Below are positions 1-64,000 of a DNA stretch of 64,000 nt, in pieces. The translations under genes were made by a program, and so were the position numbers. The notes under the pieces are model-generated. The model was not told where the DNA came from. It searched no databases and worked only from the letters and a program-made list of their open reading frames with translations. How positions within the stretch are numbered: position 1 is the first letter of the stretch; each line of letters opens with the position of its first letter. The DNA is taken from contig CAWBKB010000001.1 of the NCBI GenBank assembly GCA_963789265.1, positions 2,400,001-2,464,000 of the forward strand, given 5' to 3'. This stretch comes from an uncultured delta proteobacterium (lineage in GTDB: Bacteria > Desulfobacterota > Desulfomonilia > Desulfomonilales > Desulfomonilaceae).

Positions 1-318
1 TAAGCCGTGGCGCTGAAAGTCTGGTAAATACACAACGAGGCGACGGGTCCTGGCAGCGGCGGGCGTATGATGTAGGTCCTCCACCTCCGAGCCCCCACGC
101 TTCCTGGTTCGGCTCGGAAGAGTTAACCACCGGTTTCTGTGTGGAGGCGTTGGTACGTTTCCGGGCTCTTGCTGCGATGAAATAGCCTCCGCAATTGGAG
201 CGCGGGGTTTTGGGAAGGGCCGGGCGCTCCGTTTCACAATTTCAGTTACACATCTCGGGCTACGGTGGGACAGACATCCTGCCTGTCATTCGTCACCCCG
301 GACTCCGATCCGGCATAC

Positions 319-371
319 GTAGGGGCGGCCCTATGTGTCCGCCCCGGGCAGACACATAGGTCTGCCCCTAC
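319..371. repeat. REP-like palindromic doublet (GTAGGGGCG...GCCCCTAC)
   Basis: gtaggggcggccctatgtgtccgccc-c-gggcagacacataggtctgcccctac: inverted pair with GTAG ends, same style as the REPs at the RAYT gene. Confidence 0.75.
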
Positions 372-509
372 TATGGATGCCCGCCTACGCGGGCATGACG
401 ACAGGCAGTGCCGCGTTCCGCGCGGGATGTCCCACCAATACATTGGCCTTTAACCCTCCCCTATTGTCTTTGGTTGCAGAATTCGTCACCTGAAATATGA
501 ATTGGGCCG

Positions 510-1343
510 CTAAGCCTCGTCCGGCAGGTACCCGAAACGCGCCATCTGCTCGTAGTGAGCATGCACAATGGCTCTTACTTGGTCTTTGGTCAGTACATCC
601 TTCCACTGCCCTGCAGCCCCCTTGCGAAAGAAACGGCCTGAAGGGTAAGGCATTTCCGCAAATCCGTGTTCCAGTTCCTGAGCCTGAAGTTTCTCAAATG
701 ACGAGTTTTCAACAGCCCGTTCCAGTTCGCGCCTTGTCGGACGCAGATATAGAAATTCCACCAGGGCCGAGAAAGGGATTATCGGGTTGGATAACAGATC
801 CTCGTATCGCATCACAAAAAGCGACGGGTCGAGCTTTCTGGTCCATGTGGAAACATTTTCCGACCATGAGCCCCACAACTGGTACACGACCTTTTCATCG
901 CCCGGCCTGGCCTCGAAGGATTGATTCATAACTGCTATGGCCGAATCAAGGTCCATGTTGAAGTAATGGCTCATGGACACCACTGTGTCCAAGGGGTTGC
1001 GAATTATGTAGATGGCCCCCGCAGTCAATTCAGGGGTTACCATGGGCGTACCCGCGTGTGTTACGAGCGCGTTGTGGGTTTTCACAAAGATGAGGCCGTC
1101 AGTAAGGCCCGCGATCTTTGCATGCACTCTCGGCCGGGCAGCCGCGATTTCTTCCGGGCGCGAGTCCCGGGTTTTACCGAGGAACTCCTCGTACCACGCC
1201 CTAGCCGAATCGCCCATGCTAAGCAGATTTATCTGATTGATATCGTAGCTTTCTTTGGTCTTGATTATCAGATTGTGGAGGAAGGCTCTTACCCAGGTGT
1301 TGCCTGATTTCGGATACGACGCGAGCCAAACAATGCCGCCCAT
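510..1343 (-). CDS. Sulfotransferase (Sulfotransfer_1 family)
   Basis: 277 aa; 5'-PSB motif ASYPKSGNTW, KTH, RNPLDTVVS 3'-PB motif, RYEDL, FFRKG..GQW. Confidence 0.9.
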   Translation of the reverse strand: MGGIVWLASYPKSGNTWVRAFLHNLIIKTKESYDINQINLLSMGDSARAWYEEFLGKTRDSRPEEIAAARPRVHAKIAGLTDGLIFVKTHNALVTHAGTPMVTPELTAGAIYIIRNPLDTVVSMSHYFNMDLDSAIAVMNQSFEARPGDEKVVYQLWGSWSENVSTWTRKLDPSLFVMRYEDLLSNPIIPFSALVEFLYLRPTRRELERAVENSSFEKLQAQELEHGFAEMPYPSGRFFRKGAAGQWKDVLTKDQVRAIVHAHYEQMARFGYLPDEA

Positions 1344-1435
1344 ACGTTTCTTATTCCCTCAGAACCTCCGAAGAATAGTGTCCTGTCCCGCAATCAGCTT
1401 TCAAAAGGACTGATTCGGCCAACACGGGAGTCAAT

Positions 1436-1520
1436 GTCATTGCGAGGAGCGAAGCGACGAAGCAATCTCCAGGGCTAATTCTACAACTCTCTGGGATTGC
1501 TTCGCTGCGCTCGCAATGAC
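1436..1520. repeat. GTCATTGCGAG...CTCGCAATGAC palindromic repeat
   Basis: Long inverted repeat; a related copy lies at ~58751-58835 and a half copy at ~3042-3077. Confidence 0.75.
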
Positions 1521-1608
1521 AACCCCGACCGTCTCACCTTAGTCGGACCCCTGGTGCAAAAGATCAGGCGACAGGTTATGCAGGTTATTTGCGCGACTTG
1601 ACAATAGT

Positions 1609-2811
1609 TTACAACTTCATTTCCAGTCTCAGGAATCCGCCTTCCAAGTATTGGAGGGCATTGGTGTTACCGGTCCGGGCTACTGAGCCGGGTGGAAGGC
1701 TAGCTCCAGCGTTAACGTAGCTGAGATTGTTAGTGCTGAAACGCTCAACCCGATAACCCAAAGTCAATTCCATGCCGGGGAAGGAATATCCTATTCCTGC
1801 TTCCCCTTCCAGAGAGGTAATGTTTTGGCGATTGGAATCTTCAAATTGAGCAGACGGGGCTCCGATCGGGGCTCCGGTGCCCTTATTGTTTACAGTCAGT
1901 TTTTGGGTTCCGAACAGGCCGCCCACAGCACCCTCTCCTCGCAAGCTAAAGCGGCTTCCGCCAAGAGGACAATTGAGGTCCAATCCTATTTTGGGTCCCC
2001 ACGCTCGGTACCAAGTCTTGCGATCTACCGACAACGAGCCGTAATAACCAGCACCCGTCCCTTCGAGTGTATTCTCTGTTTCCACATATTCAATACCGCC
2101 AAAAAGTCTCGCGGTGCTTGACTGACCCAGTCTGATTGAGTACCCCGCTTGAAAATCCCACACATTGGCATAGAAACCCGCGTCAACCTGATAATTGTTG
2201 AGGGGTACAATAGGGGCAGTAGCTGCATACGGATTCTGCGCAGTTCCCCCGAAGTATGTTAGTCCTCCGAATGTGAAGGTTGTTCTGGAGATGACCTTAC
2301 TCGGCGCCGCTTGCTCCGACTCTGGCTCCGCCCTAAACCTCGCATACAGGACCCGAGCATCCCAGTCTTCGAAAGTATATCCCAAACCTACGCGCAGGCC
2401 TCGGACTCTGTTGGGTTTGACGCTCTGGAGGTTTCCGGGGGCAACAACGGACAGCGGAGCACCGTTATAAGTTGTGGTGGTGACGTTTTGACTGAATACC
2501 TGGGCATCGGTCCTCAGGTTCATGTAAAGGCCCTCAGCAATGAATGAGAACCCTTGAGGTCGATCGGCCGGAAAGACGTTTTGTTGCCCAGGGAACAAGG
2601 AGGCGAAAGGATTGGTCAATTGAGACACCCAGGAAGAGTTGCCTGCTCCCACCTGCGCATTGCCATATAAGGCCGGGACCTCTTGGGCCCTAACCACACT
2701 TACATCAGGTATCTCCAAGGAAATAAGCGTTGCCAAGAGAATGACAAGAATTCCCCGCCGAATACCCTTGAGATGACGGCACGCCACAGGACGGAACACC
2801 CCCATAGCCAT
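1609..2811 (-). CDS. Outer-membrane beta-barrel protein (Lpg1974-like)
   Basis: N-terminal hydrophobic signal ending VRAQ; alternating beta strands; C-terminal YLEGGFLRLEMKL; start chosen at the GGAGG-preceded ATG 2811. Confidence 0.6.
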   Translation of the reverse strand: MAMGVFRPVACRHLKGIRRGILVILLATLISLEIPDVSVVRAQEVPALYGNAQVGAGNSSWVSQLTNPFASLFPGQQNVFPADRPQGFSFIAEGLYMNLRTDAQVFSQNVTTTTYNGAPLSVVAPGNLQSVKPNRVRGLRVGLGYTFEDWDARVLYARFRAEPESEQAAPSKVISRTTFTFGGLTYFGGTAQNPYAATAPIVPLNNYQVDAGFYANVWDFQAGYSIRLGQSSTARLFGGIEYVETENTLEGTGAGYYGSLSVDRKTWYRAWGPKIGLDLNCPLGGSRFSLRGEGAVGGLFGTQKLTVNNKGTGAPIGAPSAQFEDSNRQNITSLEGEAGIGYSFPGMELTLGYRVERFSTNNLSYVNAGASLPPGSVARTGNTNALQYLEGGFLRLEMKL

Positions 2812-3127
2812 ATCCTCCAGACGAGCAACACATAAAACTGCAAAAGAATCTTTAATATGATTAATGTAACCAATACCATAAAGATTCGATGGAATACAAG
2901 TCAAAAATGCACAAACAATGCAGCCAATCAGTTACGTGCGGGAAATTGTCATTAAACCTGTGGAGCAGACTGGATTCCCAGTAGGACAGGCAGCCTGCCT
3001 GTCGCTTAATGACGGGCAAGATGCCCGTCCCACCGAAGAAAGGATTGCTTCGTCAAGCACGCGGGGCCTCGCAATGTCAATCTTCCCTCCCCTGACTGAG
3101 TGGATTACACTTACCAAATACACACGC

Positions 3128-4150
3128 TCACCAAACTAGCCCGACATACGCTTTTGCTTCCACTCGACGTCCGGTTTCGAGCGACAGTTTAATGTGACTG
3201 ATGAATCTTCTCATAAGAATGGGCTTGGAATCATCGAGCATGAGCGTCAAGGGCTTGGGCCACGCCAGGAGGGCATTTCGCTTCTCACGCCGGCACGAAC
3301 CCTGCGTTACAAGGAAATCCAGAATCGTCTCCCATCGTGGATCACTGTTGAGCGCATTCTCTTGAGGTATCCCGAATTCGATTCCGATCTTCCCAACCCC
3401 ATGTTCATCCAAATCGAAATTGATCGAATGCCGATCCGCGTATCCGGCCAGAGAAAAGATTATACTTTCGAGGTCTTTCGGGCGGCCCTTCCAACCGACA
3501 GAGGAGACATATTCCGGTATTTCGTCAGGTTCCACCTCACCGACGACAACTCTGAAGGCTTCGGTCGGCCGGGCCAAAGGCAGGCCAAAGAGCGTCATCA
3601 ACCCTTTTGCAGGCAATAGCTTTATACATCGAAGAAAATTCCTCGTGAGGCCGGGCGCCATTACACACCCCTTTAACGCGAGGTGAACAGCCTGCGCGAT
3701 AGGTTCGTAAAGCTCGGGACGAGAATAGGGCCGTTGAATTTGGACAAACACAAGACTCGGGCTGGGAACAGCCTGGCCGTACTGCCCGCTGTCAAACTCA
3801 ATCCATAGACAAAAAGTTGCTTCATGTAGCGGCGAAGCAGGCGTTGACCACTCTCGGCACAAGTCTCGAAGACTTGACCAGTTCTTGTTTTGAGCAATGT
3901 GCGCGGGAAATCCCCAGTGCGCGTCTAGAGCGGCTATTATTTCCAACCCTCTCGGAGCGAGAGGTCTCAAGATAAAATCAGCTTGGGATGACGGGTCGGC
4001 CAGGCGGGTCTCAAATCCTATACCGTGAGTGATCCCGTCAGGCAGAATCATCCCCAAAGATTTGATAAAGGCGAAAGAACCGGACGAAATCAAGCCAACC
4101 GGCGATCGTGTTGTTAACAGGTCCAAGATCTTTTCGAGCAAGAATGCCAT
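3128..4150 (-). CDS. Conserved hypothetical protein
   Basis: 340 aa ORF with RBS; motifs GFETRL..ADF, WIEFD, SHIKL..EAKAYVG; function not assignable. Confidence 0.6.
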   Translation of the reverse strand: MAFLLEKILDLLTTRSPVGLISSGSFAFIKSLGMILPDGITHGIGFETRLADPSSQADFILRPLAPRGLEIIAALDAHWGFPAHIAQNKNWSSLRDLCREWSTPASPLHEATFCLWIEFDSGQYGQAVPSPSLVFVQIQRPYSRPELYEPIAQAVHLALKGCVMAPGLTRNFLRCIKLLPAKGLMTLFGLPLARPTEAFRVVVGEVEPDEIPEYVSSVGWKGRPKDLESIIFSLAGYADRHSINFDLDEHGVGKIGIEFGIPQENALNSDPRWETILDFLVTQGSCRREKRNALLAWPKPLTLMLDDSKPILMRRFISHIKLSLETGRRVEAKAYVGLVW

Positions 4151-4462
4151 AGAGTCCCCTCAGAGGATAATGATGCACCGCAGAGTGCGCAGAGAACTCG
4201 GAGAAAAAAAAGCTTGTTCGGCGCCGTTTGAATTACCGGCGCGTGCCCGCACTACCATAGGCCGGAATTTTCACTGCTTCATAGCATAGAGTTCCAGACA
4301 AGAGGATACTCAGCGGTCTCTGCGATCTCCGCGATCATCATATTGCTTGTGCCGTTCTCTTGCATAGCAAAATTCTTGCGCAGTCATAATACCAATTCAA
4401 TTTCCAGCAAGTGATACCGTGGTTTAAGTGGGACAGTTCCCGGTAGGGGCGGGTTTCAAACC

Positions 4463-4636
4463 CAATGCTGTTGACTTAAGGGACCTCCGTCTACCCCACC
4501 GTCACCCCGGCGAAGGCCGGGGTCCAGGGGAGATTAGGAAAACCTGGATTCCGGCCTCCGCCGGAATGACGAGGTGAAGGCCCGTCGAAGGAAAAGCTCC
4601 TGGACAAGAGGCATGCGGCTTAAGTCAACAGCATTG
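4463..4636. mobile_element. 174-bp MITE, IS4-like TIRs, inserted in a REP
   Basis: Perfect 18-bp TIR CAATGCTGTTGACTTAAG; 11-bp TSD GGTTTCAAACC (4452-4462 and 4637-4647); inverted copy at 52177-52350. Confidence 0.9.
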
Positions 4637-4829
4637 GGTTTCAAACCTGCCCCTACATGTCGTCATGCCCGCGGAACTCGGGACAGGCAATCCTGCGATC
4701 CGCGCTGGACGCACCACCATATCCTGTCCAGGATTGTTACTTGCTTGATGGCGCATTGGTATAATATCTTCTTCTATAAGGTTCATGTCACAGCGTTTAG
4801 CCGAAGATTCGCGCTGTAGCGGAGGGGCG

Positions 4830-5738
4830 ATGAATTCGTCGCGTCATATACCTCTGACCGGTGTGCTGGTTCTGGTCCTGCTGAGTATTCTCTGGGGCGG
4901 AAACGTGGTCACCATCAAGGTGAGCAATCAGGGCATTCCGCCTATTCTGGCCGCGGCCGTAAGGTCGGTGGTGGCAACTCTTTTACTCTCTCTGTACGCT
5001 AGAACTCAATCGCAACGGGTCTTTTTTCCCTGGAAGGACCTGGGACACGGGATTGCAATAGGCTTCCTCTTTGGCGCGGAGTTTCTTTTGCTCTATTGGG
5101 GCACTGAGTTCACTAATGCATCGAGGGCCATTATTTTTCTGTATACCAGTCCCTTGTGGGTGGCACTCGGCGCGCACTTCCTACTATCGTACGAGCAACT
5201 CAACAGGATTAAAAGCATTGGTCTGTGCCTGGCCTTCCTTGGGTTAGTTTCTGTCTTTGCATCTAAGTCGGCCACGCTCGGCCCTTTTCATATTGTCGGC
5301 GATTTGATGGAGGTCGGGGCCGGCTTCCTTTGGGCTGCAACGACGCTCTACATCAAAAGATTTATATGGGATAGACCCATCACCCATTTCCAAACCCTTT
5401 TCGCTCAACTCTTATTCTCAATCCCGGTTCTTGTCGTCGGGTCATTGCTTCTTGAAAGCAACAAGACGGTGAATTTGCCCCCCCTTGTTGTTTCAGCCGT
5501 TATCTATCAGTCCATAGTGGTAGCCTTTTTCAGTTACTTGCTATGGTTCTGGATGATTCATCGCTATCAGGTGAGCCGACTTGCGGCATTCACGTTCCTG
5601 GCACCGCTGTTCGGCGTAGTGATGAGCGGCCTATTCCTGAAGGAAACGCTCACATTTCAACTGTGGGTCGGCTTTGTGCTTGTGTCGGCGGGGATATATT
5701 TGGTGAACCGACCGGGACCTGAGTATTCCGACGGATGA
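4830..5738 (+). CDS. DMT/EamA family transporter
   Basis: About 10 TM helices; LWGGN, two EamA halves; RBS GGAGG before ATG 4830. Confidence 0.9.
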   Translation: MNSSRHIPLTGVLVLVLLSILWGGNVVTIKVSNQGIPPILAAAVRSVVATLLLSLYARTQSQRVFFPWKDLGHGIAIGFLFGAEFLLLYWGTEFTNASRAIIFLYTSPLWVALGAHFLLSYEQLNRIKSIGLCLAFLGLVSVFASKSATLGPFHIVGDLMEVGAGFLWAATTLYIKRFIWDRPITHFQTLFAQLLFSIPVLVVGSLLLESNKTVNLPPLVVSAVIYQSIVVAFFSYLLWFWMIHRYQVSRLAAFTFLAPLFGVVMSGLFLKETLTFQLWVGFVLVSAGIYLVNRPGPEYSDG

Positions 5739-5914
5739 TAGGGCTGTGAAACCTCGCATTACTCTGTCTATTCCCGACCTGAGGAGCAAATCAGGCTTGT
5801 CACTGCTGAAATTCTAGACAGACCTTGACACTCAAGGACGAAGAAGGCTAAGAATGCAATCGATGCCGTATCCTAGCGCATTTTTTGCCGCGGTTTCAAC
5901 GCAGGGGACTCGAC

Positions 5915-6232
5915 ATGACACGAGCGGAGATGTCTTCACGTATTGAAAGCTTGATACAACAACTTGTTGCCAAGTATTCTCCCGAAAAAGTCATCTTGTT
6001 CGGTTCCGCGATCCGTGACGACGCTGAAGTGAACGATGTGGATCTGTTCATCATCAAGGATGACGTCCCTTATCTTGGTGCTGAGCGAAGTCGGCAACTC
6101 TACAGGCTGATGGATACCGATTTGCCGGTTGATTACATAGTGTACCGTCCGGCAGAAGTAGCTGAGCGTCTGTCGCTTGGCGATCCCTTTGTAAGCGGTG
6201 TGGTGAGAGAGGGTGAAGTGCTTTATGGCTGA
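5915..6232 (+). CDS. Minimal nucleotidyltransferase (MNT antitoxin)
   Basis: KVILFGSA...NDVDL motif; overlaps the start of a HEPN gene. Confidence 0.85.
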   Translation: MTRAEMSSRIESLIQQLVAKYSPEKVILFGSAIRDDAEVNDVDLFIIKDDVPYLGAERSRQLYRLMDTDLPVDYIVYRPAEVAERLSLGDPFVSGVVREGEVLYG

Positions 6233-6371
6233 TCCCTCTGTCGTCAAGGAATGGCTGGAAAGAGCAGATGAGGACTTTCGCTTTGCCGAGACCAATCTCA
6301 GGGATGGAAGTGAGTTTCTTCGCGTTCCCGGGCTCTGCCTGAAAATGCCTGTCTACGAGGCTCTGCCTTGA
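6225..6371 (+). pseudogene. Truncated HEPN-domain toxin
   Basis: MADPSVVKEWLERADEDFRFAE is a typical HEPN N-terminus; after about 31 codons it runs into repeat DNA (cgttcccgggctctgcctga) and stops. Confidence 0.75.
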
Positions 6372-6486
6372 CTATGGTATTGAAGTGAAGGCTCCGCCAC
6401 TTGAAGGTGGTGGCTTCGGCGGCATTTTTCCTCCACCGGATGAATCTGGCGGTCACCGCCGCCAAAGGACCGGGGTCGGAATCGGC

Positions 6487-6583
6487 GTAGGATGCTGGTG
6501 AGCCCGCGTTCTCCGCGGGAGAACCGCATCAATCGAGAAAAGGCTGCGAACGATGCGGTTCGCTGCGCTCACCAGCATCCTAC
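6487..6583. repeat. REP-like inverted doublet
   Basis: gtaggatgctggtgagc...gaaccgcatc / gatgcggttc...gctcaccagcatcctac. Confidence 0.7.
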
Positions 6584-6931
6584 TGGCTTTCGTTAGACCA
6601 GGTCACACGTCCTGCAATTTCTCCTATCCGCAGAAATCCTTATTGATTCCCGCTTGTAATTCGGGAGGGCAACGTTTAGTTCGTGATGGCGGGCAGGATG
6701 CCCACCCTACTGTAACGCACGCAAAACGTCCGACGCCGCTGATTCGCTTGCGGCGTTTCCCGCTTCTTTAGAAAATCTTAAATTGCAGATCAAGCGCCAT
6801 TTTGGATGGGCGATCCTCCTTCTGCCGTTTGTTTTGTTTGACCGACAAGCCATTTTTTCAGTATTGTGGATAACGGAAACCTTACCCCAACGAACTCATC
6901 GGCATTGCCCGGAAAAGGGGGGAGCCTACTG

Positions 6932-9514
6932 ATGACAGACAAAGACACGCTTCGGAATCAACTGTCACAACCCCGCGGACTTGACCCGACATTAGAGCCT
7001 GAAACAGTGGAACGAATGTGGGCTGAGACAAAGCTCGCGGTGGAGTTGGCGAAATTCCAAGCTCTTTATGATCTCGCAGTGGCTATGACCGGAGAACGCA
7101 GTCTGGACGAAAATCTCTCGTCGCTCGTGGACAAAGGCAAAGAGTTGCTGGCAGCGGACATGGCATGCATAGCGTTGCGTGACGAGATAACTGGTGACAG
7201 CTATATGCATGCAGTCTCGGGAATGAAAACGGAAGCGTTCAAGAGCATTCGAATACCATTTGGAGCGGGCCTGGGAGGAAAGGTAGCCAAGACGGGCAAA
7301 GGGTATGTCGTAGAAGACTATTTTGAAGAAATCGAGCCTGTCGTTCATGATGCAGTTCACGCCGAAGGCCTGATTTCCGGAATAGCCGTACCTGTACAGA
7401 TAGGTCAGACCAATCTCGGGGTGCTCTACGTCTTCAATCGCAGAATGACGAAGTTTACAAAGTCAGACTTCGACACTCTATCGTTGTTGGGCAATCTTGC
7501 TGCGGTAGAGATTACACGCGGGCGAGTTGAGGCAAAATTACTCAAGTCTCAGGAGGAGCTTGAACTGAGAGTACATGAAAGAACCGCCGAGCTACTGTAC
7601 ACCAACGAAGAGCTGTTGATAGAGATTTCTCAGAGGAAGCGGGTTGAGGAGGCGCTCCGGCAAAGCGAGGAACGATACCGCAGGTTGGTTGAAGAGAGTT
7701 TTGACGGAATATTCATTCACAAGGACGGTAAAATAGAATTTGCCAATTCGCGTTTGCATGAAATGCTGGGTTACGAAGTAGGAGAGCTGGAAGGTGCAAT
7801 TCACCTGGTCATATATCCGCCTGACGAACGGCAACGCATCCACGAGCGGTGTCTCTCTCGAATGAGAGGCGAACCGGTCCCGTTTCAGTACGAGGTGAGA
7901 TTGCAGCGTAACGACGGCTCGATATTTGACACGGAACTCACCGCGCGAATAGTCGGATTCGCTGGTGAATCAGCGGCCCAAGTGTGTCTACGGGACATCA
8001 GTGAACGAAAGCGTGCCGAGCAGGCCCTTAGAGAATCGGAAGAAAAATATCGGTTGGTGGTGGAAAATGCCGGGGATGCCGTTGTAGTGCTTCAAAATGG
8101 GATCTTTAAATTCATAAATCCCAGGGCAATACAAATCGCCGGATACTCGGATGAGGACCTGAAATCGAAGCCATTCTTGGACTTCGTTCATCCCGAAGAT
8201 AAGCAGACGGTCGCGCTGCGCTATGCCGAAAGACTGCAGGGTGCCTACCTCCAGGAAGCTTTTCCCTTCAGGGTGATCACGAAAGATGGGAGGACAATAT
8301 GGGTCGAGGCAAAATCGGTCCTCATAAGTTGGAACGGCACGCCTGCAACCCTGAATTTTCTTAGCGACATCACAACGAAGCGGAGAATCGAAGAGGAATT
8401 GCTAAAAATCGAGAAACTCGGTTCCATCGGCATCATGGCAGGTGGCATAGCACACGATTTCAACAACATTCTTACCGGCATCCTGGGTAACATTTCTATA
8501 GCCAAGATGTATTTGACGGCAAAGGATAAGATTTTCGATCGGTTATCCGATGCGGAAAGAGCTTGCCTCCGAGCGCAGAGCTTAACTCAACAATTGTTAA
8601 CGTTCTCTAAGGGCGGTGCACCGATAAAGAAAGTGTGCAACCTGTCCCTGGTGGCCCGCGAGTCGTGCCGGTTTGCCGTTGGCGGATCCAATGTTCGCTG
8701 CGAGTTTTCATTCCCCCCGGATCTTTGGGCAACTCAGGTGGATGAGGGACAAATCAGTCAGGTCTTCAACAATCTGGGCATCAATGCAGAACAGGCCATG
8801 CCGCACGGAGGAATTATCGACGTGGCCGGGGAAAACAGCGAGATCACTATCGCTGACGGACTCCCCCTTCCAAGCGGCAAATATGTGCAAGTATCCATTC
8901 AAGACAGAGGAATGGGGATTCCCGAACAACATCTGTCAAAGATATTCGATCCTTATTTCACCACCAAACAAAGGGGAAGCGGATTGGGACTCGCCACCTC
9001 CTACTCAATCATAAAGAACCATGAGGGTTTGATAACAGTCGAGTCTGAACTGGGGATAGGAACCACGTTTCATATATTCCTACCGGCCTGCCCTGGAGCC
9101 GTCACACGTGCCGGACCCGATCGTGACAGGCCCGTGCAAGGTGAAGGCAAAATACTACTGATGGATGACGAAGAGACTGTAAGGAGCCTGGCGGCCGAGA
9201 TGTTATCCCTGCTGGGCTATGAAGTTGTCCTGGCAAAAGACGGCCTCGAGGCCGTAGCGCTTTACAAGGCCGCGAAAGAGTCCGACAAACCGTTCTCCGC
9301 GGTCATTATGGATTTGACGGTGGCCGGCGGTATGGGAGGCACGCAGGCCATGGGGCTCCTCCGAGAGTTTGACCCCGATGTGAAGGCAATTGTGTCGAGC
9401 GGCTATTCAAACGATCCGGTTATGGCGGAGTACGAGAATCACGGCTTCAAGGGGGTCATTGTCAAACCATTCGGAGTAGAGGAAGTCAGCGAAGCGTTGA
9501 AGCGGGTGATTTGA
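6932..9514 (+). CDS. Hybrid sensor histidine kinase (GAF-PAS-PAS-HisKA-HATPase-REC)
   Basis: AGGIAHDFNN H-box, DRGMG, GSGLGL G-boxes, C-terminal receiver LMDD...IMD...KP. Confidence 0.95.
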   Translation: MTDKDTLRNQLSQPRGLDPTLEPETVERMWAETKLAVELAKFQALYDLAVAMTGERSLDENLSSLVDKGKELLAADMACIALRDEITGDSYMHAVSGMKTEAFKSIRIPFGAGLGGKVAKTGKGYVVEDYFEEIEPVVHDAVHAEGLISGIAVPVQIGQTNLGVLYVFNRRMTKFTKSDFDTLSLLGNLAAVEITRGRVEAKLLKSQEELELRVHERTAELLYTNEELLIEISQRKRVEEALRQSEERYRRLVEESFDGIFIHKDGKIEFANSRLHEMLGYEVGELEGAIHLVIYPPDERQRIHERCLSRMRGEPVPFQYEVRLQRNDGSIFDTELTARIVGFAGESAAQVCLRDISERKRAEQALRESEEKYRLVVENAGDAVVVLQNGIFKFINPRAIQIAGYSDEDLKSKPFLDFVHPEDKQTVALRYAERLQGAYLQEAFPFRVITKDGRTIWVEAKSVLISWNGTPATLNFLSDITTKRRIEEELLKIEKLGSIGIMAGGIAHDFNNILTGILGNISIAKMYLTAKDKIFDRLSDAERACLRAQSLTQQLLTFSKGGAPIKKVCNLSLVARESCRFAVGGSNVRCEFSFPPDLWATQVDEGQISQVFNNLGINAEQAMPHGGIIDVAGENSEITIADGLPLPSGKYVQVSIQDRGMGIPEQHLSKIFDPYFTTKQRGSGLGLATSYSIIKNHEGLITVESELGIGTTFHIFLPACPGAVTRAGPDRDRPVQGEGKILLMDDEETVRSLAAEMLSLLGYEVVLAKDGLEAVALYKAAKESDKPFSAVIMDLTVAGGMGGTQAMGLLREFDPDVKAIVSSGYSNDPVMAEYENHGFKGVIVKPFGVEEVSEALKRVI

Positions 9515-9605
9515 GATGAAAATATGGGGTCATGTGTGAAACGCTTCCGGTCGTCGGGTGTCTAATCGTACTAAAATGAAATTTGAGGCATAAAGGAGGG
9601 GTACC

Positions 9606-9911
9606 ATGCCTACGGATCTGGTTTTTGCCATAGTGATCGCCATCTTGGCCGTCATACTCTTTGGCACTGTCTTGTTCGTTAGGAGGCGGGTCTCAAAAGG
9701 GGCAGAAGCTTCAGGCGGTCCGGGCGGAGTAGCGTTTAAGGATTGTTACGATCTTGGCGCAACGGAAAGCGGCCACTCGTCTGCGACCTTTAACACCGTG
9801 TGCAAACAATCCTGGCGGCAGCGTATAACTAGTGTGGCTGTTCAAGGATTAGGCCCGGCGTCAGGTTCACCGTTCCTTGGGACCTTTGAGGTTCCTGAGC
9901 TACGGGAGTGA
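9606..9911 (+). CDS. Small membrane-anchored hypothetical protein
   Basis: Strong RBS AAGGAGG; N-terminal TM helix followed by RRR. Confidence 0.45.
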   Translation: MPTDLVFAIVIAILAVILFGTVLFVRRRVSKGAEASGGPGGVAFKDCYDLGATESGHSSATFNTVCKQSWRQRITSVAVQGLGPASGSPFLGTFEVPELRE

Positions 9912-9912
9912 G

Positions 9913-10003
9913 CAAAAACAGGGAAGCGATACTTCTCAACTCCCCTGACGGTGGAGTTTACTATTTTGAGGTCCCCAAGGGGATTTCAAACCCTGCCGCC
10001 GGC
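9913..10003 (-). repeat. Degenerate duplicate of the tRNA-Glu 3' half plus terminator (att-like site)
   Basis: 9971-10003 matches 17443-17475 at 30/33 nt; 9913-9947 resembles the terminator at 17385-17420. Confidence 0.8.
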
Positions 10004-10040
10004 ATTGCTGATGATAGCACCCTTCACTTCACGCAAAGCT

Positions 10041-10631
10041 CTATTCTTCTTTTTTCACCCCGTGGAATAATTCGCTCCCTGCACCCGGATATACTCTACG
10101 TTCATTCTGTGGGGTGGAGCGTTCTACGGGAGGCCAGATGTTGGGCTGAGGCTCCGCTCCTTCCCGCGTTACGTCTGAGGGTTTCTTATCTCGCATCGCC
10201 GGATTCTTTCTGATCTCGGCTCCCTTGCTACTGTGGCTGAACTCAATGGGGATGTTGTTGGGATCGAATGAGTAGATCGAGTGAATGAACCCGTGGTCTA
10301 CCACTTCAGAAACCCAAAATCCCGCAGCGTCGAGCTTATCCTTGAGTTCCCACAGGTCTTCTTCCGTTTCCACCCCGAAAGAGACATGATCGAACACGAA
10401 CGGCCCTGACACCGGGGCTCCATGATCTTTTTCTGCAATAGGCTCAACCCCGGGCCATTCAAAGAAGGCAAGCAAATCGTTTTCCGAAATCTCAAAGAAG
10501 TAGTGCCGGTATCCGGGACTGCCTAAACCGGCCACGAGCCTCATGCCCAGGAGATCTCTCCAGAACCGGATGGTCTTGTCCATGTCTCCGGTAGCCATAG
10601 CCAGATGATTTACCCCGTTGAATTTTATCAT
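10041..10631 (-). CDS. VOC/glyoxalase family protein
   Basis: GVNHLAM...FWRDLLG, DHVSF, SIYSFDPNNIPIEF. Confidence 0.9.
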   Translation of the reverse strand: MIKFNGVNHLAMATGDMDKTIRFWRDLLGMRLVAGLGSPGYRHYFFEISENDLLAFFEWPGVEPIAEKDHGAPVSGPFVFDHVSFGVETEEDLWELKDKLDAAGFWVSEVVDHGFIHSIYSFDPNNIPIEFSHSSKGAEIRKNPAMRDKKPSDVTREGAEPQPNIWPPVERSTPQNERRVYPGAGSELFHGVKKEE

Positions 10632-10964
10632 GAAACCTCCTCAGTAAAGTCCTTGACGGCTGTGAGTTTCGCGTTGCCCACGCTCCAAGATTCGTGACCT
10701 TCTGATTTAGCCTCGGCCTCCTTCCTCCAAGTGCGCCAGCATTGTCTCAGAGTTGCCCGACGAACTGGTCGGTGTCAAGCGGAAGAAGCCCCGTTGCCGC
10801 CTGATTGCGTCCTGGAGTAGGGCGATCGAGGAGAGCCTGCCGGGATCACGCTTCTAACCTGGACCATGCACCGCTGCGTGCTCGTGCTGGCCTCCAGCCT
10901 CAAGAAATCAGTATGGCGCACTCGGAACTGGCCGAAATTCCGCATGAGCAACTCGAGGTCTCGT

Positions 10965-12081
10965 TCACTTGGCTTCAGATGACATGTCTACAATCGTCTG
11001 CTTACTGTCCATCGTGTTAATTTTTTTCACCTGTTTAGCGTTAAGATCAAATTTCCGTAGGTCTATCATCCTGAGGGTCTGATCATTGTAGGTTTTGTAA
11101 TAATAGCGAAGGCTTTGCGGGTCACGGGCTACAGTGAACTGTGTGTAGTCCGAATGAATAATCCCCTTCTCCACTGCTCGCGCGACTCCCAATGGTATGT
11201 CGAAATTGTTGAGGATGTGAAAGACGTGTAGGATGCCCTGGTAGGCATTCGGTGAGGGGATGGCCGCTGCGCTGAAAACTGACGCACGCACAAATCGGGA
11301 AGGCGGCGAAAAGTCACCTGGGAGCCCCAGCATACCGCTCCCTTGCCCCAAAGCCTGCAATTTCAAGCCGTTGATCTCCACCGGCGGCACGTTGCGGGGA
11401 TTAAGGGCAATGTAATTGCGCAGGTTCGTGATGTGCCAGTCAAAAGCAGGCGAGTTTGTCAGGACGCCGATACGATCGTCGTAAACCTTGAGCTTTCCAT
11501 CGACTGGTTCGATTACGATACTCGCTCCAGTGGCATCGTAAACAACATAGTGGAAAGGCGGCGCTTCCGGCCCCCAACCTTCCAGGACAGTCGGAACGAC
11601 GACGCCCTCACCGTTTTGGATGGCGCTCCGCACTTCGCCGACGGTCGCAAACTGCGTCAGTATCCAGTTTGGAAAGTCGACCGGTGACAGAGCTTTGGAG
11701 CGATTGTCCTTCGTGATCTCCGCATACTTGGCGAAAGTCGGAAAATAAAATGCGCCAACCGCCAGACCCTTTTCGTTGATGCCGTCGGAAATTGCTACAT
11801 CCTTAAACGTGATTGCCCCGACGGCAGCATATTTTGACTTGTATTTCATTCCCGGACCGCCCGGCGCTTTGGCGACAAACTCATAGCTTCGCGGAACAAT
11901 TGCGATCATCGTGTCGACAACTATGCCGAACTCTAGCGTGCGGCCATGGACGATGGTACCGTCTGAATTTCGCAGCATTATGCCGGTACAGGCCTGTGCT
12001 AATGGCTGAGGCAAGAGGTACGGACAGTATACCGACTGAAAGAACTACGACCGTGACTAACTTCGCTGCTTTTCCATTCAT
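10965..12081 (-). CDS. Choloylglycine hydrolase / penicillin V acylase family Ntn hydrolase, frameshift in signal peptide
   Basis: Mature start AQA|CTG, GRTLEF, DGINEKGL, LTNSP, LPGDFSPPSRFVR; signal peptide MNGKAAKLVTVVVLSVG from ATG 12081 is in another frame, shifting near 12015. Confidence 0.85.
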
Positions 12082-12578
12082 GGCAGACCCCCTTAGATTT
12101 GAATTATCAGGCTCGGTCACGCCCTCTTGGAGTTTTTTCGCAAGGCACACCGGTAACTCCGATGGCTCCTCAGCCCCAAGTTGGTGGCGTCGCGGTTACC
12201 GACAAGCATCCACTGAGGGACAACAGCCCCTGTCATGTAGAACAAATGGATTCTCCAGACCATTTCTGAGGCTACGTCCCAGCAATCACAAAGTCCATCA
12301 TGAATTTGTCCTTGTCCCGGACAAACCATACATCAGTTGTTCCATTTGTCCTACTAGACCTCCTTTTTTTCGGATAGCCCGGCCCAGCATTTCTTTAAAG
12401 TGGCCGACGAACTCGGCGGTGTCAAGCCCAAGAAAGTCTGCTGCCCCGGACCGCCGCCCTCTTCATTCTGTCCATCTATTCTGAGATAATCACCCCATTT
12501 CAGTCGATACAATTTCAAATCCTTCAATCGTCCTAAGGAGCGGACTCAGTTCTTGTGGGGACACTATGCGGTCTCCTC

Positions 12579-12630
12579 TTGACGGACCTCCGCCTATGGC
12601 GTATAGTGACAATTATCCGCCTATGGCGGA
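12579..12630 (+). promoter_or_regulatory. Sigma70 promoter with two operator palindromes for the TA operon
   Basis: TTGACG-N17-TATAGT (12579-12607); TCCGCCTATGGCG at 12589-12601 and TCCGCCTATGGCGGA at 12616-12630. Confidence 0.8.
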
Positions 12631-12652
12631 GTCTAATTTAGAGGTTTGAATA

Positions 12653-12970
12653 ATGGTATTCGTGGAAACAAGCAAGTTTACGAAGCAGATTACAAATTTC
12701 TTGTCGGATGACGAATATGCGGAACTTCAGTCTGCACTGGTGGCAAACCCTGAACTTGGGGATAAGATCGTAGGCACTGGGGGACTCAGGAAATTACGCT
12801 GGGGAAGCATTACAAAAGGCAAGGGTAAAAGCGGCGGCGTCCGGGTCATTTATTACTGGCTCGTCCAAACCGACCAGATCGCAATGATGTATCTGTATGG
12901 TAAGGATGAGCAGGACAATCTCACGAGCGAACAACGAAAACGACTGAAACGGCTGATCGAAACTCTGTAA
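12653..12970 (+). CDS. RelE/HigB-family toxin
   Basis: GDKIVGTGGLRKLRW, GKSGGVRVIYY, LYGKDEQDNLT. Confidence 0.9.
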   Translation: MVFVETSKFTKQITNFLSDDEYAELQSALVANPELGDKIVGTGGLRKLRWGSITKGKGKSGGVRVIYYWLVQTDQIAMMYLYGKDEQDNLTSEQRKRLKRLIETL

Positions 12971-13031
12971 GAATGTCATGGTGAAAATATAGATTAAAAT
13001 GTCAATATGAAAAGATGTAAAGGTGAATCAT

Positions 13032-13346
13032 ATGAAAAAAGAACTATTTGAAGATCTATTCGAGAGCGTACAGGAGGGCGTGTCTATCCTGAAAGGTGAC
13101 AAAAAGCCTTCCAGGACTTTTGTTGTAGATGTTCCGGATGTGAAAGACATACGGAAAAAACAAAAGCTATCTCAGACTGAATTGGCTTCACTAATCGGGA
13201 TCAGCGTCAAAACCCTCCAGAATTGGGAACAACGGAGACGGGTCCCACGAGGACCTGCTGTGAGGTTACTGCAAATTATTTCGACAGACCTAAATGCCGT
13301 TCGTAAGGCATTGGAGAAGAGGAAAAAGACTAAGAGTGCTGCTTGA
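13032..13346 (+). CDS. HigA-type XRE HTH antitoxin
   Basis: LSQTELASLIGISVKTLQNWEQ..R.PRGPA; downstream of the toxin. Confidence 0.9.
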   Translation: MKKELFEDLFESVQEGVSILKGDKKPSRTFVVDVPDVKDIRKKQKLSQTELASLIGISVKTLQNWEQRRRVPRGPAVRLLQIISTDLNAVRKALEKRKKTKSAA

Positions 13347-13385
13347 CTGTCCAGCTTGCGTTGGATCGATGAAAATGAGAGGTCG

Positions 13386-13489
13386 GGTCTTGCTTTTTGC
13401 ATCACAGAGGTCGCCGCGCGGGTTCGGCTCCGTTGCTTCACGGTCAGTAGGACTGTTCGAGCGAAAAGGAGGAATCAAAAAACAAGGCC
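13386..13489 (+). repeat. 104-bp direct repeat, copy 1
   Basis: Ungapped match to 14963-15066 with about 14 mismatches. Confidence 0.85.
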
Positions 13490-13582
13490 TGACCACGTCA
13501 TTTCTAAACAGGGTTGATTACCGTGCCAATCCCGGGCAATCCGCTCAGGCCCGTCAGTACCCGACTTCTTCAAACGCGACCG

Positions 13583-14227
13583 CTATTTGCCACTTGTCTT
13601 GGCCGTGATCTGAAAAAGTGTTGCCAGATGGAGCATGATGAACAGGGGCGCCAGATATGCCGGGATTAGAATCAGAGGCAAATGAGCCATTGGAGCCGTG
13701 GTGACTGCACCGGTGATGCCCGGCGCGAGACCGGAACTTAGCGCCCCAGTCGTGACTGCAACAATGAGGTCCAGTATCCCGAAGAGATTCCACACCACAA
13801 ACAGCGGGCTGACCTTGAAGTCGGGACACTGAATGAGGGCAAGTATGACCCAAGGCGCGGTGATCCCAATGGCCATGTCGCCGAGTCCCGCGGGCCAAGC
13901 AAAGAAACCGGGCAGCACCCCTTGGGCATAGAGAGCCAGAAATCCAAGACCGGCAAACCTCCAAGCTTGCATCCCCGCCATCAGGCGAAGATCCGCGGAC
14001 AACACGAAGCTATGAAAGGATCGCGACAATCTGTACGCCGCGAGAAACACGATGATGGGGGCCGTCACCCCGATAATGATTGGAACGGGAACGCTCCCCG
14101 GCGGTCTGGCAATTGCACCGATCGCCCCAAGGACAAAAACTACGGCTAGCCAAACGATAAGCACTCCTCCCGTGATCGTTTTCGTGATGCGGTCCATGAT
14201 TTCCTCACCCTTTGCTGCTGATCCCAT
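13583..14227 (-). CDS. Multi-pass membrane protein of unknown function
   Basis: About 6 TM helices; QAWRFAG, FAWPAGLGD, LIPAYLAP; RBS AGAGGAG before ATG 14227. Confidence 0.75.
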   Translation of the reverse strand: MGSAAKGEEIMDRITKTITGGVLIVWLAVVFVLGAIGAIARPPGSVPVPIIIGVTAPIIVFLAAYRLSRSFHSFVLSADLRLMAGMQAWRFAGLGFLALYAQGVLPGFFAWPAGLGDMAIGITAPWVILALIQCPDFKVSPLFVVWNLFGILDLIVAVTTGALSSGLAPGITGAVTTAPMAHLPLILIPAYLAPLFIMLHLATLFQITAKTSGK

Positions 14228-14246
14228 GTTGTGCTCCTCTCGATTA

Positions 14247-14262
14247 AGGTGTAAATACACCT
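14247..14262. promoter_or_regulatory. Putative MarR operator
   Basis: AGGTGTAAATACACCT near-palindrome, related to 14803-14820. Confidence 0.65.
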
Positions 14263-14276
14263 ATATAGACAAATAA

Positions 14277-14756
14277 TTACGTGAGAGCTGTCAGATCGGC
14301 AAATCCTTCCAACAGAGAAGTCCAGCGATCTTCTCCCAATTCTCCGACTACTTCAGCCTGCGCCTTTTGCCAAAGGGGGAAAGCCGCAACTAGTGCGGTG
14401 TGTCCTTGTTCGGTAAGAGACAGCTTTCGAGTGCGAAGGTCGTCACCCGGCTCTACGTCAATCATCCCTTTCTTGTTCAATAAGGAAACATTGCGGCTCA
14501 GGGTTGTTCGATCCATAACAATAGCCTTGCCGAGCCGCTTGATGGTTACCGGTTCGAGAATCCTGATAGCTGTAAGAAGAGTCATTTGGGTTACTCTTAA
14601 GCCGCAGGGCTTTAGCGCGGCATCGTAAATGCTCGTGACTCGCCTGGTGGCTTTCCGGAGATTAAAACAGGTACAGGACTTACTTATGTCTAGAGCGGAA
14701 TTGAGCGGGAGTGTCTCCGGATTTGCTGATACCTCTCGTTTCTTTTCACGGTCCAA
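14277..14756 (-). CDS. MarR family transcriptional regulator
   Basis: CTCFNLRKATR, YDAALKPCGL..TQ, MDRTTLSRN, DLRTR.LSLT..G. Confidence 0.9.
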   Translation of the reverse strand: MDREKKREVSANPETLPLNSALDISKSCTCFNLRKATRRVTSIYDAALKPCGLRVTQMTLLTAIRILEPVTIKRLGKAIVMDRTTLSRNVSLLNKKGMIDVEPGDDLRTRKLSLTEQGHTALVAAFPLWQKAQAEVVGELGEDRWTSLLEGFADLTALT

Positions 14757-14802
14757 CTTTCATCTCCGAATGATCTCGGGTGCTGGCGGTTAAGTCATGC
14801 GC

Positions 14803-14820
14803 TAAGTGTAATTACACTTA
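14803..14820. promoter_or_regulatory. Putative MarR operator
   Basis: Perfect 18-bp palindrome TAAGTGTAATTACACTTA just downstream of a minus-strand TTGACA. Confidence 0.7.
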
Positions 14821-14962
14821 TACGCGTTGTCAAGAACGAGATGAAGCAGTTCCGAAATCTCCACGTCCTGGGGAATTCAAGCCGCCGACTCTCGAAGAAA
14901 GTTCTCGATTTTCGAATCCAGATTCCGTGCGACAGCGAGGGCATCCTTTACGATATCGGGTA

Positions 14963-15066
14963 GGTCTTGCCTTTTGCATCAGAGAGGTCGCCGCGCGGGT
15001 TCGGCTGCGTTACTTCACAGTCGGCAGGGCGGTACGCGCGAAAAGGAGAAATCAAGAAAGAAGGCC
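14963..15066 (+). repeat. 104-bp direct repeat, copy 2
   Basis: Matches 13386-13489. Confidence 0.85.
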
Positions 15067-15345
15067 CCGTCATTTCCTTGTCCATCAGGGATGATGATCT
15101 TGTCCGGGCGATTGATATGATGCAGTTCGATACGGGCGAGACGGAAATTTGGATGAAGAAATGATGGTCAGGGGGGGAGAGCTCGTCGGGCGGGATTTTT
15201 GGAAGGGGCGAATTCAAGAAAATTGAGCCCTTCATTTTCAACAAGCGACCCTTAATGGAGGATGAATCGTTTGTCTCTGGTCGTGCATCAAATACTCCGG
15301 GAGTGGAACGTTCGGAGATAGGTGCAATTCGGGGAGGACATCAAG

Positions 15346-16047
15346 ATGAAAAACTTAAGTAAAGTAGGTATTGGCGCAATCCCCCTTGTATTACTTCTAT
15401 TTATGATTTCAGGAGTTGCTAGAAGTGAGGAAGCACCTGCGATTCCAGCAGGTGCTAAGGCTTCCGTGGCCAAGGTTTCGGCAAATAGGAACTGTCTATT
15501 AGTACGTAGCCAGGCTGGTGAGTCTTCAAGAGTGGTCGGCTGTCTTCAGCGATGTAGGAAAGCAACCCTGACAGGTAATTCAAATGGCACATGGGTACAG
15601 ATATCTGCCCCCATATCTGGCTGGGTCAATGGGTTGTTCTTAGATCCTAATCCAAGAATATGTAATTTAGGGTCATATGCCGGGGTAGCTCCATATGATG
15701 GCCCAGATCCCAGCCTGTATCCAGAGGACTATTTTGACTGGTGGAGTTCTCCTGGATGTGCTTGGTACTGGCGTTGGTGGTGGCATTACAGACACAATCG
15801 ATACCATTTCTTCGCCCATCATCATCCTGGGAAACATCACGGTCACTACAAATCTGCCCATGCTGGGCACCATCCGGCTTACCATGCTGTACGCCATTTT
15901 GAAAAACCTCACCATGGTGGAAAACACGGTGGAAACAAATTCGCTAGACCTCAGCATAGTGCAAAGAGATTCGATGGGCATCACCGTCGAGGTGGATTCC
16001 ATAGAGCCGCTGGCCATGGTGGAAGACATGGTGAAAGACACCGATGA
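15346..16047 (+). CDS. Secreted SH3-like protein with His/Gly/Arg-rich tail
   Basis: Signal peptide; LLVRSQAG..SRVVG.L...WVQI..PISGWV (SH3b-like); W/Y-rich linker; His-rich C-terminus. Confidence 0.7.
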   Translation: MKNLSKVGIGAIPLVLLLFMISGVARSEEAPAIPAGAKASVAKVSANRNCLLVRSQAGESSRVVGCLQRCRKATLTGNSNGTWVQISAPISGWVNGLFLDPNPRICNLGSYAGVAPYDGPDPSLYPEDYFDWWSSPGCAWYWRWWWHYRHNRYHFFAHHHPGKHHGHYKSAHAGHHPAYHAVRHFEKPHHGGKHGGNKFARPQHSAKRFDGHHRRGGFHRAAGHGGRHGERHR

Positions 16048-16344
16048 GCTAGTTTAATCAACCGAATCTGATGAGATAGCATCTTCTGGGATTAAACGCC
16101 GTTTCAGGTTGGTCCTGGAAGGCCTACGACAGAGAAGAAGCAGAGTGTGTTCACCACAATCTGCCGAGGGATATGTGATGGATGTGTTACATAACGATAA
16201 TGCTTACTGATGCACAGCCATTGAGAGAGTGCAATGATGAAGAGAAATCTTTCGATAACTTTGCTCCTGGTTTTGATCGTTAGCTTGGCCGCGGTCACAT
16301 TCGTACGGGCGGATGCCAAGACCGAGCAGGAGGTCAAGCTCGCG

Positions 16345-16436
16345 TAGCGACTGTGTTGATTGTCAAGCAAAAACTTCTCGACAAGGTTGTCGGTCCCTGA
16401 GGACGGCATTTGCAATGACAAGCAACACAGTCGCTA
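16345..16436. mobile_element. 92-bp MITE-like element
   Basis: TIR TAGCGACTGTGTTG(A/C)TTGTCA (20/21 match), flanked on both sides by CGCG. Confidence 0.65.
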
Positions 16437-16466
16437 CGCGGGCAGCGATGCGGACGACGCGCCACC

Positions 16467-17249
16467 TTAGAACGGTATATCGTTTTCAGGCTCATCGTCT
16501 TTAGAGCGAGCCTTTTTCCTGAGCACGAACAGCGACTCATTCTGCTCCACCCAATCCCAGCCGTCAGAAGTCAAACGTGCTGCGTCATACGGCCCTCCCT
16601 GTTCGTCGTATTCTTTAATGGTTTCGATCAGCCGCTTGCTGATAAGTCGTCTGAAACCCAGAGAAAATCCAATTGGTGTCAGACCCAACCGTTCAACATC
16701 GTTCTTGAGTGACCAAACGCTTGTGTTCGAATCCGGAAGTCCAGTTTCGCCAGCCAATACGGCTAGTACCATCAGTTCTGGCTGGCTCAAACCTTGAGTC
16801 GGTGCGACTTGTTCGGATTCGACGATCCGACGCAGAGCCTCTGTCTTATTCAAGAGCGCCCTGATCCTGTCCGTGACATCATTGCGTAGCTTGTTGAAAT
16901 CGCTTGGAGCCTCGGATTTGTAATTGATGACTGTCCTGTGTTGTATGTCGAATGGGTATTTTCGCGTTGTCCGTTCTTCAGAACAAACCATTACCACCGG
17001 ACGGTCTGCCGCGAACGCGTAACCTAGTTCGTACCAGACATTCGGGTTATCGGTAGTAATGTCGGCTAAGCAAATTGCGGCATTTCGAATCCCATCTTCG
17101 ATTGCCTCGATTGGAATCTCGACCTTCGGATCACGATCAACCCGATACGCTTCCAGCCCGGCTGCCTTGATCGCAGGCTTATATACGCCGTCGAATCGCT
17201 TGTCAAACTTGCCCGAATCGAAGGGCTGAATTACGAAGCACATTGCCAT
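16467..17249 (-). CDS. Nucleoside 2-deoxyribosyltransferase-like domain protein with C-terminal winged-helix-like region
   Basis: CFVIQPF...ADITTDNPNVWYELGYAFA...PFDIQH. Confidence 0.7.
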   Translation of the reverse strand: MAMCFVIQPFDSGKFDKRFDGVYKPAIKAAGLEAYRVDRDPKVEIPIEAIEDGIRNAAICLADITTDNPNVWYELGYAFAADRPVVMVCSEERTTRKYPFDIQHRTVINYKSEAPSDFNKLRNDVTDRIRALLNKTEALRRIVESEQVAPTQGLSQPELMVLAVLAGETGLPDSNTSVWSLKNDVERLGLTPIGFSLGFRRLISKRLIETIKEYDEQGGPYDAARLTSDGWDWVEQNESLFVLRKKARSKDDEPENDIPF

Positions 17250-17384
17250 TAGTGTTCCCTATGAAGCTAACTTCGCTTGCAGGACACGCCATCCATCATC
17301 CGTTGACCCCGTCGAGGCACAATGTGGCCTTACGCGGTTCATTTTCCCTTGGGGCCCTCTGAGGGCCCTGGATTCCATAGTCAA

Positions 17385-17420
17385 CAAAAACAGGGGAGCT
17401 GAGACTTCTCAACTCCCCTG
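17385..17420 (-). terminator. Rho-independent terminator after tRNA-Glu
   Basis: CAGGGGAG/CTCCCCTG stem followed by a T-run on the minus strand. Confidence 0.75.
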
Positions 17421-17438
17421 TGATATTGGTGTCTTATT

Positions 17439-17516
<78 letters not shown>

Positions 17517-17588
17517 GTGTTTGCGACTCATTTATGCGAGATACTCAACCTGCAAAAAAATCGGCAACCAATAGCACAGACGGTATGG

Positions 17589-17664
17589 TGGTGGGCCGTG
17601 CTGGGCTCGAACCAGCGACTCTCTGCTTAAAAGGCAGATACTCTACCGCCTGAGTTAACGGCCC
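17589..17664 (-). tRNA. tRNA-Lys(TTT)
   Basis: GGGCCGTTAACTCAG...TCTGC CT TTT AA GCAGA...GGTTCGAGCCC...ACGGCCCACCA. Confidence 0.97.
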
Positions 17665-18050
17665 CAATTTGCGCACTAGATGACTGTGCCCATAAACTTG
17701 ATCCAAGCACCCTACTTTAGCTCATCACCGTAGCCTAAGCTATAAATTAAAGCATAGGTGAAAACTTAATGTCAAGGGCGATGACGACTGGGCAGTGTCC
17801 TAATTTAGTATACTGCCGTCATCCCGGTGAACGCCGGAATCCAGTCCCGAGGCCACGCGGGATGGACCCCGGACCAAAGTCGAGGGCGACGGTTTGCAAA
17901 AACCGCCCCAGGTGGCGCAAATTAGGACACCACCTACGATCGAACCTCCCCATTGTAATCGCTTGACTATAGTTGAATCAACAGAGCGCTTGAACAGACA
18001 AGGATTATCGTGTATTGACCGAAACACGATGAGTCCGGGCAGGAGGTCAC

Positions 18051-19149
18051 ATGGAGAGGCGTAGGCTAAAGGTAGCATTGATTTTCGGCGGCCGGTCTGC
18101 CGAACATGAAGTATCGTTGCGTTCGGCATGCTCCATCTTCGAGGCGATGGATACAGACAAGTACGACGTCGCTCCGGTACTGATAACTCGTGAAGGTGCG
18201 TGGTATTGGCGACCCGCCGAAATAGCGTGCTTTGACCGGAAGTCGCGTGTGTCGGAAAACGACAGACTTCTGTTTTCTCCCGATCCTCGTCATAAGGGAT
18301 TTCTCCGCATAAATGCTGATGGGCGAATCGAGCCCAGGTCATTTGACGTAGTTTTCCCTGTTCTGCACGGGACCTTCGGAGAAGATGGCACGCTTCAGGG
18401 GCTATTGGATCTTGCGAACATGCCCTATGTCGGTTGTGGAGTCCTGGCATCAGCCGTAGGAATGGACAAGGTCCTTATGAAGGCGGCTTTTCGAGATAGC
18501 GGCTTACAGATCGGGCCTTTCTTCTGGTTCCTGCGTTCGGAATGGGAGGATAACAGGCCTGCCATAATCGAGAGGATGAGACAGAGCAAGTTTCCGCTTT
18601 TCGTGAAGCCCGCAAATCTTGGATCGTCTGTAGGAATAACTCGTGTGTCGGATGCTTCCGGCTTTGATGCCGCGGTGGCCCTGGCAGCGTCATACGATCG
18701 AAAGATCCTGGTGGAAGACGGCATTCCCGGCCGGGAGTTGGAGGTCAGCGTATTGGGGAACGATCGGGCCGCGGCGAGCCTGCCCGGGGAGGTGATCGCT
18801 CACTCGGATTTTTACGACTATGAAGAGAAGTATGTTCGCGGTACCCGCGGAATTGATCATCCCTGCTAATATGTCCGAATCGCAAAGAGAGGAAGCCCGG
18901 TCGGCCGCGGTGGCCGCATTCAGAGCGGTTGACGGGTCCGGGCTGGCCAGAGTTGACATGTTCCTGACTCCGGAAAACCGCATTGTGGTCAATGAGATCA
19001 ATACCCTACCGGGCTTCACGTCAGCCAGCATGTATCCCAAGCTCTGGGAGGCTACGGGTTTGCCTTACACAGACCTCATCGACAAGTTGATAGATCTGGC
19101 GCTGGAGAGGCACAGCGACAAGCAACGCATTCGGACGGACAGACAGTAA
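18051..19149 (+). CDS. ddl: D-alanine--D-alanine ligase (frameshift near 18844-18846)
   Basis: [38 protein letters not shown] in one frame; [14 protein letters not shown] in another; removing one C of accc restores the frame. Confidence 0.9.
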
Positions 19150-19151
19150 TA

Positions 19152-20117
19152 ATGAAGGCCATGATCCTTGCTGCCGGCCTGGGCACACGTCTGCGGCCTT
19201 TGACCTTGGAACGCGCCAAACCGGCAATTCCGCTTCTGGGCAAGCCGCTGGTGATCAGTCTGATTGAAAAATTGATGCAGCACGGAGCCACTGATTTTCG
19301 TCTGAATCTACACCATCTGCCCTGCACCATCGAAGATCTTTTCCTTACGCCTCCCTGGGATAGCCTGCCTGTCTCCTTTTCGCACGAACCCCGGATTCTG
19401 GGTACTGCCGGCGGGCTCAAGGCCAATGAAGCGTTTTTCGATCAGGGGACATTTCTTATGGTCAACGGTGACATCGTGCTGGAATTTCCGCTGGAAGACG
19501 CAATAGCCTTTCATAGGGACCGACGGGCGCTGGCTACGCTGGTTTTATATCCGCAGCAAGCGCCTTATCGCTATTCCCCTATTCGCGTCGACGATGAGGG
19601 TCACTTCCGGCACTTCAAAGGGATCCGGCCGGGCAAGCCCCCTCTTCCGGGAACGTATGTGTTCACAGGAGTCCACATATTGGAGCCCGAGATCTTTCGG
19701 CTTGTCCCCAGGGGCGAGTTCTACGAGATTAACGATCAAGTTTACACAGATGGGTTGGAGAGGGGAGAGAAAATATACGGTTTTCCTGTTGATGGTTATT
19801 GGAACGATCTGGGAACCCCGAGACGCTACCTGGACGCTCAAAAGGCACTATTCCAGCGCGAAGCAACTACACCGCCCGTACACATCTCACCTGGCGCCAG
19901 TCTGGCTGACTACGTCGCATTCAGCCCTTATGTATCTGTGGGATCGGGATGCGTCTTGGAACGCGATTCGTTTCTGGAAAACTCCATTCTCTGGGACAAA
20001 GTCCGTGTGAGAAACCGAGCCTCGATCCGAGATTGCATCGTGGGCGCGGACATGACCGTGGAGAGTGATTGCACCGGGAAAATCTTGACGCGAAACGGTG
20101 AGGCCGCGATTGTCTGA
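19152..20117 (+). CDS. NDP-sugar nucleotidyltransferase (MurU-like)
   Basis: MKAMILAAGLGTRLRPLT, LGTAGG, VNGD, YWNDLGTP; paired with a kinase. Confidence 0.8.
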   Translation: MKAMILAAGLGTRLRPLTLERAKPAIPLLGKPLVISLIEKLMQHGATDFRLNLHHLPCTIEDLFLTPPWDSLPVSFSHEPRILGTAGGLKANEAFFDQGTFLMVNGDIVLEFPLEDAIAFHRDRRALATLVLYPQQAPYRYSPIRVDDEGHFRHFKGIRPGKPPLPGTYVFTGVHILEPEIFRLVPRGEFYEINDQVYTDGLERGEKIYGFPVDGYWNDLGTPRRYLDAQKALFQREATTPPVHISPGASLADYVAFSPYVSVGSGCVLERDSFLENSILWDKVRVRNRASIRDCIVGADMTVESDCTGKILTRNGEAAIV

Positions 20118-21123
20118 CCGCAAACAGGATCTGGAAAAACGGCTCATGTCTGTAGCTTGGGGGGCCGACCTCCCCACCGGAGTAAAAAAGCTTGCCGGGG
20201 ACGCTTCAACACGGGTCTACTTCCGGGCTTTCTACCCCCGAAGAGGCAGCGCAATCATCATGGTCCAGCCTCATCCGGGGACAGATGGGCAGGCCGCGTT
20301 TCTTGAAATTCAGAGATTTCTGGAATCCCTGGACCTTCCTGTTCCACGAATTTACGCGCATGACAAGGAACGGGGGATCGTGGTCTTGGAAGACCTGGGC
20401 GACGATCTGCTCGAATCCGTTGTGGAGCGAGCGTCCGGTGACAGGCTCAGGCAAATTTACGGAGAAGCGGTCAATCTTCTCCTCAGAATGCGCCGCGCCA
20501 CTTCCAAACCTTCCTCGACTTGCAGGGCCTTTGACCTGGCTTTTGACGAGAAGAAACTGATGGAGGAGATGCACTTCTTCATCACACATTTCGTCAAGGG
20601 GCTATGCAAAACAGAGCCTACTGCCGCAGCAGCTTCCACGCTCGAGGATTTCTTCATGACGATTTGCAGGCTCCTGGCTGCGCAACCTCGCGTCTTCACC
20701 CACCGGGACTTCCATTCGAGAAACCTCATGCTCCACGATAATCATCTCGTAATGATAGACTTTCAAGATGCCAGGATGGGGCCCGCGGAATACGATCTCG
20801 CTTCTCTGCTTCGCGATTCCTACGTGACCCTGCCGGAGGAGTTGGTCGAGGAACTCCTGACCCTCTATACGGATGAGATCCACGGAACCGCCGACAATTC
20901 GCCCGCCAAGTTCCGCTACATATTTGATGTCATGTCGCTGCAGCGAAACATTAAGGCCCTGGGGACCTTCGGCTACCAGATATCCGTACGTGGGTGCGGC
21001 AGATACGCATCGTCGATTCCTCGTACCGCGGCGTACGTGTCGCGCAATATCGGGCTCTACCCGGAATTTGCAAGATTCAGATCCGTGGTGGAGGAGCTGA
21101 TTAGCGTCCCCTCTAGTAAATGA
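20098..21123 (+). CDS. Aminoglycoside-phosphotransferase-family kinase (AmgK-like)
   Basis: LAGDASTRVYFR, LEDLGD, HRDFHSRN, IDFQDA, YDLASLLRD, QRNIKALG. Confidence 0.85.
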   Translation: MRPRLSDRKQDLEKRLMSVAWGADLPTGVKKLAGDASTRVYFRAFYPRRGSAIIMVQPHPGTDGQAAFLEIQRFLESLDLPVPRIYAHDKERGIVVLEDLGDDLLESVVERASGDRLRQIYGEAVNLLLRMRRATSKPSSTCRAFDLAFDEKKLMEEMHFFITHFVKGLCKTEPTAAAASTLEDFFMTICRLLAAQPRVFTHRDFHSRNLMLHDNHLVMIDFQDARMGPAEYDLASLLRDSYVTLPEELVEELLTLYTDEIHGTADNSPAKFRYIFDVMSLQRNIKALGTFGYQISVRGCGRYASSIPRTAAYVSRNIGLYPEFARFRSVVEELISVPSSK

Positions 21124-21255
21124 TTCTTTATTTAAGAGTAATATCATAATCCTTTGATCTCTCACATTCACTAATTGTTGTAATATGTTGTTATATATGG
21201 TATAGATTTAAACCAAAGGATGGATTGCCATCCAACCTCTCCAGGAGTTGGAGAA

Positions 21256-21885
21256 ATGAAAACCATTCTGTGGATCGCAACAATTCTGGCAGCCACTGCA
21301 ATTTCTTCCATGGCGGCTCAGTTTTGTGACTCGACGTGCATGGATTCGAAGATAAGCCAAATGAAAGAGGATCTCCAAATCCAGTTAGAACGCATCAGAA
21401 GGGCGCGGGACACCGCTGATTCCAAGATGACACTGGCTAAACTTCGCATTGCCGAGCAGCTCAGGCGTTCCGAGGATGATTTGACCGGACAAATTGAGAG
21501 ATTGGAAAGATATCGCGAGCAGTTGACCGACCAAAGGAGCGGGAACGGTCAGGTTGCATCTGAAATGCAGCAGGATTGGACGCGATACGTTGCCGATGCG
21601 GCTTCAAACCTCCATCATCAGCTTCAGCAAACCAACGATCTCATCGCCCGAATGGAATCCCTTCGGGACAAATTTGACGTAGACCCCAATGGCTTGACCC
21701 CGCCTAATACTGGTCACACGATGCCTTCCGCACCCTCCATCCTTCAGACCCCGGTCCCTGCCGGCTCCTCCACGACCGGTTCGCAATCCCGGCCTCCGAC
21801 GATTACGCTAACTGCCACAGTCAATCTGCGATCCGGTACCTCGACTGCCACGACACCAACTCCCGCGAATGCCGCTTCTCCTTGA
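21256..21885 (+). CDS. Secreted coiled-coil hypothetical protein
   Basis: Signal peptide, heptad-rich middle, Pro/Thr-rich tail. Confidence 0.7.
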   Translation: MKTILWIATILAATAISSMAAQFCDSTCMDSKISQMKEDLQIQLERIRRARDTADSKMTLAKLRIAEQLRRSEDDLTGQIERLERYREQLTDQRSGNGQVASEMQQDWTRYVADAASNLHHQLQQTNDLIARMESLRDKFDVDPNGLTPPNTGHTMPSAPSILQTPVPAGSSTTGSQSRPPTITLTATVNLRSGTSTATTPTPANAASP

Positions 21886-22039
21886 CCGCATGACAACTTG
21901 CCCGGCGGGCAACTAAATTGAGTCGTTTTGAAGAGGCCCGGGCACTGCCGAAGTTAAACATCACATAAAGCGACGGTCTTCTCACAAAAGTAATTGCAGG
22001 TTTACGCCGCGTGCATTAAGCTGTTAATGAGGAGAGAGC

Positions 22040-22486
22040 GTGGAAGTAACCTGTGCGAACTGTGACATACTGCTTAACCTGCCGGACGACAAAGTTCCCG
22101 TGGGGAAGTCGTACATCGTCTGTCCAAGGTGCAATTCGCGCATCAATATATTCATGAGCGTGACTCCGGGTGCGGTTGTAACCAACCTTTCGGGTTTGAG
22201 ATTCCTTGGAGACAATGATGATTTGAACGACCGGTTCTGCGACCCGGGCGAACTATGGCGGGTCGTAGAAGTGGTCGAACCCTGCCCGGATCGGGGGAAA
22301 GGGAGGGCTTGCGAGGTTGAAAACCGCGGGCGCTGCCCGAACCAACGGCTGGTGATCAGACTCCGAGGGGACAAGACGCGGTACAAAACATGTTTGTACC
22401 GGCAAGGCAGGCGAATTTTCGATAAGAACCGTCGGCCGCCTGTGGGAAATCGGGGTGTTTCAAGCGGGTGCAACCTCCCGGACTAG
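22040..22486 (+). CDS. Zinc-ribbon (MJ0042-like) domain protein
   Basis: CANC...LPDDKVP...CPRC; additional Cys cluster; RBS GAGGAG. Confidence 0.7.
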   Translation: MEVTCANCDILLNLPDDKVPVGKSYIVCPRCNSRINIFMSVTPGAVVTNLSGLRFLGDNDDLNDRFCDPGELWRVVEVVEPCPDRGKGRACEVENRGRCPNQRLVIRLRGDKTRYKTCLYRQGRRIFDKNRRPPVGNRGVSSGCNLPD

Positions 22487-22629
22487 GGCCGGTGCAAGCG
22501 GGGAACTGTAGGGGCGAATAGCGTTCGCCCCAGTCGCTTTCGTGTCCACAGCGGGACTGCCACACCGGAAACACGGAATCGTTTGCTTTAAGTCGAATTG
22601 TTATAAGATGACCAGGATTTCCTTCGCGT

Positions 22630-23409
22630 CTACTCGTCCTTCCATTCAGGCTTCCGCTTCTCCAGGAACGCGCTTATCCCCTCATTCGCATCGTAACCTT
22701 CCATGAGGTCTTTCAGATAGAGGGATTCCATGTGAGGAAAGTCTTCTCTGATTCTTCGGAAAAAGTCGTTACGCACTGCCCGGTTCGCCACCCGAAGACA
22801 TGAGGCGCTTTTGGGGAGTATGTGTTGCTCAATCCACTGTGAGGCCACCTCCCAGGCATCTTGCCCCTCGTCAGTCAAAATGTTGACCATGCCAATTCGA
22901 TGGGCCTCTAAAGCGTCGATGGATCGTCCGGTGAGCACCAGATCGTCAGCATGAGATTGCCCCACTTTTCTCGGCAACATCACTGAGGCAGGCGGTGGAA
23001 ACACGCCCAGGACAATTTCCGGCTGGCCGAACATTGCCGTCCTGTCGGCCACGATGAAGTTGCAAAACAAGGCCAATTCCATTCCGCCTCCCAGGCACTG
23101 CCCGCGTACTACCGCCATTGTGGGAACAGCCAGCGCTATCAATCGGTAAAACACGCCGTGGAAGGCTTTCAGCATCATAGCTGCTTTGTCTTTGGTATGC
23201 TCCTGAACGCTCGCTCCAAACGAGAAGTGCTTGCCTGCCCCCTCAAAGACTAGGAGCTTCATGTGATTTGCCGTGCACTTTTCGTCGAGCGCAGCGGAGA
23301 TTTCGGCCAGCATAGCTGCTTCCAGTATATTGGCTTTGGGAGAGTTCAGAACAATCTTGAAGACAGCGCCATCGAAGTGATCTTCGCATTGTATCAGCCG
23401 GTATTGCAT
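22630..23409 (-). CDS. dch: Cyclohexa-1,5-diene-1-carbonyl-CoA hydratase (crotonase family)
   Basis: PKANIL, HFSFGASVQEH, VRGQCLGGGMEL, GQPEIVLGVFPP, LYLKDLM..DANEG; adjacent to oah. Confidence 0.85.
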   Translation of the reverse strand: MQYRLIQCEDHFDGAVFKIVLNSPKANILEAAMLAEISAALDEKCTANHMKLLVFEGAGKHFSFGASVQEHTKDKAAMMLKAFHGVFYRLIALAVPTMAVVRGQCLGGGMELALFCNFIVADRTAMFGQPEIVLGVFPPPASVMLPRKVGQSHADDLVLTGRSIDALEAHRIGMVNILTDEGQDAWEVASQWIEQHILPKSASCLRVANRAVRNDFFRRIREDFPHMESLYLKDLMEGYDANEGISAFLEKRKPEWKDE

Positions 23410-23447
23410 CGAATTTTCCTCCCTATGAACCACGTATGCGCCCTCTC

Positions 23448-23592
23448 ATGCCAGTGCGCGATCAAACGGTGAACAATCAAGGAAATACAGCACGGATCCG
23501 ACAAAGCCTCCCGCGGGGGGCACCATCGTGGCGCCAGGTCAGTGCCGTTTGCTATCGGCCCATTCTCACTTTTTTGGAAAGCAAATCGGTAG
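23448..23592. repeat. MITE-like repeat, internally deleted relative of 52689-52884
   Basis: Shared blocks ggtgaacaatcaagga..cagcacggatc, ggcgccaggtcagtgccgtttgctat, cattctcact. Confidence 0.7.
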
Positions 23593-23831
23593 CATCCTTC
23601 TCCTCTGCCAGAAGAATGAGTGTCAAAAATAAGTGCGAATATTCTCAGCCGGAGGCTCCCTTACGTTACTCTCTTCTGCCCTCAATAAACGGCAGCAGGG
23701 GCGGGTTTGAAACCCGCTCCCTACAGATCCCTTTTCTTTCGCCGAAAGGGGGAAGGTACAGGATGAACAAACGTATATCGCAGTCCGTTTTGATTGCGGC
23801 CGGTCCGAGCACAGCTTGCTTCGGACACCGG

Positions 23832-24962
23832 TTATGTCTGCGGCTTACCCATGACTTCCGCGAATGTTTCCGGTGTGGCAGGGGCACCCTCAGCGATAAG
23901 CTGGCGCCACCGGATAAAGTCTATGACATCTTTGCCCGTAATCTTCTTGGTATTGAAGGAGTTGAAGCCCAAATACGCCTCGTAATTCATGTTGGCCATG
24001 AGCCAGTGTCGATTGGCCAGCTTGGTCTGATCCCAGAAGAATTTCTTCTTGGCTCGAATGCCGTCAATGGCCTTGATCAAACAGCCCGGGAACAGGTTGG
24101 CAAAGGTCCACACGACCTTGTTTACTTCAGCGTCTAAAAGACTTAAGTCCTTGGGAAGTGCCTTCATCATGTCTTTGGCTTCTTTTGCCGCGGCACCGGT
24201 CTTGAATTCGCCGTAAACGATTTCCCCATCCGCCACGTACGTGTCGGTAATCACCAAAGGATTCCGGATGAACTTGTCGCCTTGTTTGAGCACGCGTACC
24301 GCTTTGGAAATTAGGTTCTTCGCCCTCATCTTGTAGGCGCTCCACATCTCGCAACTCACGCAGTTCCACATGGCATCTTCCATGGAAAGGAACCAGGGGA
24401 GGAAGTCCGTCGAGCCGCCATCGGGGCTGGAACCGTGCCGAGCGCCTGCCTGGCCGAAAATAGCCAGGTCACTGGAAATGGCCAGATCGCACGCCATTCC
24501 GATTTCCTGGCCGCCGGCAACTCTCATGCCGTTCACACGGCAGATCACGGGCTTCTTGCAATTCAGGATCGAGTCCACCATTCCATTGAAAAGGTCCATG
24601 TATTCCCCGTACTCGTGGGGCCGCATGGAATAGTATTCCGCATATTCTCTGGTGTTACCTCCAGTGCAGAAGGCCGTGTCTCCGGTACCAGTGAAGATGA
24701 CAGCCACCACGGAGCGATCCTGACTGGCAGCGGAAAATCCCGCAATCACTCCCTTGACCATCTCGGTAGTGTACGAATTGTACTGCTGGGGATTGTTTAG
24801 GCGTATCCAGGCGACGAAAAGTCCTTCGATTTGCTTGCCGTCAGGTGATGTCAACGGCTTCTTTTCATAAACCGTGCAAGGAGCCTCGGTTCCCCAATGT
24901 TCCGATCCCATGAGGATATGATCCTTGCTGCTGTTGTCTCTGGGCAACCATTCCAACGTCAT
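23832..24962 (-). CDS. oah: 6-oxocyclohex-1-ene-1-carbonyl-CoA hydrolase (BamA/Oah)
   Basis: LNNPQQYNSYTTEMVKGVI, FCTGGNTREYAEYY, RVNGMRVAGGQEIGMACD, HGSSPDGGSTDFLP. Confidence 0.92.
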   Translation of the reverse strand: MTLEWLPRDNSSKDHILMGSEHWGTEAPCTVYEKKPLTSPDGKQIEGLFVAWIRLNNPQQYNSYTTEMVKGVIAGFSAASQDRSVVAVIFTGTGDTAFCTGGNTREYAEYYSMRPHEYGEYMDLFNGMVDSILNCKKPVICRVNGMRVAGGQEIGMACDLAISSDLAIFGQAGARHGSSPDGGSTDFLPWFLSMEDAMWNCVSCEMWSAYKMRAKNLISKAVRVLKQGDKFIRNPLVITDTYVADGEIVYGEFKTGAAAKEAKDMMKALPKDLSLLDAEVNKVVWTFANLFPGCLIKAIDGIRAKKKFFWDQTKLANRHWLMANMNYEAYLGFNSFNTKKITGKDVIDFIRWRQLIAEGAPATPETFAEVMGKPQT

Positions 24963-25325
24963 ACTTGACCTCCTATTTAGGAATTAAGCGATCTCACAAC
25001 CTCCACGGGGCCTGCACTTTCGCGGCAGGCAATGGGGCGCGATAACCGGTAGAAATGATAGACTCGGGATTCCGGCTTGAAAACCTCGCCAAATCCCCCT
25101 TTATAAAAGGGAGACTTTGATGGCCGTTGGCCACACTTCAAAGGCAACAAACTCGTCTTAAGTCCGCGTCTGGGGGACTCCGATCCGGGGCTCAGTCTGT
25201 CCGGCGCCTAGCGGGACGCGTACGCGGGCATGACGACATGTAAGAACGGGTTTAAAACCCGCCCCTACCAGGCCACGGTGTCACTTGCTCGAAAGCGTAT
25301 CGCCTTAACGACGCCCCCTATCAGG

Positions 25326-25814
25326 CTACCTTACCGGCTCGAAAGCATAAAACACTCGTGGGATCTCGACGGTTTCCCGGCCGAATTCCTGAGGCACGGA
25401 TTCCACATCAAATACCGACAACTTGACCTGATGGCCGACCTTCAACTCGCCTTCCTTGCAGTTTATGATACGTACGAAGAAAGTTCGCTTCCCTTGCAAA
25501 TCCACCAGGGCATGGATCAGCGGAGGCTTGCCGAAACCCAGAGGAACGCCGACAACTTCTTCGGTGAATTCAAGCACCGTGCCCGTCGTCGGCCAGTCAA
25601 CCCATTCCATGTTGGTGCTGTAGCATTCCGGGCAGAGCAGCCTCGGCGGAAATGGTTCGGCGTTACAATCCTTACATCTCGTGGTGGTGAATCGCCCTTC
25701 CTTCAAGTGCTCGTAAAAGAGGAAGACCTGGTTGAACTCTTTGGACTCCTGCGGAAACAGGTCCATGGTGGCCATGTATTTTCCATTGAGTACGGAGATT
25801 CCCGGCGTGCTCAT
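25326..25814 (-). CDS. DUF35 Zn-ribbon/OB-fold protein
   Basis: CKDC...FPPRLLCPEC; 4-bp overlap with the thiolase. Confidence 0.85.
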   Translation of the reverse strand: MSTPGISVLNGKYMATMDLFPQESKEFNQVFLFYEHLKEGRFTTTRCKDCNAEPFPPRLLCPECYSTNMEWVDWPTTGTVLEFTEEVVGVPLGFGKPPLIHALVDLQGKRTFFVRIINCKEGELKVGHQVKLSVFDVESVPQEFGRETVEIPRVFYAFEPVR

Positions 25815-26986
25815 GCGACCTCCTTGCCGTAGATAAGGACGGTATGCGCGGCTATGAATCCGCTGAGGTTGTGCGTTAGGCCTACTGCCGCTCCGGGGAC
25901 CTGCTGAACTGCATCACCCCGCAGTTGCCGCATGACCTCAATCGCCTGTCGAATACCCGTACCGCCGAAAGGATGGCCGCAGCCAAGGAGACCTCCGTCC
26001 GTGTTGGTCGGGATCCGGCCGCCGAGATCGTTCTGGCCGTCTCCCACAAACGGGCCGCCCTCGCCCTTCTCGCAGAACCCAAGGTCTTCCATTTCTATGA
26101 TTTCCGAAATGGTGAAGCAGTCATGAGTCATGGCTACATCCACGTCTTGGGGCTTCACTTTGGCTTTATTATACGCCTGCTCCGCTGCTATCTTCAGGGC
26201 TTCCCATGTGGTCCAATTGGGCATGTTCGCGGACATGTTGTTCACCGACGCCTGCGCGGTCCCGCGGACATATACCAATGGCTTGTCGGTCATCTGCTTG
26301 GCCCTCTCCTCGGTGGCCAAAACAACGGCCGCTGCTCCGTCGGTGATCGGGCAGCAGTCATAAAGGGTCAGTGGCGGCACGATCATTCGACCGCTCATGA
26401 CCTCTTCCATGGTGACCGGAGTCTGAAATTGGGCTTTGGGATTCTTTGCGGAATTCCGACGGTTCTTGACGGAAACCGTTGCCAGATGCTCCTTTACGGT
26501 CCCATACTGCTTCATGTGTTGCTTCGCGACCATTGCGAACACAGGGGGCGGAAGGCCCAGCCCCTGAGTTCCGTCCCAGTCGTGGTCCACCGACGCAAGC
26601 TCGCTGTAAAACACCTCCCACTTTTGAGGGGTGTAGAGCTTTTCTCCCCCTGCCACCATGACCACGTCGGCCTGTCCTGCCTTGATGAGACCAAAAGCCA
26701 ATATGATGGCTGAACTGCCGCTTGCGCACAGGAGTTCCACCCGAGCACAAATGTTCTTCGGCTTGATACCGGCGTATTCAGCGACAAGCGGTGCAAGGTG
26801 AGTCTGGTACGAGGTCCGCTCCGTATACGCGGATGCGACCAGCAAGCCGTCTATATCTTTGGGGTTTAGGTGGGGGTTGTCGTCGTAGGCCGCTTTTGCC
26901 GCCTCCTGGAAGAAGTCCCTTTGACTGCCGTTTCTCACCCCCCATTTGGACATTCCGCCCGCAATTACGCACACATTGCGATCCAT
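25811..26986 (-). CDS. Thiolase (SCP-x/non-decarboxylating type)
   Basis: CASGS, DCCPITDGAAAVV, HDCFT, NTDGGL...GHPFGGTG. Confidence 0.9.
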   Translation of the reverse strand: MDRNVCVIAGGMSKWGVRNGSQRDFFQEAAKAAYDDNPHLNPKDIDGLLVASAYTERTSYQTHLAPLVAEYAGIKPKNICARVELLCASGSSAIILAFGLIKAGQADVVMVAGGEKLYTPQKWEVFYSELASVDHDWDGTQGLGLPPPVFAMVAKQHMKQYGTVKEHLATVSVKNRRNSAKNPKAQFQTPVTMEEVMSGRMIVPPLTLYDCCPITDGAAAVVLATEERAKQMTDKPLVYVRGTAQASVNNMSANMPNWTTWEALKIAAEQAYNKAKVKPQDVDVAMTHDCFTISEIIEMEDLGFCEKGEGGPFVGDGQNDLGGRIPTNTDGGLLGCGHPFGGTGIRQAIEVMRQLRGDAVQQVPGAAVGLTHNLSGFIAAHTVLIYGKEVA

Positions 26987-27387
26987 AAGTGAGTACCTCC
27001 GGCGAGTGTTAGCACGCTAAAGGCGTGGTTGGAAGGGTATTGGGTAGCTCGCTCACACAGAGCAAGCGCCCCGGATTTTGCCGCTTTTGATGCCGGTCCG
27101 TATTAAAGCCGTTACCGCGGGGTGTCTCGACCTCAGCCATGCGTCCCGCACGAAGCGACGCTATTTCTTTGGCTCAAGCTCAACAGAGCCCATACTCGTT
27201 TTCACTTTACAGTATTTTGCCTTTGCAACGCAATCAATTTTTCCGCTGTAAGCTTCGGTGGAGCCAACGCATCCGGGGTGGAGGAACAACTGTGCAGGTG
27301 CTGGAAAATGTACATCGACCGTGCCACGCCTTGGTGCGATTTTTGGAATCCATCGACTCTATGGAGTTTCAGGACAATGAACTTTGA

Positions 27388-28806
27388 TCAACTGCTGAAG
27401 AAGACCTGAAAGGCCTTGTGACACATCCAGACGTCGTCTTTGGAGCTGACTTCCAGGGGAGAATGCATACCCAGTACCGCGGGGCCGCAATCGATGATAT
27501 CCACTCCGGCGTTGGCCAGGTACTTGGCTACTGTGCCGCCGCCCCCTTCATCGATCTTTCCTAAGCCCGCAGCCTGCCAGATGATATTGTTATCGTTAAA
27601 CAGCTTGCGAACCCAGGCCGCGTACTCCACGTTCGCGTCCGATGCCATGTACTTACCACCGCTACCGGTGTACTTGGTGATATTTATCCCGTGGCCGAGT
27701 TTCGCGCTGTTCCGTTTCTGGTACACGTCCGGATAGGTCGGGTCAATTGCCGCATTAACATCCGCAGAGAGAGCTTTGCTGCTGAAAAGGACCTTGTGAA
27801 GCATTCTGGAGGTGGGTTCGAGTCCTGTCATGTGCATGAGATCCATCACGAACATTTCCAGAACACGCGACTTAGCGCTCGTATTGCCCTCACTGCCGAT
27901 CTCTTCCTTGTCGTAGAAGACGGCTACCGCAGTATGCTCGGGCTTTTCGGTCTCCATAAGGGCCGTGAAACATGTGTAAGCGCAGACTCTATCGTCTTGA
28001 CCGTACCCGGCAATGAGGCTTCTATCTAATCCGGAGTCTCGAGCCGGCTCAGCGGGCACAATTTGAAGTTCAGCGCTTGTGAAATCCTCCTCGGTAATAT
28101 TATATTTTTTTGCCAGCAGAGCCAGTACTGCCAGCTTGACCCGCTCTTCGGCTTCCTTGTCCTCATAAGGCAGAGCCCCCACAATGAGATTAAGGTTCTC
28201 ACCGGGCATGAATTCCGAAGCCTTTTGCTCCATCTGCTTTTTAGAAAGGTGAGGCAGCAGGTCCGGTATGGTGAATACAGGGTCCTCCGGGGCGAGACCG
28301 ATCTCCACATGTACTGTAGATCCGTCCTCTCGTATGATCGTGCCGCAGACGGCAAGAGAGCGCGCGACCCATTGATACTTCTTGATTCCGCCGTAGTAGT
28401 GGGTCTTTAGGAGCGCAAGCTCCGTATCCTCGTACAGGGGATTGGGCTTCAAGTCCAGCCTGGGGCAGTCCACGTGAGAGGTGATGATCCTAAGCCCGTC
28501 GGTCATCGGCCTTTGCCCTATGACGGCCATGGCCAGGATCTTGCCTCTCAGCGCATGAAATACCCGGGGGATCTTCTTACCGCGGACATCCAGATCCGTG
28601 AAACCATTCTTCGAGGCTACTTCCACGAAAGATTCCACAACCAATCTCTCGGTGCGGGCGCGGTTGAGGAAATCGCGATACCCTTGTGCATAGGAAAATA
28701 CCTGCTTTTTCTCCCGCTCTCCCAGCCGGTCCCACGCGCGGGTCGCTTCCTGGAAGAGCTTCTGGTGCAGGTCGCGGGTCTTCTTCGATGCTTTAGACGT
28801 AGGCAT
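27388..28806 (-). CDS. M18 family aminopeptidase
   Basis: SHVDCPRLDLKP, GQDDRVC, DKEEIGS, SADV, MHSP.E. Confidence 0.92.
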   Translation of the reverse strand: MPTSKASKKTRDLHQKLFQEATRAWDRLGEREKKQVFSYAQGYRDFLNRARTERLVVESFVEVASKNGFTDLDVRGKKIPRVFHALRGKILAMAVIGQRPMTDGLRIITSHVDCPRLDLKPNPLYEDTELALLKTHYYGGIKKYQWVARSLAVCGTIIREDGSTVHVEIGLAPEDPVFTIPDLLPHLSKKQMEQKASEFMPGENLNLIVGALPYEDKEAEERVKLAVLALLAKKYNITEEDFTSAELQIVPAEPARDSGLDRSLIAGYGQDDRVCAYTCFTALMETEKPEHTAVAVFYDKEEIGSEGNTSAKSRVLEMFVMDLMHMTGLEPTSRMLHKVLFSSKALSADVNAAIDPTYPDVYQKRNSAKLGHGINITKYTGSGGKYMASDANVEYAAWVRKLFNDNNIIWQAAGLGKIDEGGGGTVAKYLANAGVDIIDCGPAVLGMHSPLEVSSKDDVWMCHKAFQVFFSS

Positions 28807-28872
28807 GTTGTCCTCAAATGTATTTCAATGGAAACGTACTCGGCACCCTGCGCACAATAACATTCTTTGGGG

Positions 28873-30051
28873 TCATCGTGTTAGGCCCAAGTTCCGGCTC
28901 AACGCTTCGTCCGAACTCCTATGAGTCTGACATACTAAGTTTTCTTGCCTGGCCTGGGATAGGGCTTGTAGATCGGGGGCATCGTACCCGCGAATTGAGG
29001 AAAGCCCGCGGGACGGGGCATTTTGCAATGGCATTATTCTAATGCCGGAACTTCCACGGGGGATCCAGAGGGTTGAATTGTTCCGGCGAGGATCGAGGAT
29101 CGTCCGAAGCTGCTCCAAGAGGCCCAGGGCAGAAGCTGTCGCTGCTTTCACGGGCGGGTAATTCTTGCGTTCGAGAAACGCTCTCGCAATGTTTATGGGG
29201 GTCGCGAATCCTATGCCTTGGCTCTTCCATAACAGAATTGTGTTTATCCCAATCACCTTGCCGTCCAGGTTGAAGAGAGGGCCACCCGAGTTCCCCAGGT
29301 TCATGGCGGCATCAATTTGGATGAGAGGAGGATAGCCGGCTCCCGGGATTGTCCTCTTCTGAGCGCTGACGATGCCTATCATGAGGGACTGGCCGATTCC
29401 GTACGGGTTGCCGATTCCGACTACCCATTCTCCGAGTTCAACAGCATCCGAGTCGCCTAAAAGGACCGGTTGCAAGTTAGTCGCTTCTATCTTCAGGAGG
29501 GCAAGGTCGTTCTTGCTGTCCTTATGCAGAGCCTTCGCCAGGTATCTCTTGCCGTTGAGAAGCTCCACTTCAATTCGGGACCCGCTGCGCAAAACGTGCT
29601 CATTGGTGATAATCAGTCCATTGGGCGAGACAATGAATCCTGAACCATAGCCCATTGCTTTGCCGCTCGATTCTCCGGAAAAACCGAGGTGGCCCAGAGA
29701 AAATGACGACGCCGGATCAACCATACGGATGGCCACAACAGATCTGTTGACTTTCTTGACAATAGCCCTGATATCGGGAAAATTTCCTTGACGAACCAGC
29801 GGCTCCGAAGGTCTTGCCTCATGCCGTTTAGGCCTGAAAGGAATTGGAGAGAGCCCGATTCTGGTCTTTTTCGTAGGATGCCGAAGGTCTTCAGAAAAAA
29901 TTGATTTATAATTCCGGAGGCTACTCGAAGTCGAAGGTGTGGCGGCCTTACGAAGCATGACATCACTGCCGTAAGACACACCGGAAAGAAGGAGCAAACT
30001 CGCGACAAAATGTGATATAATAATCACTATTCCGAATCGGAAAGACGTCAT
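28873..30051 (-). CDS. HtrA/trypsin-like serine protease without PDZ
   Basis: GSGFI, TNEHV, DLALL, GNSGGPL; C-terminus uncertain (possible frameshift near 29125, which would end it at 29039). Confidence 0.85.
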   Translation of the reverse strand: MTSFRFGIVIIISHFVASLLLLSGVSYGSDVMLRKAATPSTSSSLRNYKSIFSEDLRHPTKKTRIGLSPIPFRPKRHEARPSEPLVRQGNFPDIRAIVKKVNRSVVAIRMVDPASSFSLGHLGFSGESSGKAMGYGSGFIVSPNGLIITNEHVLRSGSRIEVELLNGKRYLAKALHKDSKNDLALLKIEATNLQPVLLGDSDAVELGEWVVGIGNPYGIGQSLMIGIVSAQKRTIPGAGYPPLIQIDAAMNLGNSGGPLFNLDGKVIGINTILLWKSQGIGFATPINIARAFLERKNYPPVKAATASALGLLEQLRTILDPRRNNSTLWIPRGSSGIRIMPLQNAPSRGLSSIRGYDAPDLQALSQARQENLVCQTHRSSDEALSRNLGLTR

Positions 30052-30248
30052 CCACAGACTCCTCTACGCGGTTCCCAAAAAAAACCGCAGGGCTGATGCG
30101 GTTTTCCGGGTGATGGATTTGCATATATTCCTATACTGGACAAGTTGTCAATCGTTTTTTGGATTTTATTCGAAACAATCGCCATGTTCTGTGTATTCTT
30201 TAATGTTTTTGATTAATAAACGTTTGCTGCAAAAGCAGGGATGCGTCT

Positions 30249-30626
30249 ATGTTCGAGGTTGAAATCATAGCCAACTTTTCCGCCGCTCATCGTTTGAGAA
30301 ATTACCACGGGAAGTGCGAACATCTTCATGGACACAATTACAGGGTCCACGTTACCGCGCGGGCCTCGTCCATCGGCGAAGACGGAATGGTCATCGACTT
30401 CGGGGATTTGAAGAAAGCGACGAACCGGGCGCTCGAGCCGTTCGATCACTCCTATCTCAACGAGATCGAGCCATTTGACCGAGTCGAACCTTCCGCGGAG
30501 AACATTGCCGCGTTTCTTTTCGATGAAATCGGTCGCCAACTGAATGATAGGGCTGAGATGCTTCACAGCGTCTCGGTTTGGGAATCGGATGCTTCCAGAG
30601 CCACTTTTGTCAAGGGGATCAATTGA
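30249..30626 (+). CDS. queD: 6-carboxytetrahydropterin synthase
   Basis: FSAAHRL...CEHLHGHNY, DFG, DHSYLN, PSAENIA, VWES. Confidence 0.93.
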   Translation: MFEVEIIANFSAAHRLRNYHGKCEHLHGHNYRVHVTARASSIGEDGMVIDFGDLKKATNRALEPFDHSYLNEIEPFDRVEPSAENIAAFLFDEIGRQLNDRAEMLHSVSVWESDASRATFVKGIN

Positions 30627-30730
30627 AAAGGCGTTCAAGCAACGCCAAGCAGTGTCAAGCACTGCGGGAATTTTCAATTGAGCCTCCTCTGTGACCGATT
30701 TCGGTCACTATTGGGATACGGAGAACTCCA

Positions 30731-31570
30731 GTGAAAGTTCTTTCAATGCCTGATGTCCAGAGCCTCCCCGATGGACGCAACCTGGCGATCGACAAGGTCG
30801 GCGTGAAAGGGTTGCGCTATCCTATCTCCGTCAAGGATCGAAGAAAAGGTTTACAGCACACTGTAGGGCTTTTTGACCTTTTCGTCAATCTCCCGCATGA
30901 TTTCAAAGGGACCCACATGAGTCGATTCATAGAGGCCCTTAATGAGTTTCGAGGCGAAATCTCGATGGAGAAGTTTCAGGAGATCCTGGAAAAGATCAAG
31001 GGAAAACTCCATGCCAAGAGCGCACACATGAATGTGGAATTCCCCTACTTCGTCGAAAAGACTGCACCGATTACGGCAACTCCCGGCCTCATGTCTTACA
31101 CATGCTTCATGAGTGGAGCGCTGGCGGAGTCCTTTGACCTCATCGTAGGAGTCGAAGTGCCTGTAATGACCGTCTGCCCGTGCTCCAAAGAGATCTCGGA
31201 CCACGGAGCGCACAACCAGCGCGGGATGGTGAGAGTTCAGCTTAGGTTCAAGAAGTTTTTCTGGATCGAGGAAATAATCGAGGTTGTTGAATCGTCTGTC
31301 AGCTCTGAAATTTACTCGCTACTTAAGCGACCCGATGAAAAGTTCGTTACGGAGCGAGCCCACGAGAACCCTATGTTCGTTGAGGATGTGGTGCGGTCTG
31401 CCGTTTCGCGTCTGCGGGAAATGGACAACTTCCCCTGGTACCGAATAGAGGCGGAGAATTTTGAATCCATCCATAATCACAGCGCCTATGCAATGATAGA
31501 AAAAGATTTTTCCCCTGAGCCCGAGTGTTTTCAGAGACCAGCCGCCACGAGGCACAACGGTTCGATTTAG
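30731..31570 (+). CDS. folE2: GTP cyclohydrolase IB
   Basis: KGTHMSRF, CPCSKEIS..GAHNQR, LKRPDEK, FVEDVVR, ESIHNH. Confidence 0.95.
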   Translation: MKVLSMPDVQSLPDGRNLAIDKVGVKGLRYPISVKDRRKGLQHTVGLFDLFVNLPHDFKGTHMSRFIEALNEFRGEISMEKFQEILEKIKGKLHAKSAHMNVEFPYFVEKTAPITATPGLMSYTCFMSGALAESFDLIVGVEVPVMTVCPCSKEISDHGAHNQRGMVRVQLRFKKFFWIEEIIEVVESSVSSEIYSLLKRPDEKFVTERAHENPMFVEDVVRSAVSRLREMDNFPWYRIEAENFESIHNHSAYAMIEKDFSPEPECFQRPAATRHNGSI

Positions 31571-31607
31571 GCAAATTGTCCGGTCTGCTCTAAATACGCG
31601 GGATAAG

Positions 31608-32216
31608 CTATAGAGTTGAACTCCCTTGCTTCCCTGCGAAAACAGGATTTTCTGGATCATTTGCCCACTGCTCGGGATTTGCGGCTATGTAATTACCGAT
31701 AGCTTCCAGTGCTTTCTCATTGCGTATCACGTGGTCGTAATAATTGCGTTGCCAGACAGGGAGCCCAGGAGTACAGCGAAATTCATTAATTAATCTGGTA
31801 CACGCAGACTTGAATCCGCCAACGAATGCCGCAAGAGACCGGCTCCCGGGACCCCGCGCTCGTAGGGGCGACTGGCGGTCGCCCTTCTGGTCTTGTTTCG
31901 GAAGGTTAGGGCGACCGCCAGTCGCCCCTACAGAAGCAGAGATGTCCTTACGGATGAAGACGATTCCATGCAGATGATTGGGCATCACCACAAACGTGTC
32001 CAAATGGATTTCACGCCGCATCCTGGCAGAGTCCAACCACTGTGTTTGCACGATGGTCCCGAAATCGCTCAACTGTGACTCTCCGTCGTGTGTTGCTCCA
32101 AACAAACATTCCCGCTCGTGCGTGCAAATAGTGACGAAGTATGCTCCTCCCTGAGAATAATCATAATCTTTCAGGCGAATTGAACGCCTGTAATGTTTTT
32201 CCGGATCATGTTTCAT
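31608..32216 (-). CDS. REP-associated tyrosine transposase (RAYT, Y1/HUH)
   Basis: RRSIRLKDYDYS..GAYFVTICT, VVMPNHLHGI (HUH), WQRNYYDHVIR, YIAANP..W. Confidence 0.92.
   Translation of the reverse strand: MKHDPEKHYRRSIRLKDYDYSQGGAYFVTICTHERECLFGATHDGESQLSDFGTIVQTQWLDSARMRREIHLDTFVVMPNHLHGIVFIRKDISASVGATGGRPNLPKQDQKGDRQSPLRARGPGSRSLAAFVGGFKSACTRLINEFRCTPGLPVWQRNYYDHVIRNEKALEAIGNYIAANPEQWANDPENPVFAGKQGSSTL
31862..31931. repeat. 70-bp REP doublet inside the RAYT coding sequence
   Basis: gtaggggcgactggcggtcgccc...gggcgaccgccagtcgcccctac; 66/70 identical to 32271-32340. Confidence 0.9.
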
Positions 32217-32270
32217 TTCTTGACTTCGTGACGGGGCTCCACCAGGCGCCAGATCTTCACGGTTACTCAT

Positions 32271-32340
32271 GTAGGGGCGACTGGCGGTCGCCCTTCTGTA
32301 CTTGCTTCGGAAAGTTAGGGCGACCGCCAGTCGCCCCTAC
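32271..32340. repeat. 70-bp REP doublet upstream of RAYT
   Basis: Same doublet as 31862-31931. Confidence 0.9.
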
Positions 32341-32377
32341 AGTAACAACATCCCGAGTGTCGGGCTGTGAAACCGCT

Positions 32378-32716
32378 TCAAAAGAAATCTGCGTTGAATG
32401 CGTCTTGGATGATTTCCACGACTGCGGGCTCACCCATTGTAACAATTACGACATCAAAACGTGCCGGCGGAACCTCACGGTAACGTTTTTCCAGATAGAT
32501 TTGCGCTGCTCGTATGATTCTCTTCTGCTTTTGCCGGTCCACGGAAAACACAGGGTTTAGCGCTGAGGCCGACCCTCGCGACCGCACCTCGACAAACACG
32601 AGCTCTCCCTGGTGTTGCGCTACAATATCTATTTCACCGAGCTTGCATGCAAAGTTCTTCTCGACAATACGATAGCCGCGGCCTTGGAGGTCGTCAGCCG
32701 CGATTTGTTCGGCCAA
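32378..32716 (-). CDS. YraN family (UPF0102) endonuclease-like protein
   Basis: GYRIVEKNF..GEIDIVA...FVEVRSR, RFDVV; the true start may lie a little upstream. Confidence 0.88.
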   Translation of the reverse strand: MAEQIAADDLQGRGYRIVEKNFACKLGEIDIVAQHQGELVFVEVRSRGSASALNPVFSVDRQKQKRIIRAAQIYLEKRYREVPPARFDVVIVTMGEPAVVEIIQDAFNADFF

Positions 32717-32792
32717 ACTACCTTTGTCACGGGTGTTCGTGCCACTTTTTGCTCGCGATAATAAATCTTTCAGAATTGGAGGGCCTCTCCTC

Positions 32793-35700
32793 TTACAATT
32801 TCGCTTCCATCATTCGTTCGTGCAACCGCCGAGACTGCAAGGCGAATGCTTCCAATCTCGCTTCAATAATCTGAGGAAATGCATTCCCATCGGTTTCAAT
32901 AGCCAGAAACGGGAGTTTTTGATTCTTGTTCAACAAAGACTTCCGGCCACGGTCATGGCCGTTGGTTTGTGAAAGGAGGGCCAATTTCTCACCGGAAGTG
33001 AATTTTTCCGAGAGAATTGATTCAGCTACTCTGCTGGGCATACAACCGAACGGCCCGATAGAGATGATCCCGCATGCAGGATGAAGGATTTCGTGAAGGG
33101 CCGCGCCCACCGTCAGAATCGCCTCGCCAGTGAGCATCGGTGAAACGAATTTCTCCCCTGCGTGGATAAGATCCTCAACGTAAAGGGTCTCGTGAAAGAA
33201 CAGGCCCGACGGAGCAAACAGATGTCGAATCTTTCGGTCAAAATGCCGTTTCACAAAATACCGAATCCAGAAAGGAATGTCCGGCTGGCCTTCTATGCGA
33301 TTCTTTATGAGCCAATCGACATATTTTATCCATTCGCTGGTCTGAGAAGTTCGCACAATGAATCCACGGTCTGCCATCTTTTCAACCAGCTTCTGCAAAG
33401 AGATGGGATCATTTCGCACGTATATCTCGCCGATGAGCGAGATCTTTGGGATCTCCTCGTACGGCATCTTCAGAGGGATACCGGCCAACGTTTGAGCCGA
33501 GGATCGAATCTGAACGCGGATCTCTTTCCACGAACGATGGACGACTTGCACAAGAGAATCCCATTCACGATAAAATATCTCCAGAGCCGATTCCCGATCC
33601 GCGGCCGCGGCCATTAGCGTGGACCAGATCTCATACATCACGTCACCGATGATAATGGCCCGCCATGCGGGTAAAGTGAAACGATCTCCCAATCCCATAT
33701 ACCCGTTCGCCGAATTCAACGTGAGCACAGCCGCGTCGGGGATTTGGTATCTTTCGATGAGGCGACGAGAAAACACATTGTACTGGCCGAACCGGCACGG
33801 ACCACCCGCTCCGGGCATGAAATAGGCGGTCACTTCACCCGACGGCCTTTCACGCCAGAAATAGTTGAGCATAGACCCTACAGTGGTTTGGAGAGGTAAA
33901 CACTCTTTGCAGGTAGAGTTCCCGCGACCGATCTTGAGCACTTCATCGTCCGCAGGCGGCAGGCCATGAGCGTTAATCCCGACCTTCTTGAAGGTTTGGA
34001 CGAGCGCCTGATGAGCGAAGCGGCCCATTGCGGGCAAGACGACTCGGACATTGGGGTCGGTAAGGGCTAGCTTTCTCCCGTCAGCGGTAGCAACGACCGG
34101 TTTTCCATCGACGATTGCAGCGACCGCGGCCCGAAACTCTTTCCGGGTCGCGGGAAGTTGCTTCTTGCTTTCAAGCTCTACGTAGTACCTTACAATATCG
34201 AGAAAAGCCTCTATACGTGTTTCAAGTCCGGCGTCCGCGGTGTGACTGTCGAGTTCCAGAGTCAGCGAGGGCTTACGCCCCATTTCTTCTCGGAAATATC
34301 CCACCACGAAGGAGTCCGGTCCGCACGAAAAGTTGCTGATATAAGTCCCGAACAGCCTCGGGTGATTCTTGACGAACCGGGCAGCCTTCAGAATCATCCT
34401 GCCCATGGACCAGTACATAGTATCCTCGTCGTCGAAGGTTTGGTCTTCGTAGGGCAGCATGTCAAACGGTATTATCCGATAACCCCTTGACGCGAATTTA
34501 GCCGGTATGCCTTTGTTAGCCTCACCTGCGAAGGCATTGTAGGGTCGGCCGAAAAGTACGATTGCAAGGGCGTCGCGATCTTCTTCAAGCTCTTGCAGCA
34601 TTTTTGCGCCCGAAGCGCGCATCTCTTCTCTGCAAGCGGCCTGAGCCTCCAGCGCTTCCCTGAATGCCCGCAACCCATCGGCCCGCGAGCGACCCAACTC
34701 CAAAGCAACCTTGATAAATTCATCGGTTCTCGGTTCGAAACCTCGGCTAAGATCCAGATAAGGAGTGACCACCTTCTTGGACTGCAAGCGCTCAAAGGTA
34801 CTCTTCAGGTAAAAGGCTTCCCCTTGAACGAAAACGCAGGTACAGGTGTTGGCGTTCTCGCTGTCGGTGGGTACGCCTCTTATGTGCGGAAGAAAGAGTA
34901 TTTCAGGTTCCTTGTCCAGGAGGTTCGCCATGAACCCATGAGCTATTTCCACAGGGAAACAGAAAGCTGCACCCTGCTGATCGACCCCTGCCGCTTCTAC
35001 TGAGTCGGGCAATACCAACCGGTATCCCAGCGTCTTGAAAAAGGCATTAAAGAACGGGAAATAGGTATTTACGAGGAACGAACGGTTCATGCCGATTGTT
35101 GGCCGGTTATCCACCACGCCGGCGGCATCGAGATCGCGAAAAACGATTCTTTGGCGATGGTCCACCATGTCGAGGGCGCTCTTGTCGAATTCCAAGTGAC
35201 GGATAAGATTTACGTACCGGTTACAAGCACCGCCAAAGGGGTACGTTTTCCCCTCTATCTCAATCCGAGCAATTTCACACCTTCGGTCACATTTTTCTTT
35301 CCCGCCGCCGCACACAAAAGGGTTCTTGTAGACCACGTCACGAGCGGCCAGTCGGTTGAGGTCAAAAGAAGCCTCGTTCAGCAGTCCGACTGCAATTCGC
35401 CTTTCCACTTCGAGTGCCACCCCGAATGCGCCCATGAGTCCGGGTTCGGGTGGGACAACAATTTCTTTTCCGGTGAGCGCGGACATGGCCGCAGGAATTG
35501 CCTCGTTGTAGCAGACCCCGCCCTGCATAAAGACCTTTTTTCCAACCGGCCTATTGCCTTTGACTCGGTTCGAGTAATTCATGCAGATGGAATACACTAA
35601 GCCTGCTACGATATCGTTTACGGGGATCCCCTCCTGTGCTGCATTTTTTATGTCAGACCCTATGAAAGCGGCGCACTGATCGTTGAAGTTTGGAGGATTT

Positions 35701-37079
35701 TGGCCCGTATATGCCACCGAGCCGATGTCGGTAACTTTGAGCCCGAGACTCTCTTTAGCCGACTCCTCCAGGAATGAGCCCGTCCCAGCGCTGCACGCTT
35801 CATTCATTGCGTAGTCGCTGGGGACCCCGTTGGTAATGTACGTATATTTCGCATCCTGGCCCCCGATTTCGAAAATGGTATCCACCTGAGGGTCAAAGTG
35901 CACTGCCGCGGCGGCATGCGCTATGATCTCGTTGAGCACGCCGTCGGTCATTGCGTGAAGTCCGGAAATCTGCCGACCCGATCCGGTAACTCCCAATCCT
36001 ATGATGCTTATGGGGACATCAATCTGTTGGGCGAGGCTGCTGTAGACTTTCCGGGAAGCTCCAACCGGATCGCCGTCGGTTCGAAGGTAGTCGGCTGCCA
36101 GTATAGCCTTATCGCGGCAGCGCATGATTACCCCCTTGGTTGTAGTGGACCCCACATCCAGACCCAACACCGTGCGGTCGCCGGCTTCAGCTTTTCCCCG
36201 AGGCCGATCTTCGAAACGGACCATGTGCCGAAATTCCGACAAGGGCTTGAGGTATGAGAAGGCAGACCCTTTATTCTGATAGACATCATCGGGGCCGGTG
36301 TAAGGGACAGTAGGATTATCCAGAGCCCACAAAGCAGCCCCAAGTGCTTCAAAATAGGGAGACTCTTCGGGGATGTGAAGGTCTTCAATCTCCTTGGCGA
36401 GATAATGCATCATGGTCTGATTACGGGATGAACCGCCGACGAGAAGTACAGACTTCTTCGGCAGCTTTTTCAGCAACTCGACCACTTTGGCGGCCATCAT
36501 CTTGGCGAGGCCGGCCACCACCTGCCCCTTCGGGATGCCCTTGTTCAGAGCGTGAGTGCAGTCACTCTTGCAGAAGACGGAACACCGGCCCGAGACCTTG
36601 TGTGGGTGGTCGGATATTCCGAGCTTGGCCACGTCCTCAAGGGTAATGTTCATCCTCCGGATTTGTTGGAGAAAGAACTCACCTGTGCCGGAAGCGCATT
36701 TGTTACCGGTTTGTATTCCCTGGATTTGCCCGTCTTCATCCAGGTGGTACACGAGAAATGTCTCTCCTCCCGCGCTGACGACCACTCGATAAGAATCATC
36801 CTTGCCGAGTATATGTGCCACAGCTCTCTCGACTGCCTCGGGTTCGGATATGGTAGTCAACCTGATAAAATTAATGAATTTTCGTCCAGTGACTGCTATC
36901 GGGATGTCACGAGCTTGAGGGATCTCTTCAAGTGCATCGAGCAGGGTTTTCCTGGGGTTCCCCTCATGGGTGATCGTCGAGGCACCAATTACCTCGATCA
37001 CATCGTCATCCTTGCGCAGGCGCACCATGCCGAGCGTGGAGGCTCCCAAACAAATACCCAGAGCTTCCATGAGCAACAC
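32793..37079 (-). CDS. 2-hydroxyacyl-CoA dehydratase activase-like fusion (two BcrA/D-type ASKHA ATPase domains plus DUF2229)
   Basis: KCASGTG, CSVFCKSD, GLDVGSTTTK, EIGGQDAK, MNEACSAGTG, GRPYN, SCGPD, GPFGCMP. Confidence 0.88.
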   Translation of the reverse strand: MLLMEALGICLGASTLGMVRLRKDDDVIEVIGASTITHEGNPRKTLLDALEEIPQARDIPIAVTGRKFINFIRLTTISEPEAVERAVAHILGKDDSYRVVVSAGGETFLVYHLDEDGQIQGIQTGNKCASGTGEFFLQQIRRMNITLEDVAKLGISDHPHKVSGRCSVFCKSDCTHALNKGIPKGQVVAGLAKMMAAKVVELLKKLPKKSVLLVGGSSRNQTMMHYLAKEIEDLHIPEESPYFEALGAALWALDNPTVPYTGPDDVYQNKGSAFSYLKPLSEFRHMVRFEDRPRGKAEAGDRTVLGLDVGSTTTKGVIMRCRDKAILAADYLRTDGDPVGASRKVYSSLAQQIDVPISIIGLGVTGSGRQISGLHAMTDGVLNEIIAHAAAAVHFDPQVDTIFEIGGQDAKYTYITNGVPSDYAMNEACSAGTGSFLEESAKESLGLKVTDIGSVAYTGQNPPNFNDQCAAFIGSDIKNAAQEGIPVNDIVAGLVYSICMNYSNRVKGNRPVGKKVFMQGGVCYNEAIPAAMSALTGKEIVVPPEPGLMGAFGVALEVERRIAVGLLNEASFDLNRLAARDVVYKNPFVCGGGKEKCDRRCEIARIEIEGKTYPFGGACNRYVNLIRHLEFDKSALDMVDHRQRIVFRDLDAAGVVDNRPTIGMNRSFLVNTYFPFFNAFFKTLGYRLVLPDSVEAAGVDQQGAAFCFPVEIAHGFMANLLDKEPEILFLPHIRGVPTDSENANTCTCVFVQGEAFYLKSTFERLQSKKVVTPYLDLSRGFEPRTDEFIKVALELGRSRADGLRAFREALEAQAACREEMRASGAKMLQELEEDRDALAIVLFGRPYNAFAGEANKGIPAKFASRGYRIIPFDMLPYEDQTFDDEDTMYWSMGRMILKAARFVKNHPRLFGTYISNFSCGPDSFVVGYFREEMGRKPSLTLELDSHTADAGLETRIEAFLDIVRYYVELESKKQLPATRKEFRAAVAAIVDGKPVVATADGRKLALTDPNVRVVLPAMGRFAHQALVQTFKKVGINAHGLPPADDEVLKIGRGNSTCKECLPLQTTVGSMLNYFWRERPSGEVTAYFMPGAGGPCRFGQYNVFSRRLIERYQIPDAAVLTLNSANGYMGLGDRFTLPAWRAIIIGDVMYEIWSTLMAAAADRESALEIFYREWDSLVQVVHRSWKEIRVQIRSSAQTLAGIPLKMPYEEIPKISLIGEIYVRNDPISLQKLVEKMADRGFIVRTSQTSEWIKYVDWLIKNRIEGQPDIPFWIRYFVKRHFDRKIRHLFAPSGLFFHETLYVEDLIHAGEKFVSPMLTGEAILTVGAALHEILHPACGIISIGPFGCMPSRVAESILSEKFTSGEKLALLSQTNGHDRGRKSLLNKNQKLPFLAIETDGNAFPQIIEARLEAFALQSRRLHERMMEAKL

Positions 37080-37213
37080 TCCCTTTTTTGCTTACGGGTG
37101 ATTCTGTATAGGAATAACTTAAACTACTAGTATAAACGAGCCGCACATGACCGGCAAGACTTACTCAGCAAGGCGGGCAAATCGTTAATTCGCGCTGGAG
37201 AATCGCTCCAAAT

Positions 37214-37867
37214 TCAATGAAAGTACTCGTAAATCCCCAGCGTAATCAGAATCAACCCGGAAATTCGGCCGGCAAACTTTCCAAACCAATGCACGCCGGA
37301 ATATTGCCCGAACTCTATCCCAAACCAAATCGTGAGAATGCTAAGTGCCGCTGTGAATGCTACCATCAAGGCCACATCGAGTCTCAACAGGCCCGCGCCG
37401 ATCCCATTGCTCAAATTATTCAACGATAATGCCAGGGCCAGCAAGAATCCTTCCCTCAGGTCGATGTGCCCGGAAAAATCCGCGTCAGCGAGAAATGGAT
37501 GATCGAGAATCGCAAGCATCTTCCTGAGACCCGACTGATTGGAAAGCGTCGTCTCTTGAAACTGCTGGGGCCCATCGCTTTGTAACTCATCCCGTCGAGA
37601 AATCTCCTGAGCAAAGACCCAAACTCCTGTGCCTCCAATCATGAGAGCGCCCAGGGCAGTCGCCACATTTTGATTTATGAGGCGGCCTATTTCGTTGCCG
37701 GCGGCCATCGAAAGATAAGTTCCGAAAGATGTGACGATAGCAATAAGCAAATTAGCGTTGAAAGGGATATTTATCTTTCTGACTCCGTAGGACGTACCAA
37801 CTCCCACGTTATCAAGGTTGCTCGACAGGGCAAGCAAAAAGATAGAAATGATATGTAGATTGGTCAT
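37214..37867 (-). CDS. YtaF/MntP-family membrane protein
   Basis: LALSSNLDNVGVGTSYG and LALSLNNLSNGIGAG repeats; about 6 TM helices. Confidence 0.8.
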   Translation of the reverse strand: MTNLHIISIFLLALSSNLDNVGVGTSYGVRKINIPFNANLLIAIVTSFGTYLSMAAGNEIGRLINQNVATALGALMIGGTGVWVFAQEISRRDELQSDGPQQFQETTLSNQSGLRKMLAILDHPFLADADFSGHIDLREGFLLALALSLNNLSNGIGAGLLRLDVALMVAFTAALSILTIWFGIEFGQYSGVHWFGKFAGRISGLILITLGIYEYFH

Positions 37868-37884
37868 TCTTCTCTCTAATGAGA

Positions 37885-38298
37885 TTAGCCGGGCGCGCTG
37901 TCTTCGGTCTCGTCCTTCTTTGTGTCGGCCCTTTTTCTCTCTTTATGCTCTACTAATCTCGGTTTCGGATGTGCGTCAGCGCCCGCCCCTTGCGCAGGAC
38001 GTGCCTTTTCCGTCGCCTCCGATTCCTTTTCCTTGACCGCGCTCACTTTCCGAGCCGACGGTCGCTTCTCTTTGCTTACGGCCGCGGACCGCCCTTCCCT
38101 TCGGCCTTCGCAAACCTCCGCGCAAGTTTGCCGTCCCGTTTCGTACAGCAGGAACCCGCTCTTTAGAATCGCCTTTAGCAACGGCCTCACAGTGTACCAT
38201 GCCAACGGCACAACCACAGGCGCTGCGAGTAAACCGGCGCCGACTGCGACACCGGTCCAGATATCGCCACTCTTCGGTCTGAAATCCCAGATTGCCAT
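37885..38298 (-). CDS. DUF5132-like small membrane protein with basic tail
   Basis: WTGVAVGAGLLAAPVVVP...RPLLKAILKSG..LYE; paralogue of 44856-45122. Confidence 0.75.
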   Translation of the reverse strand: MAIWDFRPKSGDIWTGVAVGAGLLAAPVVVPLAWYTVRPLLKAILKSGFLLYETGRQTCAEVCEGRREGRSAAVSKEKRPSARKVSAVKEKESEATEKARPAQGAGADAHPKPRLVEHKERKRADTKKDETEDSAPG

Positions 38299-38383
38299 GT
38301 GCTGCCCCTCTCTACCGGACTGTTTTGGGCGCCACGACACCGCAATCAGGTATGCTATCAGACATAAGGCTGTCGTCAGCCGC

Positions 38384-38411
38384 TGACAATGTCAAGTTAG
38401 GATTCTGTCAA
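38384..38411 (-). promoter_or_regulatory. 11-bp-periodic direct-repeat box (OmpR/PhoB-type)
   Basis: Minus strand TTGACA-N5-CTAACT-N5-TTGTCA upstream of the 38298 gene. Confidence 0.4.
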
Positions 38412-38441
38412 TCGCGTTTGTCATGACACCAAATGAAAGAC

Positions 38442-38624
38442 TCAGTCTTCAGTCAACTCGTCAACAATAAGAGAACCGATTTTACTCTCCGCGGCTTCTA
38501 TTTCTTCTATCTCCTTGCAAGTCGTCGGGCTTAGGAGGCCGTAGGTCTCGACGATCTTTTCCAGATATTCGGCGATTACTCGTCCCAGGTGCATCCCCAC
38601 CGACAATCCGATCCAAAACTCCAT
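38442..38624 (-). CDS. Small GxxxG-containing hypothetical protein
   Basis: 60 aa; WIGLSVGMHLG; acidic C-terminus; GGGGA RBS. Confidence 0.55.
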   Translation of the reverse strand: MEFWIGLSVGMHLGRVIAEYLEKIVETYGLLSPTTCKEIEEIEAAESKIGSLIVDELTED

Positions 38625-38750
38625 GATGTTTCCCCATAAGGTCTGAGATGTGAGAGGCCCGCGCCGTAGCGATTTACCAGCCCCACGCGGCGCGCTGAGC
38701 CAGTCCTACCGCGTATATGCCGGGTATGCTGTACCTGCCGGCCAGGTCTA

Positions 38751-38841
38751 ATACCGATTCGCATTCAGAATCCCCCCGTCCCCCCTTTACTAAAGGAGGG
38801 TTAGAGGGGATTTTCTCACAATCTTGAAAGCGAATCGGTAT
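38751..38841. mobile_element. MITE-like element
   Basis: TIR ATACCGATTCGC(A/T)TTCA; encloses a cccccctttactaaaggaggg hairpin. Confidence 0.65.
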
Positions 38842-39008
38842 AAAACCGGACGAGCAGCCTTCCCGACGAAGAGTTGCTTTCCGGTCTTACCCCATTGTCG
38901 CCACAGTCCCTCGCCCCATGTAGACATTTTGCGGACCCCAACACGGCGTCGCAAGCCTAAGATCATGCAAAGACATGAAATCCTCAAAGAAGACTTCCAC
39001 ATTAAGAA

Positions 39009-39036
39009 TTAATTTGTTGCTAATACTAGCCTAACA
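39009..39036 (+). promoter_or_regulatory. 11-bp-periodic direct-repeat box
   Basis: TTAATT-N5-CTAATA-N5-CTAACA upstream of the 39130 gene. Confidence 0.45.
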
Positions 39037-39129
39037 TTTTGTCGGCATTAGTTTAAACAGATTCATACGACGAAATTCCTCGTCGTCCAAATAGTCGTAC
39101 TGCTGGTCAGAATCCAAAGGGAGAAAGGC

Positions 39130-39501
39130 ATGAGCTATTATCTCCACGACGTGCCGGGGCGTATGAGAATCCAGATTCCGGCGTTGAAGAGGAATTCCGA
39201 ACGGGCGCAAGATGTTCAGGAGCTGTTGGACAGCCTCTCGGGCGTCAAATCGACCTCCGTGAACCCTGTTACAGGGAGTGTGATAGTTCTTTACGATCCG
39301 CAAGTAGTGCATTCTTCGACCATTCTGACACTTCTTTCCAGGGAAAGGCACATTGACATCGCAAGAATAATCTCAAGCCGTCAACATCTCGAGGCTGGCC
39401 TTTCCAAGGCGGGCCGCGCAGCGTCCAAAGCCCTCATAGGTATCGCATTGGATCTAGCGTTAGAGGGTTCTCCCTTATCGATTCTCACAGCCTTCATTTA
39501 G
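39130..39501 (+). CDS. HMA2 (CoBaHMA-type) domain protein
   Basis: YLHDVPGRMRIQIP...NPVTGSVIVLYD; no CxxC; C-terminal hydrophobic helix. Confidence 0.8.
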   Translation: MSYYLHDVPGRMRIQIPALKRNSERAQDVQELLDSLSGVKSTSVNPVTGSVIVLYDPQVVHSSTILTLLSRERHIDIARIISSRQHLEAGLSKAGRAASKALIGIALDLALEGSPLSILTAFI

Positions 39502-39751
39502 AGTTTCCCGCTAAAATAGGCCGCACCTAAATTCGCTCCTTGTCCCCAATTCTCGAGCGGGCGCAGCATCCTGCGCCCCCACCTTCGTAACGTGACTGGC
39601 CTCTTGGTGGCGACGGGCATCTTGCCCGTCATTTCTAATGGACAGGCTGGAAGCCTGTCCCACCAATCTAAATTCGGTGCCAACTCTCTCGAAAACCACT
39701 ATAAACGAATTTCGATGCGGTCCGCGGTCGTTGATGAAACGCGCCGAGCAA

Positions 39752-40942
39752 CTACGACCTTAGTAGATCTGCTTTGTCGGTGGCCTCCCACGGCAAATCC
39801 ATATCTGTCCGTCCGAAATGCCCATACGCGGCAAGTTTGCGATAGAAGCCATCACTGGACATCGATGGTAGCTTTGTCAAATTGAATTGTCTGACAATCC
39901 CGCCTAGCCTGAAATCGAAATGCTTCTCCACAAGGGCACTGATTTTGTCATCGGAAAGCTTGCCCGTTCCCATAGTCTCAACCTGGATGCTGACCGGCCC
40001 TGAAAGTCCTATCGAATAGCTAAGCTGGACCTCGCACTGTTCGGCAAGCCCTGCGGCGACAACATTCTTGGCCGCGTAACGAGCTGCATACGCACCGACC
40101 CTGTCAATTCTTAACGCATCTTTTCCGCTCAGAGCCGATCCGCTGTTTCTGGAATAACCTCCGTAAGTGTCGATGGCATTCTTTCGACCTGTCAGTCCTG
40201 AGTGCACCGACGGCCCGCCCATTTTCAAAGGGCCTCCCGGATTGATCAGGATACTGGTGTTCCCGTCAGGGACTATAGGCTCACCCTCAAATGCCTCTTT
40301 TATGACCGTTTCCATCACATCGTCTCGAAGTCGGTCCAGTTTGGGATGGGTCCGATCTATCTGGCTTGAATTGATCGTGATACTGTGGATCCTGTGCGGA
40401 ATGCGATTGTCGTATTCGACTCCGACCTGGGTGGTGCCGTCAGGCGCCAAGTATGGCAATACGCCTTGCAGCCTCACCTCGGAGAGCCTCTTCGAAAGCT
40501 TGTGGGCAAGCCATATCGGAAGCGGCATAAGCGTCGGTGATTGATTGCAAGCAAAACCGAATAACGTTACCTGGTCGTATGCCACGACTCTATCTATGTC
40601 CTCTTCGGACACATCGTCTTCGGCAACCAGGCAGTGCTGCTCCGGCGTCATTTCTTTGAGGCTGGTCAATATGCTGCAAGTCTTGAAGTTGAATTCATGG
40701 TCAATGTACCCGATCCGCCGGATAACCTTTCTGGCCACATTAGGAAAATCGACCTTCACGCCGGATGCAAATCTTGCAGCAATGAACACCACTGACAGTG
40801 ACACTGCGCACTCGGCGATAACCCGGGCGCATAAGTCATGCTCGAGAAAACGGTCTATGATGGCATCGCTTATCTGATCGCACAGCTTGTCCGGGTGTCC
40901 TTCGGTGACCGATTCGGACGTGTGGATGAAGTGCTTTTTCAT
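39752..40942 (-). CDS. metK: Divergent methionine adenosyltransferase paralogue
   Basis: SESVTEGHPDK, GLTGRK..DTYG, SGKD..IDR, AAYGHFGR; several substrate-binding residues substituted; 4-bp overlap with the ATPase. Confidence 0.85.
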   Translation of the reverse strand: MKKHFIHTSESVTEGHPDKLCDQISDAIIDRFLEHDLCARVIAECAVSLSVVFIAARFASGVKVDFPNVARKVIRRIGYIDHEFNFKTCSILTSLKEMTPEQHCLVAEDDVSEEDIDRVVAYDQVTLFGFACNQSPTLMPLPIWLAHKLSKRLSEVRLQGVLPYLAPDGTTQVGVEYDNRIPHRIHSITINSSQIDRTHPKLDRLRDDVMETVIKEAFEGEPIVPDGNTSILINPGGPLKMGGPSVHSGLTGRKNAIDTYGGYSRNSGSALSGKDALRIDRVGAYAARYAAKNVVAAGLAEQCEVQLSYSIGLSGPVSIQVETMGTGKLSDDKISALVEKHFDFRLGGIVRQFNLTKLPSMSSDGFYRKLAAYGHFGRTDMDLPWEATDKADLLRS

Positions 40943-43900
40943 TTGTTGTCCGCCGATGTTTTTTTGGTGACTTCGTTTATGAGCAGAGGAACTACTGACG
41001 CAGCCCCGATTACCAACCCGTCAAAAAGTGTTATCGGGGTTGTGCCCAGCAGTGTTCTCAGCCCGGGAACAAGCTGAGAAGCCAGTTGCAGCCCGAGTGA
41101 GCCAACGACCGCCACATTAAGATATTTATTCGGCGCGGATTTCCGGCGATCGAAGATGGTGCGCGTCTCTGAACGACAACTCACGGCGTGCAGGATCTGA
41201 GACGTGGTAAGGCTTTGAAATGCCAACGTACCCGCGGCCGGGCCCATGCCGTATTTCATAACACCGTATCCGTACGCGGCAAGCGAAGTCGCGGTCATCG
41301 TCGCAGCCTCGAAGCCAATTCTCTTGAAGTCGTTTGTCTTCACAATAGGCGCGGTGGAATCCCGCGGCGGGTGACTCATTACGTCAGGTTCCGCAGGTTC
41401 CAAAGCCAAGGCAAGTCCCGGGAATATGTCCGATACAAGGTTGATCCAGAGCAGTTGCATGGCATTAAGAGGGTATCCCAGTCCTAGAGCGCCTGCGACA
41501 AACATTACTTGGATTTCGCTGAAGTTGGTGGCAAGAAGATATCGGAGCGTCTTTCTGATATTATTGTAAATTGTTCGCCCATCACTTATCGCGATGATCA
41601 AGGTCTCCAGGTCGTCTTCTTCAAGCACCACATCAGCCACGTCTCGAGCCACATCAGTTCCAGCCCGCCCCATTGCTATACCAATGTCCGCGGCCTTGAG
41701 TGCAGGCCCGTCGTTAATGCCGTCGCCGGTCATGGCCACCACCTTGCCGGAACTCTGAAGGGCCTGAACAATCTGGAGCTTATTCGACGGGCTGACCCTG
41801 GAAAAGACGTGGACCTCCTTGCTCAGAGCTTTTAATACCGCAGGCTCGGTGGTTGTCAGGTGTGTCGAATCCAGGATTTCCAGCGGCCTGCCGTTGCTGA
41901 GCCCCAATTCCTTTCCCACAGCATACGCGGTCGGGCTCTGGTCTCCGGTGACCATCACAGTTTCCAGCCCCGCTTCATGAAACACCACTATGGATTCTTT
42001 GACTCGATTCCGGATAGGGTCGGCCATGCCGACCAGGCCCAACCAAGTGAAGCCATTCTCTGTCTCCGAGTGCTCATCGGAATTCCGGACGGCGAACGCG
42101 ACCCCCAGCACCCGCAATGCATTGCCGGCCATATTGTCATTTTCGGCTTCGACAATGTCTCTGTCCTTATCGGTAAGCGCGATGGCAGCCCCATTCCGGA
42201 TCTGATATTTGCACTTGGCGAGGACTTCTACGGGATTCCCCTTCAAAGCCACCAATACTTCCTTATCCGCGTATACGTGTTCAGTAACCATGAATTGGCG
42301 ATCATCGGACCGATACTGAATATTCAACACCGGATGTTGATCCCTTAGTGCCCGAACGTCAATGCCGCCGTTAATCGCCATGTAGATCAGAGCGTTTTCG
42401 GTTGGGGAGCCATTCAAAACGTACTGCCGATCTCTGAACTCGATTTGAGTCTCATTGCAGAGCACGCATATATGAATGAGTTTCAAGACCTCGTCGGACT
42501 GGGAGGGGTCAAATAGCTTTTCGCGGCTATAGAAGCTATTTTCACTTATCCGTATCTTCTCCATCCCGGAATAAATCGTCAGCACGGTCATTCGGTTATG
42601 GGTAATTGTGCCGGTTTTATCGAAACATATCGTCTGGACCGAGCCTAGCGTACAGATTGCATCGAGATTCCTTATGAGGACTTTGTGCTTCCTCATATTA
42701 TTGATCCCAAGCGCAAGCGTGGTCGTCGCAACAGCCGGCAGTCCTTCGGGAACTGCCGCGACGGCAAGAGAGATGGCTGTCTTGAGCATCTGAAGAAAGC
42801 CGTTCCCCCTGATGAGCCCCATAAAGAAAACTAACCCGCAGACGGCCCCGGAGATCAATACCAGTTGGTTGCCGATCTTCGTCAACTGTCGCTCTACGGG
42901 GGTTTCCGGGGCTTCGGCTTCAGCAAGAAGACTTTGGATCTTGCCTACTTCCGAGAACATGCCGATTGCTACGACAACCGCCAACCCCTGGCCCCCGGTG
43001 ATGAGCGTGCCCGAATAAACCATGTTGGTCCGGTCCGCGAGGGGAACCTTGGGGCCCTTAAGCGGAGATGAATTCTTGGACACCGGCATGCTTTCACCGG
43101 TGAGCACCGACTCGTCCACGGTAAGACGGGTTGCCTCGATAATTCTCGCGTCCCCTGTCACATACGTCCCTGGTTTCAGCAAAAGGATATCCCCCACGAG
43201 GACCTGTTCCGCGGGGATTTCCTGCAAACTGCCTTCCCGTATTACCTGTGCGGTTGGGCGGATCAACCTCTTCAACGAGCTTATTGTCTTTTCCGCTTCA
43301 TTTTCCGTAACAAAGCCGATTGCCGCGTTAATGCCCACCACAACCACAATTATGACGGCATCCGCAAGCCCCCCAGTAACCACGGAAAGACCGGCAGCCG
43401 CAGCCAGGAGCGCGACCGGGAAAGAGTTGAATTGATCGAAGAAAATGCCCAGCTTGGAGCGAGACAGAGGCTCGGGAAGAACATTAAGGCCGTATTCGCG
43501 GCGATTTTCCTGGGAGGCTTGGGCTGACAAGCCTCGTTTTCTGGAGGATTTCAGCGATGAAAGGACGAATTTCACATTGAGCAGGTGCCAGGGTTTAGAC
43601 TTATGAGCTTTGGAGAGGCCATACTCCGGCCGATCTTTCCCGGTGCGAACAACCCTGAGATCGGTTACAACGGCGAGTGCACCGACTTCAGTAGAGCCGG
43701 GGCCGCCCTTGGCCTCGTTATCCCTGGTCTCTCGCAGATAGGCTATCACAACACTCTCCACGCTCAGGGCTATCTTGCGAGGATTACAGTCAGGATTGAA
43801 AATTACCAGCACGTTTCCGGTCAAAATGTTGGCCGAAACGCGCCTGACGTCTTCGTCCTGCGGGAGTAACATTTCCAAGCGGTATTTGAGTGACACGCAT

Positions 43901-43965
43901 CGATAGAGGCCTTCGACTTTGTATCGCACTCTGCCCGGAATATGGTTATGAACTGTTTCTAACAA
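40939..43965 (-). CDS. P2A-type (Ca2+/Mn2+-like) P-type ATPase with N-terminal HMA2 domain
   Basis: HNHIPGRVR N-terminus; LTGES, VPEGLP, DKTGT, TGDGINDGPAL, TNFSE, QLLWINLVSD. Confidence 0.92.
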   Translation of the reverse strand: MLETVHNHIPGRVRYKVEGLYRCVSLKYRLEMLLPQDEDVRRVSANILTGNVLVIFNPDCNPRKIALSVESVVIAYLRETRDNEAKGGPGSTEVGALAVVTDLRVVRTGKDRPEYGLSKAHKSKPWHLLNVKFVLSSLKSSRKRGLSAQASQENRREYGLNVLPEPLSRSKLGIFFDQFNSFPVALLAAAAGLSVVTGGLADAVIIVVVVGINAAIGFVTENEAEKTISSLKRLIRPTAQVIREGSLQEIPAEQVLVGDILLLKPGTYVTGDARIIEATRLTVDESVLTGESMPVSKNSSPLKGPKVPLADRTNMVYSGTLITGGQGLAVVVAIGMFSEVGKIQSLLAEAEAPETPVERQLTKIGNQLVLISGAVCGLVFFMGLIRGNGFLQMLKTAISLAVAAVPEGLPAVATTTLALGINNMRKHKVLIRNLDAICTLGSVQTICFDKTGTITHNRMTVLTIYSGMEKIRISENSFYSREKLFDPSQSDEVLKLIHICVLCNETQIEFRDRQYVLNGSPTENALIYMAINGGIDVRALRDQHPVLNIQYRSDDRQFMVTEHVYADKEVLVALKGNPVEVLAKCKYQIRNGAAIALTDKDRDIVEAENDNMAGNALRVLGVAFAVRNSDEHSETENGFTWLGLVGMADPIRNRVKESIVVFHEAGLETVMVTGDQSPTAYAVGKELGLSNGRPLEILDSTHLTTTEPAVLKALSKEVHVFSRVSPSNKLQIVQALQSSGKVVAMTGDGINDGPALKAADIGIAMGRAGTDVARDVADVVLEEDDLETLIIAISDGRTIYNNIRKTLRYLLATNFSEIQVMFVAGALGLGYPLNAMQLLWINLVSDIFPGLALALEPAEPDVMSHPPRDSTAPIVKTNDFKRIGFEAATMTATSLAAYGYGVMKYGMGPAAGTLAFQSLTTSQILHAVSCRSETRTIFDRRKSAPNKYLNVAVVGSLGLQLASQLVPGLRTLLGTTPITLFDGLVIGAASVVPLLINEVTKKTSADNK

Positions 43966-44061
43966 CTGATTAGCCTTGTCTCGGCGGGCTCGCCCTACCT
44001 CATGAAAACGCGAGACGCCTGCTTTAGTCCTCTACTAGTTCTGGTTCCCAGGTTGTGCCAT

Positions 44062-44233
44062 ATAGGGGCTAACTTAACGATTTCCCCCCCTTCGTAAAGG
44101 GGGGTTAGGGGGGATGTTTGTCTAACTCCTTGAAAATCCCCCCTAATCCCTCTTTAGAAAGGAGGGACTTTGATGGCCCTTAGCCCGTTGGACCTCTTCA
44201 GAGATATCGAGATGCTCTTAAGTTAGCACCTAT
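44062..44233. mobile_element. MITE-like element between REP-type arms
   Basis: TIR ATAGG(G/T)GCTAACTTAA; flanked by gttcccaggttgtgcc and ggcagagcccgggaac. Confidence 0.65.
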
Positions 44234-44305
44234 CAGGCAGAGCCCGGGAACGAGAAACGCTTAAGTTAAGCTACTTAGCAATATATTGACGCCAACGCGA
44301 TGCTT

Positions 44306-44827
44306 TCAATCTCCATTTGCATCGTCCGCTTCCAATGCAAAGTCTTCCCCTTCGTCCCACTCCTCAATCTGTGCTCGCGTGAATACGCCCAACGCGTAAT
44401 AAAATGCCGTGTACCATGCAGGCATGACAATATTTCCTCGTGCAATCTGCCAGACTCCGGAAATTACCAGGCTGAGAAAAATGAGACTGGGAATATCGAC
44501 TTCGCCGCCGGTCGCATTCTTAAGATATCTATTATACACTTGAAACGTATCGGCTACATTGGTGAAAAGAGGCTTCTGTGGCCGTCCGGAGCGTCCCAAA
44601 ACAAACAGCTCGTTTTCTCTCGCAAAGTCAGCGATGGTCTTTCTTTCGCCTTCGTAGGAAATCAGGGCGCTTCCTATGTTAGGATTCACCCTGATTTCCT
44701 TTACCCCGGGGCAGCCGGAAAGCCGCTCCATCAAATTAGAAAAATATGAGACATCCCTTCTCTTAGAAGGAATCTTGATTCTTAGCCTGCGGGCCATCCG
44801 ATGAGACACATGAGCCTTCGGAATCAT
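44306..44827 (-). CDS. HMA2 (CoBaHMA-type) domain membrane protein
   Basis: VSHRMARRLRIKIP...NPNIGSALISYE; two C-terminal hydrophobic segments (TGGEVDIP, PAWYTAFYYA); acidic tail. Confidence 0.8.
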   Translation of the reverse strand: MIPKAHVSHRMARRLRIKIPSKRRDVSYFSNLMERLSGCPGVKEIRVNPNIGSALISYEGERKTIADFARENELFVLGRSGRPQKPLFTNVADTFQVYNRYLKNATGGEVDIPSLIFLSLVISGVWQIARGNIVMPAWYTAFYYALGVFTRAQIEEWDEGEDFALEADDANGD

Positions 44828-44855
44828 TTCTCCTCTCTTTGGTTCCCGTGTTCGT

Positions 44856-45122
44856 CTAAGCTCCTTTTGTCTTCGCCGGAGTCAGCTCAGCCTGCACTTC
44901 AGACTTCGCTTCGGCAGCCAGATCTTCTACTACCTCTGCGACCTCGGCAATCATTTCTCTGCATTTTTCGTAGAGCATTAAGCTGCCCTTTATGCCCGCC
45001 TTTGCAACCGGCCTTGCCGCGGTGGCTATCATCGGAATTACCACGGGGGCTACGAGTAAGCCCACCCCGATCGCGACGCCAGTCCACACACTGCCTTTAG
45101 GTGTGAAATTCCAACTGGCCAT
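44856..45122 (-). CDS. DUF5132-like small membrane protein
   Basis: WTGVAIGVGLLVAPVVIP...RPVAKAGIKG..LYE...EDLAAEAKSE; GGAGG RBS. Confidence 0.8.
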   Translation of the reverse strand: MASWNFTPKGSVWTGVAIGVGLLVAPVVIPMIATAARPVAKAGIKGSLMLYEKCREMIAEVAEVVEDLAAEAKSEVQAELTPAKTKGA

Positions 45123-45205
45123 TTGACGCCTCCTTCTTTCCGATCGTTCGGTAGGTCATCAACCTACTATAATAGCGTAAATCATTTCCCAGATTATGTC
45201 TATTT

Positions 45206-45233
45206 TGTTAGCTTATCATTAGCATTGTGTTAA
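45206..45233 (-). promoter_or_regulatory. 11-bp-periodic direct-repeat box
   Basis: Minus strand TTAACA-N5-CTAATG-N5-CTAACA upstream of the 45122 gene. Confidence 0.55.
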
Positions 45234-45365
45234 AAATGACGGCTTCGAGAAGTATTTTTAGAAATTCATTTTCCTGTACGGCCCCGGACCTGCTGAAAGT
45301 CGCTCAACCCCTTTGCTGAAGAGGAACGGCGAATCCGAAAGGGATGCAAAATTCTTCCCCCGAAT

Positions 45366-45404
45366 TTAACACCTTTTTAACATTTGTCTAATCGTAGCTC
45401 AACA
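45366..45404 (+). promoter_or_regulatory. Pho-box-like 11-bp-periodic repeats
   Basis: TTAACA (45366), TTAACA (45377), CTAATC (45388), TCAACA (45399), facing phoB-phoU. Confidence 0.55.
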
Positions 45405-45971
45405 ATCTTTGTTGAGAATGACTTCGCGGATTAATTCTCCCCGGCGGACAAAGGACGATTTACCGCACGGCCCCCCACAACTGTTAATCGACGGCTGAGC
45501 GGGATCGGTGTCTCTTCCGGCCACCGGGGTCTCCTCGACTCGGAGCATTTTTTCGAGAGCGGCGGCATAAGGTCCCCGCACTGCATTGCCCCTTGGCTCG
45601 CTGCCTTCGTATCCCCGGGGAAACGCATACTCGGCGCGCGAGGGAGATATTTGTTTTGTTCGCAATGACCAGGAGGAAATATAACTTGAATCTCCATACT
45701 TCTAGCCGAGATTTCGGCATTGTGCCTCTAATAGATCGCGATATTGCACTAGGGGAGTCCACGGAGATTCGACAAGTTCGTCGCTGTACAGACTTTGACG
45801 TATCGATAGAGATTCGTCTGTTGGTTAGCTTGTGATGACGGTAGGGAGGTCGGCGGGCTCGCCATCCCGTCAGCCAGTGGTGGTGAGCCCCCTCCCAATC
45901 CACTGCCGGCCTCCCAACATTTCTGGCTTTCCAAACACGTGTAATGCAAGGCAGAGAACAAGCGGGTGTGA

Positions 45972-46661
45972 ATGGCCAAAGAAAAAGTTCTAGTCGTCGA
46001 TGACGACGAAGATATCTTAGAGCTGGTAACGTACAATCTGACAAAGGAAGGGTATCACGTTTCTTCAGTTCTTTCCGGGGAACAGGCTTTAAAGAAGGCA
46101 AAGGAGGAACACCCTGACGCAATACTGCTCGACCTCATGCTGCCCGGGGTAGATGGCCTGGATGTCTGCCGGGAATTGAAGAACGATCCTGCTACCAGGT
46201 ACATACCCGTTCTGATGGTAACCGCAAAAGGAGAGGATGCCGACATAGTCAGCGGCCTGGAATTGGGTGCGGACGATTACATCACCAAACCTTTCAGCCC
46301 CCGAGTCCTTTTGGCCCGCCTGAAAACCGTTCTACGGCGGAACAAGCCTCAAGAGTCTGAAGAGCTCGCGGTCGTGAACCTGCACGGCCTCACCATCGAT
46401 CCTAACCGTCACCAGGTCCTCCTTGAGAGGATGCCCATCGTTCTCACCACCACGGAGTTCAGGATCCTTCATTTTCTGGCGCGGCGCCCCGGTCGAGTCT
46501 TCAGCCGAGACCAGATAATAAACGCGGTGAAGGGGGAGAATTATGCTGTAACGGAGCGCTCTGTCGACGTACAAATTGTTAGTCTGAGAAAGAAGCTCGG
46601 CAGGTTTGGAGACGCGATAGAGACGGTCAGAGGGGTGGGCTATAGGGTGAAAGAGGAGTAG
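45972..46661 (+). CDS. phoB: OmpR/PhoB-family response regulator
   Basis: VVDDD, LLDLMLP, GADDYITKPFSPR, ERSVDVQI, IETVRGVGY; next to phoU. Confidence 0.8.
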   Translation: MAKEKVLVVDDDEDILELVTYNLTKEGYHVSSVLSGEQALKKAKEEHPDAILLDLMLPGVDGLDVCRELKNDPATRYIPVLMVTAKGEDADIVSGLELGADDYITKPFSPRVLLARLKTVLRRNKPQESEELAVVNLHGLTIDPNRHQVLLERMPIVLTTTEFRILHFLARRPGRVFSRDQIINAVKGENYAVTERSVDVQIVSLRKKLGRFGDAIETVRGVGYRVKEE

Positions 46662-46880
46662 TGTTTGTTCAGCGGATTATCGGGATTCACGGTCCTGCAA
46701 GACGCGCGATTGCCGTGAACGAATACCATGCGCGCCGTACCGGCACAGACCGGATAGTAGGATGGCCCACCGCATCGCCGGGCGGAAAGAACAGAATTCT
46801 CCGCGATCTCAACGTTCTCTGCGGTGAACTGTTGCTGAGAAGAAACGTCACTTGGCAAAACCGCGAGGAAGGAACGATGA

Positions 46881-47594
46881 ATGAGGATAAGACTGCAGAA
46901 GGACATTGACAGGTTGAAAGAGAGGATTGTTTCACTAGGGACTCTGGTGGAAGAGCACTTTCGCGTGGCGATCAAAGCCATCCAAAATCTGGATGCCCAG
47001 TTGGCCAAGACTGTCATTGATGGTGATATAGAGGTTGATCGGCTGGAGATTGATGTTGAGGAGGATTGCCTGAAGATTCTGGCCCTTCACCAGCCCGTTG
47101 CAGACCAGTTGCGGTATATAGTGGCGATACTGAAGATGAACAATGATTTGGAACGAATAGGGGATTTAGCTGTCAATATTGCCGAGCAAGCGGAAGCTAT
47201 CGCTCGCGACGAGCGACAGGTCTTAGCATTTGACTATCTGACCATGGGACAGAAGGCCGAGGAAATGCTGAAGAAGAGCCTCGATTCCCTCATAAATACC
47301 GATCTTCGCTTGGCTTACGAGGTATTGAGCCGAGACGACGACGTTGATGCCATGAAAAATGCGATCGAGGCCCAGTTCGCGCAGGAGATGTGCAAGTCCA
47401 AGGGAGATCCTGCATCCCTGATCAACTTGTTCCTGGTCTCACGTCATCTCGAACGCATAGCCGACCATGCCACCAACATTGCGGAAGACGTGATATATCT
47501 GATCACAGGCGAGATCCACAGGCACCGAGGAGCGGTGGTCATACGAGGCAGCGATAGCTGGTTTAGTAAATCGGACGAGCACGAACTGGGCTGA
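46881..47594 (+). CDS. phoU: Phosphate signalling protein PhoU
   Basis: ALHQPVADQLR, DLERIGDLAVNIA, HLERIADHATNIAEDVIY. Confidence 0.93.
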   Translation: MRIRLQKDIDRLKERIVSLGTLVEEHFRVAIKAIQNLDAQLAKTVIDGDIEVDRLEIDVEEDCLKILALHQPVADQLRYIVAILKMNNDLERIGDLAVNIAEQAEAIARDERQVLAFDYLTMGQKAEEMLKKSLDSLINTDLRLAYEVLSRDDDVDAMKNAIEAQFAQEMCKSKGDPASLINLFLVSRHLERIADHATNIAEDVIYLITGEIHRHRGAVVIRGSDSWFSKSDEHELG

Positions 47595-47643
47595 CGAACG
47601 GGCAATAGAAACCCGGAAGCAGCGGTTCCCGAACATGATTCGC

Positions 47644-48969
47644 TCATTTCCTCGGCACTGATGCGTCGGTCGCAGACTCAATACCGGACGCGACCTCGGG
47701 TAGAATCCCCTTTGTGACGTAGGTTGGACGGGCCTTCTCTCGCAAGTGCGGAAGCCTGCGGGCAAAGACTCCGGCGCCGACCATGCACGCAACTCCCCCG
47801 ATAAGTACGGTCCACGGGGCACCAATCGCACCGGCCAGTGCGCCTGCCAGCAAACTGCCAACAGGGGCCATTCCTATAAACGCGACCGTGTAGAAGCTCA
47901 TGACCCGTCCCCGCCGGTCGTCGTCCACCATAGTCTGCAACAGTGTGTTGCTCGCTGCCAATTGGATCATCTGGCCGAAACCCACCCCGGCCACCAACGC
48001 CAACGACCAAAACATGTTGTGTGACAGGGAGAAACCCACAAGCCCAAGGCCGAATATGGCCGCGCCGGTGGGGATCATTTTGCCCAGCCCCAGAACACCT
48101 CTTCTAGAGGCCAGGTACAAAGCTCCTGCCAGAGCTCCTACTCCGGAGCCTCCCATCAAGAATCCCAGTGCATCGGGGCCTCCATGCAAGACATCTTTGG
48201 CAAAGACGGGCATGAGCACGATGTAAGGCATTCCCATCAGGCTAACCAGGGCGAGCAGCAAGATAATATCCCGAATAGGCTCGAAACCGTATACATACCG
48301 AAAACCCTCCTTTAAGTCATGCCATGCTCTCGACTTTTGTGCTCTGAAATTCTGGCGCACAATCCTCATCATAAGCAAAGAGACTATTACGGCCAAGTAG
48401 CTCAATCCATTGATAAGAAAACACATTCCTTCTCCCACAGCGGAAATGAGCAACCCGGCTATGGTCGGCCCCAAAAGGCGCGCGCAATTGACCATAGACG
48501 AATTCAAGGCAATGGCATTCCCCAAGTCGGTCTTTTCTTCAATCATCTGGATCATGAAAGATTGACGCACAGGCATGTCAAATGCACTGACAACTCCTAA
48601 GGCCAGGCTTAATGCCACAATGTGCCAGATCATTATAGTTCCGGTCAGAACAAGATAGGATAAGACGAAAGCCTGCAACATTGCGAGCACTTGCGTCCAA
48701 ATCAGCAACTGGTGGCGATTCCAACGATCGGCCAGCACACCTGCAAAGGCAGCCAAAACGAAAATGGGGATTTGTCCCGCAAATCCAACGACTCCCAAAA
48801 GAAAAGCAGAATGCGTGAGTCGATAAACCAGCCATCCCACGGCAATGCGTTGCATCCAGGTGCCGACGAGAGAAACGCCCTGTCCGACAAAGTACAGTCT
48901 GAAATTGCGATAGCGCAGTGCGCGAACAATGGGCCGAAGCGGCCGCTTGTCTTTCTGATTCATTTGCAC
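47644..48969 (-). CDS. MFS transporter (DHA3-like)
   Basis: GQGVSLVGTWMQ, GVLADRWNR, RGRVMS; about 12 TM helices. Confidence 0.9.
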   Translation of the reverse strand: MQMNQKDKRPLRPIVRALRYRNFRLYFVGQGVSLVGTWMQRIAVGWLVYRLTHSAFLLGVVGFAGQIPIFVLAAFAGVLADRWNRHQLLIWTQVLAMLQAFVLSYLVLTGTIMIWHIVALSLALGVVSAFDMPVRQSFMIQMIEEKTDLGNAIALNSSMVNCARLLGPTIAGLLISAVGEGMCFLINGLSYLAVIVSLLMMRIVRQNFRAQKSRAWHDLKEGFRYVYGFEPIRDIILLLALVSLMGMPYIVLMPVFAKDVLHGGPDALGFLMGGSGVGALAGALYLASRRGVLGLGKMIPTGAAIFGLGLVGFSLSHNMFWSLALVAGVGFGQMIQLAASNTLLQTMVDDDRRGRVMSFYTVAFIGMAPVGSLLAGALAGAIGAPWTVLIGGVACMVGAGVFARRLPHLREKARPTYVTKGILPEVASGIESATDASVPRK

Positions 48970-49170
48970 GGTCCCTTACAGGTAGTATATGACATATTTC
49001 CGCTGAGACAGTCGCGCGCGGGCGGGGTTGCCTGTCTTCATGCTCGCGTATTCGGGGCAATGTAGAGGCGACCGGCGGTCGCCCAGGGCGAATGCCATTC
49101 GCCTCTACAGGCTCTGGGCAATGGCTGCAATCAGACCTGTAATCATGCGCTGACGTGGGGCAGGCTTTCC

Positions 49171-49380
49171 GAAACTGTCTCAAAACTCTTGAACCGGACG
49201 CAATCGTAACACGAAATTCCCTCACCCTTCCCCTCTCCCAAAGGGCGAGGGGACGTTAATAGAGACCTTGGATCAGCTCTCTCTCCCTCTGGGAGAGGGT
49301 TGGGGTGAGGGCACCGAAAATGCCCACCAGGCTTAATCGTGGCGCGATTCTGGTCATCAAAATAGCTTTGAGACCCTTCC
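49171..49380. mobile_element. 210-bp MITE-like element inserted in a REP
   Basis: Imperfect TIR GAAACTGTCTCAAAA / GGAAGGGTCTCAAAG; TSD TTCC; removal restores caggctttccagcctg. Confidence 0.65.
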
Positions 49381-49516
49381 TTCCAGCCTGTGGCGCAGAC
49401 TTTCCAGTCTGCGGATTCTCGAACTGGACTTGGCGGACGGGAAAGTCCGCCCCACGGCGCAATGACAGTCGTTTACCGTTCGTAACTGAATGATTCCTTA
49501 CACCAGCTCATTGTTC

Positions 49517-49590
49517 TTGACACCGCAATTTGAGAAATGGTATCACACGTACTGTTCATATATACCAAACTCCAGTTCACCATACAGAAC
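49517..49590 (+). promoter_or_regulatory. Promoter and putative IclR operator
   Basis: TTGACA at 49517, TGGTATCAC extended -10, GTTC-N8-GAAC at 49575-49590. Confidence 0.45.
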
Positions 49591-49592
49591 TC

Positions 49593-50384
49593 ATGGCCAC
49601 CCACCCTAAGTCCGAATCAGATGACAAATACATGGTACCCGCTGTGGAGCAGGCCCTACGCGTGCTGTTCCGCATGGCCCAGGCCGAATCAGCCCACATG
49701 AACTTGACTGAAATCTGCGACAAAGTGGGAATGCACAAAAGCACTGCGTTCTGCATCCTTCACACGCTCCGGAAGTACGGACTCGTTCAAACAGGCGGCA
49801 GGGGCAAAGGCTACACCCTTGGTCCGGGCTTGATCGGTCTTTCACGGAGATTCTTGGATACTCTCAGCGCCCCAAAGCTTGCCGAGCCGCTCCTGGCGGA
49901 ACTCGCGACAAAGACGGAGGCCACCGCAGCTCTTGGGCTGATAGCAGATAAAAGTGTCTTTGTGGCCGCTAAGAATGAAGGTGCGCGTGTGCTTGGTATC
50001 ACCATGCGAGTCGGTCATCGTTTCCCCCTTACCTACGGCTGCCACGGCAAAGCCATTGCGGCTTTCCTTTCAGAAAAGGAGCTCGCCGAACTGCTGGAGG
50101 ATGAAAAACTCTATTTTCATGGAAATCCGTCGCAGTTTGACAGGGATAAGCTCGACGAGGAAATTGTCAGATGCCGCCGGGACTGGTTCGCCGAGGACTT
50201 GGAGGAAACCACACCGGGACTCAATGCTGTGGCGGCCCCTGTTCTAGGCCCCAACGAACGACCTATCGGATATGTGGCGGTAATCGGGCTGTTGTCCCCA
50301 GACGCTGCTCGAAACAGCGGACCTTTGGTTGCAGAAGCGGGACAAACTCTGTCACGGCGGTTGGGTGCCGAGGTAGAGGAATGA
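49593..50384 (+). CDS. IclR family transcriptional regulator
   Basis: VPAVEQALRVL, HKSTAF.IL.TL, GCHGKA, AVAAPV. Confidence 0.92.
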   Translation: MATHPKSESDDKYMVPAVEQALRVLFRMAQAESAHMNLTEICDKVGMHKSTAFCILHTLRKYGLVQTGGRGKGYTLGPGLIGLSRRFLDTLSAPKLAEPLLAELATKTEATAALGLIADKSVFVAAKNEGARVLGITMRVGHRFPLTYGCHGKAIAAFLSEKELAELLEDEKLYFHGNPSQFDRDKLDEEIVRCRRDWFAEDLEETTPGLNAVAAPVLGPNERPIGYVAVIGLLSPDAARNSGPLVAEAGQTLSRRLGAEVEE

Positions 50385-50459
50385 AGAGTTGATCGCGGAC
50401 CGCGGAGAATGTGGGCGGCCCCTGGCCGGGAACGCCTGCGTTTTACAGAGGGAGGAGGC

Positions 50460-52052
50460 ATGGCCAAGGGACTGATACTGAAGGAACTGAGCCGCTACCG
50501 GATAGATACGTATGCGGACATCATTTACCGGAATGCGCTCCTCAATGCAGATCGGGAGGCATTTGTATGCGGACGGGAAAGAATAACCTTTGGTCGGTAC
50601 AATCAACGAGTAAATAGCCTCGTCCACGCGCTTTACTCAATGGGGTTCTCAAAGGGTGACGGAATCGGCATCCTTTCCTGGAATTGCCTGGAATGCACAG
50701 ATATTAACGGCGCGGCCATGAAGGGCGGATTTGTCGTTTCCCCCTTTAATCCAAGGATGCAGACGAGGGAATTGGACCACATAATCAACTACTCCGAAGT
50801 GAGATTGCTTTTTGTGGGTCCCGAGCTTGTGGAGGAGGTGGAAAAACTTCGGCCGCATCTTCCCAATGTTCAACAGTATGTGTCTCTTGAAGGGTCCGCT
50901 GCGGGCATGGCTTCTTTCGGCGATCTAATTGAGTCGTTTCCTTCGGACGAGCCTGACGTGGACGTGAAAGAAGACGATAAATTCATCATATTTTACACGA
51001 GCGGGACCACAGGAACTCCCCGTGGAGCGGTCTATACCCATGGCCGCAAACTCCGAGAGGCAAAGAACAAGGCGCTCCAAGTGGGATTAACGCCCCAAAA
51101 GAAGCACGTGATGATCCTGCCTCTCTTTCATATCGGGGGCTGGTCCTATTTTTGGGCATTCTTCTATGTAGCGGCGAGCAATGTGATCATGCCCAAGGGA
51201 CCTTTCGATCCTCATGCCGCTCTTCAGACAATTGCGGACGAGCGAGCGACAGACCTTCATATCGTGCCGACCCACCTTGTGAGCATGCTGGCAACTCCCG
51301 ACATAGGCCGCCACGATCTCTCCAGCCTCGAGAGGATGTGGTATGCGGCCTCCCCCATGCCGACCGAATTGCTCCGCAAAGGAATCGCCATCTTCGGCGA
51401 TATCTTTGCCCAGGGGTACGGGCAGTCTGAGTCAGGTCCGGATATCGCCATCCTTTCAAAGGAATCGCACGGAGTTCTGGATAAGTCGCCTGAAGAGCAG
51501 AAGGTGTTGGCATCGTGCGGTCAACCCTGTACCGGCGTCCACGTCCGGGTCGTCGATGAGGGAGACAATGACGTAGAGCCCGGCACTGTAGGGGAAATCG
51601 TCGTACAGAGCGAATCGGCCATGATCGAATATTGGAAAATGCCCCGGGAAACACGCGACACCATAGTCGATGGATGGCTGCACACCGGGGACATGGGATA
51701 CTACGACGAAAAGGGCTTCATATACATCGTTGACAGAAAGAAGGACATGATCATCTCCGGAGGGGAGAATGTCTACCCCCGGGAAGTAGAGGAAATCTTA
51801 CACTGCCACCCCGCGGTCTTGGAGGCAGCGGTCATAGGCGTGCCGGATGACAAGTGGGTGGAAAGGGTTCACGCTGTGATCAGGTTGAAGGACGGGCATA
51901 AGGCAAGCTCGGATGCAATCATAGCGTTCTGCAAGGATAATCTCGCCCGGTACAAGGCACCAAAGTCCGTAGATTTTGTCGAATCCTTGCCCAAGAACCC
52001 CGCCGGCAAGATCCTGAAAAGGGAACTGCGGAAGAAATATCAGGAAGAATAA
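50460..52052 (+). CDS. Acyl-CoA ligase (AMP-forming)
   Basis: YTSGTTGTPRG, QGYGQSE, HTGD, DRKKDMIISGGENVYPREVE, PKNPAGK. Confidence 0.95.
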   Translation: MAKGLILKELSRYRIDTYADIIYRNALLNADREAFVCGRERITFGRYNQRVNSLVHALYSMGFSKGDGIGILSWNCLECTDINGAAMKGGFVVSPFNPRMQTRELDHIINYSEVRLLFVGPELVEEVEKLRPHLPNVQQYVSLEGSAAGMASFGDLIESFPSDEPDVDVKEDDKFIIFYTSGTTGTPRGAVYTHGRKLREAKNKALQVGLTPQKKHVMILPLFHIGGWSYFWAFFYVAASNVIMPKGPFDPHAALQTIADERATDLHIVPTHLVSMLATPDIGRHDLSSLERMWYAASPMPTELLRKGIAIFGDIFAQGYGQSESGPDIAILSKESHGVLDKSPEEQKVLASCGQPCTGVHVRVVDEGDNDVEPGTVGEIVVQSESAMIEYWKMPRETRDTIVDGWLHTGDMGYYDEKGFIYIVDRKKDMIISGGENVYPREVEEILHCHPAVLEAAVIGVPDDKWVERVHAVIRLKDGHKASSDAIIAFCKDNLARYKAPKSVDFVESLPKNPAGKILKRELRKKYQEE

Positions 52053-52176
52053 AGAAGGAGGGACATGGTGAAGGCGATTCGCCTATAGGTGTTAAGAGAA
52101 GTGTGCATCATTAGCCTAAGAATCCCCCTCACCCTGTCCTCTCCCGCTAATGGGTGGTAGGGGCGGGTTTGAAACC

Positions 52177-52350
52177 CAATGCTGTTGACTTAAGCCGCAT
52201 GCCTCTTGTCCAGGAGCTTTTCCTTCGACGGGCCTTCACCTCGTCATTCCGGCGGAGGCCGGAATCCAGGTTTTCCTAATCTCCCCTGGACCCCGGCCTT
52301 CGCCGGGGTGACGGTGGGGTAGACGGAGGTCCCTTAAGTCAACAGCATTG
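52177..52350. mobile_element. 174-bp MITE (inverted copy of 4463-4636) in a REP
   Basis: TIR CAATGCTGTTGACTTAAG; 11-bp TSD GGTTTGAAACC (52166-52176 and 52351-52361). Confidence 0.9.
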
Positions 52351-52688
52351 GGTTTGAAACCCGCCCCTACAGGTTCTCCTCCCTTGATGGGAGGGGGAAG
52401 AGGGAGGGCGACAACTGGGTTAAATTGCGCACTGGTTTTTGTCATTTTAATGCTGGGCAAAATATCCATCTCACTATCGGTGTATTTGCAAAAGGAAGCA
52501 CTAAATATAGTGATTCTCAAAAGTAATCACTGAGAAGGAATGATTTGGTGGCGACATCCGCCGCGAAACGCGGGGCTGCCCGTCCATCAGCGACAGGCTG
52601 TCCCGGGCCTCGCGGGACTGTTTCACCAGTCTTAATTTGGGGCCTACGGACTTGCGTATTATGACGATACTTTCGGGAACCGTTCTGA

Positions 52689-52884
52689 ATACCAGCGCGC
52701 GATCCAAGGGTGAACAATCAAGGAAGTACAGCACGGATCTGACAAAACCTCCCGCGGGACGCGGGATAGCACCCAGGACCGATCTTGACAGGATGTTGGG
52801 TGCCACTGACCTGAGCCATCATGGCGCCAGGTCAGTGCCGTTTGCTATTGGAGCATTCTCACTCGTTTGAAAGCGAATCAGTAT
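52689..52884. repeat. MITE-like repeat related to 23448-23592
   Basis: Shared blocks; right end ttgaaagcgaatcagtat matches the end of 38751-38841. Confidence 0.65.
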
Positions 52885-52911
52885 AAACGACCATTGATTG
52901 GGAGAAGAGGA

Positions 52912-53460
52912 ATGGCAGCAGGCAAGGCAGCTCGTGACGCGACAAGTGCATCTATAACCCGCCGCGTAGGCTTTTCAGTTAATGGGGAGTCCTACCAGTT
53001 CAATGTGGGAGGCGACACCGGCGAAATCTCCCCGGCTCACACACTGGCCCGAACGCTCAGGGAGACCATCGGCCTTACGGGGACCAAAATTTCGTGCGAT
53101 AGCGGCGCATGCGGAGCTTGTGCCGTGATCATGGACGGAAAGGCCGTCCTTTCCTGTAAGGTCCTGACGGTCGAGTGCGATGGAAAGACAATAACAACAA
53201 TCGAAGGTCTCCGGGATGCAAAAACAGGGGCACTCGATCCGCTTCAGCAGGCGTTTATCGACCACAACGCGTTTCAGTGCGGTTACTGCACGCCGGGGAT
53301 GATCATGACTGCGAAGGCATTTCTCCAAGAAAACCGGCACCCCACGGAAGAAGAGATAAAAGAGGCACTTTCAGGCAACTTCTGCCGGTGCATAAGCCAC
53401 TACCAGGTTATCAGGGCTGTCATGGCCGTGGTAGAAAAGAGAAGCAATCATGGGCAATGA
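52912..53460 (+). CDS. Xanthine dehydrogenase family [2Fe-2S] subunit
   Basis: CDSGACGAC...C, QCGYCTPG, GNFCRC. Confidence 0.93.
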   Translation: MAAGKAARDATSASITRRVGFSVNGESYQFNVGGDTGEISPAHTLARTLRETIGLTGTKISCDSGACGACAVIMDGKAVLSCKVLTVECDGKTITTIEGLRDAKTGALDPLQQAFIDHNAFQCGYCTPGMIMTAKAFLQENRHPTEEEIKEALSGNFCRCISHYQVIRAVMAVVEKRSNHGQ

Positions 53461-55747
53461 TTACAGATACGTTGGGAAACCATTGCCCCGGAGGGATGCT
53501 GCGGAGATCGTCACTGGCACCGCTCTGTTCCTTGACGATCTGAAATTTCAGAATCTCCTCCACGGTAAGGTCCTGAGAAGCCCTCACGCTCATGCACTTC
53601 TTAAGAGGATCGACAAGAGCAAGGCTGAGGCGCTGCCGGGCGTGAAGGCCGTGCTCACCTGGGAAGATGTTCCTGATTGGAGGGGCGGCACTCCTCGCAA
53701 ACTACGCATCCTGGACAAACAAGTCAGGTACGTGGGTGACGCTGTGGCCCTCGTCGCGGCAACTACCGAGGAAATCGCGGAAGAAGCCCTGGATCTTGTC
53801 GAGGTGGACTATGAAGTCCTGCCCGCGGTCCTGGACATAGAGTCAGCCCTCAAACCGGATGCTCCGCTTGTTCACCATGAATTCCCCGGCAATATCATAC
53901 CTGCCGGAAATCCGCTTTTCGGGCCCAACTGCCTAAAAGGTGTCGTGACAGGGGAGGTGGAAAAAGGATTCGCGGACGCGGACGTCATTGCGGACGGCAC
54001 CTTCGGTTACGAGAGCATTCCGAACGCCCTCCCCCCTGAATCCGTAGGTGCAGTGGCCCTATGGGAGGAGCCGAACAAGGTCACCGTTTGGGGCACCAGC
54101 CAAGCGCCCTACATGGACAAGGTGATCCTTTCCCATGTTCTCAACCGGCAAGTAGAAGTAAGAATTATCGGGAATCACGTGGGCGGCAGTTTCGGGACAA
54201 AGCTCATGTGCTGGCAGGTCCAGACCTACGCCATACTTCTGAGCAGGTCTACAGGGAAGCCGGTAAAGGTCATGTTCACAAAAGAAGAGCACATGGCCGC
54301 CTTCACCCTGCGGGTCGGCTCGAGGATTCATGGCAAGGTAGGTATGAAAAAGGACGGCACATTAACTGCTATACAGGGCACATGGTATGTTGACTCCGGC
54401 TACTATTCGTTTACTACCCAGGCCCAGGTCGCTGTGGGATCCGGTGAGATCATGATCATGGCGCAGTGCCCCAACTGGGACCTGAAGAACGTAATAGTGG
54501 CCACAAACCGCAACGCCTCAGGGAGCACAAGGGGCTTCGGCGGCCAAGAATTGAAGTGCTCGTTTATCCCGCTCCTGAGTCTTGCCATGGAAAAAGCAGA
54601 TCTCGATCCATTCGAAGTGCTCAAAAAGAACTTTGTCAAGCCTGGCGGGGAATACTTCTGGCGGGATGGCGCCCGGTATCGGTACCGGGGCATCGACTAT
54701 TCCAAGGCAATGGACAAAGGCGCGGAACGATTTGGCTGGAAAGAGAAATGGAAAGGTTGGCTGACACCGACCGCGGTAAAAGGAACCAAACGGACCGGGA
54801 TTGGGGTGGGTGTCCACGGAAACGCGGATGTGGGCGAAGACGTGGCAGAGGCGTACGTGCAGCTCGACTATAACGGCACGGCCACAATCTTTGTCTGTGC
54901 AGCAGAGCACGGCACCGGTCAGAAGAGCAACTACGCCAGGATGGCAGCCGAAGTGCTTCAGATACCGCCGGATCGGATCGCCATGAGCCCTGCGGATTCG
55001 CTGGTAACACCCTTTGAGTTCGGACCGGTAGGCTCCAGAGGGACTTATGCCATTGCGAGTGCCGTGATCAACGCAGCAGAAGATGCGAAGAGAAGACTCT
55101 TGGAGTTCGCGGCCCCGAAACTGGAAGCAGACCCCCAAGATTTGGAGACTGCGGACGGGGTCATTTTTGTCAAAGGGCATCCGGAAAAGAGCGTGAAATG
55201 GAGAACATTGGGAACCGACCGGACTGTACTTGGATACGGGCGCTTTGAACCGGATTTCACCCTGTGCAATTGCATGATGAGCTTTGTCGAAGTCGAGGTG
55301 GACACAGAGACCGGAAAGGTGGCCTTGCTGCGCGTGGTGCTCGCCACTGATGTCGGCCGGATCATAGACCCGCTGGGACTCGAAGGCCAGCTTAACGGAT
55401 GTATCGGTTCCGCGGGCATCGACAGTGCCATCTTTGAAGAGACAATAGTCAATCCACGCTCGGGACACATACTCAATGCTAACCTGATCGACTACAAGTG
55501 GCGGACCTTTGCGGAGCTTCCGGTCATGGAGCATGTAGTGCTCGAGACGCCGATGCCCACCCATCGCTTTCAAGCGATTGGCGTCGGGGAAATAGCAACA
55601 TCTCCGGGGCCTTCTGCGGTGCTCATGGCTGTTTCGAATGCCGTGGGTCGCTGGATTCATGAGTACCCGGTCACTCCTGACAGGGTGCTCCAGGCCATGG
55701 GCAAGATCGACAATGCGAAAAGAGAGGCACAAGATGAGGTGGTTTGA
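53450..55747 (+). CDS. Xanthine dehydrogenase family molybdopterin-binding subunit
   Basis: LRSPHAHA, VGGSFGTK, RGFG, GSRG, DVGRII, GVGE. Confidence 0.93.
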   Translation: MGNDYRYVGKPLPRRDAAEIVTGTALFLDDLKFQNLLHGKVLRSPHAHALLKRIDKSKAEALPGVKAVLTWEDVPDWRGGTPRKLRILDKQVRYVGDAVALVAATTEEIAEEALDLVEVDYEVLPAVLDIESALKPDAPLVHHEFPGNIIPAGNPLFGPNCLKGVVTGEVEKGFADADVIADGTFGYESIPNALPPESVGAVALWEEPNKVTVWGTSQAPYMDKVILSHVLNRQVEVRIIGNHVGGSFGTKLMCWQVQTYAILLSRSTGKPVKVMFTKEEHMAAFTLRVGSRIHGKVGMKKDGTLTAIQGTWYVDSGYYSFTTQAQVAVGSGEIMIMAQCPNWDLKNVIVATNRNASGSTRGFGGQELKCSFIPLLSLAMEKADLDPFEVLKKNFVKPGGEYFWRDGARYRYRGIDYSKAMDKGAERFGWKEKWKGWLTPTAVKGTKRTGIGVGVHGNADVGEDVAEAYVQLDYNGTATIFVCAAEHGTGQKSNYARMAAEVLQIPPDRIAMSPADSLVTPFEFGPVGSRGTYAIASAVINAAEDAKRRLLEFAAPKLEADPQDLETADGVIFVKGHPEKSVKWRTLGTDRTVLGYGRFEPDFTLCNCMMSFVEVEVDTETGKVALLRVVLATDVGRIIDPLGLEGQLNGCIGSAGIDSAIFEETIVNPRSGHILNANLIDYKWRTFAELPVMEHVVLETPMPTHRFQAIGVGEIATSPGPSAVLMAVSNAVGRWIHEYPVTPDRVLQAMGKIDNAKREAQDEVV

Positions 55748-56744
55748 GCACCATAATGCACGGTCGATCGACGAAGCAGTTGGTCTCCTGACCGACTATG
55801 AAGGAAAAGCAAGGGTCATTGCAGGAGGCACCGATCTTTTGGGCGCTTTGAAGGACGGGGTTTTTTCTGAATACCCGGAAGCGGTGATCAACATAAAGAC
55901 CGTTAAGGACCTCGATTATATCAGGAACGATCAAAAAAGCCTCACCATAGGCGCGCTTGCGAAATTAGTGGATATCGCCAGATCCCCGGCAGTGCAAGCA
56001 GAATACAAGCTGCTTGCAGACGCAGCCTACTCTGTCGGTACTCCCCATATTCGTAACATGGCCACTATCGGGGGCAACCTTGGCCAGGATGTTCGCTGCT
56101 GGTTTTACAGGTATCCTCGCAACATCGGCGGACCTATTGCCTGCCTGCGCAAAGGCGGCAAGGTTTGCAGCGCCCTGGCCGGCGACAACCGGTACCATTC
56201 GATATTCGGCCCTGCCCGCCTCACTGGCGTATCCTCCGGCCCGGGAAAAGTCAGAAAAGGGTGCTATGCCGTGGGGCCGTCGGATATAGCAGTTGCCCTC
56301 GTGGCCCTGGATGCCCGCATAGTCACAACAACCCGGAGTCTCTCTGCGGAACGGTTTTTCACGGCCACAGCGACCAATTCTACTGTCCTGGCAGCGGATG
56401 AGCTGATAACAGAGATTCAAATACCAAAGCCGCCGGCCGGAGTGAGACAGAGATATGACAAATTCACACTCCGAAAACCGATCGACTTCGCTGTTGTAAG
56501 CGTGGCATCGGTCTTAACGGTGGAAAATGGGATATGCAAAGACGCGCGGATTGTGCTCGGCGCAGTAGCGCCTGAGCCGCTGAGGGCGCAAAACGCGGAA
56601 GAGGTGCTAAGAGGCCGGATCGTCGATGAGAAAATTGCCGCGAAGGCAGCACAGGCCGCCCTCTCGGGCGCGAAGCCTCTGAAAATGAACGCTTACAAGG
56701 TGGAAATCGCGAAGGCCCTCGTGAGGCGAGCAATATTGGGCTGA
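55734..56744 (+). CDS. Xanthine dehydrogenase family FAD subunit with [4Fe-4S] insert (PaoB/HcrB type)
   Basis: IAGGTDL, IRNMATIGGNL, RCWFYR...CLRKGGKVC...CYAVGPSD. Confidence 0.9.
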   Translation: MRWFEHHNARSIDEAVGLLTDYEGKARVIAGGTDLLGALKDGVFSEYPEAVINIKTVKDLDYIRNDQKSLTIGALAKLVDIARSPAVQAEYKLLADAAYSVGTPHIRNMATIGGNLGQDVRCWFYRYPRNIGGPIACLRKGGKVCSALAGDNRYHSIFGPARLTGVSSGPGKVRKGCYAVGPSDIAVALVALDARIVTTTRSLSAERFFTATATNSTVLAADELITEIQIPKPPAGVRQRYDKFTLRKPIDFAVVSVASVLTVENGICKDARIVLGAVAPEPLRAQNAEEVLRGRIVDEKIAAKAAQAALSGAKPLKMNAYKVEIAKALVRRAILG

Positions 56745-56968
56745 TGAAATGGTGCCTGGAGCGAAAAGAGGAATGTCCAGTTTTTTGTATTCGTCTGCGG
56801 CTGGCCGTGGGCTGAGGTCTGCATTAAGGGCTCATTCATTGGGCGAGCGGTGTTATGCTGCCGGCGCTCGATCCCGTGCGGGTCACACCGACGGATTGAA
56901 GGCCGAAAAGAGGTTCGTCTCCTTTTCCTCATTACCGGTTATGCTAGGTTAGTGCTAAAATTGTCCCC

Positions 56969-58699
56969 ATGCCCGTGGCGGCGAACCGTCGGCGCATAAT
57001 CCCGAAACTCGGCATCCCGACATTTCTAGGACAGACAAAAAGACCTCTTGCGAAGGGACTTCCTTTGAAGCAATTGGCCCCGAGAACCTTCAGGTTGAGT
57101 GTTGTAGCTGCCAATCTTTTGACAAACGCGCTTGGAGCAGGGCTAACCTTTTTCTATTTCACGTTTATTGAATCAGGCCTCTGGCGGCAGCGGACCGAAC
57201 TGAACACAAGAACCGAAACCTTGCTTTTTTTGTGTGTAATGATCGTAGTCTTCGCGACGCTCTGTGCGTTATCTATAACCTATTACAAGCCGCTGTGGAA
57301 CAGCCTCTTAAAGAACTTGGACGAATTGAAACCTGATCGTGCCAAGGCTCTGGCAGGCAGGTTTCTGGATGTCCCGTTTGTCTCTGCGATGCTCAGCCTT
57401 GCGGGATGGCTTTCCGCCGCACTCTTATATGTTCTCATTCCCAGGGTATGGTCCGGAGTTGAGTGGGGTATTTGGCATCACTCGTCCCATATCGTTTTCG
57501 GAATCATTTTCGTCGGCGCTCCTATCACTGCGCTATTCACTTATTTTCTATTGGAATGGATAGTGAGAAGCCGACTTCAATCGTTCTTCCATTCTGATGT
57601 GCTGCTCGCCGTTCCAAGATCCATCCGCGTAAATGTGTTGTCAAAGGTGATAATCGTCTCGCTAGTGATAGGCACGCTGCCGGTCACAATAATTAGTTAC
57701 GTGGTGCTAAGCCAGATCCACCAGATCCAGGCGGGGTCTCAAGACATCGGAAGCTTTCTCCGACATATTCCGCTCGTCATTGCTTTCCTCCTCACTTTGG
57801 CCGTTCTTGTTGCGGTGGGTCTGTCAATACATTTGGCCAAAAGCCTGTCTGAGCCGCTACGTCAAATAAGCGCGGGTATGGAGCGAATCCGACAAGGAGA
57901 GCTTGAGCTCACCATGCCCGTGATGTCCAACGACGAGATCGGCGTGATGGCTGAAGGTTTTAATCGCATGGCCGCGGGATTGAGGGAGCGGGATTTCATA
58001 AAAGATACCTTCGGATCTTACCTCAGCCCGGAAGTTGTGTCGGAAATCCTTGAATCTCCGGCCGGGATCCATCTTGGCGGAGAGTTGCGGGAAGTCACAA
58101 TCCTGGTGTCGGATCTGCGGGGATTCACCTCGCTGACCGCGTCACTGCCGCCGGAAGTCGTGGTAAGAATCTTAAACCGGTTTCTGGAGAAAATGGTTGA
58201 TATAATTATCAGGCACGGCGGAACCATAGACGAGTTCACCGGAGATGGAATCCTCGCATTTTTCGGTGCGCCCCGACTGATGACCGATGCCACATCCAGG
58301 GCGGTCCGGTGCGCCGTTGATATGCAACGGGCAATGCCCGAACTTAACAGGACATTGCAGGGTAATCCGGCAGTGGCGGACTGCCGCGAGGACGGACTCG
58401 TAGTTGCGGAACCTCAGAGTGTAGCGATGCCCCCCCCTTCCCTCGGCATGGGAATAGGAATTAGCAAAGGTAGTCTAATCGTCGGTAACATAGGCTGCGA
58501 CAAGCGAAAGAAATATGGTGCAGTAGGCACGCCCATCAATCTGGCCTTTCGGCTTGAAGATAAGGCAAGAGCCGGCGAGATCTTCGTAACCGAAGAGGTG
58601 TACTCAAGTGTCAGGGACATATTCAGGGCCGACCGCAAGTCGGGAGTTGAACTGAAGGGGATCGATCATCCGCTTATGCTTTACAGTGTTGTTGTCTGA
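56969..58699 (+). CDS. Membrane-bound HAMP / class III adenylate cyclase
   Basis: About 6 TM helices, DEIGVMAEGFNRM, SDLRGFT, FTGDG, VGNIG, GTPINLAFRLE; start uncertain. Confidence 0.9.
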   Translation: MPVAANRRRIIPKLGIPTFLGQTKRPLAKGLPLKQLAPRTFRLSVVAANLLTNALGAGLTFFYFTFIESGLWRQRTELNTRTETLLFLCVMIVVFATLCALSITYYKPLWNSLLKNLDELKPDRAKALAGRFLDVPFVSAMLSLAGWLSAALLYVLIPRVWSGVEWGIWHHSSHIVFGIIFVGAPITALFTYFLLEWIVRSRLQSFFHSDVLLAVPRSIRVNVLSKVIIVSLVIGTLPVTIISYVVLSQIHQIQAGSQDIGSFLRHIPLVIAFLLTLAVLVAVGLSIHLAKSLSEPLRQISAGMERIRQGELELTMPVMSNDEIGVMAEGFNRMAAGLRERDFIKDTFGSYLSPEVVSEILESPAGIHLGGELREVTILVSDLRGFTSLTASLPPEVVVRILNRFLEKMVDIIIRHGGTIDEFTGDGILAFFGAPRLMTDATSRAVRCAVDMQRAMPELNRTLQGNPAVADCREDGLVVAEPQSVAMPPPSLGMGIGISKGSLIVGNIGCDKRKKYGAVGTPINLAFRLEDKARAGEIFVTEEVYSSVRDIFRADRKSGVELKGIDHPLMLYSVVV

Positions 58700-58950
58700 C
58701 AGTTCCGTATCCTTTCAGTTATCCGGCGTCTTCGATCTGTTCCGACCGGTGTCATTGCGAGCGAAGCGAAGCAATCTCGTTTTTGGAGAGAGCCCAGAAC
58801 CGAGATTGCTTCGTCGCTTTGCTCCTCGCAATGACAATTTCCCGTCCAAAAGTGAATGATTACACGGTTGCTGGAAGCGTCGTTGACAAATAGTCTTGCA
58901 TCTGAAAAAATGCTCACAATTGTATAAAACTTGTTTTGGGAGGGAATGAA

Positions 58951-59238
58951 ATGCCTAGTTACATTATTCTAAGCCGCGTGTCACCCAACGCATTCACGCA
59001 CCCGAAAGATTTTGTTAAGTTGGCCCAAACCGTATCCGAGCAAATAAAAAAAGAATGTCCGGCTGTAACCTGGAAGCACAGTTACGCCACTATGGGGCGA
59101 TTCGACGTGGTGGACATCGTAGAATCGGAGGATCCCAAACAGGTGGCAAGAGCCGCGATGATAATTCGAGCGTACGGTAAAAGTGAAACCGAGACATTAT
59201 CTGCGATGCCGTGGGATGACTTCCTGAAGATTCTGTGA
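58951..59238 (+). CDS. GYD domain protein
   Basis: YATMGRFDVVDIVE...ETETL. Confidence 0.8.
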   Translation: MPSYIILSRVSPNAFTHPKDFVKLAQTVSEQIKKECPAVTWKHSYATMGRFDVVDIVESEDPKQVARAAMIIRAYGKSETETLSAMPWDDFLKIL

Positions 59239-59402
59239 TCGTCAACCGGAAACCTGGCAAGACGCAGAGCGGCAACAAATATGGACTGGAGTGGATACTT
59301 ATGTCCGCGTTCTAATGGCGGGACCGCATCTGACATTTCTGCCAGATAGCAGATGCCCAGAACAATGTCTCTATTGAACAGAAAATGTCGGAAAAGGTCC
59401 AG

Positions 59403-60527
59403 CTATTGTGGCCTCAAATCGGATGGACGCTGCTTATTGTCTTGATCGGACATACCGGGCATATACCGATCATTTTGCTCATCGGATACTTCATGCATGT
59501 ATATGATCCTCTGAGGCGTTGCAAAGACCATCCCGACTTTATTAAATTCCTTAAATACTGCCGAGTTTAGTTGGTGGATAAGCAAACCTTTATCTTTCGG
59601 ATACGCGGTCCAGCAGAGCAATTCGACATCGAGCCCCGAATTACCGAAGGCCCTGAATCTTACCCGCGGCTCCGGTTCAGACAAGACCAGTGAGTTGGCA
59701 GCAGCCACTTCGAGTAGAATCGCCTCCACTTGATCCACGTCCGAAGAATAGGCTACCGAAACCTTTATCCTGATTCTCATTCTGGGATCGGGAGCACTTT
59801 CATTGATAATTTTGGTATTGACTATTACGGAATTGGGGACGGATATGAGGACATCGTCCCGGGTGAGGATTCTGGTACTGCGAAGACCTACGTGGATCAC
59901 CTTGCCCCTCTCGCCGGAATTCAGCACAAGATAATCTCCCGGCCTGAACGGCCGATCCAGGAAAACGCTTATCCCGCCAAAGAAATTCCCTAGAGTGTCT
60001 TTGGCTGCCAGGCCGACTATGATCCCTACGATGCCGGCAGAAGCCAAAAGAGGGGTTAGATTGATCTGCCAAATTGAAAGGATCGCAAGCCCTGTCATGA
60101 CTGCAATAAAGGCTATGCCTACATTTTCGGTCAGCGTGAGGAATTCGGCCGCTCCAGGGTAATACCCGCCTAGTCTGGAGGAAACAAGTTTCAGAGTTCT
60201 TCCGAGCACTATCATCCATACGATTGCCAGAGCGGTTTTCGCCGCTCCTGCTATGAAGAGTTCCAGCGGTGGACACGGAGTAAGCCACTGGACTTCGAGT
60301 AAAACTCCGATTAAGAGAACGCTGACCCAAAGTGGAAGGCGTATGATTTTGAATAGTTGTCCTCTGATTCCGAGTCTGGACCATTTGGATAAGGCCAATG
60401 CCACTCGGTCCCCGAGGATCCTTATCAGACCTGCCGCTATCACGGTGGCTACAGCGATTATGGCCGCTCCCACAAGGGGAGCAACTCCTATTTGAGCAAG
60501 CCACTGGTTGACGAGTTCCATTTTCAC
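59403..60527 (-). CDS. MscS-family mechanosensitive channel
   Basis: LLASAGI.GI.VGLAAKDTLGNFFGG, RPFRPGD, GLRST, VPN. Confidence 0.92.
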   Translation of the reverse strand: MKMELVNQWLAQIGVAPLVGAAIIAVATVIAAGLIRILGDRVALALSKWSRLGIRGQLFKIIRLPLWVSVLLIGVLLEVQWLTPCPPLELFIAGAAKTALAIVWMIVLGRTLKLVSSRLGGYYPGAAEFLTLTENVGIAFIAVMTGLAILSIWQINLTPLLASAGIVGIIVGLAAKDTLGNFFGGISVFLDRPFRPGDYLVLNSGERGKVIHVGLRSTRILTRDDVLISVPNSVIVNTKIINESAPDPRMRIRIKVSVAYSSDVDQVEAILLEVAAANSLVLSEPEPRVRFRAFGNSGLDVELLCWTAYPKDKGLLIHQLNSAVFKEFNKVGMVFATPQRIIYMHEVSDEQNDRYMPGMSDQDNKQRPSDLRPQ

Positions 60528-60654
60528 TTCAAACTTCCGGTGTAATCCCTGACCTCACATTTAATTTAAGCATTGCGGATTCGTCATCGGCAGATCCGTC
60601 CAGCTCGCCACTGATGCCGATTCGCCTTCAAACGAGTGACACTGTGTTTTGCTG

Positions 60655-60683
60655 GTAGGTGCAGGTTTCAAACCTGCCCCTAC
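60655..60683. repeat. Uninterrupted REP of the MITE-targeted family
   Basis: gtaggtgcaggtttcaaacctgcccctac; related empty copies at 23695-23724 and 25240-25268. Confidence 0.8.
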
Positions 60684-60878
60684 TTGTCGTCATTCTCGCG
60701 CACCCGGGAATCCAGACGCTTTACTGGGACCGGCATCTGGCCGGTCATTGGAGTTGTCATGCCCGCAGCGCGGACACCGGTAGAACCGGCCTGCCCGCGA
60801 GACGTGGGGCAAATCGGACATTTTTTTTGACAATTGCAACATGCTAAGGAGAATCTCGGTCAAATCGTGAAATGGAAC

Positions 60879-60919
60879 TTGCACTCGGGACGGAAACTGG
60901 GTATACTCAACTAGTTTCC
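60879..60919 (+). promoter_or_regulatory. Sigma70 promoter with TetR operator
   Basis: TTGCAC-N17-TATACT; inverted repeat GGAAACT...AGTTTCC (60892-60919) straddles the -10. Confidence 0.7.
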
Positions 60920-60954
60920 TGGGTACTGTAATCCGCTCCCAAGAGGTTGCCCCC

Positions 60955-61602
60955 ATGACTGTTCGATCATCCTTCAATCGTAAACGAGCACAGTCCAAAG
61001 AATTTCCTGTCGAGAATTCGGCCCGCGACCGTATCGTCGCCGGGGCACGACGCCATTTTTTCGCTTACGGTCTACGCGGCGTTACCATGGATGATCTCGC
61101 CAAGGAACTCGGCATGAGCAAAAAGACGCTCTATGCACATTTTCCGAGCAAGATGGCTCTCCTGAAAGCAGTGCTACTTAACAAGCTCCACAACATCGAG
61201 GCTGACCTCGAGCAAATCACGTCCGCGTGCGCTTCCGATTTCCCCACGGCATTGCGTCAACTGCTAGCCTGCATACAGAAGCATTCAGACGAGGCCCAGC
61301 CGCCTTTTGTACGTGACATCGAGGGAGAGGCGTGGGAGCAGATCAAGTCGATTCAAGCCCAGGGCAGGCAAATGATTTACCGCCAGTTCGGCAAATTCCT
61401 TGATGAAGGGCAAAAGGCCGGAATTATCCGTCAAGACATTCCGACAAAACTGGTGATCGAGATTTTGCTCGGCGCCAGGGATGCGATCATGAATCCGGAA
61501 AAGCTATCCGAGTTGGAGATCATGCCTAAAATCGCCGTTGCGGCCATTATAACTGTGATTCTTGAAGGCGTGATCACGGAAACAGGCAGGACCAGCCTAT
61601 GA
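60955..61602 (+). CDS. TetR/AcrR family regulator
   Basis: VTMDDLAKELGMSKKTLYAHFPSK. Confidence 0.93.
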   Translation: MTVRSSFNRKRAQSKEFPVENSARDRIVAGARRHFFAYGLRGVTMDDLAKELGMSKKTLYAHFPSKMALLKAVLLNKLHNIEADLEQITSACASDFPTALRQLLACIQKHSDEAQPPFVRDIEGEAWEQIKSIQAQGRQMIYRQFGKFLDEGQKAGIIRQDIPTKLVIEILLGARDAIMNPEKLSELEIMPKIAVAAIITVILEGVITETGRTSL

Positions 61603-62582
61603 CCGGCTGCAACACGGCTCACGGAAAAGTCCTTTTTTGTCTCAGCTTCGCAGTTGCAGCGCTGAGTCTTCTGGTGAGTTGCAGCCGCGAGGACCCGAAT
61701 CGGGTGCAGGGTTATGTAGAAGGAGAATTTGTGTACGTTGCATCACCGCTTGGAGGTCAACTTGAATCGCTGTATGTGCAACGAGGGCAGCAGGTGAAAG
61801 CAGGCGATCCTCTTTTCACGCTGGACAGCGCTCCGGAAAGAGCCGCGCGAGACGAAGCGGAACGGCGTCTCGCGCAGGGTCAGTCAAATCTGGAAGATGC
61901 GAAGAAAGGGCGACGGCCCTCAGAGATTGAATCCATGGAGGCCCAGCTCAAGCAGGCCCGGGCAGCACTGGTGTTTTCCGAAAAGGAATTTCAGCGGCAG
62001 CAAAGGCTTGCTCAGACGGGCGCTCGCGCAATGGAGGATTTGGACCGCGCGCGTTCCACGCTAGATCAGGATCGTAACCGGGTCGCGCAGCTTGAGGCAG
62101 ATCTCCAAACGGCGCATCTCGGCTCTCGCACCGATCAGATCGAAGCAGCGGAGGCCAATGTGCGTGCGTTGAATGCTGCGCTGGCAAAGGCTGAGTGGGA
62201 CCTATCACAAAAGAGCCAGAATGCGCCTCAAGCAGGACTCATTTTCGATACTCTTTATCGTAAGGGGGATTGGGTTGCGGCCGGCCGGCCGGCGATCGTG
62301 CTGCTTCCGCCCCAGAACATCAAAGTCCGGGCTTTTGTGCCGGAGACGCGGATCGGCACAATCAAGTATGGCGAACCTGTGCGTGTGTTTGTGGATGGTG
62401 TGTCTAAACCGCTGCCCGGCAAGGTAAGTTTCATTTCACCGCATGCGGAGTACACGCCGCCCGTTATTTACAGCCGGGAGAGCCGTGAGAAGCTTGTCTT
62501 TATGATTGAAACGGTGTTCGATCCTAAGATCGCTGAGAAATTGCATCCCGGCCAGCCGGTGGATGTGAAATTCGGGTCCTGA
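61599..62582 (+). CDS. HlyD family efflux adaptor (lipoprotein)
   Basis: LVSC lipobox, QGYVEGE, coiled coil, AEYTPPVIYS, LHPGQPV. Confidence 0.9.
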   Translation: MTGCNTAHGKVLFCLSFAVAALSLLVSCSREDPNRVQGYVEGEFVYVASPLGGQLESLYVQRGQQVKAGDPLFTLDSAPERAARDEAERRLAQGQSNLEDAKKGRRPSEIESMEAQLKQARAALVFSEKEFQRQQRLAQTGARAMEDLDRARSTLDQDRNRVAQLEADLQTAHLGSRTDQIEAAEANVRALNAALAKAEWDLSQKSQNAPQAGLIFDTLYRKGDWVAAGRPAIVLLPPQNIKVRAFVPETRIGTIKYGEPVRVFVDGVSKPLPGKVSFISPHAEYTPPVIYSRESREKLVFMIETVFDPKIAEKLHPGQPVDVKFGS

Positions 62583-62585
62583 TCT

Positions 62586-63509
62586 ATGGCTGATGATTTT
62601 GCGATAGATGTCATTGGCATGACCAAACGGTTCGGTGACCTCACTGCCGTGGATCACATAGACCTCAGGGTCCCCACTGGGGAGATTTGCGGCTTTCTCG
62701 GGCCGAACGGAAGCGGAAAGACGACCTTCATTCGTATGTTGTGTGGCCTCCTCCGAGCAGATGAGGGTAGCGGTACCGTTCTGGGCTATGACGTCATCAC
62801 CGAAAGTGAAGCGATCAAACTGCAAGTCGGCTACATGACTCAGCGATTCAGTTTTTACGAGGATTTGAGCATTTATGAAAATTTGGACTTCGTCGCGCGC
62901 ATGTATTCTCTGAAAAATCGGCGTGATGTGGTTGGTGAAAGCATAGAGCAACTTGGACTCAAAGAACGCCGGAATCAACTTGCAGGCGAGCTTTCCGGCG
63001 GTTGGAAACAACGACTGGCGCTGGCCGCGTGCATGATTCATCAGCCGAAACTGCTCCTGCTCGACGAGCCTACGGCGGGTGTGGACCCCGAGGCACGCCG
63101 CGACTTCTGGGAACAGATTCATCAGCTCGCGGCCCAAGGGCTCACATTTCTCATCGCCACCCACTATATGGACGAAGCGGAACGCTGCCACATGCTGGCT
63201 TTTATCCTCAACGGCATCCTGCTCACCCAGGGCACGGTCCTAGAAGTCATTGAACAGGCGCACTTGACGACCTGGTCGGTTAGCGGTCCGAAATTGCTCG
63301 AACTTGCCGAACAGATTCGTGATCGCCCGGGAAACTTGCAAGCAGTGGCATTTGGAAACACGCTCCACGTGAGCGGAGACGATACAGACGCTCTGGAAGA
63401 GGCAATTACTCCGTTCCGCTCGAAGCCGTACGAATGGCGCCGCATCGATTCGGGGCTTGAAGATATTTTCATTCACCTTATGGAGCGATCGAAGGAGCGT
63501 GGTCCTTGA
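62586..63509 (+). CDS. ABC transporter ATP-binding protein (YbhF-like)
   Basis: GPNGSGKT, LSGG, LLLLDEPT, HYMDEAE. Confidence 0.95.
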   Translation: MADDFAIDVIGMTKRFGDLTAVDHIDLRVPTGEICGFLGPNGSGKTTFIRMLCGLLRADEGSGTVLGYDVITESEAIKLQVGYMTQRFSFYEDLSIYENLDFVARMYSLKNRRDVVGESIEQLGLKERRNQLAGELSGGWKQRLALAACMIHQPKLLLLDEPTAGVDPEARRDFWEQIHQLAAQGLTFLIATHYMDEAERCHMLAFILNGILLTQGTVLEVIEQAHLTTWSVSGPKLLELAEQIRDRPGNLQAVAFGNTLHVSGDDTDALEEAITPFRSKPYEWRRIDSGLEDIFIHLMERSKERGP

Positions 63510-64000
63510 TGAGAAAGTGGGAATTCTCGCCTGCTCGATTTTGGGCAATGGTTGTAAAAGAATTCGTGCAGATGCGCCGGGATCGCGTTACCTTCGCGAT
63601 GATGGTGGGCGTCCCCTTGTTGCAGCTTATCCTTTTCGGTTATGCAATCAATTCAGACCCGAAACACCTGCCCACAGCAGTCATTTTAGCGGACAACGGG
63701 CCAGAGGGGCGAACTATACTGTATGCGATTCAGAATAGTGGCTACTTCAAATTCGTTAGACAATACAAAACGGAATCCGAGGGGCATAAAGCTCTCGCGC
63801 GAGGTGACGTCCAGTTTGTGGTGAACATCCCGGAGAATTTCACACGGGACCTCCTGCGAGGCGACCGGCCCCCGGTTCTCGTCGAGGCGGACGCCACAGA
63901 TCCCGGGACCACCAGCAACGCTATAGGCTCCTTGAGCCTTCTGCTGAACACGGCTCTAGAAAACGATCTCAAAGGCTCGCTCGCGTTTCTGGCAGGAACC
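63509..64000 (+). CDS. ABC-2 transporter permease (runs off the window end)
   Basis: MRKWEFSPARFWAMVVKEFVQMRRDRVTFAMMVGVPLLQLILFGYAINSDPK; open to the end. Confidence 0.9.
   Translation, partial: MRKWEFSPARFWAMVVKEFVQMRRDRVTFAMMVGVPLLQLILFGYAINSDPKHLPTAVILADNGPEGRTILYAIQNSGYFKFVRQYKTESEGHKALARGDVQFVVNIPENFTRDLLRGDRPPVLVEADATDPGTTSNAIGSLSLLLNTALENDLKGSLAFLAGT

Follow-up and report, generated by a model that had tools for sequence, protein, structure and literature searches.

A predicted Ca2+-type pump, small ferrosome-like membrane proteins and an altered MetK look-alike share a conserved operon in relatives of sulfate reducers

We analysed a 64,000-nucleotide stretch of DNA from an uncultured member of the Desulfomonilaceae (the window) and describe a locus which, judged from its genes, is a conserved operon of sulfate-reducer relatives, combining a Ca-type pump with small ferrosome-like membrane proteins and an altered look-alike of MetK. 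The conserved core is made up of two DUF5132 proteins, two CoBaHMA proteins (one with a membrane hairpin, one free-standing), a MetK paralogue and a P2A ATPase that has a further CoBaHMA domain at its N-terminus. The reading that we favour, with moderate confidence, is that of a Pho-regulon operon for a specialised P2A pump, whose cation is most likely Ca2+ and possibly Mn2+, together with its own membrane partners.

Results

Every feature named in a preliminary description of the window was recovered at its place by the open reading frame list and by Pfam and NCBIfam searches. Comparison across genomes showed that the arrangement is kept in 15 family-level and 28 phylum-level loci, which are kin and hence not mutually independent, and also at metagenome loci; synteny at these three levels places it beyond chance. 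Gene order is maintained over about 15 GTDB families. Each of the 28 phylum-level loci with a full-length pump orthologue also has the MetK paralogue and DUF5132, and 25 of them have the hairpin CoBaHMA protein. Among 401 sampled genomes of the phylum, DUF5132 (PF17195) is carried by 37, which include all 35 genomes with a pump orthologue, and it occurs almost exclusively alongside the P2A pump of this cluster. The YtaF/MntP-family membrane protein previously listed with these genes is present (37214..37867, minus strand; TIGR02840, 154.6 bits), but it is a neighbour rather than a conserved member, lying next to the cluster in only one (L059) of 48 related loci.

Two paralogous DUF5132-like small membrane proteins had been described, and both hold up. 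DUF5132a, the first operon gene (44856..45122, minus strand), matches PF17195 at 38.8 bits (cut-off 25); DUF5132b, with a long Lys/Glu-rich tail (37885..38298, minus strand), falls under that cut-off at 17.4 bits and is recovered at E 4.6e-29 by a family HMM built within the present analysis. In the alignment DUF5132a is single-pass, GxxxGxG lies within its membrane helix and the cytosolic helix, acidic and rich in Glu and Ala, is conserved; its AF2 model (pLDDT 75.9) renders residues 12-87 as one long helix. The third GxxxG protein noted earlier, a 60-aa ORF with two GxxxG motifs and an acidic tail (38442..38624, minus strand), matched no family in Pfam or NCBIfam searches and was found by tblastn in 8 of 15 Desulfomonilaceae loci. 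In protein cluster P0057, DUF5132 is fused N-terminally to a P2A pump. A third DUF5132 gene, with a Pho-box-like array, lies elsewhere in the same genome.

The CoBaHMA (HMA_2) protein with a helical hairpin (44306..44827, minus strand) matches PF19991 at 58.3 bits, covering positions 9-151 of the 154 in the profile; in its AF2 model (pLDDT 87.8) a beta0-beta1-alpha-beta-beta-alpha unit is followed by three helices, and HMA and YAM domains were the top folds in structure comparison. The free-standing protein (39130..39501, plus strand; 123 aa, 54.2 bits) has a hydrophobic C-terminal segment, is encoded convergently with the MetK paralogue and has homologues at most pump-orthologue loci. The ATPase N-terminus reaches 21.7 bits, under the PF19991 cut-off of 30, and many ATPase orthologues bear a precomputed PF19991 label. 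All three domains are without CxxC and carry H-x(3-4)-R-x-R, with H9, R14 and R16 invariant or nearly so in the motif alignment, as expected from the earlier claim of three Cys-less basic HMA2 domains. Of 80 metagenome loci, 72 extend far enough to show what comes directly after DUF5132, and in 61 of these it is the hairpin protein; the pair is followed by a P2A pump in 31 of the 80 and by a P1B pump in 10, and both kinds of pump have the same Cys-less domain. An accessory toolkit of a single-pass GxxxG protein, a FezC-like two-helix CoBaHMA protein and a pump whose N-terminal domain is basic and free of Cys is supported, at the level of gene content, as a portable module.

The pump itself (40939..43965, minus strand; 1008 aa) belongs to the P2A (Ca2+/Mn2+-type) class and not to P1B, as first described, on the strength of Cation_ATPase_N, Cation_ATPase_C and a PEGLP motif; its Cys-less CoBaHMA domain takes up about residues 1-75. 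Its top NCBIfam model is TIGR01522 (PMR1-type; 623.5 bits, cut-off 798), and since it scores under every NCBIfam Ca-ATPase equivalog cut-off, the transported ion is a prediction, most likely Ca2+ and possibly Mn2+. SPCA1 (480 bits) and LMCA1 (465 bits) are the closest solved structures. Glu in TM4 and Asn and Asp in TM6 line up with SPCA1 residues, whereas TM5 has Asn and Glu at SPCA1 Ser and Ala positions, and the additional CoBaHMA domain at the N-terminus, put at about 120 residues in this comparison, distinguishes the pump from SPCA1/PMR1 and the Listeria LMCA1 among Ca2+(/Mn2+) pumps. Full-length orthologues form a class apart from generic P2A pumps (>930 bits vs <720 bits). Na_Ca_ex genes were seen at two loci (L076 and L162).

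The MAT-fold paralogue, MetK2 (39752..40942, minus strand), has the whole-length MAT fold and passes TIGR01034 at 376 bits, as against 587 bits for the housekeeping metK located elsewhere in the genome. It overlaps the ATPase stop by 4 nt, and pump and MetK2 reading frames overlap in 26 of 40 pairs (by exactly 4 nt in 17), in keeping with the translational coupling suggested earlier; the paralogue adjoins the pump in 14 of 15 Desulfomonilaceae loci. According to passages in PMC3853416 and PMC1282579, residues E55, Q98, D238 and K269 of E. coli MAT hold the amino and carboxyl groups of methionine. MetK2 differs at all four, with E55R in 39 of 41 sequences, D238H in 41, K269R in 40, and Q98 retained in three and otherwise replaced by a hydrophobic residue; F230 is Leu in 26 of the 41. 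H14, D16, K17, E42, R244, K245, K265 and D271 are invariant (41/41). As read from these residues, the triphosphate site is retained and the methionine pocket is replaced, and with all four methionine-holding residues gone MetK2 is probably not an ordinary SAM synthetase. Among the best 150 cluster representatives, about 20 share this signature.

Divergent from the operon are a PhoB-type response regulator (45972..46661, plus strand), for which TIGR02154 is the best model at 260.6 bits (under its cut-off of 296), and PhoU (46881..47594, plus strand), which passes TIGR02135 at 194.5 bits. The phoB-phoU pair of the preliminary description is thus present, but its direct adjacency is shared only with the closest relative (L011), and it is Pho genes more generally that recur: of 29 loci, 10 have Pho-type genes no farther than 8.5 kb away and 18 have Pho or phosphorus-free-lipid genes in that range, and the Pho and lipid gene context is seen again at metagenome loci. 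The consensus, YTAACA units with an 11-bp period, was read by eye from the window and from the region upstream of one pstS, which makes the two Pho-box-like arrays of the window partly circular hits: one (45195..45233, minus strand) begins 111 nt 5' of the DUF5132a start codon and is one of six scoring at least 16/18 in 6.06 Mb, and the other, of four units (45366..45404, plus strand), faces phoB, has the top score genome-wide (21/24) and is conserved in L011. At a spacing of 11 the genome holds six three-unit and seven four-unit arrays, compared with no three-unit array at any of the control spacings 9, 10, 12, 13 and 14 and 0, 0, 0, 1 and 0 four-unit arrays, respectively. Their sites are the operon, phoB, the third DUF5132 gene, two PHP-GT4 lipid operons and the pstS divergent region. 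Related loci totalling 893 kb hold 22 and 42 arrays at spacing 11 vs 0-1 at control spacings, preceding DUF5132a (nine loci), the free CoBaHMA gene (four loci) and pstS (L087), and an array above threshold stands directly upstream of a cluster gene in only 12 of 48 related loci.

Together with the Pho gene context, arrays at the operon, phoB, pstS and lipid operons agree with the Pho-type control proposed at the outset. The operon is apparently induced by phosphate starvation, and we infer that PhoB binds the YTAACA arrays. PhoB control means switch-on under phosphate scarcity, and such induction argues against a phosphate-mineral store; the idea that Ca2+ or Mn2+ is stored here as phosphate mineral is therefore a poor fit.

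Discussion

By analogy of its parts, the operon is a sister to three known systems: ferrosome clusters, PacL-Ctp effluxosomes of mycobacteria and the Microcystis ccyA neighbourhood. The ferrosome clusters (fez: the P1B-6 pump FezB, FezC and FezA), as set out in passages of 10.1101/2020.01.10.902569, likewise have a pump with a Cys-less, Arg-rich N-terminal HMA-type domain, a separate HMA-domain protein with two membrane helices (FezC), at least one small hydrophobic GxxxG protein, to which DUF5132 is likened by description (FezA), and anaerobic carriers. On the other hand, the present pump is P2A (PEGLP, Cation_ATPase_N, Cation_ATPase_C), the context and predicted control concern phosphate starvation rather than iron/Fur, the pump has a MAT-fold enzyme coupled to it, and no granules are on record. 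The earlier comparison with a ferrosome-style toolkit thus stands for the kinds of part (GxxxG proteins, a FezC-like protein, a Cys-less N-terminal domain); identity with a fez cluster is rejected, there being neither a P1B-6 pump nor an iron context.

The resemblance to PacL-Ctp effluxosomes (PacL1-3/DUF1490 with CtpC, CtpG and CtpV), as far as excerpts of PMC13460109 describe them, lies in a small protein gene just 5' of the P-type ATPase, in the build of that protein (one membrane helix bearing a Gly motif, and a cytosolic part rich in Glu and Ala), and in a partner ATPase whose metal-binding-type domain is without CxxC; PacL binds this domain and stabilises and clusters the pump. The PacL partners there are, however, P1B metal exporters induced by Zn or Cd. 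PacL systems also differ in having neither the CoBaHMA hairpin protein nor the MAT-fold enzyme, and none of 31 DUF5132 members matched PacL/DUF1490 at E up to 5. In Microcystis aeruginosa PCC 7806, according to portions of 10.1101/2024.07.07.602159, two DUF5132 proteins, one CoBaHMA hairpin protein and one free CoBaHMA protein adjoin a Ca2+ transporter in the neighbourhood of the calcyanin gene ccyA and are co-expressed with this marker of intracellular Ca-carbonate formation, but that transporter is a Ca2+/H+ exchanger and not an ATPase, a MetK paralogue is absent there, and those portions report no Pho link.

These likenesses raise the possibility, which we regard as unlikely though the best of the alternatives, that a compartment inside the cell, bounded by a membrane, is shaped by the DUF5132 and CoBaHMA proteins and loaded with Ca2+ by the P2A pump. 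Such a compartment would be a calcium sink induced by starvation, with carbonate or leftover polyphosphate as its content, and not a store of phosphate. The same three kinds of part define fez clusters, which ferrosomes require (sections of 10.1101/2020.01.10.902569), and in Microcystis, which forms Ca carbonate inside its cells, members of these Pfam families border ccyA and cax and are co-expressed with ccyA (sections of 10.1101/2024.07.07.602159). ParA-like ATPases occur at five related loci (L076, L081, L087, L098 and L100), and at L058, L063, L066 and L071 the cluster has a P1B pump with HMA_2 as its neighbour. Against such an organelle, DUF5132 keeps almost exclusive company with the P2A pump across the 401 genomes, this pump is not P1B-6, the context is phosphate rather than iron, and no inclusion is on record for any carrier. 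Furthermore, PacL-Ctp parts of like kind cluster at the plasma membrane without vesicles (excerpts of PMC13460109), and a plasma-membrane platform of that type would explain the same parts at least as well as a compartment.

Rather improbable, in our view, is that the operon mainly serves a switch to phosphorus-free lipids, with MetK2 supplying an adenosyl or SAM-like donor for betaine or methylated lipids and with the pump and CoBaHMA proteins sensing or adapting to the loss of anionic phospholipids. A BtaA-like DUF3419 gene directly follows MetK2 in L078 and is nearby in L077, OlsF-like genes occur in L075, L078, L081 and L110, and PSD-like, Methyltransf_24 and PHP-GT4 operons with the same repeat arrays adjoin the cluster at many loci; CoBaHMA was also reportedly proposed by Gaschignard et al. 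in 2024 to bind anionic lipids. Yet no more than 11 of the 29 loci have lipid genes next to the cluster, whereas pump and MetK2 are inseparable, the loss of the methionine-holding residues makes ordinary SAM supply unlikely, and we know of no lipid substrate for any P2A pump. A plain plasma-membrane Ca2+/Mn2+ efflux pump beside unrelated small genes and a spare metK is already disfavoured and very improbable: P2A pumps of the generic kind are widespread, with a match in 225 of 401 genomes, and the pump core is conventional, but gene order is conserved over so many families, co-occurrence with DUF5132 is near-perfect, the pump is translationally coupled to MetK2, a DUF5132-pump fusion is known, and the conserved MetK2 substitutions speak of selection for joint function.

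Under the favoured reading of a Pho-regulon pump with its own membrane partners, exhaustion of phosphate would lead PhoB to bind the YTAACA arrays and switch on the operon together with lipid remodelling, and the pump would export Ca2+ from the cytosol. The basic, Cys-less CoBaHMA domains of the pump, the hairpin protein and the free protein would act as docking or regulatory modules rather than metal sites, and the DUF5132 proteins, as PacL-like scaffolds, may bind them, stabilising the pump or gathering it into a membrane platform, either at the cytoplasmic membrane or on an internal vesicle. The MAT-fold enzyme, produced at a fixed ratio to the pump, would still handle triphosphate but no longer cage methionine, and may use another acceptor substrate or cleave tri- or polyphosphate. 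Polyphosphate and phospholipids are the chief chelators of divalent cations in the cell. Starvation consumes both, and the likely logic of the operon is thus that the Ca2+ set free would have to be expelled or sequestered.

Gene content of the cluster

The minus strand encodes, in order, DUF5132a (44856-45122; PF17195 38.8 bits, over the cut-off), a 173-aa hairpin protein (44306-44827; HMA_2, PF19991, 58.3 bits), a 1008-aa P2-type ATPase whose best model is the PMR1-type TIGR01522 (40939-43965), a MetK paralogue, MetK2 (39752-40942; TIGR01034 376 bits), with a 4-nt overlap with the ATPase stop, a 60-aa GxxxG microprotein present as an open reading frame (38442-38624), DUF5132b (37885-38298) and a YtaF-family gene (37214-37867). 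A free HMA_2 protein of 123 aa lies on the plus strand (39130-39501; PF19991 54.2 bits), and phoB (45972-46661) and phoU (46881-47594) are divergent from the operon. DUF5132b scores 17.4 bits against PF17195, under the cut-off, and E 4.6e-29 against the family HMM built in this analysis; by these matches both copies belong to DUF5132 (PF17195). Likewise, profile scores assign the two free proteins to the CoBaHMA (HMA_2, PF19991) family, with the N-terminal domain of the pump, at 21.7 bits, staying under the cut-off of 30.

H-x(3-4)-R-x-R is present, and CxxC absent, in each of the three HMA_2 domains, and H9, R14 and R16 are conserved in our alignment of hairpin CoBaHMA proteins (A2). The PF19991 match in the hairpin protein spans both domain and hairpin. 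Its AlphaFold2 model (pLDDT 87.8) shows an HMA-type fold, extended by one more strand at the N-terminus and followed by three helices, with strands 4-11 and 14-18 coming before the first helix of the fold; the closest solved folds are HMA and YAM domains, with probabilities of 0.99-1.00 yet E-values of just 0.01-0.1. The open reading frames, the Pfam and NCBIfam profile matches, the motifs and this model thus confirm what the preliminary description had observed, with every listed gene and the Cys-less motif found where it had placed them. A complex prediction for the hairpin protein with DUF5132a scored 0.01 against a mark of 0.32 in a run that had no controls, and counts as evidence neither way.

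Two further elements accompany the genes. The hairpin gene and the ATPase are separated by 340 nt, within which a dispersed G/C-run repeat (44040-44200) has 57 blastn-short matches genome-wide, and a related shorter element 5' of the microprotein (38780-38860) has 16 matches in the genome; both resemble MITE or REP sequences. Immediately 3' of the cluster, two BcrAD/BadFG activase modules are fused with DUF2229 in a 1428-aa protein (32793-37079, minus) that also adjoins the cluster in the related locus L011.

Conservation in the phylum

The order DUF5132a, hairpin protein, ATPase, MetK2, free HMA_2 gene on the opposite strand, microprotein and DUF5132b, in which the hairpin protein and microprotein are variable members, is retained in 15 family-level loci, down to 66% pump identity. 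MetK2 adjoins the pump in 14 of the 15 and the hairpin protein is present in 10. Adjacency to phoB-phoU is seen in L011 only. The preliminary description had counted the YtaF/MntP-family gene as part of the cluster; it is missing from all 15 loci, and we dropped it as a member because it is not conserved.

Across a phylum sample of 401 genomes, two pump classes could be separated. The first, full-length orthologues that align over residues 1-1008 with 49-63% identity and >930 bits, occurs in 29 genomes including that of the window; in the second, made up of generic P2A pumps, the match starts only near residue 120, with 36-41% identity and <720 bits. One additional genome (G080) has a 40% pump match, and in five genomes of family f33 the C-terminal half matches at 56-60% in frames of 1067-1070 aa, one of which (L088) was checked. 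When loci were inspected with 8.5-kb flanks, pump, MetK2 and DUF5132 stood together in 28/28 full-length orthologue loci and the hairpin protein in 25/28. Of 40 pairs of pump and MetK2 frames, 26 overlap. Three HMA_2 pumps of 37% identity (L085-L087) have no partner gene alongside. PF17195 itself is found in 37 of the 401 genomes, among them all 35 that bear the pump; the other two are G113, with a weak match, and G286.

Several recurrent neighbours were seen in these loci. Many orthologue loci have an ORF of ~230 aa between the hairpin gene and the pump that has no Pfam match and is missing in the window (e.g., L059:11557-12234, L062:11581-12273, L100:10837-11550). Another protein without a Pfam match, of ~820-840 aa, lies close to the cluster in L067:14541-17063, L068:2989-5478 (with a strong repeat array upstream), L070:13514-15991 and L100:3360-5810, and a 59%-identical copy is encoded away from the cluster in the window's own genome (C3:668904-671312). 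Small ParA/MinD-like ATPases occur inside the cluster neighbourhood in L076, L081, L087, L098 and L100. The window's own genome (G000) has two more DUF5132 genes, solitary and near transposases (C8:96574-96879 and C5:590019-590441), beside which no transporter was found.

The module beyond the phylum

A scan of metagenome contigs with a DUF5132 alignment yielded 80 loci, two duplicates among them. The hairpin HMA_2 protein lies directly 3' of DUF5132 in 61 of the 72 loci with enough room. Next comes a P2A pump, mostly with an HMA_2 N-terminus, in 31 of the 80 loci and a P1B-type pump with HMA_2 in 10, both kinds being present in one locus. Given that either a P2A or a P1B pump can stand behind DUF5132 and the hairpin protein, this accessory module is portable across pump classes. 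MetK2 is found in nine metagenome loci and is limited to close pump orthologues; in a soil-type group, which lacks MetK2, a pair of DUF5132 genes and the hairpin protein accompany a P2A pump of 973 aa. In one protein cluster (P0057, 1058 aa), DUF5132 is fused to the N-terminus of a full P2A pump.

Among other architectures, a 585-aa protein (P0020) joins HMA_2, Cation_ATPase_N and a partial E1-E2 domain to PAP2. Three P-type ATPases with an HMA_2 N-terminus beside DUF5132 (L137:1111-4236, L141:6789-9149, L169:10866-13445) have neither Cys nor Pro at the usual TM4 metal-site position, and FUR or TonB/ExbBD genes lie close to two of them (L141 and L169).

The pump and its coupled MAT-fold enzyme

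Among solved structures, the pump matches SPCA1 best (480 bits), followed by Listeria LMCA1 (465 bits) and SERCA (389 bits). Its scores for TIGR01522 (623.5 against a cut-off of 798.3) and TIGR01116 (537.6 against 703.4) are both sub-cut-off, though the P2A architecture is present. Aligned with SPCA1, the pump retains the Glu of PEGLP in TM4 as well as Asn and Asp in TM6, whereas TM5 has Asn and Glu in place of Ser and Ala; by SERCA numbering, this suggests a second site. The transported ion is predicted to be Ca2+, with Mn2+ also possible.

MetK2 is distinct from the housekeeping metK encoded elsewhere in the same genome (TIGR01034 587 bits). It passes the TIGR01034 cut-off of 309 bits, so automatic annotation will name it metK. 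We aligned 41 such paralogues with E. coli MetK (L090) and the genome's own housekeeping enzyme. H14, D16, K17, E42, R244, K245, K265 and D271 are invariant across the 41 sequences. The methionine-binding residues of MetK, on the other hand, are not conserved: E55 is Arg in 39/41, D238 is His in 41/41, K269 is Arg in 40/41 and Q98 is retained in just three. C239 is Ser in all 41, and F230 is Leu in 26. In E. coli MetK, as described in portions of two reports (PMC3853416, PMC1282579), methionine is held at its amino group by D238 and E55 and at its carboxyl group by Q98 and K269; F230 stacks on adenine and H14 is the catalytic acid. By the residue counts and these roles, the triphosphate side is thus retained and the methionine cage swapped for conserved new residues. 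As judged from the alignment, the pocket has changed in function, not decayed; adenosyl transfer onto another acceptor and tri- or polyphosphate cleavage are the candidate activities that we considered. In a search of 1.84 billion representatives, the signature occurs in about 20 of the best 150 matches, whose carriers are named methionine adenosyltransferase at source and include some Gammaproteobacteria and Acetobacteraceae.

A link to phosphate

Pho-type genes lie near 10 of 29 phylum loci (PhoB, PhoU and pst genes; PHO4 with PhoU_div; alkaline phosphatase; GDPD; PhoH-PIN; PsiE), and genes for phosphorus-free lipids near 11 (OlsF-like, BtaA-like DUF3419, PHP-GT4, PSD-like, Methyltransf_24, GT21), giving 18/29 with one or the other. 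Metagenome loci have similar neighbours, namely Porin_O_P, a PhoX-like gene, phosphonate binding proteins, OlsF-like genes and PhoH.

The region between the operon and phoB contains YTAACA direct repeats with an exact 11-bp period. A strict three-unit TTAACA scan with at most two mismatches in total had no matches genome-wide, and was replaced by a scan counting matches to YTAACA, with thresholds of at least 16/18 for three units and at least 19/24 for four, and with spacings of 9, 10, 12, 13 and 14 as controls. With this consensus, which derives from the window itself and one pstS region, the own genome (6.06 Mb) gave 6 three-unit and 7 four-unit arrays at spacing 11, against no three-unit arrays and 0, 0, 0, 1 and 0 four-unit arrays at the respective controls; related loci (893 kb) gave 22 and 42, against 0-1 at control spacings. 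One array (45195-45233) lies 111 nt 5' of DUF5132a, and another, the best in the genome (45366-45404), faces phoB. Arrays also precede the third DUF5132 gene on contig C8, beginning 47 nt 5' of its open frame, and each of two PHP-GT4 lipid operons, one of them divergent from pstS; three further arrays occur in the genome besides those with assigned neighbours. In related loci, arrays stand before DUF5132a orthologues in nine, before the free HMA_2 gene in four and before pstS in L087. The PHP-GT4 gene adjoining pstS is broken into two frames (212 and 637 aa) that overlap each other (C1:546809-549305), and a second, intact copy is present (C1:675589-677973).

Spacing-11 arrays common to the operon, phoB, the pstS region and the lipid operons would place the operon in the Pho regulon, with PhoB as the protein that we infer to bind them. 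Together with the Pho gene neighbours, they support the Pho-type control proposed in the preliminary description. The operon is most likely induced under phosphate scarcity, as predicted from these arrays.

Comparison with known systems

The preliminary description had called the cluster ferrosome-style. The likeness in parts stands: fez clusters, as covered in a portion of 10.1101/2020.01.10.902569, comprise the same three kinds of parts. Here the pump shares an R-rich, Cys-less N-terminal motif with separate proteins, one of which has two membrane helices as in FezC, and GxxxG, a motif of FezA-like proteins, occurs in three small proteins. The pump and the context do not fit. The same portion describes fez clusters as built on the P1B-6 pump FezB in an iron context, whereas the pump of our operon has Cation_ATPase_N, Cation_ATPase_C and PEGLP, with heavy-metal models scoring far below TIGR01522. 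DUF5132 tracks the P2A pump, not P1B pumps, in the 401 genomes, and the operon sits among Pho and phosphorus-free-lipid genes instead of iron homeostasis genes, FUR or TonB genes being found solely beside the two P1B-type loci L141 and L169. P1B-6 ATPases have SCA in TM4, according to part of PMC13460109; the P1B pumps alongside DUF5132 have CPC, or neither Cys nor Pro. The cluster does not belong to the fez family proper. A 736-aa P1B-type ATPase elsewhere in the own genome (L005:7936-10146 minus, on contig C6), with an HMA_2 N-terminus (31.4 bits) and CPC in TM4, was rejected as a fez cluster: cytochrome oxidase subunit (cox) genes and a UbiA-family gene are adjacent, and no DUF5132 or hairpin protein adjoins it.

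Mycobacterial PacL offers another parallel. The consulted part of PMC13460109 describes it as a protein with Glu/Ala repeats and a single helix bearing a Gly motif, encoded 5' of P1B pumps whose N-terminal domains lack CxxC; PacL binds those domains, stabilises the pumps and clusters them in the plasma membrane. This build recurs in DUF5132, where E60, E63, D67, E71 and E75 are nearly invariant in our alignment of DUF5132a proteins (A1). None of 31 DUF5132 proteins matched DUF1490 at E up to 5, so the resemblance to the PacL-Ctp effluxosome is one of architecture and gene order. In Microcystis, ccyA and a Ca2+/H+ exchanger have as neighbours two DUF5132 genes and two CoBaHMA proteins, one with the hairpin and one free (10.1101/2024.07.07.602159, in part); the likeness to this iACC system, which is marked by calcyanin and its triple glycine-zipper domain, lies in these DUF5132 and CoBaHMA neighbours. 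The portions of Bosak et al. 2016 (PMC5193443) and PMC11181052 that we consulted mention neither this pump, a metK paralogue nor DUF5132, and thus lend no experimental support. No earlier description of the cluster was found among the titles and abstracts listed for DUF5132, HMA_2/CoBaHMA and phosphate-limitation pump themes; Gaschignard et al. 2024 (CoBaHMA), which may list CoBaHMA-P-type ATPase fusions, lay outside this comparison.

Discussion

The reading that we consider most likely, if at little better than even confidence, is that the operon encodes a Pho-regulated P2A cation-pump platform, in which CoBaHMA docking modules and PacL-like DUF5132 scaffolds would accompany a re-purposed MAT-fold enzyme. 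That the cluster instead builds an internal compartment seems unlikely; what favours it is analogy, together with the ParA-like genes in five loci. A more elaborate proposal, which we regard as quite improbable, is that phosphate starvation triggers a ferrosome-like, membrane-bounded Ca compartment. DUF5132 would shape and scaffold the membrane, basic CoBaHMA patches would dock on acidic DUF5132 helices or polyphosphate, and the P2A pump would load Ca2+ freed from consumed polyphosphate, with the MAT-fold enzyme, now cleaving tri- or polyphosphate (or performing a new adenosyl transfer), returning phosphate to the cell. If so, ferrosomes, cyanobacterial Ca-carbonate inclusions and mycobacterial effluxosomes would be versions of one CoBaHMA-based pump-scaffold machine. 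The phosphate-mineral store suggested in the preliminary description fits poorly with an operon predicted to be induced at low phosphate.

A portable module that combines CoBaHMA proteins and a small GxxxG scaffold with a P-type pump bearing the same Cys-less domain, the class of pump being exchangeable, would join three lines of research: iron ferrosomes, cyanobacterial intracellular carbonate and mycobacterial metal-efflux platforms. CoBaHMA (HMA_2) and DUF5132, which to our knowledge are functional orphans, would gain a concrete, testable role. Furthermore, a widespread MAT-fold subfamily without the methionine pocket, named metK by pipelines, becomes a candidate for a new enzyme activity. 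Finally, the phosphate-starvation response of anaerobes, whose themes so far known to us are lipid remodelling and Pi uptake, would be extended to the handling of divalent cations.

Follow-up and report, generated by a model that had tools for sequence, protein, structure and literature searches.

A MetK-like paralogue with an altered substrate site, coupled to a CoBaHMA-headed P2A-type cation pump

Results

Organisation of the locus

The window (the whole 64,000-nucleotide stretch of DNA analysed here) carries a gene for a MetK-like paralogue, MetKL, together with genes for a P2A-type cation ATPase and for small CoBaHMA and DUF5132-like proteins, and several Pho-box-like arrays (Table 1). A first-pass annotation had recorded the MetKL reading frame without its strand, which is the minus strand. 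That annotation also lacked the partner genes for CoBaHMA and DUF5132-like proteins, the arrays, and phoB-phoU next to the module.

Table 1. Genes and other features of the MetKL locus, in window coordinates
Position	Strand	Feature	Remarks
37885..38340	(-)	Second DUF5132-like small membrane protein	Likely true start is an internal ATG giving MAIWDF...
38998..39040	(+)	Pho-box-like array (TTAATTT/CTAATAC/CTAACAT, 11-base spacing)	Precedes the convergent CoBaHMA gene by about 90-130 nt
39130..39501	(+)	Second CoBaHMA (HMA_2) protein, 123 aa	Convergent with MetKL
39612..39630	(+)	Terminator-like G+C hairpin	Separates the convergent MetKL and CoBaHMA genes
39752..40942	(-), 40942->39752	MetK-like paralogue (MetKL), 396 aa	MAT fold; by alignment, triphosphate/Mg site kept, methionine and adenine contacts replaced
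40939..43965	(-)	P2A-type (SPCA/LMCA1/SERCA-like) cation ATPase, 1008 aa	TTG start; N-terminal CoBaHMA-like (HMA_2) domain with PGRxR
44306..44827	(-)	CoBaHMA (HMA_2) protein, 173 aa	Has a hydrophobic C-terminal segment; an upstream member of the module
44856..45122	(-)	Small DUF5132-like membrane protein, 88 aa	Probably the leading gene of the module; paralogue of ORF 37885-38340
45194..45233	(-)	Pho-box-like array, four 7-mers at 11-base spacing (TTAACAC/CTAATGA/CTAACAA/GACATAA)	First gene of the module starts 111 nt downstream
45366..45405	(+)	Second Pho-box-like array, towards phoB-phoU	About 600 nt upstream of phoB; assignment uncertain
45972..46661	(+)	PhoB-like response regulator	Divergent from the module; best NCBIfam match TIGR02154, 260.6 bits, under the cut-off of 296.2
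46881..47594	(+)	PhoU	TIGR02135, 194.5 bits (cut-off 130.25)

MetKL matched all three S-AdoMet synthetase Pfam domains, with E-values of 2.8e-32 (N), 7.5e-34 (M) and 3.2e-56 (C). Against TIGR01034 it scored 376.1 bits, which is above the equivalog cut-off of 309.4 and 210 bits under the canonical copy of the same genome (586.7). With an AF2 model of the protein (pLDDT 81.5, pTM 0.82), the best Foldseek matches were all methionine adenosyltransferases (MATs; TM 0.84-0.88), and identity to solved MATs is 40-44%. The three-domain fold, the GHPDK, GLTGRK, SGKD and DR motifs and the E42-R244 pair are shared with bacterial MetK (EC 2.5.1.6; TIGR01034; PF00438/PF02772/PF02773; E. coli PDB 1FUG/1P7L/7LL3).

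The canonical metK that the first-pass reading called for lies elsewhere in the window's genome (G000:C7:162799-163938). It was likewise present in five of five other MetKL carriers tested, and in 42 of 44 carriers of the window's order. MetKL was the sole TIGR01034 match in two carriers, G073 (99% complete, in about 390 contigs) and G035 (76% complete). Gaps in the assemblies could plausibly explain this, because a non-carrier, G049 (81% complete), showed no metK at all either, and at one in 26 non-carriers the rate is similar to that in carriers.

The active site appears half kept and half replaced

Residues were called from a MAFFT alignment with E. coli K-12 MetK (NC_000913.3) and are given in mature E. 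coli numbering. For published roles of MAT residues we relied on the available parts of PMC3853416 and PMC6850014. The alignment agreed with the calls that had been made by eye: H14, D16, E42, D118, D163, R244, K245, K265 and D271 are retained, and E55R (GGEIT to AARFA), K165T, R229P, F230L, D238H (GDCG to VHSG) and K269R are present, as are the changes of QSPDI to MTPEQ and of GAGDQG to VAYDQV, although placement within the variable 98-120 loop is uncertain.

The triphosphate, Mg and K ligands H14, D16, E42, R244, K245, K265 and D271, seven of the eight, are kept, each in at least 165 of the 167 relatives that have R55/H238, the set used for the site counts in this section. The eighth, K165, is a published catalytic residue (PMC6850014); it is Thr in the window protein, and Thr in 125 and Lys in 35 of the relatives. 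D118 also varies (D80/N34/E29/H18). As judged by alignment, MetKL appears to retain that half of the MAT active site which holds Mg, K and the triphosphate.

In MAT, methionine is contacted by E55, Q98, D238 and K269 and the adenine is stacked on F230 (PMC3853416, PMC6850014). In the window protein these four methionine-binding positions carry R, M, H and R, with R57, H247 and R278 of its own numbering standing at 55, 238 and 269, so that the two acidic residues holding the methionine amino group have turned basic (E55R, D238H), and the adenine-contact and gating positions are L230, G227 and T99 rather than the MetK residues. Among the relatives, position 230 is Leu in 113/167 and Phe or Tyr in 50/167, position 227 is Gly, Asp, Glu or Tyr, and position 99 is variable as well. 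Q119 alone survives from GAGDQG (165/167), with G115, G117 and G120 replaced. The ribose ligand D163 is kept in 165/167 and I302 in 148/167; a nucleoside may still bind, since D163 is retained and an aromatic residue stands at 230 in those 50 sequences. By the same alignment, the methionine and adenine half of the site has been replaced, and the gating loop is without Q98/S99. Unlike bacterial MetK, the family combines E55R, D238H, K269R, F262L, F230L and R229P with an unconserved Q98/S99/I102 loop and xAxDQV in place of GAGDQG. We also considered the acidic gating loop as a Ca sensor and ruled it out, the median loop net charge being -6 in MetKL and canonical MetK alike.

MetKL forms a clade of its own

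To set these sites in a wider frame, we compared 175 MetKL relatives with 21 canonical MetKs. D238H, F262L and K269R occur in 175/175 relatives, and position 55 is Arg in 167/175, Lys in 7 and Met in 1; the full list of clade-wide switches is C41A, T43C, E55R, T58S, D238H, F262L, K269R, V270I, P337L and I350F. Because the changes recur in 175 relatives as against 21 canonical MetKs, they are more than chance. The two groups have 70 near-invariant positions in common, including H14, D16, E42, D163, R244, K245, K265, D271 and R272. A seven-residue surface insertion (LPSxxKGG) before FY in the C-terminal domain is present in 175/175 MetKL sequences and in no canonical MetK. The pair C41A and T43C, considered as a candidate metal site because of the new cysteines, looks like a shift along one strand face.

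In a tree with 58 MetKL rows, MetKL formed one clade apart from canonical MetK (SH-aLRT 100) on a long stem (length 0.5+0.14), and the canonical copies from six MetKL-carrier genomes grouped with canonical MetK. For the same genome pairs, identity was 52-67% between MetKL proteins and 51-67% between the canonical metK products, which makes MetKL roughly as well conserved as the housekeeping enzyme. TIGR01034 scores were 340-389 bits for the MetKL clade versus 498-623 bits for the canonical copies of the same genomes. Carriers fall in at least five phyla and include Desulfobacterota, Nitrospirota, Chloroflexota, Methylococcales (Methylobacter and Methylomonas were seen) and one actinobacterial MAG; a cyanobacterial record is also among the longer matches. 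Cultured carriers include Methylomonas rivi WSC-6, Methylotetracoccus oryzae C50C1 and Desulforhabdus sp. TSK. With E55, Q98, D238, K269 and F230 all replaced, and the replacements fixed in a multi-phylum clade, it is highly improbable that MetKL acts as a canonical SAM synthetase; the first-pass annotation had likewise taken it for a probable non-canonical protein.

MetKL is coupled to a P2A-type pump

The 4-base ATGA overlap reported earlier is real: the ATPase is the upstream gene, and its TGA stop and the MetKL ATG share positions 40939-40942 (...AACAAATGAAAAAG...). MetKL is translationally coupled to the CoBaHMA-headed P2A cation pump. Of 60 MetKL loci, 56 have the pump as the next gene upstream, in the same orientation; contig ends account for two of the four misses, which gives 56/58 assessable loci. 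Together with the tree, this bears out the idea of a separate clade tied to P2A-type ATPases. The identical 4-base overlap was seen in 20/56 pump-MetKL pairs, and all 15 close relatives of the pump examined had a MetKL match downstream, whereas no pump lay upstream of canonical metK in 20 loci. MetKL thus differs from bacterial MetK also in being a second copy beside the canonical gene, and one almost always found behind a P-type pump.

The partner ATPase matched the Pfam families E1-E2_ATPase, Cation_ATPase_N, Cation_ATPase_C and Hydrolase. It contains the motifs DKTGT, PEGLP and TGDGINDGPALK, and what we take to be, in SERCA numbering, an N...E pair in M5 and N..SD in M6. Its best PDB matches were SPCA1 (480 bits) and LMCA1 (465 bits), and it fell under every NCBIfam equivalog cut-off (623.5 vs 798.3 bits for the PMR1 type, 537.6 vs 703.4 for the SERCA type). 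In overall similarity and core motifs it resembles the P2A Ca2+/Mn2+ ATPases (human SPCA1, 7YAG; Listeria LMCA1, 6ZHF; SERCA1a), but unlike them it carries an additional CoBaHMA-like domain at its N-terminus, about 125 residues long and with a conserved PGRxR, and has a dedicated MetK-like partner.

Candidate natural ATPase-MetKL fusions were rejected. There were three in 171 longer matches (P0127, P0128 and P0217), all singletons and all shorter than both proteins summed. P0217 is an internal-deletion chimera that joins ATPase 1-844 to MetKL 175-396, and P0127 is another, joining ATPase 250-809 to MetKL from residue 3.

Past the core module, nothing else was conserved in more than 11 of the 60 MetKL loci. 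The polyphosphate genes ppk and ppx were not found among the conserved neighbours, nor were biosynthetic or acceptor-supplying genes. In 5-6 relatives the module borders on genes for a phosphonate-type ABC transporter and for PtxD-like proteins, which, like the phoB-like and phoU genes next to the module in the window, fits a link to the Pho system.

Pho-box-like arrays accompany the module

The module promoter has direct repeats of the Pho-box type in common with pstS of the same genome, as described by a consensus that was derived by eye from the module and a single pstS promoter. When the genome was scanned for the 4x7-mer array, 26 of about 12.1 million positions scored at least 17/24. Both pstS loci are among them, as are the promoter of the module, the site on the phoB side and two genes of the PHP-domain or glycosyltransferase kind; the matches at that pstS promoter and at the module are circular, because the consensus was drawn from them. 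Among related loci, Pho-box-like arrays come back at two corresponding places, in 17 distinct loci for each place, and in relatives the place upstream of the convergent CoBaHMA gene carries such an array. The pstS-like arrays are found on the module in the window genome and in its Desulfobacterota relatives, and these promoter motifs lead us to infer that the module is a member of the Pho regulon in the window genome.

A scan of 14 Methylococcales loci (176,902 bases) for E. coli-type Pho boxes gave 2 matches of at least 12/14 (shuffle mean 0.75), and neither of them stood upstream of the module. Given this null result, support for the putative Pho control is confined to loci of the Desulfobacterota and Nitrospirota type.

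Discussion

Our preferred reading, held tentatively and with somewhat less than even confidence, is that MetKL hydrolyses, or else binds, triphosphate or polyphosphate independently of SAM, and that it works with the pump under phosphate starvation. MetKL would then be a neofunctionalised member of the MAT fold without SAM synthesis. It would bind a triphosphate moiety with its Mg, whether as inorganic tripolyphosphate or as the terminus of a nucleotide or polyphosphate, and hydrolyse it with no requirement for AdoMet, the new Arg and His placing positive charge where AdoMet or methionine would sit. Because MetKL would hydrolyse this moiety, phosphate could be freed from condensed-phosphate stores, and the pump would remove the divalent cation (Ca2+ or Mn2+) that the stores carry.

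A tri-/polyphosphatase role is consistent with the conserved triphosphate and metal ligands and with the published behaviour of MAT mutants. In the available part of PMC6850014, gating-loop mutants of the E. coli enzyme and the human disease mutants D258G and K289N lose SAM synthesis and keep PPPi hydrolysis. MetKL is altered at the same positions (E. coli D238, K269 and the loop), with the PPPi-binding residues intact; unlike the laboratory and disease mutants, it is a natural family under purifying selection, whose substitutions are charge-reversing rather than null. Counting against the preferred reading are the Thr at position 165 in 125/167 relatives, the variable D118, the retained D163 and the aromatic residue at 230 in 50/167, a TIGR01034 score above the cut-off, the two carriers in which MetKL was the sole TIGR01034 match, the lack of an E. 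coli-type Pho box upstream of the module in the 14 Methylococcales loci and the absence of ppk and ppx from the conserved neighbours. The earlier suggestion that MetKL supplies phosphate to the coupled ATPase is without support; P-type pumps are normally phosphorylated by ATP.

A bolder form of the hydrolase reading, which we consider unlikely as a whole, is that nature has turned the MAT fold into an AdoMet-independent tri-/polyphosphate hydrolase in which Arg55 and His238 replace the activating sulfonium ligand. MetKL would be the soluble arm of a hitherto undescribed phosphate-starvation machine, made up of the CoBaHMA-headed Ca-type pump, the CoBaHMA proteins and the DUF5132-like membrane proteins, that mobilises calcium-polyphosphate stores while the pump expels the freed cation.

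Soluble regulators gate or scaffold other P2/P3 pumps. MetKL might similarly be a non-catalytic or ligand-sensing regulatory subunit that gates or scaffolds the pump, its triphosphate site only binding ATP, PPPi or polyphosphate. The near-constant linkage with one pump subfamily, the translational coupling, the clade-specific LPSxxKGG insertion and the loss of catalytic K165 in most members all fit this, and the small membrane and CoBaHMA partner proteins are likely of a regulatory kind. However, pseudoenzymes usually lose their catalytic residues, and in MetKL H14, D16, K245, K265 and D271 have stayed conserved across 175 sequences that span at least five phyla; the sole three fusion-like proteins, moreover, are short singletons, and the two inspected are deletion chimeras. 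We regard such a regulatory role as rather unlikely.

MetKL could also be a nucleosidyl (adenosyl) transferase, in which a different anionic acceptor attacks C5' of a nucleoside triphosphate to give a new 5'-deoxynucleosyl compound and PPPi. In favour of this, MetKL retains H14 as catalytic acid, D163 as ribose ligand, I302 and an apparently entire triphosphate site, and the charge reversal at 55 and 238, with position 269 still basic, looks like re-specification and not decay. We nevertheless find this quite improbable, since the adenine contacts are degraded (T227 to G/D/E/Y, and F230L in most relatives), conservation is lacking in the gating loop, which positions the acceptor, and no biosynthetic or acceptor-supplying genes are conserved nearby. 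S99, variable in MetKL, is moreover essential in human MAT2A, where S114A retains 2.5% activity (available part of PMC6850014).

That MetKL is an ordinary SAM synthetase isozyme, merely expressed under phosphate starvation, is highly unlikely and the least credible option: its TIGR01034 score, its database name and the lack of another visible metK in G073 and G035 favour it, and loss of Q98 alone would be tolerable since human Q113A retains about 76% activity (PMC6850014, available part), but four published methionine contacts, the adenine stack and GAGDQG have been replaced together and the replacements fixed, the canonical copy is kept in nearly all carriers of the order while non-carriers lack metK at a similar rate, and the clade scores well below the canonical copies of the same genomes.

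CoBaHMA proteins have so far been discussed mostly around cyanobacterial calcium-carbonate biomineralisation. In Microcystis, CoBaHMA (HMA_2, PF19991) and DUF5132 proteins are encoded near ccyA, the calcyanin gene (bioRxiv 10.1101/2024.07.07.602159; reportedly also Gaschignard et al. 2024), and the same two small-protein families flank the pump-MetKL pair. Unlike that neighbourhood, the MetKL locus has no calcyanin, and the available part of the report contains no mention of 'adenosylmethionine', 'metK' or 'P-type'. A link to calcyanin-based carbonate biomineralisation in methanotrophs was rejected: bioRxiv 10.64898/2025.12.07.689555 names Methylococcus as the methanotrophs with ccyA, whereas the MetKL carriers seen were Methylobacter and Methylomonas, without overlap.

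MetKL is a widespread sister family of MetK, and our literature search found no description of the family or of its pairing with a P-type ATPase. MetK ranks with the most conserved enzymes known, and a single function is generally ascribed to it. A sister family this widespread, with its substrate pocket re-charged, would represent a new activity on the MAT fold. The fixed partnership of MetKL with the calcium-type pump and with CoBaHMA and DUF5132-like proteins, together with the Pho-box arrays, offers a testable link between phosphate starvation and divalent-cation handling, and the module gives a first functional handle on CoBaHMA proteins. Database entries label MetKL proteins 'methionine adenosyltransferase', a label that is probably wrong and that inflates metK copy counts.

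Fold and active site of MetKL

MetKL, the MetK-like paralogue of the window, has matches to each of the three Pfam domains of S-adenosylmethionine synthetase and to TIGR01034 (376 bits; cut-off 309). Its nearest solved structures are ordinary MATs at ~40–44% identity, and we found none within the MetKL clade. An AlphaFold2 model built with 33 relatives gave a pLDDT of 81.5 and a pTM of 0.82, with pLDDT below 50 only at residues 248–273, the triphosphate loop. These data show that the MAT fold is intact.

For the active site, the window MetKL was aligned with E. coli K-12 MetK (from NC_000913.3; mature numbering), the genome's second copy and relatives, the larger alignment holding 196 sequences. 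The residue calls of the first-pass annotation all agree with it: H14, D16, E42, D118, D163, R244, K245, K265 and D271 are retained, while E55R, K165T, R229P, F230L, D238H and K269R are altered, QSPDI reads MTPEQ, and GAGDQG reads VAYDQV. In MAT, according to the available text of PMC3853416, His14 is the catalytic acid and Phe230 stacks on adenine, whose amino group is held by the Arg229 carbonyl; Asp163 and Asp238 hold the ribose hydroxyls, Asp238 and Glu55 the methionine amino group, and Gln98 and Lys269 the carboxylate (human counterparts are given in PMC6850014).

We compared 175 MetKL sequences with 21 canonical ones, sets divided by identity to the query and not by motif, and scored as switches those positions fixed in at least 90% of the former and at least 85% of the latter: C41A, T43C, E55R, T58S, D238H, F262L, K269R, V270I, P337L and I350F. 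D238H, F262L and K269R each occur in 175/175, and E55R in 167, with Lys in seven Chloroflexota sequences and Met in one from Nitrospirae. Every MetKL and no canonical sequence (0/21) carries an insertion of 7 residues (LPSxxKGG) ahead of FY, and the gating loop and GAGD motif are variable in MetKL. The two sets share 70 near-invariant positions, including H14, D16, E42, D163, Q167, R244, K245, D249, K265, D271 and R272. Altogether, these data show a fixed replacement of the half of the site that contacts methionine and adenine, and constraint on the residues of the metal site, the triphosphate site and the dimer interface.

MetKL as a family beside canonical MetK

A word-indexed protein search with MetKL returned at least 120 clusters at 66–94% identity; those named are called 'methionine adenosyltransferase' and, among the matches listed, come from Desulfomonilaceae, Nitrospirota and 'Deltaproteobacteria'. 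In a quick, unrooted IQ-TREE phylogeny of 84 sequences, with SH-aLRT as its only branch support, the 58 MetKL sequences form one side of a branch (SH-aLRT 100; stem length 0.5+0.14), and the canonical copies from six carrier genomes fall on the other. Carriers with a named source belong to Thermodesulfobacteriota, Nitrospirota, Chloroflexota, Methylococcaceae and one Mycobacteriaceae MAG, and a cyanobacterial (Richelia) sequence is among the longer matches. Between the same genomes MetKL identity is 52–67% and canonical identity 51–67%; from this near-equality with the housekeeping copy we argue for strong purifying selection on MetKL. Four genomes (G027, G032, G048, G050) have two MetKL copies each, at 68–87% identity to the query. 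In four others (G011, G026, G033, G055) the gene is split by a stop or lies in two pieces, which may reflect assembly errors or decay.

The window's genome also has a canonical metK (C7:162799-163938; 587 bits), as do 5/5 other carriers, where it scores 498–623 bits vs 340–389 bits for their MetKL. Within the window's order, MetKL occurs in 44 of 70 genomes (at least 64% identity), beside a canonical match (40–46%) in 42 of the 44. The exceptions, whose TIGR01034 match is of MetKL type only, are G073 (99% complete, ~390 contigs) and G035 (76% complete). TIGR01034 likewise found no metK in the non-carrier G049 (81% complete), so the gene is 'missing' at similar rates in carriers (2/44) and non-carriers (1/26).

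Partnership with a cation pump

The start codon of MetKL shares bases with the TGA of a cation ATPase gene in AAATGAAA, which places the pump gene upstream and MetKL downstream. The first-pass annotation had described this 4-bp ATGA-type overlap correctly, and had also raised the prospect of a separate MetKL clade tied to P2A ATPases and of a canonical metK elsewhere in the genome; the tree, the copy on C7 and the synteny bear these out.

Coordinates of module genes and nearby features (window positions)
Feature	Position	Strand
DUF5132-like small membrane protein	45122 to 44856	minus
CoBaHMA protein, hydrophobic tail	44827 to 44306	minus
Dispersed element, copy between CoBaHMA gene and ATPase	44060-44200	
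Pump ORF, 1008 aa, TTG start	43965 to 40939	minus
MetKL ORF, 396 aa, ATG start	40942 to 39752	minus
Second CoBaHMA protein, convergent with MetKL	39130-39501	plus
CoBaHMA-side Pho-box-like array	38998-39040	
Dispersed element, further copy	38740-38840	
DUF5132-like small membrane protein, paralogue of the first	38340 to 37885	minus
YtaF/MntP-type membrane protein	37214-37867	minus
1428-aa BcrAD/BadFG protein	32793-37079	minus

We surveyed the best 80 of 173 MetKL relatives, 60 of them MetKL-type (at least 51% identity) and 20 canonical (43–49%). The gene immediately upstream, in the same orientation, encodes the pump at 56/60 MetKL loci vs 0/20 canonical loci. Of the remainder, L022 and L080 are at contig ends and L048 has a truncated MetKL. 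L007 (5442-6814 and 7001-8194), a second MetKL copy on the contig of L006, has an IS3-type transposase (rve, HTH_Tnp_1) immediately upstream and retains the convergent CoBaHMA gene. The genes overlap by 4 bases in 20/56 loci and are 145–301 bases apart in five, distances that are approximate because they derive from the ends of tblastn matches. Starting from the pump instead, each of its 15 close relatives is followed immediately by a MetKL match (12 near full length, 3 partial); nine of the 15 lie on new contigs. These data show an obligate genomic partnership of MetKL with one pump subfamily.

The pump, a P-type ATPase, matches E1-E2_ATPase, Cation_ATPase_N, Cation_ATPase_C and Hydrolase in Pfam; its best NCBIfam matches, PMR1-type and SERCA-type, are both below cut-off, and among solved structures it is closest to human SPCA1 (480 bits) and Listeria LMCA1 (465 bits). 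An extra N-terminal domain has a weak match to HMA_2 (21.7 bits; cut-off 30), the CoBaHMA family (bioRxiv 10.1101/2024.07.07.602159), and carries a PGRxR...LTGN motif kept in all MetKL-linked pumps examined. Besides pump, MetKL and CoBaHMA proteins, no neighbour is common to more than 11/60 loci. In 5–6 Desulfomonilaceae-type loci the module is bordered by phosphonate-type ABC transporter parts and a PtxD-like 2-hydroxyacid dehydrogenase, and in 7 loci, mostly Methylobacter, by a Na_Ca_ex protein.

Our literature search returned no account of a P-type ATPase with a linked MetK paralogue, and the part of the CoBaHMA literature available to us mentions neither MetK nor a P-type pump, although Gaschignard et al., 2024 may list CoBaHMA-ATPase architectures. 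MetKL appears to be a MAT-fold variant within a gene module that seems undescribed.

Three single-record ORFs (P0127, P0128, P0217) combine pump with MetKL sequence, large internal stretches being deleted. P0217 fuses ATPase 1–844 to MetKL 175–396, the P0127 junction falls at a short similar stretch (RKT.HF), and P0128 comes from a Richelia MAG; the joins are probably deletions or mis-assemblies.

Pho-type signals at the module

Divergent from the module are genes for a PhoB-like regulator (best match TIGR02154, below cut-off) and PhoU (above cut-off). The first module gene is preceded, at a distance of 111 nt, by four 7-mers at 11-base spacing, an array similar to those in front of this genome's two pstS genes. 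We scanned the genome for four CTAACA-like hexamers at that spacing (score out of 24), and only 26 of ~12.1 million positions reached 17 or more: two in the module intergenic region, two at pstS on C3, one beside pstS on C1, and three in front of a PHP-domain gene and of the gene for a PHP-domain glycosyltransferase. Because the consensus was read by eye from the module and the C3 pstS, only the C1 pstS and PHP hits are independent. The array at G000:C1:678283-678294 precedes the glycosyltransferase (794 aa, N-terminal PHP domain; L119, 90-2474, minus strand), which may remodel lipids or glycans so as to spare phosphate; in L011, L018 and L045 a large GT4 protein resembling it lies beside the module.

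Placement was examined in 60 loci (6 duplicates) at a threshold of at least 16/24. In 17 distinct loci an array lies on the module strand, 0.1–1.5 kb ahead of the pump, and in 17 distinct loci one lies on the opposite strand, a short way before the convergent CoBaHMA gene; the loci are not independent, since many are close kin. This conserved placement is better evidence than the genome-wide score scan. No E. coli-type Pho box was found upstream of the module in 14 Methylococcales loci; the arrays thus point to probable Pho control of Desulfobacterota/Nitrospirota-type loci only.

Proposed function

The substrate amino group is held in MAT by two acidic residues. Both are basic in MetKL and K269 remains basic as Arg, and thus the pocket beside the alpha-phosphate, an amino-acid site in MAT, would have become cationic. 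MAT mutants at the positions altered in MetKL retain PPPi hydrolysis, and in E. coli gating-loop mutants and the disease mutants D258G and K289N SAM synthesis is lost with phosphatase activity unaffected (available text of PMC6850014). Together, the predicted pocket and these mutants suggest that MetKL is a hydrolase, or binder, of triphosphate or oligophosphate that has become independent of AdoMet. In E. coli MetK, AdoMet stimulates the PPPase. Given the Pho signals and the Ca/Mn-type pump, the simplest story would be that condensed phosphate is mobilised and the accompanying divalent cation exported.

Three observations weaken the hydrolase reading: most members lack K165; no ppk/ppx linkage to the module was found; and D163 is kept and position 230 is aromatic in 50 of the 167 relatives with R55/H238, so that nucleoside binding may persist. 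That MetKL is instead a non-catalytic regulatory subunit seems unlikely, if a serious contender, set against the constraint on its metal and triphosphate residues. A transferase that uses a new, anionic acceptor we consider improbable. An ordinary isozyme is very improbable given the fixed replacements at the methionine site, yet G073, with its MetKL-type copy only, still counts against a non-SAM-synthetase reading, and together with G035 offers a possible natural test of MetKL replacing MetK.

Other features around the module

The second DUF5132-like gene is followed immediately by one for a membrane protein that matches YtaF in NCBIfam (154.6 bits; cut-off 149.6) and MntP in Pfam; such a gene adjoins the module in 0 of 80 related loci. 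Downstream on the same strand, the 1428-aa protein has two BcrAD/BadFG ATPase stretches and a DUF2229 (CoA-enzyme activase type), and nothing evident ties it to the module. Two copies of a dispersed, palindromic, G+C-rich element are present here, one of which occupies much of a 340-base intramodule gap. The core of this element, CCCCCTTTAC[G/T]AA, occurs 32 times in the genome, and the element looks like a REP or MITE.
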